64,000 bases of DNA from assembly GCA_050084515.1 (NCBI GenBank), contig CM114271.1:5332001-5396000 (forward strand), in the 5' to 3' direction. The position numbers and the translations under genes are program-made. How positions within the stretch are numbered: the stretch's first letter is position 1; every line of letters begins with the position of its first letter. This DNA comes from Blasia pusilla (Eukaryota). Shown one piece after another: positions 1 through 64,000 of the stretch. The notes under the pieces were generated by a model. The model ran no database searches and had not been told where the DNA came from. It saw only the letters and a program-made list of their open reading frames with translations.

Positions 1-1058
1 GCAATGAAGTCCTTAATCTTTGAGAAACAACAGATGCTCAGAACAACCAGGTTTGCAGTAACTCCTTCAGGTTCTAGAAACAGAGTCCCATGAACCCCCA
101 GGAGCCATAGTTGACACGAAGAACTAATCTGAAATGAGAGGATACTTCACAAAGAGCTGAATGACAAACAACACCTCTCCTGATACCTCAGATAAAATCC
201 AAACCAACTCTCAAAGCGACTGACAACTTTGATCACAAATGGGTCAACAGCTTGATGTGTGAGAGATACCTCTTTTGGAGAATCTTCCCAATTTGAATAG
301 TTTTATCACTTACCTTGGCCCAGGCCCAAAACGCATAACAAAACTTCTGCTTCAACCTCTGACAGATCAAAAGCAGCCTCGTTAGTACAACACTAAGGAT
401 GGGAGAAGAGCTACAACAATGAAGCCCTGACAACAGCTCATTGCAGAAATTCCAACTTCATCCCATTTCATCTCTGAGGATCAGCTTTGCATAAAGGAAA
501 TCCTCAATCAGACAAACAGCAGCTTCATTCCAAACATAATTACAAAGGAGGTGATCAATGGAAGTCTCAGTTGCTCATTCATGTAAACAACTCACGATAC
601 TACAATACACTGTGCCAGCACAACTGCATGAATCACCAGAGCTTACTGGCATATTGACACTGAATGGATGCAAAATTCACAAAGACTACTTGCTGAAATG
701 GATAAGACTGTTGCAGTCCTTTACTAACCACTCATCATTGATTTCTTTACAGCAGGAATCCACTCTGCAGATTGATTGATTCCGTAATGTGCAGTTCACG
801 CATTTGTAGCTGTGAAAGTCTCTTGTAGTGTGGCCTCAAGTCTAGTGCTAAAGTATTCTACACTTGCTATATGTACTCCACCAATTTCTGAGACGGCATT
901 TGAGCACAAAACAAAATCCGTAGAGCGACACCAGCTCTCTAAAGACTATTTGATGTATAATCTAATTTGTGTCAACTCCATTCAACTGACTCAACCCTGT
1001 ATCCATGTCAAAACTGTGTGCCTAAACTCCATTGTTTGGAATGTTACTAACATTTAGC

Positions 1059-4000
1059 TCAGCCAGCCTTCATCTTTGGACTCCTCATCCTTGGACTCCC
1101 TCCTTGAGAAGAAGAGGAAGAGGAGGATAATGAAGGTGGAAGTTTTTTAGAACCTTTTTGTTGGTCCATATCAGCAACATCCTTGTTAAAAGCCTCAGCT
1201 AGAATTTCCTTCAATTCCTCTAAGCGCTGCTTCTTCAATGACTGCTCCTCTGGCTGTCCTCTATCATAACTGATAATATCACCCATGTCGTCATCCATAT
1301 ACTTATTCACTAGCATTGAACACCGAGGGAAAAACCGGTGTCCTAATTCCACTGCAACCATCCCAATCATCCACAATGTCAGGAATGTGATACACGAGTT
1401 TCCTAACTCGCAAACTACTTTCTCTGACTGAGGGGACCTTAAGCAGGGATCTCAAAGGGCCATGGGACTTAGTTTTGCAAGTTGTACATCAGTTGGACAA
1501 GAAAAAACCTCACCAGCAAGGGCCTAAAAGGACCTTTGTGCGAGAGAAACAATGGGAAGGAACACCTTGAACATAAAAAAAAGGTGGCTCTCCCCCACTG
1601 CATCAGGGTTGCATGAGGGAAGGAATAAACCTACGACCCAGAATGAAACACTTTGAATCCCTCCCTCTTGTTATAAAAATGACAAATCATTATTTGAAGA
1701 AGTCAAAACTTAGCATGTGACCGGTTTCAACTAGAATGACAAAAGAGATGAGAGCAACAGAACCTGCTCTTACAAGCGCACTAACTCTTTGAAGGAGTCC
1801 AGCATCCAAACCAGGCTCAGGGCTGTCAGAACTTGTATCATTGTTTGAAACAGCCCGCCTTGGTGGTAACTCTTTTCTAGCTGTTTCACACAAAAACAGA
1901 CAGCTTTAGATACTATAAAGATGAATTTCATGACCAGTAAGGCTAGAAAGAAACCACCAGACCTCTGCTGATAATAGCTGTGGAGACTTACGCAAATAAA
2001 GAGGCAAAGTGGATGTTGGAGGTTGGTCGCAAATGGCCAGTTTTTCGACTCCTGTGAACTCAGCTGTCGACTCCAGGTGTGAAAGACTTATAACAATTTG
2101 CGCTTCTCGAGGGAACATTACCTTGGCCAAGCTAACTGTCAAAGAAAAAAAACACTTCTGAGATCACCTTATGTATTGCTTAATGTCTACTGTGAAACTA
2201 TGTAAGATCAAACTAAAAACAATATACTATAAGTACCAAATAGTCGCTGAAGCTTAAACGTTTTTTAACATGTCAGAGACATGTTTTTTAACATGTCTAA
2301 TGAGATGGGGTGAGATTGATTGTGCTTTCAAACATACATAAAATGATTCCTCTCATAGACACCACAATCCCCTTCAACCTTTTAAAAAGAAGGGCATTCA
2401 TATTGAACTCTGACCTCGATTCTCCAAGTAGAGAAGTTTCTGCACTAGCTCCTTCTCAGAGGTGACTAACATATTTTTCACCTCCCGGAAGGACTTAGAG
2501 TAGGTAGTCTGAGCCTCAGCTTGCTCTAGCATTTCAAGGCATAGTTTAGCCTTCTGTGTCTCCTCATCAGCCACACCTCCATCTTTCTCTCCCCTTCTCT
2601 TAGTTAGTCTCTTTACAATATCTGCACCTGTTCTACCATCCGGTGTGGTTACCTTCGATCGTGCTCCTTTTGAAAGGAGCCCCGCAAGAATCTCTGGTTC
2701 TCTCCTCATGCAAGCAATGTGGAGCACTGTCAAACCTCTACAATCCAACTTAGTTGGGTCCAACAATCCCAACTCAAGTAGTTCCCTCACAGTCTTTTCA
2801 TCACAGTACGCTGCCGCATAATGCATGCCCTGTACATCATCAAAGCTTACGTTTGCCTCTTTCAGTAACAGCAGTACCAGTTCCACATCATCAGAGTCCA
2901 ACGCCCTCTGCACTCGCCCGGCCTGTTTTTCTCTGTTCTCTTCTTCTTCAGATGGCATTCTCAACCCAAGTCTGCTTCGGCAATCCTTGACTTCCTGTGC
3001 GAGCTCTTTATTTAAAAGCTTCTCTAGATTGAGAAAGCTCCAGGAATCTTTGGCCAAAGTCTCCAAACAGCAGCTTTGTAACCTTGTGGCTCCATGGGTC
3101 TTTCCAACCATAATCATCAACAAGACATAGTCTGCAGGGATTTTCTCCACCAAGTTCAGCAGGTGTTGCTGCAACCAAACATGACAAAGAGGAATCATAA
3201 ATTAGAGAGGAACTTTGTAACATCTCTCTACACTGATACCAGTGAGCCTCACAGGCAAAAGGTGCCCGTTGCAGTCAATGTAAACCTACCCATCTCACAT
3301 TCAAGCCCAACCTAAAGATTTGCAGCAAAGGTCTGACCACTGACATTTCTGAAACCAACCTAAGACTCCCATCCTCTGCTGAAACCAATGAAGCCGTGTT
3401 CTTCACACATTGTTCTTGGGAGGCCTGTATCGCCCACTCTGACCCGACGATTTCTTCCTGCTTAATACCCCTTGTAAATGCTAGACCAGATAAGGTGCTT
3501 TAATCCAAGAAGTTCGCTCAAATTCAGACCGGGGAGTGTCTGAAGCTCGAGATCCCCCATCTGGCTCCATGAATAAACGCTCCACAATTCTCAAACGTTC
3601 AAAGTACACGGTCCTAGAGATAGCTTTCAACACTGGGGTATTAATAGAAGAGCAGGTGAGAAGTTCTGTAGACACGTCTGGAGATTGGAACCAATAAAAG
3701 CAATCTTTGAGGCCCTCCCTGGTTGTTTCAGACGTAGGAGTCAAGAGGTAAGGGGTTGCTTGGACTTTGAGTAATCAATAAGCTTACTACCATTGAATGT
3801 GTTGCAGCAAACAGTCTTCGACAAGAAGTTGTTCACCATGGTAGGACTCCTGATCCGAGGCATTCAAAGGATCACTGTCAGGTTATGCGTTTCTCAAAGC
3901 ACAAATACATTGCTCCAAATCAGAATAAGATGTCACGACACAGAGCTCATCGAACTGACTATGCGATCATCACAGACACTACCAAGGCAGGGACAATACC

Positions 4001-4938
4001 CGAAAGATTACTATTACACTTCAGGCGAATTGCTAAGAGAAGTCGGTGCTATTTCAACCAGGGTGGTGGTCTCCCGGTGAAGACCTTCAAGATGACACAG
4101 GAAAGGATGTACTTTCGTCTGCAATCTAAAGCGTAAGAACAGTTGACTCAGAACTAGCTAAGTGATTTCCAAAATCTTCCAACTACAGTTCACAAACACG
4201 AAGACCCAGAATCCCTTGCACGAATCAAGGACAGAAGACTTCGCTGAAGTCTGAAAGAGACTGCAACAACAAATCATGGCCTCCACGCTCCGACAACGGC
4301 ACGTCACTGGCAATGGAGAGCCAGGAACCTCCGCAGCAGCACACATACGCACAGCCCAGCAGCTGTGTATGCAGCCATGCAGGTTCAAGATTGGGAAGAG
4401 CGAGAGTTGACACCAAAACAACGAAACGTGGTCAACAAAATTCCAGGAAGTCAGCGCAGTGATACGACGTGAATTTTACCTCTGCACAGGCCTTCAGTTC
4501 TGGAAGGTTAAACACCGAGGCCGTGCGTAGAAAATCCAAAACGTACTTCACTACGGGGAAACAGGCTTCATGTGGACATTGATCGTCCAGACAAGAAACA
4601 GCGCTTCCCAAAAGCCTGATTCTACCCCCGTAGATGTATTTGACCACAGCAGTGAAAGACTCGTCCCCCACACTTTCAAGATCAGCAATCTTCCCCAGAT
4701 CCAACTCCGTCTGAGACTCATCAATGCAAGCGTTTTCGAAATAAGTCCGGAAGAAGCTGCATCGCGCTGCCAGAATGCACCGGTGCAGAGGGTACGCTCT
4801 ACCTTGCACGGAAATGGTGAAATCGCTAAGAAAACCGTTCAACAACTCTTCCAAATCCTCCCCTAATTTCTTGGAGTGAGTTGTTGACGTAGGACTGAAC
4901 CCTGGGCTTTCCCTCAGGGTCTGCGTAGAACCCAACAT
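1059..4938 (-). CDS. NPR1: NPR1-family BTB/POZ-ankyrin salicylic acid receptor/transcriptional co-regulator (5 coding exons, ~588 aa)
   Basis: Exons 4938-4480, 3168-2415, 2135-1992, 1880-1764 and 1351-1059 join in frame at GT..AG sites (1767 nt). Motifs: BTB (LHRCILAARC), CLDDQCPHEAC, ankyrin repeats (RALDSDDVELV, MHYAAAYCD, RGLTVLHIACMRREP), LLYLENRV and VELGHRFFPRCS. An in-frame stop lies just upstream of ATG 4938. Orthology to NPR1 versus NPR3/4 is not resolved. Confidence 0.95.
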
Positions 4939-5039
4939 CTCTCAGAAAGTCCTCTCCCGACTTTCCCTTCGCTTCCCTACAATTTACACCACCCTCTCTG
5001 CCTCCCACCATTTATCATCACCCGGACCATCTCTGTCTT

Positions 5040-5054
5040 TCTCTTGCTCTCGCT

Positions 5055-5086
<32 letters not shown>

Positions 5087-5931
5087 CTTTGGGGATGCGA
5101 ACAAAGGGGAGCAGACAAGACTGCAGAGACTTGGGAGAGAGTCTAAAAGAAGAGTTACAAACCCAAATGGGCTCAGAAGAAATGGCTAGTAAACTACGAC
5201 GAATGGCAGAGAGGACCGTGCTGGGCTCGTCGTCGAACAGTCATGGCCCATGAGTCCTCTTGTGTTCTCTTTCTCTCTCTCTCTCTCTCGCTCTCGCTCT
5301 CTCTCTCAAGCTTTGGTGGGACCCAACTCTTGAAAGGCCCTGCTCGTTCGTTATTCCTCTTCTTCCTCTCCTCCATCATCATCATCATCTTCTTCTTCTT
5401 CTTCTTCAGCATCTTCAGCAGCAGCACCACTGTTGCACTATAGTTACTCCTCCCATGGATCCCATGTACCATTCCTTCTGTCACAGACAAAGAAATGAGT
5501 CGTTATCCATCTGCTGCACACCGTCGCAAGCATGTCTGCCTCCTCACAACCATCACCACGACCACGACTTCTACTCCTACTACTACTTCTTGTGCTCTCC
5601 GCTAACTCAATTGACCCCCAATTCTCCCACTTTCTGCTGCTGTTCCTTTCCTTGGCCCTTTCCTTACATAGATATTCTCCCCTGCTCCTCCTCAACTTCC
5701 CTGTCTGGACACTACCGGACTGCATCGCCCTGGACTTCGCAGTTCCCATGGCTCCTCCCGCAACCTCACCCTCATCCCCAGCCCCCCCTGCACCAGCAGC
5801 AGCAGCAGCAGAGAAACTGGGCCCCACGCTTTCAACGCCACCACTTTTCGTGTTTCATATGATGATTCTCTCTCTCTCTCTTTGCAAGGCTACGAGAGGC
5901 ACTACTTAATGAGTACAGTCTCTCTCTCTCT
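5040..5931. repeat. Microsatellite-rich 5' leader/promoter region of the NPR gene ((CT)n, (CAT)n, (CTT)n, (CAG)n)
   Basis: CT runs at ~5050-5088, 5270-5307, 5867-5881 and 5919-5931; trinucleotide runs at ~5374-5425 and ~5793-5810. Confidence 0.8.
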
Positions 5932-6444
5932 TTTTACAAGCACAAACACACATACACATCTCGCCAAGATCGTTTTTGTAGTCGTTTGGCCGACTCTTGC
6001 ATCAGCTGCTTCTGAGCTGAGCCCAAGGTCAGAGGGTCTTTTGTTTTGATTTTGATTTGATTTTGATGGGTTCTGCTCCCCGTGCCATGAGCGTTTTGGG
6101 GTCCCATGGGAGGGGAGCGCTTCAAAAAGCAAGAAGTCAGGAAGGAGTGAGTCGTGGTGGTCAAGCACGTCGTGCGTGCTGCCCACTGGGCTCCAAGCTG
6201 GTGGGGTGCGAATTCGTGGAGTCGCCACATCCCACAGTGCTGAAGGAGGCCTGGAGCTGTTACTACTACTACTGCAGCTCTCGAGTCCATAGATTCTCGG
6301 GGGTACCCACCCAACTGACATTCCTTCGTGTGCCACATTCCTCCACTGGAGATTCCACCATCAACATTCAATGCAAGCCTCCAAACACTCCAACCATTCC
6401 CATCTCTGCACATCTTCCCTCTCCACATTTGCAATCTTTTTGCT

Positions 6445-6900
6445 CTCAATCTCTCCATACCTTCGGAGGTAGACAACAACACAAAACTGCCCAAAACAAT
6501 AACTTCTCAACAACTTCTCCTCCTTCTTTCCGATCTCATTGCCCTCAATCTCTCCATGACTTCGGAGGTAGACAACACAAAACTGCCCAAAACAATAACT
6601 CCTCAACAACTCCTCCTCCTCCTTTCCGATCTCAATGCCCTCAATCTCTCCATGACTTCGGAGGTAGACAACACAAAACTGCCCAAAACAATAACTCCTC
6701 AACAACTCCTCCTCCTTCTTTCCGATCTCAATGCCCTCAATCTCTCCATACCTTCGGAGGTAGACAACACAAAACTGCCCAAAACAATAACTCCTCAACA
6801 ACTCCTGATCCTTCTTCTTCTTTCCGATCTCAATCTCTCCATACCTTCGGAGGTAGACAACACAAAACTGCCCAAACCAACAACAACTCCTCCTCCTCCT
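6445..6900. repeat. Tandem repeat, ~96-bp unit, ~4.7 copies
   Basis: The anchor ctcaatctctccat recurs at 6445, 6544, 6640, 6736 and 6829 (spacings 99, 96, 96, 93). Confidence 0.95.
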
Positions 6901-7072
6901 CCAATGAGTGAGCTACGTCTGCCCAACCCCATGAGCAGAGAAATCCCATCATCCAAACTCCTCAACACAAAGCTGCCCCAAACAACAACTCCTCCTCCTC
7001 CTCCAATGAGTGAGCGACGTCTGCCCAACCCCATGAGCAGAAAAATTCCACCATCCAAACTCTTCAACACCA
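6880..7072. repeat. Tandem repeat, 102-bp unit, ~2 copies
   Basis: ccaatgagtgagc..cgtctgcccaaccccatgagcaga occurs at 6901 and 7003. Confidence 0.9.
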
Positions 7073-7222
7073 CCGAAAATCATGCAAGTCGGTCAAACTT
7101 ATGGGACACACCAAATGCCTGCTCTACAATGCACTTCCCTTTGTGGGGATCGCCTTGAAACCCAAGGAATCATAATGATATGAACCTCATTTTGTACCAA
7201 GTATAAGTGCATTATCTTCATT

Positions 7223-8620
7223 AGGGGGGGGAGGAGTGTCACATGATGATGATGTGACGAATTGGAGAACAAGGTGAACTTCGTTAGCCTCTATGAATGA
7301 GGGGAACTTGAGTAAAATGCAAATAATCATATGACGAATAAGAGAAATATTTCAGCTCCATGAGCTTCTTGATGGTCTAAAGCAAATGATCATATGTGAA
7401 TGTAAGCCTCTTAAGCCTCACAAAATTCAAAGGTCTATGATCATAAGATGAATGGTAGAAGCATGCAAGATGCTTAAAAGTGAATGGTTTTCTTTGCTAG
7501 TAATTGAGGAAAAGGATTCCCATGTTAGGAAAACTCAAGGAAATATTCCCTGGAAAATTTTTCATTTTGGTATATGTAACAAAAATTCACACAAAATCTG
7601 ATTCTTACCATAATTTTTCTTCTAAAAAATTAGAGAAATTTTCAAATTTTCTTTGCTAAAATGTAAAAGGTTTTCTAAAAGAAGTGAAGCTTTTTCCAAA
7701 TAGTAAATGTGGAGAGTCATAATATCTCTTATGGGAAGAAAATAAGATGACTCACTAAGTTACATGTGGCTATGTATGAATGGAATGATTAATAGTTGCA
7801 TTTGTATAGTAATTGAAGAATGAGAAATTACTTAAGTAATGCCAACAAATATTCAAAGAAGTGAGGCCTCTTGATAGTATAATGAGGTATCTCATATATT
7901 CTTAGAAGTAAAAATATTTTTTTTCAAAAGGATATATATACACTCAAGCTAAAACTTGCCATGTATCAATGAGACATTAATGCATTACACAAGCATTCTT
8001 TCTAACATGATGACAGAGAAAAGCATATCAACTTCGCAAAACACATTATGGTCGAGAGCTAATAATTATTCATTGGCAGAAAGAAAATAAAATGTATTTC
8101 CTCAAATGATGCTCATTGGAACTATTGGCACTCACTAGACTCCCGAGGGATTATGTATCATGAAAATACCTCTTCATTGGAGATGGTTGGAGAAGTGTGT
8201 GCATGGCATATAAGAGTTTAGTACTAATATGATGAATGAGAGAAATCTATCATGGTCATTTATTCAAGCCTCTTTACTTTTAAAAGTGTACATGAAGAAT
8301 AGTAAAAAAATGTCATCTTCTAAAATCCTTGATCATTAGAAGCGAATTATCATAATATAATGAATAGGGGAAATACATCATATTATTAAAGATCTTCATG
8401 ATCAAAAGCAAATCATCATAACATGATGAATGAAATAGAAGCATATCACCATCTTAAGCGTCTTGATGGTCTAGAGTGAGTCATCACACGATGAATAAGA
8501 GAGACATATCAATTTCTTAAGCTTCTAATTCTTGGAAGAAAAATGATAAAATTATTATAAATGAGAGAAGCAAATAAGCTCCTTGAGTGTCTTCATGGTT
8601 GGAAGTAGACTATGATTGAA
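7223..8620 (+). mobile_element. Possible decayed LTR remnant (polypurine tract followed by TGTCAC, with degenerate ~65-bp subrepeats)
   Basis: aggggggggaggag at 7223-7236 is directly followed by TGTCACA at 7237. Degenerate tcttgatggtcta..atcat..gatgaat..gaga units occur at ~7320-7480 and ~8320-8620. The right boundary is not defined. Confidence 0.3.
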
Positions 8621-9548
8621 TTTACCTATGTTTATGGTTGGATCTACACTTCCATTCTTGCAATCTTCAATGAGTTGGAAGTTCTTGTTAAAATTCCATG
8701 CTCTTCTCTATTTTTGTCTTCTTCACTTTGGATCAATATGCACAATGTATCAAATTCATCATCCAAAAAAAATTTCCATTTGTTATCTTCTTTACAAAAG
8801 TAACTCTATATAGTCTGACATTTGATTTATGTGCTCATGAATTCATTGGAAAAAGTTTAAATATATGCATTATCTTCTTTACAAATGAAAGTAGATATTG
8901 GCTTGGATGATTTGTGGATATTTCCCATAACAAATAACAAGCAACACTTGACAAAACTCACGAAAAAATGTCATGAGTTTGCCGCCAAATGGAATTAATT
9001 TGTCCTAGATCAACAATGATCACTTCCATAATATCTTGTAAAGTATGATTTATTGCCTCAAATACGTGGCAATGAAGATTGGTGCTTCGTCCCATATAAT
9101 AAGAAAGAGATCTGAGCTGTAGGATAGCAAGGAGCCTAATACTTCTTGGTCTTGTCTATTTCCGAGAAGGATGTCCTCTCGTCGATTGTCCTCTGCTTGC
9201 CATCTTTGATTTTGTCACGGATGTAGTCTATACGTGAGCATGAGTTTGATCAATCCCTAACTTGCAAGGAGTGACGTTATGCCCATCGTATACATCCTTA
9301 GTTTTGCTTGGCAAGTAGGATTTACTCGATCCATGCAATTGTGGCTGATATCCATATGTCTGAAGATATAGATACGACTCAAGCACGTACCAGGCTCAGT
9401 TCAGCATCTCAATGTGAGGCCAAGCTAATTCACTTATTAAGCATGCTCCGGGATTACAAATGACAAATTAAAATAAATTAGAACTTGTAATTCCTAAAGA
9501 TAATACTTTAACGTATTAAGTAAATTGAATCTTAAGTATGTAAGGTTC

Positions 9549-9790
9549 TTACTTGCATGTAGAATTCTCATGAAGATTTATTGGAATCTTGAAGCATGAA
9601 TATGCATTATATTCTCCATCTAACAATAGAGCAGTTATTCTAGATAATGCCATAACCAAAGCTATTCCTCTTTTGCTCTCCACACACTTGCAAGAAGAAC
9701 ATTGTTTACAAATATCTTGCTTATTCCCCTTGGATTGTCTATGAAAAATATCTTTAGAGATGGTGGAGTATTCAAGCATATTTAATCAAG
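9549..9790 (-). pseudogene. Helitron RepHel remnant, Pif1-like helicase N-terminal part
   Basis: Frameshifted translation IFFIDNPRGISKIFVNNVLL (decayed Walker A) followed by GIALVMALSRITALLLDGEYNAYSCFKIPINLHENSTC resembles the Helitron helicase consensus IALAVASSGIAALLLPGGRTAHSRFKIPI. Confidence 0.8.
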
Positions 9791-11758
9791 CTCATCATGT
9801 ATTGTATCCCACATAACACATTTGTTCAAATAACTCCCCGGTATCATGGAATAGCTTTTGTTCCTCTCAATATGTGCATAAAGACTTCCAAAGTTAGCTA
9901 GGGCATATCTAGAAAAATATAATCTTGCTAATAATAATAGACTTCCAAAAATGCGGTAGTAATGATAGTATCATCATCATGAAGATTAGGTATTCCATTT
10001 TTTTACAATGGAATATGTCACATCTTAGTTAACCGACAGGTAGAGTTTTACTACGTCGACAACATAGAGGGAGAGATGGCTTTCCCAAGGCATCTTTCTC
10101 ATGTTGGGCCTTAGGAGCATCTCTCTTGCTTGTTTATGTGGGAACTAAGATGCTAGCCTCTAGATTTCCTCATAGCATAGGGTGGATGTGGCTCAATATG
10201 CCAATGTAGATTTAAGAATGGAGTTCTTGCCATGTGAGTCGTTCTTACTATTGTGTAGTCTCGATGTATATGTGTGAGTACGTATATTTTGTTTATGAAT
10301 GGATCAACCCATGTATTGGAAAAATTAATGTGGTGTTGTATGTAAATATGACCATCGATATGGATTGTGTAACGATGTGTATGCGCACAACAAAAAGTCC
10401 CAAAAAATCATGATTAGCAAGTTTGATGTTTAATAATAGATCCTAAAAGGAAAGGATAAATCATGTACTAAGTGGTATAAATAAAGTCTTCCCTTTCTTC
10501 GTTCATATAGGAGATCCTCATTGAGTGGAACTAAAAATTGACTAACAATGTAGCAAATTGAGCTGGTGTGTTGTAAGTGACAATGATTGGAAATAGACGA
10601 CAAAGTAAAGAACTCTGTTGTATGAATAGACATCTCTACCAACATACATCGGTTATCATGCACACAAGTCTAAGATCCATCTAATTGTGAATCCTAACAT
10701 GTCCACACATAAATAATTGGACAACCCTAATATAAAGCTGATATAAAATGTAAAATTTGCTAAGGCTTGCAATGAACTATGATTCATCCAAACATCCACT
10801 CAATGATATAGACTATGGTAACAATAGAAGAAAGTCTGAATTATACTCTCAATGTGTGTGATCGCCGATCAATCCTAGCCCACTCTCCAAGAGAGAATCG
10901 AGGCTCAATACATGCAAGTTGTATTGTATCACGTATCCCAACATGGGTTTGATCCAAGGAAGATGAGCTCTAAAATTAGATTCATCTGAGGTATTACCCC
11001 CTTGGGCACCTCCATGGGTGATCTATACACATAGGTAACCTCCTTGTAGCATGTCACTAACGACCTGGAGTACAAAAGGTACTCACTCCCTAACAACTAC
11101 ACATATGATCCTCTCATGAGACTAACTTCCAACTAACCCTCGACTCTATAGGCCCAAATGGCTCCACACAAAGGATGGGAGGATCAACCTCTCCAAGATT
11201 GTCACTCCTCATAAATGAAGGATAATCTATATTCATAGATCACCTCATAAGAGTAGGTCATATGTAAGCTCTCAAAATAGGGAATTACAAGATCCCTTTA
11301 AGGCTTTGATACTATCTCATCCTACGTCTCATCTACCATGACAATCCATACGGACTGTAGAAGCCTCTTCAAAGCAAAAGAACACTTCCCTATCATCCTC
11401 AAGAACTCCCAATTGGATAGTAGCGAGGGTGAGACACGAGATGTGAGATGCGAGGAAGTTTAAGCATTTCAAGTGATGATGGTCATAATCGAGTAATCTA
11501 GGACCAAACGCGAAGCAAGACTTGAGGACTTGGAATTTGACTAGCGTTTAAGGTAATAACAACCAGACCCAAGGTGCATTTGAGATGAATAAGATGGTGT
11601 TGGAAAGCTTATGCAAAGACGATTCCAAAAAATCAAAGATCCACACAAACGCATAAATAGAGATAGAAAAACTTCCCCTAAATTATAAGATTGGTAGTTG
11701 GGTTGAGGGCCAAAAGATGCATCATAAGAGAACTTTATCAAAGTTTGGGAGGGGATGG

Positions 11759-11874
11759 TGTCGTGCGCATACACATCAATACACAACATACATCGATGTT
11801 ATCAAACACACACGATCCCATGCTAACTCATGACATCCATATACAGAGGCGAGAAGTACCAAAATATCTCCAAT
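11759..11874 (-). repeat. Repeat B2 (116 bp), 3' terminus of the retroelement, ends ...GCACGACA
   Basis: Direct copy of 12390-12517, which has ~12 extra bp in a CA-rich tract. Confidence 0.9.
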
Positions 11875-12387
11875 TAAAGTAAGATCTAATCTCTCTCTAC
11901 ACCATCTCACACCATAGCTCTCAAAGGTGTGAAACTCTCTCTCATGTCAAACCAAACCCACTCTCCTAATGAGAGGCTTGGGTTACACTCACAAGGCAAG
12001 GGACCATAGCTCCGCCGCCTTATGCCAAGAAGTTCGACAAAGAGAGAATGAGCTCTCAAGCTTCCTCTCTTGGAGGTATACCCCCTTCCCTCTCCCAAGC
12101 CCTCTCAATGGTAACCTATGCTCGTAGGTCATCTCCTTGGCTCTTGACCTACTCTAGCGGGTCAAGGGCCACTTCCCAAAGTGGAAAGCCAACTATCCCC
12201 AATATGATAGCTTACCCGAAATAGTAAGTTTCTCTATATGGCTCCAAATGAGCCGAAATAAGGGAAAACCTGCTCTCTCATGTTTCTCGGGGCCTCAACA
12301 GGTCATTCTCGACCTCTTGGGCATGTCCTCCACTACTCGTGAAGACGCTCTGCTAGATCCCACCGATCTATCCTAGCAGTCGTGACA
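11875..12387 (-). repeat. Repeat A2 (513 bp), LTR-like, begins TGTCACGAC
   Basis: Direct copy of 18964-19476, with roughly 30 differences by eye (~94% identity). Confidence 0.93.
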
Positions 12388-12389
12388 GT

Positions 12390-12517
12390 TGTCGTGCGCA
12401 TACACATCGCTACACAACATACATCATTGTCATCAAACACACACACAAACATACACGATCCCATGCTAACTCATGGCATCCATACACAGAGGCGAGAAGT
12501 ACCAAAATATCTCCAAT
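12390..12517 (-). repeat. Repeat B1 (128 bp), immediately after a PPT-like tract and separated from A2 by a 2-bp AC spacer
   Basis: Minus strand reads CAGCTAGGGGGCG|ATTGGAGAT...GCACGACA|AC|TGTCACGAC. Confidence 0.9.
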
Positions 12518-12702
12518 CGCCCCCTAGCTGGTGGTTAGGTCCCTCTAACTCTACATAGCCATCTATCCCTACCTACCACAACATACATCTCTAGGACGCT
12601 AAGAGCAGAAAGATCGGGTGCTAATGTGGCCCCATCGTTAGTAGCCTTCCTGTCATCCATGTCACAAAAAAAGTCGGAATCGAAACCTACCTAGTATCTC
12701 CT

Positions 12703-14130
12703 CTATGTACATCTAGGACACATCCATCGTCCCCGAGGAACCCTAGTGAGAGGTGGCGTCAGACATGCCATATGCCAACCTCTCGAATATCCATCATAGA
12801 CTAGCATCGTGGCCGCACCACGGGCAGAACCACACAACATACAACGTAAGCCTGCAAGAACTACTGCTAAGCTCAGATCTACTGTACCATCAATGTTAGG
12901 AAGGTGACATGACGCACAATTACGCACATGGTCCTTCCATACCATACTATCGCGTCCCTCCAGCAAGAGAACATCGGATGGCAAAACGTCATGCACTCTC
13001 AGGATAGTGCGCCCTGCAGTCACATCCAACGTCGTCGGTGACATCTACTACAAGAAGATATAATCTCCTTGATGAAAGCTCTGGATAGCTGGTCGATAAC
13101 CACCACCCCGAATAGTCGTATACCTCAACGTATCTTGATGTTGTGCAATCTCCAAGTTCTCGAATGCCATGGGCATCATTCTCTGAAATAATTCAGCCCT
13201 CTGAGAACATGCTCGCATCCCTACATCTGGGTCATCAAGGTCTAGCACCTCACCAGCATCTCGACGAATGGCCGTAGGTAAATCTGGCTCTCGGCCATAA
13301 AGTAGCAAGTACGGTGAAAAAGACGCTAAGGATGCATGTCTGCTGAATCTGTATCCCATCGCCAACCATGGTAACTGGAGGTCCCAATCTCCTAGGTGAC
13401 CTCTATGCAAGCCATACTTGCGTAAATCCCTCTTCACCGTCTGCACAACTCTCTCCGCTAATCCATCCGCCTCGGGATGATCTTGCGAAGTCGTGCGGTG
13501 GTCGATCAGCGCCTGATCACACAAGGCTTGGAACTCACCGCAAAACTCGGTACCCTGGTCTGTCAACACCTCAGCCGGTGCGCCATGATGACTCAGCACT
13601 TTGTCAAGGAAGTCATAAGGTATTGCCTCACTCGCTTTGTCAGGCAATGCAACCAACTCGATCCACTTCGAGAAGTGCTCGACCATCACCAACACATAAC
13701 GATTGTGACGCTCCGTCAAAGGCAAAGGTCCTGCAAAATCCAAACTCCATCTATACATAAGCCCATGATCGGTAATGGATGCAACTATGGAGTCGGAGCA
13801 TTGAACGATGCTCAGACCCGATCACACACCATGCACCTTGTAACAAACTGTTGAACGTCAGTCTACATGCCTCGCCATCAATACTAAATCTGGAGCAATC
13901 TATACGTCCGCTTCACCCCAAAGTGACCCAACTCCTCGTGGGCATGCTGCACTAGTCGTGCTCTATGCAAAGGATGCGGCACTACGCGTACGCTGCCATC
14001 CTTCGAAACCCTCAAAACATGTATTCCCTCCCAACGGAACCGTCTGGCCTGCTGTAGGATCCGATCCCACTCTCTAGCACCCACAGTGCTCGCAACGTTG
14101 CCAGTACGAAGGTACTCCAAGACTACTCCA
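12703..14130 (-). pseudogene. Gypsy-type DDE integrase with H2C2 zinc domain, GPY/F-like region and C-terminal PHD finger
   Basis: HAHEELGHFG...CMVC (H2C2); SLDFAGPLP, VLTDQGTEF and GLAERVVQTVK (rve core); CMLC..LVYDGYSRGWHMACL..WMCPRC (PHD with two Cys changed to Tyr). Several in-frame stops. Confidence 0.93.
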
Positions 14131-14289
14131 TCGTCATGAATATCTCGGCCACTTTTGGACTCCTCACTGGTCTCGGGATCCAAGGACTCTCCACTAGACC
14201 TCGCCACGAAGTCTCCACACTCTGGCTCTCCATAGCCAACATGCCTAAATAGTCTGACGCTTGCCATCTTGGCACTGACTCCTCATCAC

Positions 14290-14565
14290 TCTCTCCATGC
14301 CATCGTGCTCCAGTTGCATCTCGCTGACTTGGGCATGGATTACGACTCAACCCATCTACATCCTGGTTGAGCATCCGAGGTCTATGTACCACTTGAAAAT
14401 CAGACTTTGTTGTTGTACAACTTGAAAATGGACTCTGTTGTTGTACTCCTACAACAACAAAGTCCATCTCGCAACCTTCCATGTAAGCTTGTCGGACTCC
14501 ATCAACCACTTCATTGGTTGATGATCAGTGATGATGGTAAAGGGGTTGCCGAATAAGTAACACCT
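14290..14565 (-). pseudogene. C-terminal remnant of retroelement RNase H
   Basis: RCYLFGNPFTIITDHQPMKWLMESDKLTWKVARWTLLL and DFQVVHRPRMLNQDVDGLSR match the gypsy RNase H C-terminus. Confidence 0.85.
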
Positions 14566-14851
14566 CGCTCCACGCGGTCTACACGTGTGCATCTGCCAAT
14601 CATCGAAGCTCCTCAGTCGAGCCCCACAGCGGCACCTCTCCTCCACGGAATGATGCGGCTACCATAACACTCCTCTCCATAGAAATGTCAGGAACGGGAG
14701 TATCCTCTACTTGGACATGTCCCTCAATCAAATCACTAGGCCAAGTGATGGCACTGCTAAATGCTGCTAAGGTTGCCATCTCTCCTGGCCATTGCTCGAT
14801 CAATGCACTTGTGAATCAAACGGGTAATGAGCTAAGGCGCCCATCATTTGA

Positions 14852-15691
14852 CTACCATCTTGGTTTGTAGGACGTTGACTCCTCCCAATAATCCAGGGCA
14901 AACCCCATAGGGTATAACACTACTCCACCAACCAAGACGTCGTAGGACTCTGCATCAGTCACTATCGCCTTGGCTCGCATCACGGACTCCTCTGTAGGAT
15001 GTCTCGGGCGAATCCTCACCACGACCTCCTGTCGGGTGATATATATTGTGGTACTAGCTCCACCCAAAAATTTTGTATCCGAAATGGACAATGCTCCACA
15101 TCGGCTCTCGTCAAAACCCATCCTCAATGACGCTTTCCCCAACATCAGGGGTTGCGCTCCTGAATCCAACAAGACACGCTGCGGACTAAAAGCTCTACCT
15201 CCATGACTCACCAACAGGAAGACCTCTCCTCGGTTATCCACCAACACAACACCATGAGAAGCCATGGCACGCTCTATCGCGGGTCTAGCGGGCATCTCCG
15301 CCATCCTAGCAGCCGCAGCTTGCCATGAATCCGACGTGGACGGCCGGAGCATCCGCTCCAAGGGCAGGTCCATCACCTCCTCTGCAATCACCTCTAAATA
15401 TGATGCAAGAACTCCAACTCCACGCTCATATAGCGTAGCGGCCAGCCGAAAAGCCTGGGCGGGCGTACCCCCCAACGTCATAACATCGGAAGCAGAAAAT
15501 AAAGGAGCTCGGTATACAATGGTGGCCGCCCCCAACAATGTGCTCGACACATGCCCCTCATGAGCATCAATAATAGGAGTCATCGCACTCGCTTCTCCCA
15601 TCACCCTCCGTGCCTGCACACCAACAACACCACCAACTCTCGAGGAACTCTGATCAGGACCCATCGATGGGATCCTCATCGCCTCGGACAA
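14852..15691 (-). pseudogene. Retroviral-type aspartic protease region
   Basis: Active-site motif RVLLDSGAQPLMLGK and C-terminal YDVLVGGVVL (DxLxG). Confidence 0.85.
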
Positions 15692-15733
15692 CGTGAAAGA
15701 CTAAGGAAGCCTAGTATATTTCCTGGCTTCCCC

Positions 15734-17263
15734 TCAATGTGGATCCAACTCTACGGCTGCTCCACGCGTCACAACTGCGGCTGCCGCCATCTGGGCAACC
15801 CCGCACATCCAACCAGGATCCTCCATATCTCTGGCTGCTCCATATGATGTCGATGCCACGGATCCAGCATCGTGTAATCTCAATGCCATAACGGCAATTT
15901 GCTCCTGTAGCTGATGTATCTTAGAAGCCATCCTAGCCTCATGCTCGACATCTCCCTCGACGCGTCTAGGTGGTAGGACTCTACCTCCTCCACGGGCAGC
16001 TCCACCACGGTGTCGGGCAACTCCAGCTCCTTGTCCCCCAACGGGACCACCTGGTGCACGATCTCTAGACCCACTCGGACCGGCTACTCGCTCTGGTGCC
16101 CTCTCTGGCCCTCTGTCCGGACGTAACTCTGGATGTAGACTGAAACATCTGGCGCGTGTATGACCATACCTTTGACAATAGTCACACTGATAACCTCTTG
16201 GTGTAGCACATCTCCTCCTCCATGCTGAGGCACACGTCCATGACCTTGACGAGTGCAATCGCGTTGATGATGGGCTCCACCACATGACCAACAAGTGATA
16301 GTAGGTGGCTGCTGTTGAGCCGCATATGAAGGCGCAAGTCTCTATGGCACGGCCTCTCGGTATCCTCTTTGAGCTCGTGGTGCCACAGTCGACCTATCTC
16401 GGAGTCCACCTTGCAGGATAGGTGGTGCACACAATCACGACTGCTCTCGCCCAGAACCCATGATGGCTACGCTCTCCTCCGCAATGTTGCGCTCAATATT
16501 CTTGAGGTCCTAAAAACATCTCTCAATATAGGGGAGGTGTTCATAAGAAACATCCCCTCCCGCACCCGTGTCCGTAGGATCCGGTCCAACATCGCATACC
16601 ATGATTGGATAGCCTGAGCCTCTGTCACCCCTCAGTGACGTTGTTCAACCGACGCAAGGGAGTGTAAGCCTCACGCAAACTCTCACCCGGGCGCCTCTGG
16701 AAGTCGTGGATGCTCCGCAACTTCTTTGTCCGTACCCCTTGGTAGCTTGCCCTCAACTTAGCAAAGAACTCAACCACAGGGTTGAACCTAGGACGAACCC
16801 GACTACACGGTGCAACTTCTCCCGTGCGAGTGACCCCTCCTAAAATGTCACAAGTGGAAGAGGAAGTAGCCTCTCCTGTCTCCTCCTCCTCATCTGGGAA
16901 CCGCTTCGTCCATGACACATAATGTGGGTCATAATAGAGCCTCCACGCCTCGATCTCACATGCATATCTCTGAGAGAACTCATGGTAATCGTCCATGGGC
17001 GCTCCCTCTAAATGGTGGAACATACCATTCCATGCTATAAACGGGTTGAACTCTCTAGAGTTCCTAGCCCATTTGGAATCGCACCAACTCCTAAACTCTG
17101 CTATGAAATCGTGCAACTCAATCGTACCTACTGCACTTGAAAACCTACGCGGTCCTCTACCCCGGTCATCCATCTCGTACACCCAACTGGTAGAACCACT
17201 CACAATGTGTGGCGATGTGCTCACAAACTTCTCTACACCCTCCCCCTTGTCCGGCGATGACAC
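15734..17263 (-). pseudogene. Gag remnant with CCHC zinc knuckle
   Basis: Gag-like FQRRPGESLREAY segment; CDYCQRYGHTRARC (CX2CX4HX4C) at 16145-16186; frameshifted. Confidence 0.8.
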
Positions 17264-18948
17264 AAAAGGAGGTCGAGATGGTTCCTCACGTGGAGACCCT
17301 CGAAACCTCGCGCCACTCCGCGTAAAACCTCTAGAGCTACTCTCGGGTTCACCACCTCGCCTCTCAAAGTTCCGAACGGACGTCGTGATGACCCTCGTGC
17401 CCCTCTCACCCGATCACTCTCACCTTGCGAGTAATCCCTGAATCTCTCATCCCAAACATGCTGCACTCGATATACACTCTCCCTCTTCAAGATGTGTAAC
17501 GTGCGGCAACAAGCGGCGTGGTGCAAAAAATCGACCAAGCTATCATCTCATTGACAACCTACCCTCAACTCCAGACATCCCACATAGGTCTATGTCCCCT
17601 AAACCACATACATAAATGATGCTCTCAACATCCACACAACCCAATATCCCCAAATAAACTACCCAAATCCCACAATCCCTCACACGTGCAGGGTAAAGGA
17701 CCAAAATGGGTAACCTGAACACATGTCGATGTCGCTCCTCAGCAACTGCAAATCTCGACCCCAACTCAGTCATGAAGAGAACTCCTCCAATCAGCAAGTC
17801 ATACTCCTCCCGTACTGACGCTGCTCAAAACTCCTCGATAGACAGTGTGGTTCCAACAGAACGGTGGGGCGTTGCAGGCGGCACCGAACGGCATGGCCCT
17901 CGATAGTGGGATGCGGCACTCAGCGGCATACCCTCCTCAATCAGCAATAAACCCACACTCTGATCCACAATGACGGTGCGGATCCGGGATCGAGATGGTG
18001 CGGTGCGGCCATGACGCGACAATCGGCGGCGCATTGCGGCTACATGCGTCACGACACGGTTCTCAATCGTCGTCGAGCGGCTACCAATCACAACATAGCA
18101 GTATGAAATCACAACTCAAACACCATAACCGGAGGTCATCTTCCATCGGTGGTTGATGACAAAATTGCAATGATGATGGCGGCCAAAACAAAGTATGTGG
18201 TGACGACACAAGTCAGAGAATCAACGAACGTTGTGGAAGACCCTCCACTCCGTAACGGCAGCAATGGCAACCAAAGGGTGGACAACGGACGGTGGACCAT
18301 TGACGGTGATGGTTGACCCTTGATGGTGACGGCCGACTAGTGACAATGACGTTTGACCATCGATGGGGACTATGATGGCGACGGCCGCCGCTGGCGTGGC
18401 GGCTGGTTTAGGGTTTGAACAATTTAACCCTAAAAATCGCCTATCAATGGTAATTTTGCAAGATTGACCATGACTTTTTGCTCGCAATCCAAATTGCACA
18501 TTGTTTATTGCACAGCGTGCAAAGCTTCATGATCTACAAAATTGTTAAAAGATATTTAGAATCGAACATTCCAGTAAAAACTGACAGGGACTGTTGTAAA
18601 GCCCAATGTCTCTTTCTCCTACACAAAATTTGGCACCGCTTCCGCGCTGATTTCTCCCAACAAAAATGTAAAACATATAAAAATAAAAATCAGCAAGCTA
18701 CATGGTACTTTCAAGAGCACCAGCATGGGGCAAACCGCCCCCATAATCAATCTCTATCAAAAATTGTGCAGCACTTCCGCGCGCCACTCTTCCACACGAA
18801 AAATTGGCAAATACAAAGAACAATCAAAGCAGCCCTTGCTCCGGTGAGCACTCCCATGAGCTGCTGAATGGGGAACACGGTCCTCAACCTGAAAAAACAG
18901 CGAGTGACCAGCGAGCTCCCCCATGAAGCTCTCTCACTCTCTCATTCT

Positions 18949-18964
18949 CTCATTCTCTCTTTGT
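18949..18964 (-). other. Putative self-priming primer-binding site (complementary to the element's own predicted transcript 5' end)
   Basis: Minus-strand ACAAAGAGAGAATGAG at the end of A1 is the exact reverse complement of CTCATTCTCTCTTTGT at 19140-19125, which starts ~25 nt downstream of a TATA (19165-19168). The pair is conserved in the other two copies. Confidence 0.7.
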
Positions 18965-19476
18965 AAAGTAAGATGCAATCTCTCTCTACACCATCTCACA
19001 CCATAGCTCTCAAAGGTGCGCACTCTCTCTCATGTCAAACCAAACCCACTCTCCTAATGAGAGACTTGGGTTACACTCACAAGGCAAGGGACCATAGCTC
19101 CGCCGCCTTATGCCAAGAGGTTCGACAAAGAGAGAATGAGCTCTCAAACTCCCTCTCTTGGAGGTATACCCCCTTCCCTCTCCCAAGCCCTCTCAATGGT
19201 AACCTATGCTCACAGGTCACCTCCTTGGCTCTTGACCTACTATAGCGGGTCAAGGGCCACTTCCCAAAGTGGAAAGTCAACTATCCCCAACATGGGAGCT
19301 TACCCGAAATAGTAAGTTTCTCGATATGGCTCCAAATGAGCCGAAACGAAGGGGAAACCTGCTCTCTCAAGTTTCTCGGGGCCTCAGCAGGTCATTCTCG
19401 ATCTCTTGGGCCTGTCCTCCACTACTCATGAAGACGCTCAGCTAGATCCCACCGATTTATCCTAACAGTCGTGACA
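18964..19476 (-). repeat. Repeat A1 (513 bp), 5' LTR-like terminus containing a TATA and the predicted TSS
   Basis: Begins TGTCACGAC at 19476; matches 11875-12387, 62144-62664 and, more divergently, 60949-61463. Confidence 0.93.
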
Positions 19477-21532
19477 ATGGAGATAAATATGCATACCTTA
19501 CATCTAGATATGATGATGTCTCATCAATGGTATGCGTTGCTTTTGGTGTATCACTTTTTTTTGTTACTTTAAATGATATTGCATTAGATCCCTTTGATAC
19601 ATATTTATATAAGTATGTAACTACATAAACATTACTTGTCATCTTGAAATTAATATGAAAATAAAAAAGTGTGCACAATAATGGATTGTAAGGCACCACC
19701 CAACAATTTTCTAATGAATGTTTGGGCTTCATTATCGCTCGCCCATTATTCATTTTACAAAAATACAATAATAATTCATGAATACATCATCTTAAATGTC
19801 ATGGAACAAGTAGCCATAAGCAAAATTAGATTGATAAGTATGTGCAATATATTGGATAATCATCATTTCTCTATGTAGTGTAAATTGCAAAAGCTTTAGA
19901 ATAGCCTTTTGTACATTGTTTTGGTTCCTTATCCATAGATTATATGTATGGCTTTAATGGTCCACATCGACAATGAACCATGCAATTAGAAACTGTGGAA
20001 TAAAGCCTTGGACAAGTAGCTTGATTAAGGCCAAAACCACAATTATATTGTCCTATTTAGAAGTGGTACGTAGTTTATCTTCACTTCCTAAGATTATAAG
20101 AATATCCACATGCAATAGATCTCTATTTTAAAAAATTCTGAATACATGATGCAACTCGACCCAATATATGCTTGTTGATAATACGTTATAACAAATTTTT
20201 ATTATTCTTCCTCTAAAAAACTCTCACAACCAAATTTGGTCGGCTCGCAACATATTGACCAGATAATAAGGCTGATGTGATCTCCTCCGACTTACGATTG
20301 CATGTCATGTTTGGTTTAGATGCACCCATGATAATCACTGCATCTCTATAGTGGCATAGAGGTCAACCATGTATTCTTAAGTAAATCGATCAAACTATAG
20401 TATTTCATTATCATCTTTGGCACCCTTTCTGTATAGGAGTCAAAAACTTGCAAGGCCGTCATACTTTTCCTTTTTATCTCCTCAATAAGATCACCATCAA
20501 ATTTATCCTCATCCATGCAATCATCTTAAATTTGAGAGTCTTCTACCCTCCAATAATTAACACTTATTGGGTGTTGCATAGTTTAATAACTTTGGAACCT
20601 ATGAAAGGGTATTATAGGATGCCAACTTGCTTCACCATAAACAAACAACCGAACAAAATGTAATGGCATATATACTTCATTCGGCTAAGATAGATGCCTT
20701 ATTCCTTCTCCATGAAGTCATACAACTATCTCACGATACTCAATGTGTTTACTTCCATCACTTGGTAAAATAGCCGCTATCTCAGAAGCAACTAGTAGGT
20801 TATAACACTTTCCATCGAGACCTCTTTTACTGGCCTTTAGGATGATTCGTATATTAAGGTCAATTGCTTCATATACCAAATGCTGGAAAATCTTCACATA
20901 TAGATTGCATTAGTGAAACACATCTTCTAGATCTTTCAATATCTCTAATTTTAGTTCAGAAGACCTTGACATCACTCTTTCATGATGCATCAATTTATTT
21001 GTTGATTCATGAATATAGAGTTGTGAAAATTTGGGATGATCCCCTAAATTAAGATATAAGAGACCAATAGAACGATAAATCCCAACTTGAAGTATCCAAT
21101 GCCAACAACTTGCTCACTTACATGCACTATAATAGATTCTAATTGAAGTGTTGAAATATAAGGTCAAGTATTAGTAAGAAAATAAAGACTTCTCGAACCA
21201 ACGCCAAAGATCAACGATTTCAAGAAAGGAAGAGATGATATGAGGAGGGGCAGATTTATGCTCATGTGCATACGACACATACCATATGGCGAGTCAAAAA
21301 ACTTTGTATCTATCACTATTTCACACTTCCAATATAAAGCACAATATGGTAGGTATGTTCTTGTCATAGAACCCAATGTATGACGATCACTGGTACAATT
21401 CAAACTCTTTTTTAGCCACAACTTCCTAATATCACTTTCTTCGAAGTTTGGTCTCCTTGCAAGATTAAACAATGTATTTACTGTGATAATTCTATCAACA
21501 TTAGACATAGAATGAAGTGTAGAGCCATTTAG
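19477..21532 (-). pseudogene. Helitron RepHel remnant (N-terminal zinc-finger region and Rep motifs), interrupted by the retroelement
   Basis: HTLGSMTRTY..YCALYWKCE..GMCRMHMSINLP (N-terminal Zn region); KPNMTCNRKSEEI (motif 1, ~20290-20330); F*NRDLLHVDILIIL (decayed HUH, ~20090-20135); NCWVVPYNPLL..HINFK..YLYKYVSKG..YLDVRY (motif 3 region, 19477-19768). Same orientation as the helicase piece at 9549-9790. Confidence 0.85.
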
Positions 21533-21649
21533 CAACAGAGAGTGCCACTATTCTAAATGGCTCTACACTTCATTCTATGTCTAATGTTGATAGAATTATC
21601 ACACTAAATACATTGTTTAATCTTGCAAGGAGACCAAACTTCGAAGAAA
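21436..21649. repeat. Near-perfect inverted repeat (97-bp arms, 20-bp spacer)
   Basis: 21436-21532 is the reverse complement of 21553-21649 with one mismatch (seen as IITVNT versus IITLNT in the two ORFs). Confidence 0.95.
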
Positions 21650-24600
21650 TCATCATGGAGTTTTGTATTACAAATCATAGAAGACACACGATCATATCTT
21701 GTTATTACTTCATCCCCTCAATATTGAATTGTCAACTTTTCGCTAACAACTTCATGTAGAAATACAAAGGGCACATGGGACGAGACAGGTGACTCAACTC
21801 AACTCAACTCAACTCTTGGTGTGACTCCAGTAGTTGGTGTGGTTAATGGAGCAATGTCATTAATACCATGTTAAAAAATGTTTAATGACTCAAGTCTTGG
21901 CAATATATAAGTGGCAACTTGAGGCATTTGAACTCCAATGACATCCTGAATAAATTCATCTCCATTATTTTCTTCTACCATAAATTCATACTCTACAAAA
22001 GGCGTGAAATAAGATTGAGATAGTAAAGAAGTTAAACGCAATACATGTACGTATGTTCAAAGGCTAGGGATGGAGATATAGATGACGAAAGCATGACCTT
22101 ATGGATGGACTTGGATTGGTTGGAATCTTGTTGTTTCCGATTGTTGGAATGGTCTGAAGTACCAACGTAGACGTATGGTGACTTAAAAGTGCTTTCCTCC
22201 TTATTTTTTACTCTTGATGGTATGTCCTCCTTTTTCTCTTCAAGAAGTGCTATTTGATGAACATATATGGCCCACTTTCGTTTTTGCGCTTTGGCACAAA
22301 GAACCTTCCAAAAATCTCCTATATCTATTGGATTTGATGGATTTGGAAGTTTGCAACAACATGGGAATGTTAGAAGAAGAAAGAATCAAATTTCTAAATC
22401 GAATTGATAGGAAGAATTATCGTGAATGGAATGAACTTACGTTGGATATGTTTCAATGAATCGATCCTCTTCTAAATTTGATTGTTGAGCCAAAATTTCT
22501 GCATGACCTATTTGCCTTTCTTGTTGTGCATTTACATACAACAATTTGCAAACATCACGCAAATCCATAGGATTTAATGGAAAAATAAGCGTGCAGAAAA
22601 ATTGTCCATAAATGCCCAAGTAAAGGTTAAAGGGAAGATATGATATAAGATGTTGTAATGTAATCTAACACCACTTTCTCACATCAATAAAGCCAATTTT
22701 CAAACAATAGGGAGTTGTGCTACATGGGAGAGGTGTGCTTCAATATGCCCTCTTGTCTCCTTGTATTTGGAATTGAAAGTGGTGTATTGGTGATATCTGC
22801 AAGTGGTCATCACTCCATGTTTGTAAGTATGCATATGGGAGTCGACATCTATTTAGCAGTCAACAAAGCATAGGAAAAGTTAGACGATACACATTTTTGG
22901 ATTTTTTAATATTGATTAAAATTAATCAGTAATAAATTAATAAAAGTTTTTAAAAATATTGATTAAAGTAAAGGAGGGGGAAAGTGGAATTTTTTTAAGA
23001 AGTTAAGAGGAGTTAAAAAGAGTAAATGAAAAAGAAAATTAAAGACCTAAAAATATCAGTTTACAAAAAAGACTGATTAACAAAAAGGCACGGGAGAGTG
23101 GGAATTTTATTTTATCAAAAATATATAAATAAGGGGAGAGTGACCGACAAGCCCTAACCATCCCCGTCCCAAACTCTTTGTACGCCGTCATATATACTTG
23201 ATTGAACGACGCACTGGACTCGTCGGGCAGCCGCCCTCTCACGACTAGCTATAGGGCTCTCGCACCCCTCTGCCCTTCTCTCCCTCCTCCTCTCCTTTCC
23301 CTCACTCCCCCTCTTCCATCAAGACGCCGACTCAATCTCTCACATACCCTTCACAACGCCGTTGGCCACTCCCTCTCTATCTTCTCGAACTTCCCCTCTC
23401 TTGTCAACTCAACTAAACCCTAGACCCAGAGGCTTCTCTTCATGTGCCATCAAATCTACTTGATATGACAGCGCACAAGTCTCATTGCCCTTTCATGGCT
23501 AGGGCTCTCACATCCCTACGCCCTTCCCTCACTCCTCTCCATTCCTTTGAGTTCGAGTTGCCTTCAACTTAGTCTCCCGACCTTCTTCGCATTCCCCATC
23601 CGCACGTTCTCCATCGCCCTTGCAACTACTTGCTATGTGCTCTAACACAATGAAAGGCTTGCACACGGGCTCTAGCACGATCAACGGCTTGCACACGGGC
23701 TCTCATCCTTTTTGAAGGTGTGCAAACTCATGCGCTCGAGAGTGTGCGTCACACACCTTCATTGCTTGTGCCTTGTTTTGCTTACTCGAGAGCGTCTGCA
23801 CTTTCTCCAGGTATTTTATGTGAACTATGGGTGCAAGGAAAAGCATTTCTTGGTGTGTGAATGGGTCAATGTTGAGGGAATTTTTTACCTTGGTTGTGTA
23901 GGATTTGAACAAGGTTGAGTGGGGCTCCATTTGGTTGGAGCCCGCGAGTGTTTTGCTAAGAAGGGCTCTTATTTGTGGTTTGAGGTTGGGCCATGGTTTG
24001 AGTGGGTTTCCTACCAACCATTGTTGGTTAAGAAAGATTACAGGTGGGGTTAGATCCCGGCATGCGCTAACATTCTAGAGAGACCCATATTCTATCTAGA
24101 AAGTAGGACTTACATATGCAAGTAAGAGATGTTTGTTGCACCAATGCTCATTCATAGTATCCATCTGAGGTCGCAATTATATTGCATATGCCTTTAGAAG
24201 TCAACTGATCTCTCTCAAAGTGTATTGCTATCTATAAAACCCTATTACAATAGAATATGCATTTTCAACATTAGTAGTGGATGCTTCAATCCTTTTCGAA
24301 CCCGCTCTTTTTGTCTAGGCATTAAGTGGGTGGGCTCTACATGTGGTCCAAAGATGTACTCATGTCATTAGGCTGATCTAGTCATTGTTGCATTTTTTGT
24401 GATTGAGGTTACAATACGCTTTTTGGCGGATAGGACACCTCTAGACCCTTCCTTCTCATTGTTGGATCTTCTAAGCTCATGCTGAGGGGATCCAAACTCC
24501 TCTTGAACATCCTTTGGATTTTCTAGGACCTCAACAGGCTCTCAAAAGTATCCTCTATTTGAGTCCTTAAACTCAACTTTAAACTTTAGAAGGAGTAGAA

Positions 24601-27600
24601 TCCCCTCGAGCGTCTCCAAACTCGAGAGCTTAAGTTGGTCCCCCAATTAGGGCTCTCCATCTTTAACCTACTCCAACATCTGAGCCCTATACATTCATCT
24701 TGAGACAAAGGAAAGTACTTCAAGCTCTCCAAAAACTCACTATCTACAAGCTTTACACCAAAGAGTTTATTCAACGGCCCACTTTTCTTCAATACACTCT
24801 TCCCCTTTCCTTTCGTCCAATTCATTGTTTTTAGTCTAATTTCCATATGTATTCCACTTTACCTGCTTGTTTGTATTGTACTTTCCTTGTGAAGATGATT
24901 ATGGATAGTCAAAATAGGAGCCGGGGAGAAGCAGATTTTGGAGATGAATAAGACGGAGGAGTCAAACGACTGAAGTAGTTGATGGAACTTAACACAAAGG
25001 ATCAAGGGAGCCTTTGAAGTTACCAAGAGGTGAATCGAGTAGCAAAGCTCACGGTTACACCAAAGCGAGCAACATGTGACTTGGACACCCTAGAATAGAA
25101 TGCAAAAAGAGCAACGTTTATAGTTTGTTTCTACCCTACCAAAGCAATTTAGATTTTTGTAGATTAATAGAATTCTCTCACAACCTACAGGGAATCCAGA
25201 CATTAAAAAGCATAAATACATGCACAAACACAAATAAATATATGAGTATGAAAGCATCAACGGTTGAGTATTTAATGAATGAAAGTAAAATCATGGAGTT
25301 TCTTGAATTGGAACCTACAATATCTTGATTGAGAGGAATGTATTTGCTTCCAGGAAGAAATATTGTTATATTTTCTTTAAATGCAAAGAAACCCTAAAAG
25401 GCACGTGGGCCTTTAGATTGATGCCTCTCTTGGAAAATATTGTAATTGTCACGTAGACAATAAGAAGGATGTCAGGTTTTTGTGTACATGGTTTAAACTT
25501 TTTTTTTAAGTTAGAGGGATTGAGACCCCCAAAGGTTGGAACCCTAGCTAGATAATTGAATTTATGGTGTTATACATATCTCATTTTAGCCACCCTACCT
25601 AAACAATGTGTGTTTAGGTAGGGTGAATCCAATTTGCTGAAGGTGCCAAGGCTAGAGGGGCAGACAAGAAGGGTTTTATATGTATATATATCCTTTACAA
25701 GAATAAGTTTGCATAGTTTGAAATTCAGATCGTAGGCGAGATCATAGGCATATCAATTGATAAAAGTAAACCTAGGTAATGCCAATCATCTTCTCAATAA
25801 AGGCAGAGTTGATAATTTGGAATTTTATTTAGTTCTCAAGAAATTAATTCAAAATACTAGTCTTTTCTTTAGTTTAGCCAAAGACACCTCTTCAAGCATC
25901 ACTACTCACAACCAATATCTTCAATTTTTTGTAGAGTTAAGTTTGTTTCTTTGATATAAATCCTAATGTAAAGGCATTTTGAGACATCTTGAAATTATGG
26001 ATGATGTTGTTTTAAAAATCCTCAAGTATTAACCTAATTTTATTATTATAATTGGCATGGTTTATGTCAAAAGTTAGGATTTCTTAGCTTATATGGGGTT
26101 TCCTTTTTTTAACTCAAATATATCGTGAAAAATATCAAATCATATTGACTCTTTGAATCTCCCTTATTTCTGATGTGATGGGCTTTATCCATGTTTTCTC
26201 TTCTGTTCTAATTTCATACTTATGTGCAAACTAGTTGGCCCTTCTATAGATTTGTCCTATCTCCCATAAAAGACGCTTTGTATGAGAAACAGGGATGGAA
26301 AAATCTACAATGAGTATTCAAAAGGGAAGTAGGTTATTCCCCTTATCTATAACTTCTTATGGAAAATCTTACTTATGTCTCTGATAATGATAGAGATGGC
26401 ACACTATGCCAAAAAATGATGGGAAGATCCACAAAAGCTCTACATCGAGGCATCTATTTCGTCCCAATGATTGAGTTGTAGTTTTTTAGAAAACCCTTCA
26501 GAAGAAAGGACACTTTACAAAAAATTAGATTAAAAAAATTCATGTTGAAATAAATAATGGGGCTTAAAGAGTTGAGGACCAAATTTTCCTAGCCTAGCAC
26601 CAAATAGATGGGGCCCTTTTCTAATCTAACTACTTAAATTAAGTTTTATTTTACTCTTACAAATGACAAAAAGAGAAATTAGGCATTTAATAACATCATA
26701 ACCTATCACAAGAGCACACATCAAAAGTTTGTTGCTTAGTGCTAGGACACAGTATACTTCATATCATTCTATTATTTGTATCAATCCTAATATGTTATGC
26801 TCCAAAATTTTGATACTAGGTAAAAGGCTTTATACTTGGCAAGTATTTGTTCATCGAATTTATAAAAAAACATGCAACTAAAGATTATTTGGATCATATT
26901 TCTAGTGTTGGAAATCTTCACCAAAAGAAATTCCATCGGAGAAAATGATGTTCATATTTTTTTCTCCGAATATATTTAACACAAAATTTCCTTGAGCCAT
27001 ATTTTTATCAACGAAAAATTCTCATTCTAAATATCCTACCTATAAAAGCTTCCTTGTCATATTTATTTGGTTGGAGATTTTTCATTGGATATTTTCATCC
27101 TGTAATTTTTAATTTTTAATTTCAGTCTTTAGAAATTCCTTGCATGAAGTAATCAACTAGAAAACCAAAACTTCTTCACATCAAAATTTTGTTGTAAGGA
27201 ATCCCCGTCACAAATATCTCTTCGGAGGAGAAAAAAAATAGAATTTCCTAATCACAAAAGGTTTCATTATTTCTCCTCATAGCCTTTTCGCTAACTCAAT
27301 ACATGGCATAAGTATCAAATTACTAGTTGGTGTAAATACATCATTGTATTATAAATTAAGGACTCGATTCAACTTTTAAGAATGTTTGAACTTAGTTTTT
27401 AGACTTGTTGAGTTTGGAGATTAGACTTTTGTAGCTTCTCAATTATACATTAGTTCTCATAAATTATACATTTGGTTCTCAAATTTATAATTTTCTATAT
27501 AATAAATAATTTTATTTTAATTTTTTTGTGATATGTTATGAATCAAAATTATAATTAAATAATAAGAAAAACTCTTTAAATATCCTCGATTTTTCAAATC

Positions 27601-27623
27601 CTATTTTTTCACGTAATAATTGA

Positions 27624-27658
<35 letters not shown>

Positions 27659-30600
27659 ACCAAAATATTTTGAACTTGAAATATAATTATAGAATTTGTG
27701 GAAATTTTGGAATATCTTTTATTTCTTCCCTTGACATCATTTATTTTATTCCATATCAAGATAAAGAAACATTGATTAAAAATTTTGAATTTATAGTCAA
27801 AATTCCCCGTAGCATTTTATCACTAATTTCTTGTTATATATTTTGGTTTTTTAACAAAAAGGTGTTTTATCGAACAACTTTGTCTTTGGTTGGATAGCTT
27901 TATGTTGCAAGTATGTTTGAAAATAGAACTTGCATAGCTTTAAATACTCAATTCATCCCTAGACTATAAAATTTTTATATATACGATTGATATCGTCTAG
28001 CTCAAACCCATGGAAAAACGCTAAAGGAGGATTTTATTTTTTTCAAATTCCATGATTAAGTCAATGTCACCTTGCTACTTACATGTTTATCCTTGCTTAT
28101 CATTTCCTGTGGATAATTATGGGATGTGATACTCATACCCCTCTATCTCTGCATGGAATTTGCTTTGTTGGACATAAGAGTTAGAAGGTGCATAGAATTA
28201 GAAGAGATGAGAGTTCACGTAGGGATATGGAGTACTAGGGAAAGCGTGCATAAGACCAAAAAAAAGAAAAAGAAACTAGAGTGGTTCTTAGTTGTAGTCT
28301 TTATTTGTGCTCTCCATAATTTCTCACGCATATATCCACAATATCTTCATCAAATCATAAAGAGTATGAATTTCATCCAAGAATCCCCAACATCCCCTCC
28401 ATAACTTTTTTTGTGACTTCGTAGTTCTAATCTCTCGTCAATCACTCAAAATTTCAAAAGGACCATTCATCAAACAAAAATTAGAGGAAAATTTGGAGAA
28501 TTTAAAGTTACAAGAAGTTACGGAAAAGAAAAGGCCAAAGACTACAATTATAACAATTGGTGAGAAAGTGACTATCTTCATACACCATAGATCTCTTGAT
28601 TGACCAATATGGATATGTAAAATTTGAATCATATATATTATTTAGAAAATGATGAAAATTTTCAAAAATCATGCTTTCTCAAACATCATTAGAAGACCCT
28701 TAAACCAGATCTCATTACAAAGAAGAAGGATTGATATCCATCAAGCATGGGTTCTATTGATGAAGATCCATGGATTTAATTTAATCATTATGATATTGAG
28801 TGTCGTATTTCTAACCAAAAATGATTTTATTTTGTTAATATCATATTTATCATGACTTGTAAGGAGTGTCTAGAATTTTTTTGAAGGAGATGCTTATGAT
28901 TGGTCATTAGTTTGTAGGTAAAGAGAAGAGCTTTCATCCATAATTTATTGCAAAAAAATAAAGAAGTATGTAAGTCCCATGATTTTGCTATTTAATTATG
29001 TATATGGATTATCACTTGAATTTAATTAAAATCTTATTTTCTTGTCTTAGAAGGGTGGTTATTATGATATTAACTACTTGTGATAACGTGTGGAATGTGA
29101 TATGGTTCTCACAAGTTTGGTGAGAACATTCCAAAAGCTTATAAGAAGAGAGTGTCATGAACTTTACCTTTGGATGTTGAGTATAATTATGATTGTGCAT
29201 ATAATTGTAATATGCTTCCATCCTTTACCTTTAGTATATCTTGACTCTCTATGCTTTTACTCTTATATTGCATTATAAAATTATTGATTTCATTACGAAA
29301 AGTATTTCAAGTGCAGAGCTTGCAGAATGCAAGTTATTCTACACGCTTCTGGAATCCTAAGATATGAGTTTTCAATGGTTGGATGGTAGCATCCGTGCTA
29401 GTATTACTTCTTCCATTAATACGATATAGAATAGCATTAATACGATAGTATCATAGTGTTATTTTGTGTGTTCCGACTCGAGTTCTCCAACATTGTATGT
29501 TGTGTTATTACCGACTATTAATTGGAAAAAAACCCAATGCATGAGGGAGTAATATTCCGATGGAGAGAAATATTCCAGACTATAAGTGTTTCTGAACTCA
29601 AAACCCGAAAAGGGGAAGCTTACCGGCTTGATGTGTATGTCTCTCGGTAGTGGAGATAGAGTCCTTACCAAAGTATACGAAGACAACTAACGCAACCAAT
29701 GAGTTGATAAGGAGAATATTGGTAGTATGCTCAAGGTTGGATTTAAATCTGTTTGATATTTGATCCTTTCCTATATGATCCATACATCTAGATTGAAAAT
29801 TATGGTGATTTGTGGTAAAAAATTAATTCTTAAAACTTGTCTGATTGGAAACCATAATAGAAATTTTATTATTATTATATTTTATCATTACATATAAATT
29901 TTGAGAGGGGAGAGTAATAAGGTATAAGTTAAACTATAATTATGGTTCTGAGTTTTTTTAAGTTCCTTGGTTTAATAATAAGGTTAGAAAGTCACTTTGG
30001 TTTATTTTATTTATTTCACAAGAATTTCCCCAATAATTTATAATATGCCAAAATTTTATCCAAGCCTAAATAAATGGGTTGGTTGTGTTTAGGGTTGTTT
30101 TTTATCTCTATTTTTTCCTTCGTCGAAGGTTTTTTTATTAATTTTTTTTGGAGATAAAGTTGGAGACCATAAATTTTCATAGTATAAGAGTTTCATAATG
30201 TTCTTTTTGTCTTATGATTATTTGCTATCACTTTCACAAAAGTTAAAAGTTAAAGGGTGAGGAAGCTAGACTACATCTCCCAAGACCCTAAAGTCCTCCT
30301 CCAACATTTACCACTATTATTGCCCAATCACATTGCCTTCATTGATAAACATATCTTCTTCCCAACATCCTTTTATAGAGGATGTCAATTTTTTTACTCG
30401 AACCTATATATTGATACGAAAACACCATTCCAAAAAACTACTCGAAGAAATGCCATATCTTAAATGATTGTAAACGGAATCAGTTTTTTGAAATCTCAAA
30501 TAGTTTTCTTGAGAAGAGATGAATATTTCAAAGGACTTATACTTCTCTAGTAGTCCTTACAATATGATCAAAATTACATCATCGTCATCTACGATTTATT

Positions 30601-33600
30601 CTAATACTAATCCAATATCCTTAGTATTAGAACTAATATTCTAAGACTAAATATATTATCAACTTTATTATAAGATCCTTTTCCAAACTTGTGAAAATAT
30701 GGATTTAACAATGACATTCAAGTTTTAGATAAGGTGATAGATATGCATATATCATTTCTATGTTTTATTTTAATGGTCATAGTATTAAACTATGTGAGTC
30801 AACTCTAGTTTAGAGATGTATTTGTAATATAAGTTAGTTAGTTAGTTATCATTAATAGTCATATGGATTGTATATGAGGAAATATTTATGGAGAAACTCT
30901 ACACATAACCTCTCAATCTCATTTAAAAAAATGCATATCATTTTGGATTTGAAACTTGACTATCTATAAGTAGAAGGATCTAATCATCATCTAAAGGGAA
31001 AGTTTGAGATTTTTAGTATGATAATGTACATATATATTATGCAGTGTAGATATATGTAGTTGGTAGTTTGTCACTATTTATGATATGTGGATATGAGAAC
31101 GATAAGTGTTGTGTCATAATTTACATGTGCATAATATATATTTTTTATTTTTAGAGTACCATATATGGCGTGCTTTGCTAAAAGTTGAATTTCCCTCTAA
31201 TAATTGAGTACTTTTCCACACCCCTACTATCTATGACGCGCATATTGAAAAGCTACTTAAATATTAGAAAACAAAGGAAAGAATCTACTTATTAATTTTT
31301 TTTCATAATTTCCCCTACCTAACTCAACACTCCTTAAGAGTCCTAATAATTGAGGCAAATACATTGGAAATTTATGATTGTAAGATTTTGAAAGCAAGCC
31401 AATATAATCATGACAGAGATTTGTCTTTGGTCTACCTACAAGTGATAAACGTACTTATAAAAGATCTGTCAAAATTCATTTATCCATATGTAGTCGTCCA
31501 ATGCAATCGATCAGAATTTGGCAAACCTTCAATGATTGATCGATTACTTATGTCTGCACTATCTATCCTTTTATACTTTAAGGACAACTTCCAAATCATG
31601 GATTCAAAATGAAGACATATGCGTGCCTTCATTTTACACTAGAATGATCATTATGAAAAACCCTATTTTAATCAAGTCATTGCATATTAACACCTATGTT
31701 TTATAAGTGTGCATGAGTATTATTCTACTTTTTTTCAACGATTGGAAAGATGAAGATCTTGGGGTTTATCTCATATAAAACATATTGTGGCCCATTTTAA
31801 ATCCTAAGATGCAAGGCCTTATCTTCGTAGTTTCTTCACACGTTCTTTTCAAATAGAGAATGTGCTTCTTCTCTTTAATTTCTTCCCCTAAAGGACACAC
31901 GTCTTCTTTGAAGCTCATCATACTATTTAAGATTCAAGATATATGTTCATATTATTCAAGATAAGATTCACGATCAAACGAGGATACAAAAACTTTGAAA
32001 GATGCTTGGTGGCTTGTTTTGAATAATTTTTTTCAAAGGCCTTATTTTGAATTTTCTTCCCACCTCCTTCATGCATGAATTAGTGTTCTCATCTAGCATC
32101 CCCCATAAAAAAGTGTTTCCTTCGATACCCATAGCACTAAGGTTATGGCTTCCAAGGAAAGAAAATTCAAGAAATAAAAGTAAGAGTTCCATTAAACAAG
32201 TAACCACAAGGAATGAAGCAAGTTAGTTGCTATCAAGGAGGATTAATAAAGAATTTCTTGGATTCATGCAAGCAAAAATTGAAGGGAAGAGGGTTTAGGG
32301 TTTAGGGAGTGGGGGACTACATATAACTATATATTCTTGACTTCCTTTTATAGAAGAATCCATTTTATTATAAAAATCGTTTTTATCTCAAGACATGAGT
32401 TCAAGTTTCGATATTGAATGTAAAAAGGGGAAAAATGAAGGGAAGTTTTTCTTGACGTCCTACTCTTCCCTTAAAATAAGAAAGAGAAAAATCCTAAGTG
32501 AAAGTGAAAGACTCATAAATAAAAATATTTAAAAAAAAAAAAAAAATGTACATTTTTCTGGATAAAACCAACCACCCCCTCCAACGGAGTGTAGTTGGAC
32601 GCAATGAGATAAACAAGAGGATAAAGTCGTCCACTTGGATGTATGCACGTTAAAAAATCATTTCTTAAGAATACTTTGGCCGTCGAGTTTCGTTCTGGAT
32701 TTTTTTTTTTTCGAAAAAAAAACACTTGAGGACACTAAAAGTTGTCGTCAAACCTTTTATCTCGTCGGTTTCGCAAGTCAACTGGTTAGATGGCAATCAT
32801 GCACCGCAAGAACCATTTTTTATGTTTTTGGTTTTTCCCACGTCGTCGTCATGTACCACGTGCAGTCCTGCGATGCTTCGAGGCATGCAAAGTTTTGTAA
32901 ACTTATTGGCACGTGGCATTCGCTCAATCGTGAGATTCTGTATTCACATACGATTTGAAAAATATTTTTGTTCACGGGAAATTAATTTTTTAAAATCCAA
33001 AAACTGAGGAATATCATTTCTAAAATTGTGCACGTGAAGAAATAAGAACCGATGTACTATGAAAAGAAATATTTTTTTTAAGTAGAGAAATATGCGTATA
33101 ATGCATGACCATGTGATAATAAAATCCGTCAAGAGGGATAGTACCCCACACAACCTCCCATGACATTCGTAGGGCTCTAAGGAAAATAATAAATAAATAT
33201 TTTCCTTAGAAACTAAAATCAGCCAACTCAAAAGAGAAATACTCGGTTAGAAATATAGTATGAAAGGAAATAAGGAATTAGGAAACTCTGACGCAACGCT
33301 AAAGAAAGTGGAAGTGGAAGGAATCCGTGTACGCAAAGGAAGACGTGAGCGAGTTTTAATTACTCCGACGCAAACTGATGGCTTTGGGATATTACGCAAC
33401 CCGATGTGAACATTACGTCAAATTCCGTGCTTCCACAGGCTATCATAATGATGGCTTGCGGTCCTTGGTCCCGTCCCACAGTCTCCCACTTCTAGAACCA
33501 GCCCTCCGGGAATCCTTCCTCCGGTTCTTTCCCAAGGTCGTCGCTAAGTTCAACCTCGGGGACAAAAGTGATGCGTTCATTCTCCTTCCACTACTTCGTG

Positions 33601-35149
33601 GAGTTGTCACCGGCCGGGAAAGATTACTGAAAAGGCTCCCGGGCTTACCGGTAGAAACTTGGTCGTTTACCGGCCAATCCAAAGTTGTAATTTTCTGCCA
33701 GGCATTTAAACCTCCAACGTAATGTTTTGAGTTCCAGTTCTTAAGGAGTCATGATATCATGTATAACGGTTTTGAAAAAAAAAAAAATTCCTTCCTCTTT
33801 GCAAATGGTTGGATGTGGTTTTAGTGTGAGGGTGATTATTTTGAATTGATGGGTTTACGAGTACGTTCTAGATCCAAACTGATAGTTGTCTTCACTAAGG
33901 GTGTTGCATTGTCCTACAAGTCGTAAACATTTATGGGAGAGAGGTTTGACTTATGGATTGTGTTTGTTATCCGAATTGGAAAAAAGGATCAACTTTAGCT
34001 ACCGCATCCCTTTATTGTAGAGAAAAAGTATTCATAGTTTTGAGACGAGCCCAAGCTAATGGGCTTCTAAGGCTGGCTATGGGGTATGCCTATGCTTAAG
34101 GCCCTATGCATGGTAGTCACGTACCCTTAGATGTAGTTGATATCATTATGGGTGTTGATGAGTTTTGCTTTTAGGGGACTCATACTTTTCTTTCGCCCCC
34201 ATCGTGTGTGACCTGATGTTATCAACTCTTTTCGTCCCCCTTTTGTACTTCCGATGGGTTTCCCCATCTCCTTTCATTGAGACATGTTCCATTACAAGTG
34301 CAAAATACCTAGGTACACTTCAAGATCTTGCCAAAGATATCATCAAATTTAGAGAGTTTCTTGGACCATGACGGTTGAAACTCCTATGGTCGATTTTGAG
34401 ACGTGCTACCCTCCATCCATTCCACTTTCATCCTTACTCAAAATCGCTTTGATTTCATCTTCGAAGGGACCAAATTAGATTTTTGTATATCATACTAGCC
34501 GACGCTTGTGCCATGCATGAATGATACTTAATGTTGTTATTTTTAATTTTGTTATTAGATTTCTTTAATTAGACTCCCTCTCTCAAAATAACACGTGTCA
34601 ACACCATAAGAACCCTTAAAAGACAAATGTTAACACCTAAAAAAAAGTTTTCTCTTTACGGCCCCTACAAGTAGGCCTTAAATTAAATGTTGTTTAGGGA
34701 CTGCGCCACATCCTTCGTCTCTTATCTGAGCAGGGAAGCACTCCACGTGGACTATTTACATGCGTGGCAAAGGTTTATTAGCGCTACCGTTCCACTACGT
34801 TCGTAGGGAGTACTGCAACACTCTGCAAGTTCGTGCGAGAAGCAATGCAACGAGTGCACGAAGCCGTCGTTTTAGCTTTCTCTCTTGATCGTTCTCGCAT
34901 GTTGCATGGATTGTCTCGCTTGGAGCGTGTTGATCAGATTCTCCATCAATGTTTTACTCCTACGTTCAAAACATAGCTTGTAACCGCCCCAATTGATGGA
35001 TTCTAGAGAGACACCTTTATGTTCCGTCTCCGTTCCAAGTGTATTTCTTTCTTTCTTTGTGCTTTATGAGATTGTTGCGCGCTCTCTGTACATCAACAAC
35101 ATTGACTTCACACTTGCTATTCTTTGTGGCATTCTGCTTTTTTTTTTCA

Positions 35150-37810
35150 TCTTGAAAATGTTCAATGCAAGATGCCCATGGAGAATGTGCGCAACTTTTT
35201 CATACGAGATTACAATCTTTTCTGGCACGTTTCATATTTGGCGGTCCAAAGATACTTCGTAGAGTGCTCCATTATTAACTTAGGTATGAACTACAAGGTC
35301 GAGGGAGCCTACATTGCCACATGATACTATGGGTTGATGAATCAAATATAGAGAACATAACATTAGAGGTAGCTGCATATATCCCTTTAACTTCTGAATC
35401 AACTTCATCTGCACCACATGAGGTGTCAACACTTTCTTCAGATGACCTTCTTTCACAATATCTCTTAAATAAGAAATTACATAGGTGTAAAGAAGGGGTG
35501 TGCATTATACGCAAAAGAAATCAGAAACTTTATTTCCACCTTGGATTTCCCTCACCTCTAAACCAACAAATTCAGCCATATATTGATCCAAATACCATGA
35601 GATGGAACTATTATCGACCATCTCTACAGCATCGTAACGTAATACCATACCATCCTTTGATCTTGCTACTATGGGGAGCCCACATGAACATACAATGGGT
35701 AACAAACACTGAATGGTCCTTCTATCTACTAAAGTATGCCCTTAAATTTGAACCAACAGGTTCCTTAGACATTGACACTGACACTGCATGATGCATAGGA
35801 TTAGGAGGATTAGATGAAATCAAGCTCAAATTAATTTCTGGAGTAGTCCTCAATAGATCTATTTCCTCAATAGATGCCGCATTAACCTCTGTGCAAATAC
35901 CGATTATTTATCGCTCCCAGGCTGTTCACTATGTTGACTCCAATCCGCCATATTGACGCAACTCCTTATACAAGAATGCTTATGTTCCCTGCATTCATCC
36001 TGTTGTCCTATATTCTAATAGGCCACTATAGCTTTATCACATCGTATTTTGTGTGTACTGGTCAAATTACAAATTATCCAAAGTTTATCCTGTTAATATT
36101 AATAAGTTTGTTTCCCTAGACAATCTTGGAAATATTGTGTTACATACAAACCGTATTGTGTAATTTACTGAGTTCCACCCTCTCCATCAATGGAACGAGT
36201 TTTTTAATACAGCCTTGCTACAAAGAATTTCATTCAGATTTGAACATTCTCTTCTATCTTCACACTTCCAATCCTTGACATATTTACATGAGTACATGCA
36301 TAGGAAAATAATCAATGGAATTGAGGATGTTTACACTCTTGTTAAAGCCCACGTAATGAAGAATTTATGGGGCCAAGTTCATATTTCAGAGATTCTTGCC
36401 AAAATTATTGACATACTAAAACCCGAACTAGATGTCAACATTAGTGATATGCTCCTGAACTATTCATGCCATAATACTCGATCTTCATCATCAGGTAAGG
36501 TCCATATCCTAGACAACGATCTCTCTACTCTTAATGATGAGTAGTTAGTTCTTTTTAATACTCTTCACAGCCTTACGTCAGGTCGTATTCTTCTAAAAGG
36601 TCCACCTGGTTGTGGTAAGATATATTTCATAACATTCATGCACAATATATGGACTCGGGCAGGGATGAGCCCATTGCTAACAAAAACTACAGGCATTGCT
36701 GCTGTTAGACTTCACAATGAGGCCACCACTATTCATTCTGCCTTTGCTATACCCATAAAAGATGATCTCCCAACAATGCATCCTAGTTCTGATACTTATT
36801 TTAAGTTGAAGTTTTCTCACGTAATTGTTATAGATGAGTGTTCAATGCTGACACCGAATATTCTACAAATAGTTCCAATGCGGTTGTATGAGGTTTGTAA
36901 TAATGATCATATGAATCCATTTGGTAACAAGCTTGTGATTTTAGTCGGTGACATGTGTCAGTTACCTCTAGTATATAGCCATAAAACCAACCATAACTAT
37001 AAAACCTGCCGCTTGACATCCTCAAAATTCTTCCATAATATCATAACCTTTGAATTTCCAACTCCAGTGAGGCATTCAAATGACCCAGACTACCTTAAAT
37101 TTCTTAATTATGTTAGAAACACACCGCCTACACAATTTGACCTTAACAATCGTTTGTCAGAGTATTTTGTTTCAGAAAATGAAGCTATTGATTTCATGAA
37201 TCTTGACACAACAATTATATGCACGCAATGTGAAGATGTGTCAATTTTCAATGTACTTGCTTTAAGACGTCTGATTGGGGATGCATCTATTGTAAAGGTG
37301 TTTGTTACATCAAATGCTCCGCTCACACCTGAATTTAGTGCTTGGTTAGGCGACACAACATTCCATCAATTGCCATATGGTGCCTTGCATTCAGTTGTTA
37401 TGCTTACTTCAAATGTCAATCCAAGGTTGCAAGTTGCCAATGGCTCCTTGGCAAAAGTGAGACTTAATTTACAATGGTGAGGACTTGGTAGGTATTATGG
37501 TCACCATATTATGAAGCAATAAATCTTTGCTTATTAGTAGATCAAAATTTGCAACTCTTAGGTATGCATCCCAATAGAAGTATGTTAAAAGGACATTCCC
37601 ACTAACTCTTGGATATGCAATGACGGGTCACAAGAGTCAAGGTTCAACATTTATGGACCTTGTCTTTTGGTTATCAAGTCTGTATTTGCTATAGGCCTTG
37701 CTTATGTTATATTATCTAGAGTAAAGGCAAGAAACTAGCTAAATTTTGTTGGGGAACTACATCCTAAAGATTTTCATGTATTTGGACAGGATAATCATCA
37801 TTTGCAAGAT
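35150..37810 (+). pseudogene. Helitron RepHel (HUH Rep + Pif1-family helicase), disrupted
   Basis: ELQGRGSLHCHMILW (HUH, 35288-35332); PYHPLILLLWGAHMNIQ..YLLKYALK; GPPGCGK (~36600); VIDECSM; LVGDMCQLP; FPLTLGYAMTGHKSQG; GLAYVILSRV. Contains stops and frameshifts. Confidence 0.92.
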
Positions 37811-38126
37811 TAATTTTCTTTGTTGTCATTTTAAGAAGACAACTCAACCTCCAGCCATTCCAACCTTAAGTAGAGGTTTTGTAACTTTACAAAATTCAAT
37901 TCCTCTATAGTCTCCTACCTCTTGTAGAGGACTTGCTAACACTCACTTCTCAAGTTCCTGTGAACTATCTTGATTTTTCCAGCATGATACTAAACAACAT
38001 TAACACCCAACAAGAGGATAGAATTCGACTTATTGTGAGTTTTTTTTTTTTCAAGGCTTTGGGTTCTCTTGATGTGCATTTGATATGCTATCCAATAGGG
38101 AGTGAGGGGATAGATACTTATGATAG

Positions 38127-38148
38127 TATATATATATATATTATGATA

Positions 38149-38220
<72 letters not shown>
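38127..38220. repeat. (AT)n followed by (GA)n microsatellite
   Basis: Direct reading. Confidence 0.95.
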
Positions 38221-40879
38221 ACTCTGTGTGAGTAAAGTTTGCTTATATGGACAAAGTTTCTATTAAGTTTATGTGATAGTTACAAATCATACGCAAGATT
38301 TCGTGTTGGCACATGTGGTAGCAAATAGGGATAGTACTAGAACTTAGAAGGAATAAAATTGTTATGGAGTGGAAGATAACTTAGTTTAATAATCATCTTT
38401 ATGAAGAAATTTGCTTCATGCCATTAACTATTGAGACTTATGGATGAAAAGTTTAACAATTTCCATTTTTAGTGATATCCTCCATTTGAGGGATGACTCA
38501 CCTTTAGTTATTGGGTTCATACAATATAGACAATAGATCTCCATTGCTTTACAACTTGCCCAAGCCTATGGGCTTATGAAACGAATTAAGACTGCCCGTG
38601 CTATACACAGGTTAAAAAATCGGTATGCTACGGAATACACGCCCATTAAATATATTATCTCAACTCTTATGTTAAACAATACATGTGTTAATAAGGGAGG
38701 AGTGCAAAAAGCATACGTGTAGACACCACAGGAAGGGTTTTTAAACTTATCCTCTTTTAATAATATAGATTACATGAGATGTGAATGTTAAAAACCATCT
38801 GATTGGCAAAAAAATTTCTTTAGTTTCCATTTTTTTATCGTGAGTGCAATTAGATTGTAAATCTTTTTTTATGTTTTATCCATATCTATTAATAATCCTT
38901 CTATCATTCATAATGAATTTCTTGTGTTTTTTACTTCATGATTTGGAGTATCTATATAATTAAAATAAAATGAGATTAAAAGAAATCCTCATTAGGTGTC
39001 CACACTTGTCTCATAAAAATTCTTAAAATGTTTCATTTCAAGAGAAATAATTTAATTATAAAAATTATTAAATTATATTAAAAAAAGGAAAAGAAAACCC
39101 AAACTAATATGTTTTAATTTGAGCACTAATGTATTAGCGGTGTTAAGAAAGGTTTTTTCATTCACGGGCTGCCCGGATCCCAGTGCGAAAATCTGAGGCT
39201 TTTTACAGCACCCGCCGCCGCACGGTTTCATGAGGTACTAGTGTCACAGTGTGACCTGGCGGGCCCTCGCGGACAGGCAGGGCTTGTCGTATATGGAAAG
39301 AGCGCCCATCACAAGAGCCGTTGGCTGATTGGCCGCAGTCCGCTCTGTGCTGCGGAATGACTAGTAGGAGTGCCGCGGGCCCACCGGGCAGCGCTGGATC
39401 GTTTCCTCGTCCGAGACAGCGGCGCTCACAAGTCACAATACGAGAGCTATTGGCTACAGTAACCGTGCTGCTCTACAGCAGTGTCCGGCAGGAATACGAC
39501 AAGAGAACTATGGGCCGTCGTGCGTGGACGGACTCCTCTCTGACATCGGACGGAGCGTTCGCCGTTCCGACCGTCCGGACCCATGTACCCAGTCGGGTTA
39601 CCCGGGTACTCTTGTCAGCCAATAGACAAATCAAGGACGTTTTCCCTCCGGAAAGTCATGAATAAACTAGTTTGGTCTCCTATCAAGGAGGGTAGGGAAA
39701 CTAGAGTTTAGCACATATGAAAGTCAAAGTTCCCAAATTCAAGAGATATTTATGGCATATATCTATTAGTGGATGGTATGAGATTACGAGAAAAGCTGAC
39801 CGGTTAAATTTGAGAATTTCTGATGGATTGATTTAAAAATTGATTGCAAAAAATTGGTTGGATTAGAATAGGTTCTTTGTATTTTGTACGTGAAATTTGT
39901 TTAAGAAAACGGATTTATTATTTCCGACTGGAACATTCTTGACAATGTATACGACCCCATGAAAAAACTCCCCGAACCCTGCCCGGTGGTGACAAAGACC
40001 CAGACAAATTCATTTTAAGTTGGTTAGACATCACCCTAGAAGATAGGTATCCCCTCTCTAAGTTTAGGTTGTTGAGAGACATGTTTCATTAATAGTTAAT
40101 AATATAGATATTATTAATGCATATGGGTTTAACACAAGTGTAAGTTTAAAGAAGGGAATGAAGTTAAGGAAAAAATGAATACTCAGTTAAGAGTATAGGA
40201 CATCCAAAGGAGATGGGGCCCACGGGGGAGAACTTATGAAAGGGCCTAATAAGGCGTCTCATAAAACATGTTGACGTCCATAAAATATGGAGGATCTCCA
40301 TTTAGTTCAAGGAAGTTTAGGATTATTATATTCCGTAGTTTAGAGCGTGTGTGATTTAAATATACCAATGGTGGCTTTGGATGTCTTGTCATAAGAGGTG
40401 CACGTCCATGTTTGATGACACTGGTGGATTGAATTTGACCATAAAGAAAGTCATTGGAGGATCATTTTTCCCAGTTTAGTATGGAGAAGAATCTATATTG
40501 TTGTTGGAGAATGCTTCTTCAATTTGCAAGCTCTCCCTCTCTTGTCACTTTCAATCAATATGATCACACGCCTTTTGAACCAATTGTATTACTTGAAATT
40601 AATTTTAATGAAATTTGAAAATATTTATGAAAAGAAATTCAAAAACAATTTTACAAGAGACTAATCTATACCATTAAATGAGTATGGGATAAAAAATCCA
40701 AGATAAATATAAATGAAATGAAAAAGAAAAAAAACACAATTTTTTTTCTTTCAAAAATTACATGTTACTCGTGAATAGCACGTGCATATATGTCTTTTAA
40801 CACTAGAGTGTTAAAAGACGGAGAAATCCATAAGTGTAGGTTTCCGTACGAAAGTTAATTTGGGGGCTATCTAATTCCG

Positions 40880-41230
40880 GTTTTGCAGGAGGGGGCAAAC
40901 GGAGTAGAATCTCCATCCGCGGAACAGGCTCCCAGCAAGTGATGAGGTGGCAGAATGCCGGACGTGTGGAACTACGGAGGACGGAAGCCATGTGAAAGCT
41001 TTCACGCCAGACCAATGGCACTGTAGCGTGCAGCCGCTCCTAGACGGGTCACGGGAGGGCAGGGAAGGACAGGAAGTGGCGGAAAGGGTACGACGGAGGC
41101 ACAGTAGTACGGTTCTCCCTGTCGCGATGGATCGTGGTCACGACGTCGCGATGAAGCCAGGCCACGACCATAGGATAGGCGCGACGTGATTCCCATACCT
41201 CTCTCTGAGTCTCTCCCTCTCTGTGTGTCG
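40880..41230 (+). promoter_or_regulatory. Probable promoter/TSS region of the GT47 gene (CpG-rich island followed by CT-rich leader)
   Basis: Abrupt switch from AT-rich DNA to CpG-retaining sequence with ACGT cores, then a CT-rich Y-patch from ~41195. The nearest plus-strand CDS starts at 44256. Confidence 0.4.
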
Positions 41231-41499
41231 TATCTACGATCTCTGTTCTCTGCTCTGGTCAGATCAGCTTTTCCTCGTACTCATCTGTCAGAAGCTGACT
41301 CAATTCTCGAATCACGAGCTCCTCAGATGCGGTGATGTCTGCTCGCAAGTGTAATTCTTCTTTTTCTCTCTCAGTCTATCTCGTTGCGGCGACTTCTGAG
41401 GATTTCTGCTGCTCTGTTTTGTCTCGTGTGGGTTCCAGGGAGATAGGGACGGGACAACGTTCGAGTTCAAAGCTTTGGTTAAGTGAGCTTTAGGAAAAT

Positions 41500-42360
41500 C
41501 TACGCTGTCGGGGTAGGGAGATGCTGTCTATGCATTTATTTTCTTTATTTTTAGTGGGTAGTTTACTCCACGAAGGATTAGCTGATATTATTGTGGAGCA
41601 TGGGTCTAAGAGGGGTTGAGTGGAGAATCGGAAATTGTACTCTCTCTCTTGGGAATAATGCTGCTGCTAAAGCGCCATTGAAACTTATTTTCTGCTCTTC
41701 CCTCTGTGGGGAGAGAGGTGCAGGTTTTTTTCAGTAGAGTTCAGTTTCTGAAGGAGTAGGTGATATTCATTGTGGAGCATGCATTAGAGCGGTCGAGTGA
41801 GGAATTTGAAAAGTTTTCTCTTTGTGGAATGCTGCTTCTAGAAGGCCATTGAGGGCAGAATAACTATTTTTCTTTCTACTGTCTCGGGGGAGAGAATCCT
41901 GGTTTAGCGGGCAGTTTAGTTCATGCATAGATTTTCTTAGAGGGAGTCTACTCTCTTCTCTCTTGGGAAGGATGCCACTAGAAGCCATGGTGCGGCAGTT
42001 CAGCTTATTTTCTTCTCTCTATGAAGAGAGATGAAGTTTTTAGTTTGGTTTATGAAGGTTTAGTTCACATCGATTGTGAAGCATGTGCCTTGTCGTCCTC
42101 CGGATTCCTCCCTCTCTTAGAGACTTCGAAAACGAGGAACTAGAAATTCTATCGGGAATGCTGCTAGAAGATTATTTTGTGGGCGGTTTAGCTTATTTCA
42201 TCATCTCTGGGGGAGAGAGATGCTGGTTTAGTGGGTAGTTTAGTTTATGAAGGTTTGGCTCACATCGATTTAGGAGCATGTGTCTTAGAGAGTTCGAGTG
42301 GGGAATTGGAAATTGTTCTGTCTACTGGGAATGCTGTTGCTAAACGGCCATTGTGGTAGT
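41500..42360. repeat. Degenerate tandem repeat, ~140-190-bp unit, ~5 copies, in the GT47 leader
   Basis: The anchor ggaa(t)gctgc recurs near 41651, 41826, 41965, 42154 and 42327, with shared gggagagaga..tttag..gtttag..gaagg..ggagcatg blocks. Confidence 0.7.
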
Positions 42361-42902
42361 TTCGGTTATGGGTGTTTAGTTCGCCCTTGTGCTGCAGATG
42401 ATCTGAGATGTTGGAGGTGTTTTCATTGGCTTTTTCCTGCCTTTCGTGTTAGTATCGAGCTTCTCCTTGTTTCGTGATGGACTTTTCCATCCTTCTTTAT
42501 CACTCATTACGGATGCTTTTTCGTCAGTGGACAAGAAGTCACTTCATTCATTCGTCTGCTGTTTTATTGATTTCTGCTGCTCTGCTTTGTCTCGTGCGGA
42601 TTTCAGGTAGAGAGGGATGGGAAATTGCACTGTCTGGAAAGGTTGGCTGGCTGGCTGGCTGATTGATTGATTGAGTGGTGAGCGATTGGAAGTTGTACTC
42701 GCTCTGTATCTAGTGATTGGATTCGAGGTGGTGAGGGATGGGGTATCGGACAGTCGAAAGCGCGAGTTGAGTGAGCGATAGGAAATTCTACCCTCTCTGC
42801 GGGAAGGGATTTGCATTTCTGCTTCTCTGTTCTGTTGTTGGATTCGAGGTGGCGATGGTGAGGCTATCGTACAGTGGCAGTGCTGGTTGAGTGAGCAACA
42901 GG

Positions 42903-42939
<37 letters not shown>

Positions 42940-44255
42940 TGCGTCTCTGTCTGTCTTTGTATCTGTCTCTGGTGACGTCTGGTGTGGGTTTCAGGGAGGA
43001 ACGGAAAACGATCGTACCGCTGAAAGCTGCGGTCAGAGATGTTGGGGGGTGGTTTGTGTGTTCTGCTGCGTTTCTTCTGAGACAGTTTAGAGTTTAGCGT
43101 CCCGATTAGTGAGTGACGGAGTAGGTACTCTTGGAGGTCCACTGGTGTGGGTCGCTTGCTAGCTGCCCTCCTTCCTCTTCCTGCATTGGGAATTTGAGGG
43201 GTTTTCCTTTCTTTCTTTGGGGCTGTTCAGGGATCATCATCGGATCTCTGGTTTGAGCGCTGGGGGTGGTGCTTCTTCGAAAGAGGAGCCGTTGGGCGAG
43301 GAAGAAAAGTGGCGGAGTTGGTGTGTGGTCATAAAGCTCCTCCACTGATTTCTCCCCTTCCACTCTGCTTCTCTCCAATTTTGGCGGTTCTCGTCAATCT
43401 CTTGAGACTCTCTCCCTCTCCCCCCCCCTTGATCCTGATGGGTTTTCCATCAAAGTTTCTATTAAAGTTTTTATATTCCTCATTGAGCGGCCATGGACAA
43501 TAAAGCACTGCACTCTCTCTCCATCTCTCTTATTTTGGAGGGTCTCTGTTGTTGAAGCTCTCGAGGTTCTCTTCTCTTACACACTCCAATTTTGGCAAGT
43601 ATACGACAGGCGCTACGTGAGGGGTATAATTGTCTGTCTCCGTGTACTTCACTTGCGTATAACCGGATAGACTAGAGGCTTGTGAAGCACCTTCTCACTC
43701 ACTCTCTCACCCGAAGGACCGCAGTCCCCTCGTGGGTCCCCATTGACAATCAATCAGTCAGTCTACTCCTACGATAGGAACCTCTGTCAAGAGTACAGCT
43801 TCTACGCGTCACTTGAGAGTCGGGCAGACTCCAGCCCTTGACTTCATTCAGACTGGACTTGGAACCTCCGTCTCTGCAAAACCTGAAGTGCCATTGCTAA
43901 CTGGAAATCCCGTGGTCAAAAAATCAGTTCACTGCATCCATTCGTTGATGGTTGCCTTATCGGTCCGGGCGAACTTCAGGTTGTGTTGTGGAAACAGTGG
44001 CCTCAAACCTCAATGCTGATGTCAATGGAAGGAAAGGTTGCGGCGCTGTCATGGGCAGGTGATGATGGGGGAAATCATTGTGGACTCATGTTTGAAGTTG
44101 CGGGTGTCGGTCTCATCTTGTCATCCTCTTGGGGAAATGTGGGAGACGTCGTCTTGGGGTGTAGATGAATTGTGATGCAATAATTGCTCTGGGATCCGGT
44201 CGCGTAAGGGCGGAGGCGGAGGAAGAGGAGGAAGTGGAGGGGAGGGGGAGGAGGG

Positions 44256-46345
44256 ATGAATGCGCGGAGCAGACTGGGGCTGCCATTTGTGCGTATTCGC
44301 ACACTTTTTGTAGCATTTGTGGTGTTTCTGGTGACAGGTCTCAGCGTTTCCCAATTCGGAAAGTATTTGAGCGCACCGTCACGGCAAACTCTGTTGTCGG
44401 AGAAAGGGCTTCCGGTTACTTGCGAGGGAAGATGGATATACATCTACAATCTGTCATCGGTTTTCAATCAGGATTTTGTGGCCAACTGCTCCACCTTCAA
44501 GAAGAATGTGGACCTCTGTCCATACATGGAGCACGGCGGAATGGGAAGAGCTTTTAATTACGAGCCAGAGCTCTTCTCTGGTGATGTCTGGTTCAACACT
44601 TGGCAGTTCAGTCTCGAGGTTTACTTCCATCAGCGATTACTGAATTACCCATGTATAGCTCATGCGGAAGAATTGGCAGACATTTTCTATGTGCCCTTCT
44701 ATGCTGGAATGGACTTGACCATGAGAATGACTCATCGGCAGCTGAAGAGAGACGCCCTCTACAAGGATCTTCTGGAGTGGCTGAGGGAGCAATTTTTCTT
44801 CAATCGTCATGGTGGCCTGGATCATTTCACAACCCTGGGGAGAATTGCTCTCGATTTCAGAAGACCCAAAGGCGATTCATGGGGCACTCAAGTAAGTGAT
44901 TTCTTCTTTCTCGTCCCTCCTCTCTAACCATTCATGGAACCTCTACATCTATTATGTCAAAGAGGGCACTTCATTGGGGTGTGGAGCACCTCCTTGCACC
45001 CCAAGTTCCATGATGAATTTCGTTGCATCCCCAGTTACATGCATAAGTTTCTTTTCATGACTACACCGCTGGAGCATCGATGTATGTACTCCATATCCAA
45101 GACAAAATGGTAACAGCATTCCCATAATGACTGGACAATTGATCACATGGTGGTAGCCTGCTGGTTTAAGATTGATCTTAGGGTAGGGTTTTATGTTACA
45201 ATCAGCTGAGGTTTGAGATGCATGAAATCCGTCTGACCCAGGACTGACTGGTTTGGCAACAGATTCGCCCTGTTCAGATCTGCACTTCATTGTGTTCAAC
45301 ATATCTCCTGCTCAACCAAATTTCCATTCAAACAAACTTACGGAGTATATGTTAATGTTGGATCGAGAAGTCATTGTTCAGATTTTTGTGAACCTCTTGG
45401 AGTGTACTGAAGTCAGTCTTTTGGGGTTTATCCTGTCTGCATGTGTGCAAGTTCCAATGTTTTGAAGGTCCTTCTTGTGCACCCCTACTAATTGAGTCTT
45501 GGATATGTCTGCAGATGCTTTTCCACCCTGATTTCAAGAATATGATTAAGCTAACTATAGAGCGAGATGGAGGAACTCCGAGTTATTCAAACAATGAGAT
45601 TGCTATCCCTTACCCTACCCACTTTCATGCCAGTGACGATGCACAGGTTGGTCAACTTATAAGTTGGGCAATGCAATCGACTCAGCGTTCTTCGTTTGTG
45701 AGTACAGCAGGAGTACGAAGGCAGCGGCTGGGTGGCATCAGGGAGAAGATTGTTAGGGATTGTGAATCGGATATGAGATGCACCTTGTTGTTATGTGAAG
45801 GACATGAAGGGATCAATCAAACTGACCTTAACCTTCGGTACCCAGGCAATATTCCCATAGCTGGACATAACCTTCATACATCATGCAGCTATCCTTCAGC
45901 AGTGCTGGATGTCTTCCACAACTCACAGTTCTGCTTGCAGCCTCCAGGAGATAGCCCAACTCGCCGATCCTTTTTTGACTCAATGCTGGCAGGTTGTATT
46001 CCGGTGATCTTCAAGCCTACAGCTGCATGGACTCAATATACCTCATTTCTCCCAGAAAATGGAGAGGGGTACTCTGTGTTGATTCCATTATCTAAAATTC
46101 GGAAAGAAAATGTCATTGATTTCTTGGCCAAAATTCCTCAACACAAAATCGCTTCCATGAGGGCAAAACTAGGAGAGCTTTTACCTCAAATACTGTATGC
46201 ACACGTCAGCAGGAAGTATTCCTTTGCAACCACTCGAACAAAGACAAAGCTGAGTGATGTTGAACAGGTCATGGAGACACCTGATGCTTTTGATATTGCA
46301 CTCCAAGAAGTGTACTTGCTGATTCAGAGAAACATGCGCTACTAG
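44256..46345 (+). CDS. GT47 (exostosin) clade A xyloglucan side-chain glycosyltransferase, MUR3/XLT2/XUT1-like (2 exons, ~488 aa)
   Basis: Exons 44256-44891 (donor GTAAGT) and 45515-46345 (acceptor GCAG) are in frame. N-terminal TM anchor; motifs CEGRWIYIY, FYVPFYAG, DHFTTLGRIALDFRR, IPYPTHFH and FCLQPPGDSPTRRSFFDSMLAGCIPVIF. Confidence 0.93.
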
Positions 46346-47381
46346 TTCTGCAGCCTGGCCTCAAAAGTGGTCTTTGGCACTTTCAGTCTTCAATGTATTG
46401 ATTATTTGCACACTGCCAAGTTCTGTTGAGAGAGCCCTGGTAAGGAGTGCCAAACCTCCACTGCATATTTAGCAGGTCCTGGCTCAATGGGAACACGTGA
46501 AGCTATATCAGACCCTCCATACCATCATTCTTGGACATCTTTGTACACATCTTTGAGTTCATGGTGGGAAGGTTCCAGCTGACACTACTAAAGAGTGCAG
46601 TATGTAAACATCTTTGTAAAGACAAGATTCTTCAACTACTGCAATTAGATCTGGAAATTGGGGTATGGGGTTGGTAGTGTTTGCACAAAATGATAACGAC
46701 GAATAATCTGATTATCTAGATGAAGAGTAGTTTGGTTGTATGTAGGCATGAGTGGGATATTGAATTTTGAGTTAACTGGGCTCACAACCCATTAGGTTGA
46801 CAAGAATCTCATCATGGATTGAGAACTTGACTTTGACTTTGATTCGTGATGAGCACTAGCTGTGTTAGTGTCGGAGACCCAGAGATCCAGATCATCCAAG
46901 TTTGATGAGAAACCATAACTGCGTCTTCCAAATTTGTAGAACGTCTCCAACGCAGCATTCCAAATTGGACACAAAAGAATGTTCCAAATCCACACTTTTA
47001 AGCCCAGGTTCACCCAGAAGTAATGAGGGACCATCAGAAGGCTTTCGTCCTCTCGGTATCACATCAGTATGATCACCATCTCACTCCTAAAATCTGATCA
47101 TGATTGACATGTCAGATTTGCAGCCTCAGTGAATCCACCCTTAAAGACTCCGTACTACACGAGAAATGAGATGATATCTGCAAGAAGTGGTATCAGAAAT
47201 CCCCATGAACTATCATACAAGCGGAAAGAATCATGCAAGCTGGGCTGAGAGCGATGATATGAATTCATTTACAAGACCTTAAATAGTAATGTACATAAGT
47301 CCAAATGTGTCCCTCCATTGGAAGGAACCATCAAGAAAAAAATTCTTCTGAACATGTCATAGTAACAGTCAGATCAGAAAC

Positions 47382-50300
47382 CTACTGTACTCTCTCAAAG
47401 TAGCGGCTCAGCAAATTCTTCACCATTTCTTCCAACTTGTGCTTATCACGAGTTGGAAATTGATCCACCCTACACCCATCCTGTCCATGTGTGGGAGTGT
47501 AAGTTTAGTTCGGCCAGACAAGAACAATTCTGTCAAAAGTGGAAAACAGGAAATGAGCTTTGCTCTTTGCTCGCAAACTATAAACTACCAGTTCTGCAAA
47601 CAAACGTTAAACTCATCTGACATTTCTACCACGTGAGTTAAGCTTTGCCCATAAACCTTCTCTATGTCACATCTGCAGCACATGAAATCATTTTTGCCAC
47701 AAACCTTGATGTCATACTTGTTTTTAGAAAATATTAACTAATCATGTCAAATTTTCTGGTTTGTCTATACTCATCTACAGAGGGTTCCCCGATCTTGATC
47801 TTGACCGGTTTTGCCCACAAAACTAGATTCTTCTTACTTCTCCAACATCAAATTTACTCATACGTGCATCCTTTCACATCTGCGCAATTTCTTGAAACAT
47901 TTCATCCATCTGGATCTTGACAGTGTGTGGCCTTTAATAAACTCTCCTTTGATTGTATAGGCTAGATTTCTTCCCCTCCCATAACTTTTTTACGCATGTA
48001 TGCTTGTTCTCTATGGACATCCATTAAGAAGCATATGGGTGAGTACTCATACCACAAAGAAGGTGAACATTGGTACTGTCTTGATGGAATAAAATCGGGC
48101 CAAGTCCTGTAATTAAAACCAGGGTCTCATTAGCAAGTTCACATGCATGAAATCTACTTTCAACCATGATCTCAAACTGTGACATGCCCTAATGTACAAA
48201 ACTTTAAAAAATGCCAGGAAGTCTTAGGTCCTCTTGATATCCAACATGACAAATACAAAGTAGATTGGACATCACTTTACCCTGACAATGATATAACAAA
48301 ATGGGTTGAGGACAAACCGTCAAATCATCGTACTCATCATGCACATTGTGCTTGATGAACTGAACTCCTTTCTCCTCATCCACAGGGCACTCATCCCCGC
48401 ATCCCTGGTGGGTCATTTGGAATCGTGAGAAGTGAAGTAAAGGCAGGCGCATCGTCAATGCTGAGCCCACTCGACTGCCAGGAAATTTCAGGTTGAGAAA
48501 GTGAAGATGTGGCTTCCAAATCGAAACACAAAACTCACCCGTTTGCACAATTTGATGAACTGTGGAAGAATGTATTTGCAGGACCCACATGAGGAGCTGT
48601 AGAAGTCAACCACAACCTGCCAACAAACCATCACTTCTTTTTCAGTACTGCAGTTGAGGCTTTGCTCTGGGTCTTCACAGCACCCAAGATGTGCAACAAA
48701 GGCGAGTGAATAGTGAGGTGACAAGAAAAGTACGTTGATGAAACCCATCCAAGGAACTTCCAAGGATGAAACTCGTGTTCAGCTAGTACAAGGATGACAA
48801 AAGAAAATTAGTGATGAAAAAATCCAGGAAACCTCGAGAATGGAACTGGTCTTGACAGACTCAGTGCTTTCTCTTAGAGTCAGTGACTAGCCACAGCTAA
48901 CAGTCCACATGATCCAGAGTTATCGAGGCATATTTTGTAGAAGCAAATACCTCCGCATGTACATGAGAAGTGAGACACTGTAGAAACGATGTAGAAAATT
49001 TGACATCCTTAAAGCATAAAGAAAAAGAAACATGGGCCGCTTGGAGCCCAGGAAAACTTCTAGTGCTAGGAGGACACTCAGTTCAGTATATGCACATCGG
49101 ACAACAAGATGAGTGGACGTCTTCCTGACTCTTAGGTTTCTGGTGATTCCTGCAACCATGAATAACAACTTAGTTTCAAGTCTCCGAGAGTTCTGAAATC
49201 TCTGGAAAATAGTATGGAACGAGGATGCTTTTAAATCTTTGAACAGTCAGCATAAACCAAGTAAGCAGCTTCAGACGAGAGTCTGAGGTTGATCACTGTC
49301 CTCAACTAAAGAGCCCTGCAGTCAACGAGTACTTCTGAGCAGGAGTCTCTTCCAGGTCCTAAACTGGAGCCTATGCTTTCCCAGTCCCCTGGCAATCATG
49401 TGGATAGGGAGTTGGGAAACATGACAATGAACAACTGCTTACTTGGTGTGCATTTGCAGATGATGTGCAGGGAAATCGACCATCTACATTCCTTTCCAAG
49501 TGTTCGGTGGTATTGGAACTATGTACGTGCATTCTTGCCATGCAAATGTAGATGAGTCCAGGCAGTGACAGAGATGAGTTCGGAATCTCATGGTCTCCTA
49601 TACTGTGTAGAAAAAGAGCTGAGATATTTTTGTGGAGAGTTCTGGTCAGTAGCTGCTTGATTTTGTTGAGATCAAAGAAAAAGGTTTACAGTAACGAGAT
49701 TTATATCAAAAGTTGAGAGCATTCTACTTGGTGCTTAAGCATGTCATGAGTTCGTACATTGGCTGCACGTCCACTGGAAGTTCAGTTAACATGATCTAGT
49801 TGATTTTTCTGCTCTATCTCAATTTCCCCTTCGTCAGCCCATGATTTCAGGAGTCTAGATGGAGCCCCAGATGAAAAGGCTTGTTCAATTTAATATTGGC
49901 ATCAAAACACTTGGACTCTGACAGATCTTCCATGAATATGGAAAGATTACCTCTATTACTCATCCAGGGACCTCCAGTGCGCCGAATATGTAGATGCCAT
50001 CTCAAACATCATGCACAGTCTATAGACTGTGGTGGCTAGATTTAGGGAACCTAAGTTGTTTTAATGCAGAATTAGTGGAAGCAGGAAAGCTCTCCACATG
50101 CTGAAACCCTGACAAGTCATCCTGGGATATCTCACCAATAATTGCAGAAAGGGAAAAGAATTGCCAAGTTCCTGGCACACAGTTAAAATTCAGCCACTAA
50201 AGAGAGAAGGGGAGAAGAGAGGAAAACTCAAATATTGAAAAAAACAAAGAAAATACATACCAAGGAGTTGGTCAGCTCAGCATCTTGAAGAACTCTTTCA

Positions 50301-51667
50301 AATTCTGCATAAGTGCGAACTTCTCGGACACATTCTACTGGGCACGTGATTTCTGCCTCTGCCTCTCGAGCTTCCTCTGCCTGACCAGACAACAGCCCAA
50401 TCGAAAGTAAATAAAACAATTTGAGAAAACACAAGCCAGTCGATTTTCTGCAACTCACTCCTTAGCAAACTTTCCAACTTAGTGGGAAACCAATCCAGCT
50501 ATCTGCAAGGGCACTGTTCAGAGTTTCGTAAGCATTCCAAAAATGCACTTATTTCTCCAGCATGGGAGGCAAATCACTTGCAATTGGAACTTGTGCATCA
50601 CATCGCAGTGGACCCAATTGGCAGACTTGCTTCGAAAGTAGCTCAATGGCAGAGCAAACTGAATTCATATCAGCCAATTTGGCACTTCAGATCACAACAG
50701 GAGCAAAGATGGACCCAGTGTGACATCTGCTTCCAGAGCGTCCAAATTCAAAATAGAAATTGCAAAGGAAACTAAATTCACTGTCGCTGACTTGGCACAT
50801 CAGATCACAAGAACAAGACCAGTGCTGGAAGTGATTGGACAGAGCTGCTTCTGTAGTGGATCGATTCAGAATTGAACCTGAGGCTTTGCAGAGCGACCGG
50901 AATCCACAATAGCCAAAAATCCCGCACATCAAGCAGAGCAGAGCAGAGCAGAGCAGAGCAGAGCAGAGCAGCAGGGCAGGGCAGGGCAGACAGTGGGACA
51001 ATTGAAAATGGAAGATGCAGAGGGAACTGCATTCACTGCAGCCAAAAAATTCCGCACATGAAGCAGAGCAGAGTAGAGAGAGGGACAATTAAAAATGGGA
51101 CCTGCAGAGGAAACTGAATTCACTGCAGCCAAAATTCCGCACATCAAGCGGAGCACATTAGAGCAGAGCAGAGAGTGGGACAATTGAGAATGGAAGCTGC
51201 AGAGAAAACTGAAATCTCTGCAGCCAAAAACTCGGCACATGGAGCAGAGCAGAGTAGTATAGTTCGGACAGGGGCTAAATTGAAGATGGAACCTGCACAA
51301 GAAACTGAATTAATTGCAGTCCAGAACTACAAATTTGGCATTCCAGATCACGCAAGAATCAACAGCCACCGGTCAATCCACAACGGCAGCTGCATAGACC
51401 CACGACGCAGGGGGACTCAAGGCAGCGAAAATCAACTCCTACTTCTTGGCGTCGCAGACTCTCATTCAAGTGCAGCCTCCGGTCGATTCTCAGGCGCGCG
51501 CTCACCTCCATCCTCCTCCCGCATCCCTGAGCTGCACCATTACCAGCACCCAGGCGAGAAGGAACCCATCCACAGCTCCGGAGCCGCCGGCGATCCAGGC
51601 ATCCACCATAGACTATCTTCGTCGGCTGAGCGGACGGGGGCGCTCTGCGAAGCGCGCAATTCTCCAT
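47382..51667 (-). CDS. Plastid thioredoxin-like protein with CGSC active site (thioredoxin-like 4 / Lilium-type), 6 exons, ~199 aa
   Basis: Exons 51667-51506, 50380-50261, 48616-48539, 48404-48318, 48106-48053 and 47480-47382 are all phase 0 with GT..AG sites. Protein reads CPVECVREV..VVVDFYSSSCGSCKYI..FIKHNVHDEYD..IKTVPMFTFF..FPTRDK. The first (transit peptide) exon is less certain. Confidence 0.88.
50670..51350. repeat. Degenerate intronic tandem repeats (~90-130 bp) with (GAGCA)n microsatellite
   Basis: gccaaaaa..c.gcacat..agcagagc..gggacaatt..aatgg..tgcagag blocks near 50911, 51040, 51127 and 51222; (GAGCA)n at ~50932-50972. Confidence 0.75.
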
Positions 51668-54600
51668 CGCCCGCCTGTACCACGAGCATTCAGTGCCCTC
51701 CTCCTCCAGTCCCCAAATCGAAGGCTTCACTCTTTCTCCGCTCCCAAAAATCAGAGAAATCTGTCGCTCTCATAGAATCTAAACGTCTAATTTTGGTCAT
51801 TCTTAAATCGAAGGATGAAAAATACTTCCCATCCACTCCATTTTCTCCATCCATCCAGAGATTTAAAAATTTAATAAATTGATACATTTAATCTGTGTCC
51901 GGAATTAATTAATGAATCAGACCCAAAATTAATACAACAAAATCATACTATTAAGGCCGTTAGTCCTAACTAAGAAGTTCCCCTATTGCCCGTGAAGTTT
52001 TCATAAATTTCTCCATACTGAAATATATTTTCCCTAATTTGAATAGAATTTTTAAATAATAATCATTTTTTAAAAAAATCCCCAAAACAATTTACCTCAT
52101 TTTCATTTTCTTTCTTTATTTTATAAATTAAAATTATTATTTCAAAATTTAGGAAAAAACTAAAATTTTTTTTTTTTTACTAATCTAGAAATATTGAAGA
52201 CCCTTATCAAATTTGTCCATGAATTCATGAATCTTTTGAATTTTACCATATACTAAGTAGAAACCAAGAATGGGTCAGGTTTTCATAAAAATAAATTATT
52301 TATAATTAACTCAAATTAAAAAAATTTCATCGATGAAATCTTCTAGAGTCTCTTTCATTTTTAAAAATATTTCCTCATTTGAAAATTCCAAATTATTTTC
52401 TCAAGGTTCATGCAAACGAAATGTAAAGTTTAGTTTTGAGGGGAAATTGAATTTTCTTTTGGGAAAAAATGAAAAGGATAATAGGACACTAATGAGACAA
52501 GAATTATTCTTCAAAAGAAAGGAAGACATATTATGTCTATTTTATTTTTGACTTTCAAGTTAGATTGGGGAAAAAACTTAATCCCTCTTTCGGGAAAAAA
52601 ATTCATCAAAAAAAATTATTTTCTTTTATTTCTTGAAAGATGAGGATTGGAAAAGGGATAAATTATTTTTTCAAAATTGATAAAGGAAAGTCTATGAAAA
52701 ATTGTCTTGAGCCAAGTTAGATGTATTGTAAGAAAATGCAATCTTTCTTATTTTTTGTCATCTTTTAAAAAATTAAATTTTATTCATAATGTATCTTCTA
52801 ATTTCACATTATCATCCTCCATATGTGACTTTTTTCATTCCCAATCATCTCACCCAGAATCATCTAATGTTTTGTACGAGCAAGAAACTACTAGTTGTTT
52901 TTAAGACAAGTTTGATGACCAGTGTCAAATGGAGGAATGGCTTCATAAAACTGCATCCTCCAATCCACATATAAATGTGTGGATTTACATTATCTTCCAA
53001 AAATAGTTTTAAAAAGACAAATGGTCCAACTAAAAAAGTGTTAGGAGAGGAGCTTGTGAAATGAACGGGCATTCTCCATAATGTTAATAGTATACAACCC
53101 GTGGGAATGAAAAGATCAATTACATTCACATAAATTCATTTTTTTTTTATTGCCCGTATTATAAAATTTTTTTTTTCAATGTCAAACAAATATGTAATTG
53201 CAAATAAAAAAGGCACTCTCCAATAATAATATGAAGATCACATTATGAGATCATTAGAGGCGACGGCGTGGATAAACAAGGGATTCTCCACTACTCTCAA
53301 ATCTGATACATGACCCATGAGTAGTATGAGCATACCCCTAGTGGTGGTCCATCCAAAAAGGTCAAACCTACCATAAATCATATTTCAAATATATAACATA
53401 TAGTTTTTGATTTTCAAACTCTTCCTTTGATGTATGATAATGGAACATTAAAAGATGGATTCCACAATATAGACATCATGGCTATTATCTCCCTAGGTAG
53501 GTTCTTTAGTATGAAAGATGACATTACTACACGAAAGCTTCTTGACGTGGAATAACCTCTTTACTTTACATGAAAATTAACACAAACGGATTCCACACCA
53601 TCAGGCAAAAAGAAAATTACTAGCACATATTTGTTAGATTATAAAATGGCAATTTTATAAACTAGTACACAATGCATGGAATATAAATTAGTAAATAAAG
53701 TACAAAAACTTTCTTCATCAATATGCATCTTCCTCACATGCAACCAAGCTCTCCAATTTCCGCATATCATAAAACCAAAGTGTTTAAAAAGTGCAGATCC
53801 ATCAATAATAGTCTCTAATAATAATATAAAATATATGTATGACTAAGAATGGTCCTCACCTTTGAAGGGAGACTAAAACATACATAAGATGGGAACATAC
53901 ATGTGATCAAGCTAAATGACTCTAATTTAGCACAAACAGAAAGATACCATAAAAAAAATCCCCATGACGAATTACAAGAGAAGGACAACCCTATGCGTAA
54001 GTAACCTCCGAGAAATGTTGAATGACAAATTGGATGATCAACTCTAATCAATTGGGAACTTGCTAAGTAGAACTACGAGATAAACCTTTTCTTGGGATCA
54101 ATCACACAAGTGTGTCTGTCTCTCCCATAAAAGAGATGGAATGGACCTCAAATGCGGGTTAGCCCTATTACATATTCGCTCACATGACAACTCAAGCCTT
54201 GTAAACTTGCCTTCCAAATCTCGTGAAAGAGCCCATCTTTAAAAGGCTGACATGCTGTTCTTTGTGAAACTCAACAACTAGCACCAAACCTTCGCCACTA
54301 ATGAGTAGATGGGAGACATGATTCACCAAGCGAGGATGGCCAAGGCAACTAAATAAGTGTGCCTCTCGACAACACCATTCCAAACTCATACCTAAAAGAT
54401 ACTCTCCCTATTCCAGCCACTACTAGAGGTATCCATGAACTAAAGTGCCTTGCTGCCATCCACCACAACCCATTGATTCCTTCTAATACAATTCCTCGAT
54501 AGTTTTTGGCATAGCTAGTAGAAGTGAAATGAACTACCCAAAGCCAGAGACCACCTCTACAAAGAAAAAAAAAAGCCCAACTAACGTGAGGTTTGCTGGA

Positions 54601-54791
54601 GAATTGGGAGCCCCCAACTCAATATTGAAATATCAGGAATGCTCATGGAGAGAAACTCCGCAACCAGAATCAACAGAATACTTCCTATCTTGATAGATCA
54701 AATGATAACTTGCTGTCATTGAGGTGATAAGAAAACCTCTAGAATCAGACCTCTACAGACAAGTCTGAGCTTCAACTTCCATTGTGTCCAA

Positions 54792-57700
54792 CTACACACA
54801 AGTCCAATGTCTGAACCTGCAAATCCCCCTACGGTTCTCTTCGAAGCAGTCCCGGACAGATTTTAACATCATGCTGACAGCTGGAACAGCGCAGAATTCC
54901 TCCGAACGTTCCTGCACCCGGCCGAAGTAGAATTCCTCATTATTCAGAAAGATGCATTGTCTTTAGTAACTGAACTCGAAGCTTGGTAGCTGACTAGCAT
55001 ATTAGAACCACTTTCAGCATTTGAAGTCATGTTGGAAATTAATTAGTACAGCAAAACAAATCAGCAGATTGCTGATTGATAGTAGTCGATCTAAACATTG
55101 ATCACACGGATCAACCCAAACGGACGATCTAGATTAGATTAGGATCAATGTTCTGCTTATGACCATTGATTACTACTAGTAACATTTCATCTTGCGAAAC
55201 GATACATAGCTATGAGACATTTCTGAAGTGACACAGTTACCGTCACGTCTTTTGATTACGGCTCTTAGTTTAGCGCAGACTTTACTACTTATGTATCGGC
55301 TTTCAATCTATCAATACAGACAGAGAACACAGAGAGTACAAAACGCATTTTTCAATTCATTCCGCAATTCTCACAGTCATGGTGTATGCAGAAGCAGGTA
55401 GAGATTCTGGAAGACTTTGAAGACACCAAAAGCTTCAACACTTGCAACATGACATCGAGTCAAGAATGTAAGAAAGATAGGGAACACTTACTAGCTCAGA
55501 TAGCCTCTCTTCCATGCCACCAGCGTGTATGTCACTGTTCATGAATAATTTTTGGTAGGCTTTACGAATACTGCGCACCTGCCAAAGAAAACGAGTGTCT
55601 TTCATTAGTGTTGGAGATCTCTGGCGGGTGCTTCATAATATTATCCATTTCTCTCCAGCATGAAATTCGTGGATTTTGTCCTGGAAAAGTTTGTGGCTTT
55701 ATTAAAAGTAAATGATCTGTCACACCTCAAGGTCTGAAAACCCGCAGCGTCGCATGCCCTCAAGATTCAGACCCCGCAGCTCTGCTCTATCCCCGGCCAC
55801 CATCATGAACATGGGAACATCTCGATCCACCTGTTATTTGGCGTGTCAGAAACAAATCAATCCTAGGGCAAGGCTCTGAGTAAATAAAGAGACTCACAAC
55901 ATTGCATGAAGCCAACAAAGTAAGTGAATTAATGAATTGGCTTGTAATCCACAGCTATGCAAGAGACTTACAGGACCTCTTCTATGTGTCTACCCCTGCA
56001 TTATATCCGACCCAAACTGCATATCTCAGGCTTCAAGATTTGGACTCTTAATGAATGAGTTTTGTTTAAAAAGTATCCTCTACTCTGGGGCAGCAACTGA
56101 CCCTTAATTTTAGTGGTGGTTATAGAAGTAATGACTTCCTTGGGATGATGTTTCAGAAATGCCATTTACACGGTACTGCCCTCTACCCCCCGATCTTGAG
56201 AGTGAATGACACACACCAAAAGACAACATCCAATTATGGTGTTGCAGACGTTTCCATTTCAAGAGGAGATGTAAGGAAAATTGACGCTAATTCCATATGA
56301 GCAGCACTTTTCAATATGTTCAAAAGTATCTAGCTTCACCCAACAATGGTATGCAAGTGCAGACCATGACAAGTAAACAAAATACTCCAAATCGAGATGA
56401 CTTGCACACTCACCATAGAACCTCCAGCAAGAAAAGAATAAGAGCCTATATGGCAATATTGGTGCACTGCAACTGCACCACCTGTGTGCACTAAATCCTG
56501 CCATATTCTTCCATCAGTATCGTAAAAAGTAAAAAGTAATTGTCGATATAATCAAATTCAACAGTCCGACTTGAGGAATGATAATCGGTCAAGTACAAAA
56601 GTTGGAGCCATGACCTCTCACAGTGTCTACTGGATGATCTTTGTAGTCAAGACAAATAGCATCACATACAGCAAATGAGGGTGAAACATGGGTTCACAGG
56701 CGGGCAGAGGGCTATATACCTCAACCACCACATGGCCACCAAGTAAGGTTCCATTGGCAAAGATATTGCGATTGCCAATCTTACAATCATGTGCAATGTG
56801 GCAAGAACCCATGACCAGATTATCATTTCCCAACACCTGCATCATGGTCCAGGATTCAACAGGATATAATTCAATCCCAAGTATGATGTAACAGATCAGA
56901 GGTTCACTAGACACTCCATATAAGAATCCCTACTTTCCATCACGTCTAGTTCACAGACCACATCAGTGCTGATACATGGCTCAGGTAAACGAAGGAGGAT
57001 AACCAACCGTTATGTCATCTGGCTTGGATGATCGGTGAATACTGGCAAACTCTCTGATGTCATTGTTGTTTCCAATGTGCAGAGAACACTCATCACCTTC
57101 CTGTATCACCAGGAATCTAGACACTGCTTAATGAAAATATTTCTCCAAAAGCTCCTTGATTCACATAAAGTATCATAATCAACCACAAAATTGATGGCAT
57201 CAGTCATGATACTGATTGACGGGACCACATCTAAACCAGCATCTGAAAGGTAACATTAGCAGGGCCTCCTTGAAGTACCTTGTACTTCATATCCTGACAC
57301 TTGACACCCACCACAGCATGGCAACCAATCGTGTTATTGTCCCCAATAATAGTATGCCCGGGAATATCTGCACCAACTACTGCACCACTATCGGAACAAC
57401 ACCTTCTTTTGTTAGAGGCACAGCATACAAGACAAACATAAAATGGACAACCCGACTTTCTTGGAGTGAAATTCCTGATCAAGGATGGAGGTGAGAGATG
57501 GCTGCTGCAACACGGATAGCTTCTCGATACTCTCTCCAACTTTGGCATGACTATATGTAAGCCAATCTCAACACTTTAGGACTGTGACAAGGAAGAACAC
57601 CATGAGTGGTTGTCTCCAGTGTGAAATCTGCGTGAACCGTGAATCCCTTCCCTAGTTGTGACAAGTACTTCTGTTCAGATACATATATACAGCACTGGAA

Positions 57701-59185
57701 TAACCATGATGCCAGAGGAGAATACTCACGTGAAGAGGACACATTGTTCGCCCAACTGCGTGTCACCAGAAATGTGGCTACCTGGATGCAGTTTACAGCC
57801 ATTGCCAAGTTTCACCATCTGCCCAACTGTACAAAACGCACCTATTTCCACTCCCTGCAACCAGAGACCATCAGAGTGAGACTCCTGAGAAAAGATTAAA
57901 AACAAAAGAAAGTGACATGACGCATCCAAATCATGAACAATATGCCCTAGCAAAGGTTGTAAGAAGTAAACTTTCTATTGACATTGTAAGAAACTTGTGC
58001 TGGATCAGTTAAAATCACCTCCCCAATAATGGCATCTGGATGCACGACAGCAGTTGAATGAATAACCCTCGAGTCAGATATCGCACTAGTCACAGGACGA
58101 GTCAAGAAGTTTCCAGCTATGGAACCATCCGATCTCAGACTCTTGGTTCTGACTTTCTCAACTGGTGCTACTTCCTTGTTACTCAACTCCGGATCTGAAA
58201 CACAAGTTGGGCACTCAAAATTCAGCTCACGAATGGAGAACCAGGCAAAGATGGCGACACCTTGATGGGAGCTGTAACAACTTCAGATTTGTGTCACTGA
58301 CCTGCACTGGCATTTACTCTTTGTCTTGTCGCTATATTGGAGAAGAGAACATCTTTGCCTCTCATGTTAACTATCGTCCCATTGAATCTCAATGCTCTGG
58401 AGCAAGGGCCTTCCTGACTTCAACACATTGCAATACATTCCACATTATTTCATATCAGGCCAAATCACCACTCCCCTTCAACCAAACAACCCAGCAATAT
58501 TCTACCTCCCACTCTGACGAAATGGTCCAGGAAACTGCCTCACGAGCTCCGAAGGAATGCAACTTAACCACTGAAGAAGCAAATGCAGTTTGAGCTCACG
58601 ACGTAACAGTAGACCCTACTAATCTTCTCAGCGGCAACTGCCCTGAATTTGTCAAGAGGAGAAAACCCTGGAGTGCTTTTTGAGACTGGATTCTGGATGG
58701 AGCTCACGAAGTCACTGGAGACTACTAATTCACTAAACTCACCCATCGCTCTACATTCGATAAGAGGAGGACAAAGCCCAAGACTTCACCTAAGAAAAAA
58801 ATGCAGTTTGAGACCACGGTGTAACGGAAGACTCTACTAATTCCTCATCAGGAACAGGCCTGAATTCGTCAAGAGTGCTTTGTGAGACTAGATGGAACTC
58901 ACGCTCTCATGAGCACCAGGAGGTCACCAAGTCACTGGAGACTACAAATCTCCTCAGCCATCAATGCATTAAAAAACAAGGGGGAAAACCCCCGAAGCAA
59001 TTCGCGAGACCAATTCAGGGGTTTCAAGATAGAAAGAAGGATTGAATGACGGATGCACGTACCTGGTTGTTGTCAATCCATCCAGCCCCAGCTCGTTTCC
59101 TGCTGTCCAGCAACCTAACGCAAGCACAAGACGACGATGGCACGATAGCCATCATTCTCGCCCTCACCACCAGAGCGCACGCCAT
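54792..59185 (-). CDS. LPXA: UDP-N-acetylglucosamine O-acyltransferase (LpxA), plant organellar form, 11 exons, ~416 aa
   Basis: Exons 59185-59063, 58413-58302, 58194-58019, 57854-57730, 57387-57279, 57100-57008, 56836-56720, 56497-56414, 55830-55726, 55578-55492 and 54911-54792 join in frame (1251 nt). Hexapeptide repeats, [27 protein letters not shown] (catalytic His), [25 protein letters not shown]. Confidence 0.94.
58575..58960. repeat. Two diverged copies of a ~170-bp segment in LPXA intron 1
   Basis: aatgcagtttgag..cacg..gtaac..agac.ctactaat..ctca..cctgaatt.gtcaagag..gtgcttt.tgagact..aagtcactggagactac occurs at ~58580-58730 and ~58800-58950. Confidence 0.7.
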
Positions 59186-60948
59186 GATGAACAACTCACC
59201 TCCCCTCTCACGAATTCCTCCTCTTTTCACTCAGCACCAGAGACCAGTTTTGCTACAGCCATACCCCAAAACGGCACTCTCATTGTCTCTCATGCTTCAC
59301 AGACGACAGCAGCATCGCACTCCACTCCGTGCTTTGCATCTCCGGACTGCGAAAATCCCCAGAATTTCAAAAGCTGCTTCTGCACCATCATCCAACGATT
59401 CAATTCAACCAACCAGAGTTGGCACCCACACACCCACAAAGCAAAGACAGATTGGAATTGCCATAAACCCACCTACAGACACATAGACACAAAGGGAGAA
59501 TGGCGTGTCAAAGGTGGTCCCATGGTTCAATCTGGTCCCATAAACGAACTCTTGTGCTATGTCGGTTTTAAATTGTTTCACACTTTCCAAATGAAAGTCC
59601 CATGGCCTTATTGGCTCCTTCCAGAAAAACAAAAATCATATTCTCTTTTTTGTCCTCAACCGGTAGATGACCAAAAGGATCTCTCAAAGAGGCCCCTCTC
59701 GTTCAACTTTCCCCAAGGATAACATGGGCCAATCTTGACCCATGGGCGATGACATCCCCTACATAGGACATAGATGGTCCATGTTCGAGAGGGAGTATGT
59801 TTTATATGCCTTGATTATGCTCCAAGGTCAAGAATTTGGATAAAAAAGTTCCGGGTATTCACTCAAAACCCAAATCTCCTATGACATATGTGATGTCAAT
59901 TTAGCATATGTGGAGGGGGTCCCTTTGGTCAATTAAGCTTCCCGTGGATTAAAATTCAATTTTTCTTCTTCTTTTCTTTTTTGTTTGTTTGTAAGTAGTA
60001 GGATTGTTCAAAATGCCCAAGTTTAGGGAACCTTTTATCCCCATTTGGTCCAAACATATGTGATCTTCTTTTAGTGTATTTCATATATATATATATATAA
60101 AGAATCATTTAAAAAATGATATCAAATTGAAGAATGATACAATTGTTGGGCCACGGAAAACTTTTATAATCCCAACAAAATACCTCCTTAGTTACCCAAT
60201 TTAGATTTACCATGAATAATTGTGTAAGTCATCATCGACCACTTTAAACCATCCCCTCGTGCCTATTCATCCTTAGGTTAGGTCAAGGAGGGTAAGAGTC
60301 AAGATATGCAAGAAGGAGTACTTGGGCACAATTGAGGGCATGAGACCAAATCCGAACTCACGACTAGTTTATGAGCAAAGGAGTCGTCTTGCATGTTAGC
60401 TAGGGGAACATAAACCTTTTCTTCTTTCTTCCAAGGAGAATCCCAAAAGGAGGGGTCAAGGTTAACTAAATTGACTTCGAGTTAGAGAGTCCGAGGATGA
60501 ATAGGTGCAAGGAACCACCCTAATAGGGCTATTCAAATTGACACCACAGGACAAGATGGCAAATGCCACAAGCCAAAGTTACGTTTAAGCTTATTCATCC
60601 TCTTGTTTTCTAACCCTTGGTTGAGTTAGTTGTATCATAGGTTCCAGATTAATCTTACTATGCATTGCCATGTAGGAGAACAAAAATCTACATGAGTTTT
60701 CATTTGTACTTTATGCTAATTATAGTAATTCCAATCAATTTGAGAGAAGTAGAAATGCAAGCAGGTGGGTCCAAAATAAGACAGAAATAAACTTGTCTCA
60801 AACAAGTAGATTGCGAAAGCCGTAAACATCCGACAGTAGGCATTTATTGCATGCAAGGGAAACTTGAGGACGGATAGCCTAGCCTTCTGGAAGGGCAAAA
60901 AGATATGCTTGCAACGGGGCTTGAACCTGACTCACCTTGCTTGCACCT

Positions 60949-62143
60949 TGTCACGTCTTTTAGGATAGATCGGTGAGATCTAGTAAAGCGCCTTTGCGAG
61001 TAGTGGAGGACGGGCTCAAGAGGTTGAGGATGATCTGTTGAGGCCCCGAGAAACTTGAGAGAGCAGGTTTCCCCTTCGTTTCGGCTCATTTGGAGCAATA
61101 TTTAGGAACATACTATTTTAGGTAAGTACCATTTTGAGTCTATGGTCAAGTTTCTTTTTTTGGAAGTGGCCCTTGACCTCCTACATGAGGTCAAGAGTCA
61201 AGGAGGTGACTTGGGAGCATAGGTTACCATGGAGAGAGCTTGGGAGAGGGGAGGGGTATACCTCAAGGAGAGAGAGCTTGAGAGCTCATTCTCTCTTTGT
61301 TGAACCTCTTGGAACAAGGCGGCGGAGCTATGGTCCCTTGCCTTGTGAGTGTAATCCAAGCCTCTCACTAGGAGAGTGGGTTTGGTTTGAGATTGAGAGA
61401 GACATGTAAGAGTGCACACATGTGAGAGCTATGGTGTTGTGAGAGAGATTTGACCTTATTTTACAAAGAGAGAATGAGAGAGTGAGAGAGTGAGAGAGCT
61501 TCAATGGAGGAGCTCGCTGGTCACTCGCTGTTTGTGCAGGTTGGGGACCTTGTTCCTCGTTGAGCGGTTCATGGGAGTGCTCACCGGAGCAAGAGCCGCT
61601 CAATTTTGCTGACTCTTTTCCTGATTTTTCATACGGGAGAGTGGCACTCGCAAGCGCTGCCCAATTTGTGTTAGAAATTTAGTATGGGGGCGGATTGCCC
61701 CATGCCAATACTCTCGGGAGCACCAAATAGCACGTTGGTTTCTAATTTTACAGGTCTGACGTTTTGTGTGGAAGAAAATAGCACGGAAGCGCTGCCAATT
61801 TTGTCGTAGGAGTGCAGATTTGAAGGGTTGCATCATAGTTCCCGTCAGTTTTTGTGGGAAAGTCGAATGAAAAAAAAAAATTCTCGTATATCTCAAAGCT
61901 CTGGACGTTGTGGAAGAAACGGTGCACGATTCTGAGCTGTGACCAAAATTTCCATTGCTAGGGATTTTTTAGGGTAAAATTGTTCAAACGAGTGTTCAAA
62001 CCCTAAACTAGCCGTCGCGCCGGCGGCGGCGGTCGCCATCATAGTCACCATCAACGCTCAAGCGTCCGCCATCAACACTCCATCATCGCCGTCCGTCGTC
62101 GGCGATTGCCGCCGCCTAGCGCCGCTCAGAGCCGTGTTCAGCC
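60949..62143 (+). mobile_element. 5' end (repeat A plus leader) of a diverged member of the same PHD-gypsy family, interrupted at 62143
   Basis: Starts TGTCACG at 60949, aligns to the reverse complement of 19476 downward, and keeps the self-complementary pair 61285-61300 / 61463-61478. Confidence 0.88.
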
Positions 62144-64000
62144 TATCACGACTGTTAGGATAGATCGGTGGGATCTAGCAGAGCGTCTTCATAAGTAGTG
62201 GAGGACAGGCCCAAGAGGTCGAGAATGATCTGTTGAGGCCCCGGGAAACCTGAGAGAGCAGGTTTCCCCTTTGTTTCGGCTCATTTAGAGCCATATAGAG
62301 AAACTTGCTATTTCGCGTAAGTTTCCATGTTGGGGATAGTTGACTTTCTATTTTTGGTAAGTGGCCCTTGACCTCCTACATCAGGTCAAGAGCCAAGGAG
62401 GTGACTTGGGAGCATAGGTTACTATGGAGAGAGCTTGGAAGAGGGGAGGGGTATACCTCAAGGAGAGAGAGCTTGAGAACTCATTCTCTCTTTGTTGAAC
62501 CTCTTGGCATGAGGTGACAGAGTTATGGTCCCTTGCCTTGTGAGTGTAACCCAAGCCTCTCATTAGGAGAGTGGGTTTGGTTTGACATGAGAGAGAGAGA
62601 GAGAGTGCACATCTTTGAGAGCTATGGTGTGAGATGGTGTAGAGAGAGATTGGATCTTACTTTACAAAGAGAGAATGAGAGAGTGAGAGAGCTTCATGGG
62701 GGAGCTCGCTGGTCACTCGCTGTTTTTGCAGGTTGGGGACCGTATTCCTCGTTCAACGGCTCATGGGAGTGCTCACGGGAGCAAGGGCTGCTTCGATTGT
62801 TCTTTGCATTTGCCGATTTTTTGTGTGGAAGAGTGGCGCACGGAAGCGCTGCCCAATTTTTGATAGGGATTGAGTATGGGGGCGGGTTGCCCCATGCCGG
62901 TGCTCTCGGGAGCACCATGTAGCTTGCTGATTTATATTTTTATAGGTTTTACATTTTTGTTGGGAGAAATCAGCGTGGAAGCGCTGCCAAATTTTATGTA
63001 GGAGAAAGAGACATTGGGATTTACAACAATCCCTGTCAGTTTTTACTGAAATGTTTGATTATAAATATTTTTTGATGCTGTTGTAGATCGTGAAACTAGG
63101 CACGTTGTGCAACAAATAGTGCGCAATTTGGAGTTGCGAGAAAAAAGTTATGGTCAATCTTGCAAAATTGCTATTGCTAGGCGATTTTTAGGGTTAAATT
63201 GTTCAAATCCTAAACCAGCCGCTACGCCGGCGGCGGCCGTCGCCATCATAGTCACCGTCAACGATCCATTTTCAACGGTCAACCGTCACCATCATAGTCA
63301 CCGTCAACGATCCATTTTCAACGGTCAACCGTCACCATCAATGGTCAACCTTCAGTTGTCCACCGTTTGGTTGCCATTGCCGCCATTACGGAGTGGAGGG
63401 TCTTCCATGACGTTCGTTGATTCTCTAACTTGCGTCGCCAGTACGTACTTTGTTTTGGCCGCCACCGTCATCGCAGTTTCATCATCAACCAGTGATGGCA
63501 GATGACCTTTGGTTATGGTGTTTGAGTTTTGATTTCATGCTGCTATGTTGTGATTGGTAGCCGCTCGACGACGATTGAGTATCGTGCCGTGACGCTCGTA
63601 GCCGCAACGCACCGCCGATTGCCGCGCCGTGCCGCTTGTGGCCGCACCGCACCTTCTCGATCGCAGAGCCGCACCGTCATTGTGGAGCAGAGTGTGGGTT
63701 TATTGTTGATTGAGAAGGGTATGCCGCCGAGTGCCGCATCCCACCATCGAGGGTCGTGCCGTTTGTAGCCGTTCCGTGCTGCCTACAACGCCGCACCGTT
63801 CCGCTGGGACCGCTCTGTCTATCGAGGAGTTTTGAGCAGCGTCACTACGGGAGGAGTATGACTTTCTGATTGGAGGAGTTGTCTCCACGACCGAGTTGGG
63901 GTCGAGATTTGCAATTGCTGAGGAGCGACATCGACATGTGTTCAGGTTACCCATTATGGTCCTTTACCTTGCACGTGTGAGGGAATCTGGGATTTGGGTA
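62144..64000 (+). mobile_element. 5' end (repeat A plus long leader) of a second family member, running out of the window
   Basis: Starts TATCACGACTG (TG mutated to TA) at 62144 and is collinear with the reverse complement of 19476 to ~17660. Self-complementary pair at 62480-62495 / 62664-62679. Confidence 0.92.

Follow-up and report, generated by a model that had tools for sequence, protein, structure and literature searches.

In a streptophyte lineage of Ty3/gypsy-type retroelements, the repeat made by reverse transcription differs from the repeat bounded by integrase ends, and the provirus is probably a circular permutation of the cDNA, produced by a joining of the two cDNA ends and a cut by the integrase within the copied unit. 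The element concerned occupies positions 11759..19476 on the minus strand of a 64,000-nt stretch of Blasia pusilla DNA (GCA_050084515.1 CM114271.1:5332001-5396000), hereafter the window, from whose first letter all coordinates are counted. It is a non-autonomous member of its family, the reverse transcriptase (RT) having been deleted, and is an old and degenerate copy bearing many stops.

Layout of the window elements

Read along the minus strand, the element displays the order A1-internal-B1-AC-A2-B2 between the terminal sequences TGTC and GACA. The 5' terminal repeat A1 (18964..19476) starts with TGTC and comprises R-U5 along with a promoter part, and no B adjoins it. At the far end of the internal region, B1 (12390..12517), with which the unit copied from the polypurine tract begins, terminates in GACA. 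After it comes a 2-bp spacer, AC (12388..12389), which lies between GACA and TGTC, the two integrase ends that abut here, and is the centre of a near-palindrome. A full internal copy of A (A2; 11875..12387) leads directly into the 3' terminal copy of B (B2; 11759..11874), which again ends in GACA. The first bases of A are TGTCACGACT and the last bases of B are GCGCACGACA, and the A2-B2 joint, read here as joined cDNA ends, consists of the end of A1 and the start of B1. A1 and A2 share 94% identity over 513 nt; for B1 and B2, which differ by a 12-nt indel, the value is 85%, with ungapped blocks reaching 91-96%. The sequence CCAT (minus strand) lies directly outside both ends, at 19477..19480 on the 5' side and 11755..11758 on the 3' side, so that the target-site duplication flanks the whole unit from A1 to B2. 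Every coordinate of this layout given in the original prediction was reproduced, as was its flanking 4-bp repeat.

Only one 3' end of these elements is found within the window, accompanied by the 5' ends of two other copies on the plus strand. The second copy, which is older (60949..62066; A 83% and leader 73% identical), consists of A3 (60949-61463) and approximately 600 nt of leader broken by the third copy (62144..64000; A 88-89% and internal part 87% identical), which is nested in that leader, begins with A4 (62144-62664; TATC start) and extends through its own leader and internal part to the end of the window. Both A3 and A4 pass directly into the same leader as A1, with no B between, and the three 5' ends thus agree with what had been claimed of them.

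Coding content

The minus strand of the window element encodes a DDE integrase core (rve; 13048..13821) that lies above the Pfam cut-off (E 1.6e-14) and is 79% identical in database relatives, a C-terminal PHD finger (12703..13044; E 6.9e-7), and an integrase zinc-binding domain (Integrase_H2C2; 13884..14282; E 1.7e-4) whose 22.1 bits are under the Pfam cut-off of 25.5. On the same strand, an open frame at 14852..15700 contains a DSG motif (15166-15158) and may represent a protease, a second at 15734..16393 is nucleocapsid-like, with a CCHC zinc knuckle of the form CX2CX4HX4C visible at 16186-16145, and a third at 16625..17413 is assigned to gag from its position only; the window frames gave no match to Pfam models of gag or protease. 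An internal deletion is located at 14566..14851 (minus strand), where relatives carry a DNA methylase, RT and most of RNase H, and the adjacent remnant of the RNase H end (14228..14565, minus strand) matches residues 479-579 of the relative P0006, in which RT_RNaseH spans residues 417-519. The window copy matches P0006 at residues 479-1081 only, and lacks RT, whereas L024 and L046 match it from residues 6-61. These two and the other same-layout relatives L057, L066 and L027 are colinear with P0006 across RT, RNase H, integrase and PHD.

The pol order of the family is RT-RNase H-DDE integrase-PHD, with a cytosine methylase also present in many relatives. The methylase model PF00145 matches L046 (6646-7209) with 28.4 bits against a cut-off of 22 and L024 (5627-6097) with 20.4 bits, slightly under that cut-off; several database relatives carry it, and the window copy lacks it because of the internal deletion. 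The expectation of a DDE-integrase element rather than a tyrosine-recombinase one was borne out, as no Phage_integrase match was obtained in minus-strand window frames of at least 80 aa or in L024 and L046 frames of at least 120 aa, rve being present instead. The domain order of the relatives, the rve integrase and the 4-bp duplication (4-5 bp in gypsy elements) are features of Ty3/gypsy. The feature that is absent is the pair of identical, TG..CA-bounded terminal LTRs, since here, as in 25 related loci, only A stands at the 5' end and B-NN-A-B at the 3' end, NN being the spacer.

Recurrence of the layout

A comparison set of 80 related metagenome loci, taken from short-read metagenome assemblies, contains the arrangement of a tract followed by B-NN-A-B in 25 loci, or 22 distinct insertion sites, and the layout seen in the window is therefore not a matter of chance. 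These loci fall into two diverged families, with integrases 68-76% and 52-58% identical to that of the window, and come from independent assemblies. The spacer between GACA and TGTC is 2 bp in all 25, with the consensus GC, and the consensus of the integrase-end junction is the palindrome GACAGCTGTC.

The A...B unit as a whole has integrase-type TG..CA ends and lies between 4-bp duplications, in line with the TGTC/GACA ends and 4-bp duplications that had been predicted. The window layout is shared by five full metagenome copies, of which three are flanked by perfect 4-bp duplications; perfect duplications are present in 5 of the 9 elements with both ends assessable (window, CCAT; L024, AAGG; L046, ATGT; L048, ACCT; L027, TACA). 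In L057, 3 of 4 positions of the duplication agree, and the duplications of L043, L066 and L074 fail to match. Within each copy, divergence between A1 and A2 is about the same as that between B1 and B2, so both pairs arose at insertion.

Of the two other forms foreseen in the original prediction, A-internal-B is common, with 18 distinct sites, although L027 is the only single-B locus with a matching duplication; these 18 sites could alternatively stem from later recombination between B1 and B2 or from repeat collapse in the short-read metagenome assemblies. The mirror form, A-B-NN-A-internal-B, failed to appear: not one of 14 distinct 5' ends is preceded by A-B-NN or B-NN, and the full elements comprise six of the A-internal-B-NN-A-B form and none of the mirror form.

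The unit copied by reverse transcription

The polypurine tract AGGGGGCG (12518..12525, minus strand) is located directly upstream of B1, which its G-run, CTAGGGGGCG, adjoins. Such a tract stands immediately before B1 in 25/25 B-NN-A-B loci (degenerate in L032) and before B in nearly all single-B loci. The tract adjoins B1, which is not a terminal repeat, and the primer site adjoins A1, supporting B-NN-A as the unit duplicated by reverse transcription, as had been proposed. RNA reads of Blasia pusilla are in sense orientation and cross the tract into B of the L005/L024 type.

The primer site, which the original prediction did not include, is a predicted self-primer of the Tf1 kind. In Tf1, the self-primer is retained and copied. 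The predicted RNA 5' end of the window element, the putative self-primer segment CTCATTCTCTCTTTGT (19125..19140, minus strand), is perfectly complementary, over 16 nt, to 18964-18949, the predicted primer-binding site (18949..18964, minus strand) that overlaps the last base of A1; this site is kept in A3 and A4 and occurs in relatives with a different sequence. The A1 promoter stretch (19141..19180, minus strand) carries a TATA-like GTATAC some 30 nt before the position at which the RNA is predicted to begin, and a TATA-like box is found 25-32 nt upstream of the self-primer segment in 9/9 copies examined. Few RNA read ends are reported; they lie at 19395 and 11916, with 6-7 molecules apiece, and neither coincides with 19140, where transcription is predicted to begin.

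Complementarity between the bases that immediately follow A and a segment within it extends over 15-16 nt in all three window copies and over 16-17 nt in L024/L025, and L046, L048, L057 and L066 have perfect complements of 10-11 nt, compared with a maximum of 8-11 nt for the control, random internal 40-mers. In the second family, seven copies match at 12-14 of 16 positions in the homologous place, which lies 127-134 nt upstream of the end of A. Both sides of the pairing differ between L057 (TTTAG/CTAAA) and L066 (TCTAG/CTAGA). At that place no match was found in L027 and L058, and just 11 of 16 positions match in L014.

The joint between A and B

The A-B joint, which had been predicted to be invariant, differs between copies in the primer-site or polypurine-tract bases it contains, over a range of about -2 to +10 nt. 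In some copies the U5 end is followed by 0, 1, 2 or 4 nt of the primer site, and in others 1 or 3 nt of tract are added, the copy with 3 nt also lacking 20 nt of A. In contigs of Blasia pusilla DNA, A and B are separated by approximately 2-10 nt of primer site or by 1 nt of tract among the 15 of 85 joints that are listed; these joints have short sides (21-23 nt), with 1-2 contigs per joint. The joint types are interspersed across a star-like tree. The added bases come from either the primer site or the tract and mark the joint as the place where two cDNA ends meet, and its variation therefore points to joining anew in each cycle rather than to a chance deletion derivative. The identity of the A-B joint with the joined ends of reverse transcription, as originally suggested, is accordingly supported in spite of its variable sequence.

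A proposed route from cDNA to provirus

From the features described above, we infer a joining step, with its agent, and a cut by integrase. Plus-strand synthesis from the G-run tract would start the copied unit with B, and minus-strand synthesis would end it with A, provided that, in the manner of Tf1, the 5' end of the RNA folds back to act as primer at the site immediately following A. With a unit that is B-first and A-last, the cDNA would therefore read (B-NN-A)-internal-(B-NN-A), with ends that are not TG/CA, and the integrase ends GACA and TGTC would abut inside each unit over the 2-bp spacer, forming the palindrome. The two cDNA ends would then be joined as A-B, either by circularisation through host ligation or by the plus strand making one more end-to-end jump. 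In the upstream unit, the integrase would cut the palindrome on both strands, and the resulting CA-3'OH ends, recessed by 2 nt, would be inserted with a 4-bp duplication as the provirus A-internal-B-NN-A-B. The A-internal-B product could be formed if each of the two units gave one end, or if a one-unit circle were cut, and should be dead, because it has no 3' copy of R. That the mirror form is missing from the 14 distinct 5' ends implies that the cut is directed, or that the substrate is not a symmetric circle.

An unlikely alternative is that reverse transcription alone generates the layout, a scheme proposed for PAT, Ngaro and DIRS. The internal B1-NN-A2 would then be a bridging template, and the finished cDNA would already run from A-start to B-end, with the integrase acting on true ends, no joining and no internal cut. 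The same A1-B1-A2-B2 layout does define PAT and Ngaro elements, as described in PMC4157794, and a directional outcome is more easily reached by a polymerase route than from a symmetric circle. However, the positions of tract and primer site place the ends of ordinary priming at B-start and A-end, the variable bases at the joint mark a meeting of cDNA ends, and there is neither a second tract before A2 nor a primer site after B2.

Quite improbable is the exact model of the original prediction, in which a two-unit circle closed by host end joining is opened randomly at either palindrome. It shares the evidence for end joining with an internal integrase cut, and one-unit circles would yield the A-internal-B form seen at 18 sites, but equal numbers of A-internal-B-NN-A-B and mirror forms would be expected, contrary to the counts of full elements and of 5' ends given above. 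The core of that circular-intermediate model (the B-NN-A unit, the ends and the joint) has thus been retained, and its random cutting has not. Scarcely credible is the idea that an ordinary LTR element was rearranged on a single occasion or misassembled, for instance as a tandem deletion derivative or an insertion beside a solo LTR. Although the window offers a single 3' end and a degenerate copy, this candidate is refuted by the recurrence of the layout at 22 sites in both families and in independent assemblies, by the duplication around the whole A1...B2 unit and by the agreement of the three window 5' ends.

Relation to known systems

The supposition that the layout was undescribed for a gypsy-type integrase does not hold. 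The legend of Fig. 4c in de Mendoza et al. 2018 (PMC5890265) ascribes gypsy domains and DIRS-like repeats in the order A-coding-B-A-B to KnitGypsy-Dnmt3 of Klebsormidium nitens, and says nothing of its ends, duplications or primer sites, nor of a mechanism; the layout is thus not new for a gypsy-type element, but was barely described and previously unexplained. By that description, the window family resembles KnitGypsy-Dnmt3 in domain composition, repeats and streptophyte host, and the methylase reported in its Pol (PMC5890265) may have counterparts in the PF00145 matches of L024 and L046, whereas the window copy has lost both methylase and RT.

The split direct repeats A1-B1-A2-B2 are shared with PAT-like, Toc, Kangaroo and Ngaro elements, in which the internal pair is described as lying downstream of the recombinase/integrase gene (PMC4157794). 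Unlike tyrosine-recombinase retrotransposons, which encode a tyrosine recombinase, the window family combines a DDE integrase with TG..CA ends and 4-bp duplications. To our knowledge, the DIRS, PAT and Ngaro elements of that class insert without target-site duplication. The predicted primer site by the 5' repeat, complementary to the element's own RNA start, recalls Tf1/Sushi-type elements, including plant Tcn1, which are described as having ordinary identical LTRs and a chromodomain (PMC6317226) in place of the permuted repeats and PHD finger seen here.

The integrase cut proposed here has a biochemical parallel in retroviruses, where palindromic LTR-LTR junctions of abutted CA..TG ends are reported to be cleaved on both strands, with processed ends, by the DDE integrases of PFV (PMC1180852) and HIV-1 (PMC1905944). 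In those viruses the palindrome consists of the joined cDNA ends and cutting restores a normal linear genome (PMC1180852; PMC1905944), whereas in the window family the palindrome lies inside the copied unit and the joined cDNA ends would remain in the provirus as A-B. A smaller offset, of only 8 bp, is reported by Craig et al. 2023 (PMC9940879) for Gypsy-7a_cRei of Chlamydomonas reinhardtii. This gypsy element carries a PHD finger and is active in laboratory strains, and its left LTR is without the final 8 bp of the right. The abutted integrase ends of the window family also bear comparison, by analogy only, with circle junctions of IS3/IS30-family elements. These are bacterial DNA transposons that use no reverse transcription, and their junctions, with abutted ends a few bp apart, are substrates of a DDE enzyme.

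Tentatively, and with somewhat more doubt than confidence, these elements may represent a branch of DDE-integrase gypsy elements that is widespread in the green lineage, found in bryophytes and Klebsormidium and maybe including Gypsy-7a of Chlamydomonas with its 8-bp offset, in which end-joined cDNA (circular or jump-closed) is obligate and is opened by the integrase at the internal palindrome, so that every provirus is a permuted reverse transcript. If this were true, split direct repeats would be a signature of the mode of cDNA closure and not of tyrosine recombinases, a possible path would lead from LTR elements to the architectures of DIRS, PAT and Ngaro, and a whole branch would be missed or misdrawn by standard LTR finders.

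Organization and coding content of the element

The original prediction placed the repeat segments of this minus-strand gypsy-type element (11759..19476) at 19476-18964 (A1), 12517-12390 (B1), 12387-11875 (A2) and 11874-11759 (B2), with the dinucleotide AC as a spacer between B1 and A2, and both a repeat finder and BLAST returned exactly these coordinates. A 6.4-kb internal part lies between A1 and B1. The two A segments are 94% identical and the two B segments 85% identical, the latter with one 12-nt indel. Segment A starts with TGTCACGACT and segment B ends with GCGCACGACA, CCAT is found directly outside either end, and the sequence across the A2|B2 joint exactly matches the A1 end continued by the first bases of B1. 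A 40-nt fragment at 10353-10392, 1.4 kb from B2 and inverted, is 83% like the last 40 nt of B; it ends ...CACAACA and may be a remnant of the 3' end of another copy. Two further copies are represented on the plus strand by their 5' ends (A3, from 60949, and A4, from 62144), in each of which A runs straight into the leader common to the main copy, with the A4 copy nested inside the leader of the A3 copy. At this boundary (62067-62145) the first bases of A4 are TATC, not TGTC, owing to a G-to-A change, and the 77 nt ahead of it are GC-rich and gave no alignment with the main copy's leader.

In Pfam the element matches the integrase core (rve) and, at the C-terminus, a PHD finger; the integrase zinc domain is also matched, but at E 1.7e-4, under the cut-off that Pfam sets for it. 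No gag or protease model matches, although a CCHC knuckle and a DSG motif can be read in the sequence upstream of the integrase. The intact reference relative, P0006, bears reverse transcriptase, RNase H, integrase and PHD domains, and since the window element aligns with its residues 479-1081 only, the reverse transcriptase has been lost, as has the methylase that relatives possess. The window copy is non-autonomous, and it is old. Its nearest proteins are from liverworts (Calypogeia, Riccia, Marchantia), Sphagnum, Closterium and Tetrabaena. The Pol of the relatives includes a C-5 cytosine DNA methylase domain (PF00145) upstream of the reverse transcriptase, matched in the metagenome loci L024 (5627-6097, just under the cut-off) and L046 (6646-7209) and in database proteins P0017, P0025, P0052 and others; in P0053 the methylase region is located between RNase H and integrase, and domain order therefore varies among relatives.

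Elsewhere in the window are two plant host-type genes, an NPR1-like gene, seen as an exon encoding ankyrin and the NPR1-like C-terminus (2398-3201, minus strand), and a GT47 exostosin-type glycosyltransferase, of which two exons are seen (44208-46345, plus strand). A plus-strand open frame at 35279-37480 looks like a Helitron remnant, having a faint Rep-like match at 35279-35791 and, after it, a helicase of PIF1 type at 36545-37480 (E 1e-19).

Two Blasia pusilla RNA runs each provide approximately 2,270-2,290 read mates on the element, oriented nearly all as expected of sense transcripts. Most of these reads are 90-95% alike, and so derive from relatives and carry little information on the window copy.

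Layout across the family

Metagenome contigs were scanned with an integrase alignment, giving 601 matched stretches, 427 of them encoding relatives, from which 80 loci were kept and annotated by self-comparison and with a library of A and B segments. The arrangement polypurine tract|B1-NN-A2-B2|flank, where NN is the 2-bp spacer, occurs in 25 of the 80 loci, representing 22 distinct sites once three same-flank pairs are removed. These loci form two families, with integrases 68-76% and 52-58% identical to that of the window element, and five of them (L024, L046, L048, L057 and L066) hold full A1-internal-B1-NN-A2-B2 elements. Single-B 3' ends (tract|B|flank, lacking A2-B2) are found in another 21 loci, which represent 18 distinct sites; A1 is also present in three of these (L027, L043 and L060), which accordingly read A-internal-B. 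Neither B-NN nor A-B-NN stands ahead of A at any of 14 distinct 5' ends (11 loci and three in the window), and in no copy among the 80 loci and the window are the two ends both B-NN-A or both A-B. Recurrence at 22 sites in two families, together with these end counts, establishes that the A-internal-B-NN-A-B layout is real, many times replicated, and predates the divergence of the two families. Within each copy, A1/A2 and B1/B2 are about equally diverged, indicating that both pairs were made at insertion.

Perfect target duplications flank five of the nine elements in which both ends are assessable, namely the window element (CCAT), L024 (AAGG), L046 (ATGT), L048 (ACCT) and L027 (TACA). Three of four positions agree in L057, and a duplication is absent in L043, L066 and L074. 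The bases GT before A1 of L066 (470-490 and 11770-11790) are the same two bases as its spacer, and a 4-bp AAGG duplication is obtained there only if GT is counted in the element and the last A of B2 in the target.

One site, covered by L061 and L062, was considered as a tandem internal-B-NN-A-internal arrangement, a reading rejected because an inverted methylase-region fragment follows A. The order at L061:3984-5160 is B-AC-A without B2, then the inverted methylase-region fragment, then a reverse transcriptase fragment of the same family; the locus has either been scrambled or derives from an aberrant cDNA.

The unit copied by reverse transcription

In each of the 25 loci a G-run polypurine tract directly precedes B1, although that of L032 is degenerate, and nearly all single-B loci have one ahead of B. 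In the two RNA runs 57 and 112 reads run across the tract into a B segment like those of L005 and L024. No tRNA-type primer site follows A1 directly; what stands there is the reverse complement of a segment inside A. This self-complementarity extends over 16 nt in the window element (19140-19125 against 18964-18949), and likewise in A3 and A4; over 16-17 nt, of a sequence unlike that of the window, in L024/L025; and, without mismatch, over 10-11 nt in L046, L048, L057 and L066, whereas random internal 40-mers used as a control reach a maximum of 8-11 nt. Seven second-family copies pair at 12-14 of 16 positions at the homologous place, where no match was found in L027 and L058 and only a weak one in L014. 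Changes occur on both sides of the primer pairing between L057 and L066, and a TATA-like box is located 25-32 nt upstream of the self-primer segment in nine of nine copies. As read from sequence, this anatomy is that of Tf1-type self-priming, in which the RNA is predicted to start at the segment and fold back onto the site beside A; the predicted start is not marked by the few read ends reported from the two RNA runs. The REXdb paper predicts self-priming of plant gypsy elements for the Tcn1 clade only (PMC6317226).

With the tract before B1 and the primer site after A1, the unit copied at both cDNA ends is B-NN-A. Its U3 would run from B through the spacer into the first part of A, and its R-U5 would occupy the final 127-177 nt of A.

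The two junctions

In all 25 loci B1 and A2 are separated by a spacer of 2 bp, and its consensus, GC, completes a perfect palindrome of abutted integrase ends, GACAGCTGTC. Transitions at the two CHG cytosines within CAGCTG account for most of the variants, which are AC, GT, AT, AA and TA. Such variation had suggested that the spacer is made anew in each cycle, but in an alignment of 16 second-family loci these two cytosines change at rates of 37% and 50%, which place them in the upper tail of a CHG-site distribution that averages 22% and has 4 of its 34 sites at 40% or above, and the spacer is therefore read as inherited. Copy-to-copy differences in general are dominated by transitions, both in these 16 loci and in the window read comparison, with CG and CHG sites changing at about twice the rate of CHH and about seven times that of A/T sites, as expected of methylated repeats. 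L042 and L049, which share flanks and represent one insertion site from two assemblies, differ at the first spacer base (AC versus GC), which suggests that the palindrome centre is polymorphic or has changed since insertion. If the palindrome were cut in staggered fashion after each CA, each of the two resulting ends would have a recessed CA-3'OH and a 5' overhang of 2 nt, a geometry that would correspond to that of processed retroviral ends.

The A|B joint, by comparison with the spacer, varies in length among copies. Second-family joints consist of the U5 end plus 0, 1, 2 or 4 nt of primer site, while among those of the first family are joints with +1 and with +3 nt of tract, about 20 nt of A also being gone from the latter, and the joint types are interspersed in a star-like tree. 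In Blasia DNA contigs, too, the A|B joint holds extra bases, either approximately 2-10 nt from the primer site or a single nt from the tract (1-2 contigs for each joint, with 21-23-nt sides). Primer-site and tract bases at this position are of the kind found where reverse-transcript ends have been joined. The opposite assignment, in which B-NN-A is the joined-ends junction of an ordinary A-B LTR, is rejected because the tract and primer site flank B-NN-A, and because length varies at A|B but is constant in the spacer.

Proposed mechanism

The canonical cDNA would be (B-NN-A)-internal-(B-NN-A), and the provirus a circular permutation of it, arising if the cDNA ends were joined as A|B and the molecule then opened at the palindrome of the upstream unit. 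The chemistry of this cut has precedent, as cleavage of palindromic LTR-LTR junctions is reported for the integrases of PFV (PMC1180852) and HIV-1 (PMC1905944). A closed two-unit circle opened at either palindrome, as originally proposed, predicts that the mirror form, A-B-NN-A-internal-B, should be equally common, but it was found neither at the 14 5' ends nor among the full elements (0 versus 6 of the observed form). Opening at the upstream palindrome could instead be directed by the order of synthesis. The left unit would be completed early, and the plus strand, arriving late at the right end, would jump to the left end and copy B, such that a new 3' region would be paired with that of the minus strand at the upstream palindrome alone. 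If no jump occurred, use of the nearest CA on each 3' strand would give A-internal-B. This scheme would account for both observed forms and for the primer-derived bases, although A-internal-B could also come from one-unit circles, later B1/B2 recombination or assembly collapse.

Relation to known elements and significance

Two figure-legend remarks were all that the literature, as far as it was accessible, offered on split repeats in DDE-integrase elements, with no mechanism for them. KnitGypsy-Dnmt3 of Klebsormidium combines gypsy domains with a DIRS-like repeat structure according to the legend of Fig. 4c (de Mendoza 2018, PMC5890265), and a cytosine methylase domain occurs in relatives of the window element as well. 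The active, PHD-bearing Gypsy-7a_cRei of Chlamydomonas is noted to have a left LTR without the last 8 bp of the right LTR (Craig 2023, PMC9940879). The window element is a new, degenerate member of a kind glimpsed before but unexplained; new here are the ends, duplications, priming sites, palindrome, joint spectrum and missing mirror form.

In the textbook view, LTR retrotransposons integrate their reverse transcript as a linear molecule through its own ends, and circular forms are dead ends. In the family of the window element, integrase ends lie in the middle of the copied unit and joined cDNA ends are kept inside every provirus, and for these reasons an end-joined intermediate seems to be the normal substrate of its DDE integrase. 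Tools that seek two equal LTRs will place wrong borders on this family, and dating by LTR divergence needs A1/A2 or B1/B2. Structurally, the family forms a bridge from LTR elements to the tyrosine-recombinase retroelements with which it has a split-repeat layout in common, and makes the old question of whether LTR-LTR junctions are real integration substrates testable in plants and algae.

Follow-up and report, generated by a model that had tools for sequence, protein, structure and literature searches.

Candidate self-priming and a permuted repeat layout in a Ty3/gypsy family with a Dnmt3-like methyltransferase from Blasia pusilla

It is taught that LTR retrotransposons and retroviruses insert the ends produced by reverse transcriptase (RT). 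The window analysed here, a stretch of 64,000 nucleotides of Blasia pusilla DNA, holds an element with gypsy-type enzymes whose direct repeats are split in the order A-internal-B-A-B, the order of PAT/Ngaro/TOC1-type tyrosine-recombinase retrotransposons, in which it is read as circular permutation. Where the first A ends, a 16-nt sequence is complementary to a site inside A. How does such an element start reverse transcription, and which of its sites does it present to its integrase?

Anatomy of the element and its family

Copy 1 occupies the minus strand between 19476 and 11759, in the order A1, internal region, B1, 2-bp spacer, A2 and B2, flanked by CCAT duplications; copies 2 and 3 lie on the plus strand:

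19477-19480, minus: left target-site duplication CCAT, matching 11755-11758
18965-19476, minus: repeat A1 of copy 1, beginning TGTCACG, with promoter and R/U5-like part; 94% identical to A2
19165-19168, minus: putative TATA, at a distance of 28 nt from the 16-mer and 31 nt from the predicted +1 A; identical spacing in copies 2 and 3
19125-19140, minus: predicted self-primer of 13-16 nt and putative transcript 5' end (predicted start 19140-19137), from pairing
19022-19041, minus: competing partner of the primer in the lowest-energy RNA fold
18949-18964, minus: predicted primer-binding site (PBS) ACAAAGAGAGAATGAG, without TGG, from pairing and tRNA scan
15734-17413, minus: broken gag-like frames with a Zn-knuckle-like motif (PF16588 below cut-off; putative gag by position)
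14852-15700, minus: protease-like frame, LLDSGA motif by eye, no Pfam match
14560-14566, minus: site of a deletion of about 2.5 kb, where full-length copies carry DNMT and RT
14452-14565, minus: RNase H remnant (PF17917, E 7.6e-9)
13051-14282, minus: broken integrase with H2C2 finger (PF17921, below cut-off) and DDE core (PF00665, E 1.6e-14)
12709-12843, minus: PHD finger 3' of the integrase (PF00628, E 6.9e-7)
12518-12525, minus: purine tract AGGGGGCG adjoining B1, putative plus-strand primer
12390-12517, minus: repeat B1, 128 bp, terminal CACGACA
12384-12393, minus: putative internal attachment palindrome GACA-NN-TGTC, with AC as its spacer; undecayed copies have GC
11876-12387, minus: repeat A2, holding an unpaired primer copy (12037-12052)
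11875, minus: one extra A at the A2/B2 joint, the first PBS base
11759-11874, minus: repeat B2 with a 12-bp deletion; right end CACGACA
11755-11758, minus: right target-site duplication CCAT
60949-61478, plus: copy 3, A1 from 60949, primer site 61285-61300, PBS 61463-61478; interrupted by copy 2 near 62143
62144-62679, plus: copy 2, A1, primer site 62480-62495, PBS 62664-62679; flanks AGCC/AGCT

The B-A-B end of copy 2 lies outside the window (locus L120). Full-length copies of this family (family 1) hold, in the extra 2.5 kb or so, a C5 methyltransferase (PF00145), whose best solved relative is DNMT3A (E 9e-11), and the RT, and the family keeps the Gypsy domain order RT-RH-INT. Judged by these domain matches, the window element belongs to a Ty3/gypsy family with a Dnmt3-like methyltransferase and a PHD finger. 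Elsewhere the window contains fragments of a Helitron-like Rep and PIF1 helicase (35279-37480, plus), an exon of an NPR1-like ankyrin protein (2398-3201, minus), a gene for a GT47 exostosin glycosyltransferase (44208-46345, plus) and tandem arrays at 6410-7070 and 50887-51328, with periods of about 100 and about 87 bp.

We searched the host genome assembly (390 Mb, 26 contigs), in which family 1 has thousands of search candidates. B adjoins A2 on its downstream side in 29 of 30 B1/A2 loci, and stands directly upstream of A1 in 2 of 30 A1 loci. The family layout is A1-internal-B1-A2-B2, with TG..CA ends and 4-bp target duplications, which are exact in eight of the ten elements with both ends in hand and carry one mismatch in the other two; solo A-B units show an exact 4-bp duplication in 10 of 15 cases. 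Duplicated sequences are varied (GATC, ATGG, ACAA, ACTA, TAGA and CCAT among others), and both element ends were present in 6/15 regions of one sample and 2/12 of another. Because 4-bp duplications bound the element, its integrase uses the A start and the B end.

Within single elements, B1 and B2 have 47 minor alleles in common, where permuted pairs give a mean of 15.4 and a maximum of 34 (n = 29, with 10 of 39 loci left out where the motif was not located), in a test that subfamily structure inflates. A second set (n = 28) gave 13 shared alleles versus 10.4 permuted (p 0.18), and most B1 indels are absent from B2. Taken together, these comparisons weakly support a common template for B1 and B2. 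A systematic deletion within B2 was rejected as an effect of query bias. An intact A start is missing at 304 of 1017 sites where the purine tract adjoins B, a number in which decay and true single-repeat (A-internal-B) forms are inseparable; metagenome contigs reading purine tract, B and flank were set aside as likely collapsed repeats.

Several loci show other arrangements. Tandem junctions of purine tract, B, NN, A and PBS at L029/L117, L157 and L160 represent two elements with one intact B-A repeat in common. L118 is a short derivative (A1, about 670 bp, B) with an exact TCTA duplication; the L117 breakpoint resembles it, and the two possibly represent a miniature family. L362 (C1:7357100-7360400 of the host genome) consists of three tandem 1036-bp A-PBS units of family 3, the second family of the host genome, and an inverted family-1 A/B end. 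The small contigs C20 and C23 (L122-L125) carry C5 methylases unrelated to the element and C21 is tRNA-rich; they possibly represent bacterial and organellar sequence.

Pairing at the A boundary and minus-strand priming

In Tf1-type elements, minus-strand synthesis is primed by the 5' end of the element's own transcript, which is cut off first. The first-pass annotation had proposed this mechanism here from three 16-nt pairs, all of which we recovered by exact search of the window: CTCATTCTCTCTTTGT starts at 18949, 61285 and 62480, and the sequence complementary to it at 19125, 61463 and 62664. The same search placed a fourth copy of the primer site, without a partner, inside A2. The TATA, which the annotation had put some 25-30 nt upstream of the 16-mer, lies 28 nt upstream of it in all three window copies, and the distance from TATA to the first A of the 16-mer is 31 nt in each; in family 1 this TATA is the weak form TATACC. 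The complement anchored at the boundary measures 16 nt, versus at most 10 nt in 3000 dinucleotide shuffles of A, which speaks against the chance GA/TC match that the annotation had named among its possible refutations. The three 16-nt pairs are real and not a product of chance. The annotation had further held that priming explains why A ends exactly at this point; the joints described below support priming as what fixes the end of A, and they move that end by one base, to 18965, with 18964 as the first base of the PBS.

The annotated lack of a TGG-type PBS was confirmed, with no TGG in the 50 nt around the A boundary. A scan of the site against 30 distinct tRNA genes of the host, a partial set of 15 anticodons lacking Met, gave a best 3'-end match of 2 nt and a longest match anywhere in a tRNA of 6 nt, and no host tRNA of the set fits. 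Priming by a tRNA at a TGG near the start of B was rejected as well (best match 5 nt). A tRNA or half-tRNA primer, or chance GA/TC complementarity, draws what plausibility it has from the partial tRNA set and the low-complexity family-1 site; given the missing TGG, the 2-nt match, the 3000 shuffles and helices in other families that are not GA-rich, we regard it as scarcely credible.

Pairing was found to extend across the family. Among 30 family-1 copies picked by similarity to a query that itself includes both sites, all 16 pairs are intact in 18 and the 13 core pairs in 22, and the remaining 8 keep 12 of the 13 core pairs. The compensatory changes that had been suggested as a check are absent within these 30 copies. 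The comparison between families is the stronger test, and there the sequences differ and the pairing is kept. The helix recurs in five relatives with four other sequences: ACTCAAAGAACT, ACTTGACAAGAATGTC, ACTTTCCGAGAGTGAG and ACATGCGAAAAGAG, from other families, each have their own upstream complement. Family 3, with 764 exact A1-PBS junctions, and a close metagenome family pair AGTTCTTTGAGT with ACTCAAAGAACT, about 30 nt after TATAAGG, TATAGTG or TATAAAG, and helices of different sequence occur in the collapsed assemblies L234 (16 bp), L245 (16 bp) and L269 (14 bp). The PBS begins with AC in all families and loci with a helix. Four of the six families or loci have a TATA in register; none was found about 30 nt upstream of the primer in L245 or L269. 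The lack of a match in the partial tRNA set, the family-wide pairing and the sequence change between families with pairing kept all support self-priming, and on this sequence evidence minus-strand synthesis is very probably primed by the 5' end of the element's own transcript.

The helix might instead be a structural RNA element, serving packaging or a translation switch, with another small RNA or a protein as the primer. Folding gives this reading some footing in family 1, where a rival stem with 19022-19041 wins most folds: mean helix pairing probability is at least 0.45 in 6 of 30 copies and 0.02 in the window copy, in which forming the helix costs 7.2 kcal/mol. The helix pairing probability is at least 0.76 in 15 of 16 family-3 copies (2 of 18 loci left out, the motif not being located) and also in L234, L269 and L245 (16-nt start). 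No convincing helix was seen in four high-GC palindrome loci (L290, L291, L292 and L299), a further point for a structural role. Two observations count against it: the helix stops exactly at the A boundary in the three families with known boundaries, and the insertions at the joints are the first PBS bases. We judge a purely structural helix distinctly improbable.

The RNA evidence comes from three raw-read runs whose only tie to the family is a species label common to weak holders, most of their reads being 85-95% like the reference. First mates map mostly to the minus strand, which in most stranded libraries corresponds to sense RNA, and 47 reads of run X8 cross from A to the PBS. Read starts do not pile up at the predicted start in the three runs, as a structural helix would also allow; depth rises there from 154 to 197, 280 to 313 and 153 to 175, no more than it rises elsewhere. 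Depth is 3-19 over B2 versus 124-230 over the family-specific part of B1, a profile compatible with transcripts that end in A2.

The stretch just 5' of the primer can fold back on the primer, with z values of -2.6 to -3.2 for L234, L245 and L315; the fold is weak in family 1 and L312 (z -0.6 to -1.3) and absent from L269. This predicted fold-back could mask the 3' primer copy in A2.

Joints, palindrome and a model of integration

Should the end of A be set by priming and the start of B by the purine tract, two RT-made ends would meet at the A2/B2 joint. There are 976 such joint sites, and the first 100 listed were counted by hand: 70 have no extra base, none is shorter, and the others carry A (26), G, AC, AG or ACAA (one each), with 28 adding the first 1-4 bases of the PBS. 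Incomplete primer removal would yield such bases, and about half of Tf1 cDNA is described as keeping PBS sequence at its end (PMC11042837). Two joints (L185/L227 and L244/L302) hold insertions of 17-19 nt with partial resemblance to the purine tract and to element sequence close by; L227 also has a shortened PBS.

The palindrome GACAGCTGTC lies where B1 meets A2. Among 40 metagenome loci, which include duplicates, 9 have it exactly and 5 in decayed form, and it reaches elements whose RTs are about 36-47% identical to the query. Its spacer varies, with AC 15, GT 9, GC 9, AT 4 and other 2 in family 1 (37/39 GC, GT, AC or AT) and GC 13, GT 7, AC 6, AT 1 and GG 1 in family 3 (27/28). A control CAG site in B decays like the spacer, and methyl-C decay of GC would give all four common forms; the variable spacer was accordingly rejected as a mark of de novo joining. 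A 2-nt staggered cut after CA in this palindrome would leave a pair of ends with the shape of processed retroviral ends. Foamy-virus integrase is reported to cut a palindromic circle junction in this manner, after CA on both strands, with 2-nt 5' overhangs (PMC1180852).

Two palindromes are present in a cDNA of the form B-A-internal-B-A, and cutting at the downstream one would produce the opposite permutation, A-B-A-PBS-internal-B. The canonical context gave 713 matches in family 1, versus 9 for the opposite permutation, which had 6 in family 3. None of these 15 candidates fits on inspection, all being tandem expansions or chance flanks; a nested insertion obscures the layout of L008 in this check. 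A plain two-repeat circle predicts both permutations, and since one was found, a freely used two-repeat circle is unlikely.

These features can be joined in one model. Pol II would start about 28-31 nt past the A1 TATA and end within A2, so B2 would not be copied from RNA. As in Tf1, the first 12-16 nt would pair with the PBS, be cut off and prime the minus strand, giving A its fixed end, and the purine tract would prime the plus strand and fix the start of B. The product of ends so fixed would be a linear cDNA, B-gc-A-PBS-internal-PPT-B-gc-A. Integrase would then cut each strand of the upstream GACA^GCTGTC just past CA, yielding two CA-3'OH ends with 2-nt overhangs whose insertion would make the 4-bp duplication. 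The RT-made ends would be joined before insertion, as a circle, or after it, forming the A2/B2 joint, and the downstream palindrome would stay as template for the next round. Because a single permutation was found, a step that prefers the upstream site is needed. More speculatively, that site may be chosen for being double-stranded kilobases of synthesis ahead of the other, or for its closeness to the plus-strand end; we favour the first, with capture of the site as soon as second-strand transfer has occurred and well before plus-strand synthesis arrives at the other site. The model as a whole, a self-primed Ty3/gypsy element whose integrase sites are uncoupled from its RT-made ends and which uses internal cleavage and end joining, is in our judgement likely on the sequence patterns.

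Self-priming would also be right if RT made the A2/B2 joint itself by an end-to-end jump, a rolling copy from whose over-length cDNA integrase excises the unit without ligation. The precision of the joints, with no deletions in the first 100 listed, is what this predicts, and a 1-nt overlap on A would equally account for the commonest form. The 17-19-nt insertions look more like end-joining repair, however, and internal cutting would still be required, with the middle palindrome skipped. We consider rolling copying unlikely.

A further alternative follows the DIRS/PAT route, in which the transcript spans B2, the repeats guide a circle and integration is by a tyrosine recombinase supplied in trans. 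The A-internal-B-A-B layout is identical (legends of Fig. 1e and 4c, PMC5890265). The element differs from DIRS, PAT, Ngaro and TOC1 in its DDE (rve) integrase, TG..CA ends and varied 4-bp duplications; RNA over B2 is scant, and no tyrosine recombinase family matched in the 16 element frames scanned, which cover less than a whole element. This route seems very unlikely.

Extending the model of internal cleavage and end joining to the clade (streptophyte algae, bryophytes and high-GC hosts), we think it reasonably probable that the attachment site has moved off the cDNA ends into the templated palindrome GACAGCTGTC, that what integrates is a circularly permuted form of the element's reverse transcript, and that the element primes without tRNA independently of the Tf1 lineage. 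In this clade-wide reading, an obligate form of the once-proposed circle-junction route, the order of double-stranding or the element's own Dnmt3-like enzyme possibly picks one of the two identical sites.

Should the model be true, a large natural family integrates through an internal palindrome, and internal cleavage by a DDE integrase, so far seen mainly in vitro (foamy virus, HIV), is its normal route. It would supply a mechanism for a layout unexplained since 2018 and add one more lineage that primes without tRNA, although self-priming by itself would extend a known mechanism only modestly. It would also show why a family with more than a thousand copies in the host genome may be overlooked, or given wrong ends, by LTR-finding pipelines. 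We found no description of self-priming, of the palindrome or of such an integration route for this lineage in a literature search to which subscription journals and Repbase reports were external.

Kinship and comparison with known systems

Named relatives by RT come from Calypogeia and Marchantia (62-73%) and Sphagnum (70% over 40% of the query), and also from Klebsormidium and Closterium. A quick RT tree, built without a named Tcn1 or Tf1 row and with rows of short RT cover dropped (L305 and L269 included), unites all DNMT- or PHD-labelled rows in a single group of 67 (support 85), and three chromodomain-bearing RTs fall outside it. The K. nitens RT P0045, possibly that of KnitGypsy-Dnmt3, shares a group of 46 rows with the element (SH-aLRT 95). 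The element belongs with the Gypsy-Dnmt3 group, and its priming is probably Tf1-like, yet it is no Tf1/Tcn1 chromovirus. Streptophyte Gypsy-DNMT3 elements are also mentioned in a 2026 preprint. Three high-GC relatives, P0057, P0065 and P0066, have a long extension past the PHD finger with, by eye, adenine-methyltransferase-like motifs (VLDPW/F..., ...PP.), recalling the DAM-bearing LTR elements of that preprint.

KnitGypsy-Dnmt3 of Klebsormidium nitens, given in a 2018 figure legend as having DIRS-like repeats with Gypsy domains, shares the Gypsy domain set, a Dnmt3-like domain in Pol and the A-coding-B-A-B repeats; its priming site, palindrome, duplication length and mechanism are absent from that description (PMC5890265).

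With Tf1/Sushi, plant Tcn1 and the copia element TAR, the element shares a PBS complementary to a repeat site placed like a transcript start, and no tRNA (PMC6317226; PMC4600332, where self-priming is defined). Among plant elements, PMC6317226 predicts self-priming only for Tcn1 and TAR. Unlike Tcn1 and Tf1/Sushi, the element carries a PHD finger and not a chromodomain (Tcn1, 100% CHD; PMC6317226, file 3), and its duplication is 4 bp against 5 bp in Tcn1; it also has the DNMT, split repeats and a putative internal attachment site.

Phygy and Selgy resemble it as non-chromoviruses of non-seed plants with 4-bp duplications (PMC6317226, file 3). They are listed there with tRNA-Trp or tRNA-Ala and no extra domain, in contrast to a site without TGG here, and Phygy targets NCGN, a pattern that the element's duplications do not follow.

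The enzymatic parallel drawn here is foamy-virus integrase, which makes processed ends by cutting both strands after CA in a palindrome around a 2-bp centre (PMC1180852), as the element's integrase would do. The foamy-virus palindrome is made by joining RT ends, whereas that of the element is templated inside the repeat, and its joint of RT-made ends lies apart and would go unused.
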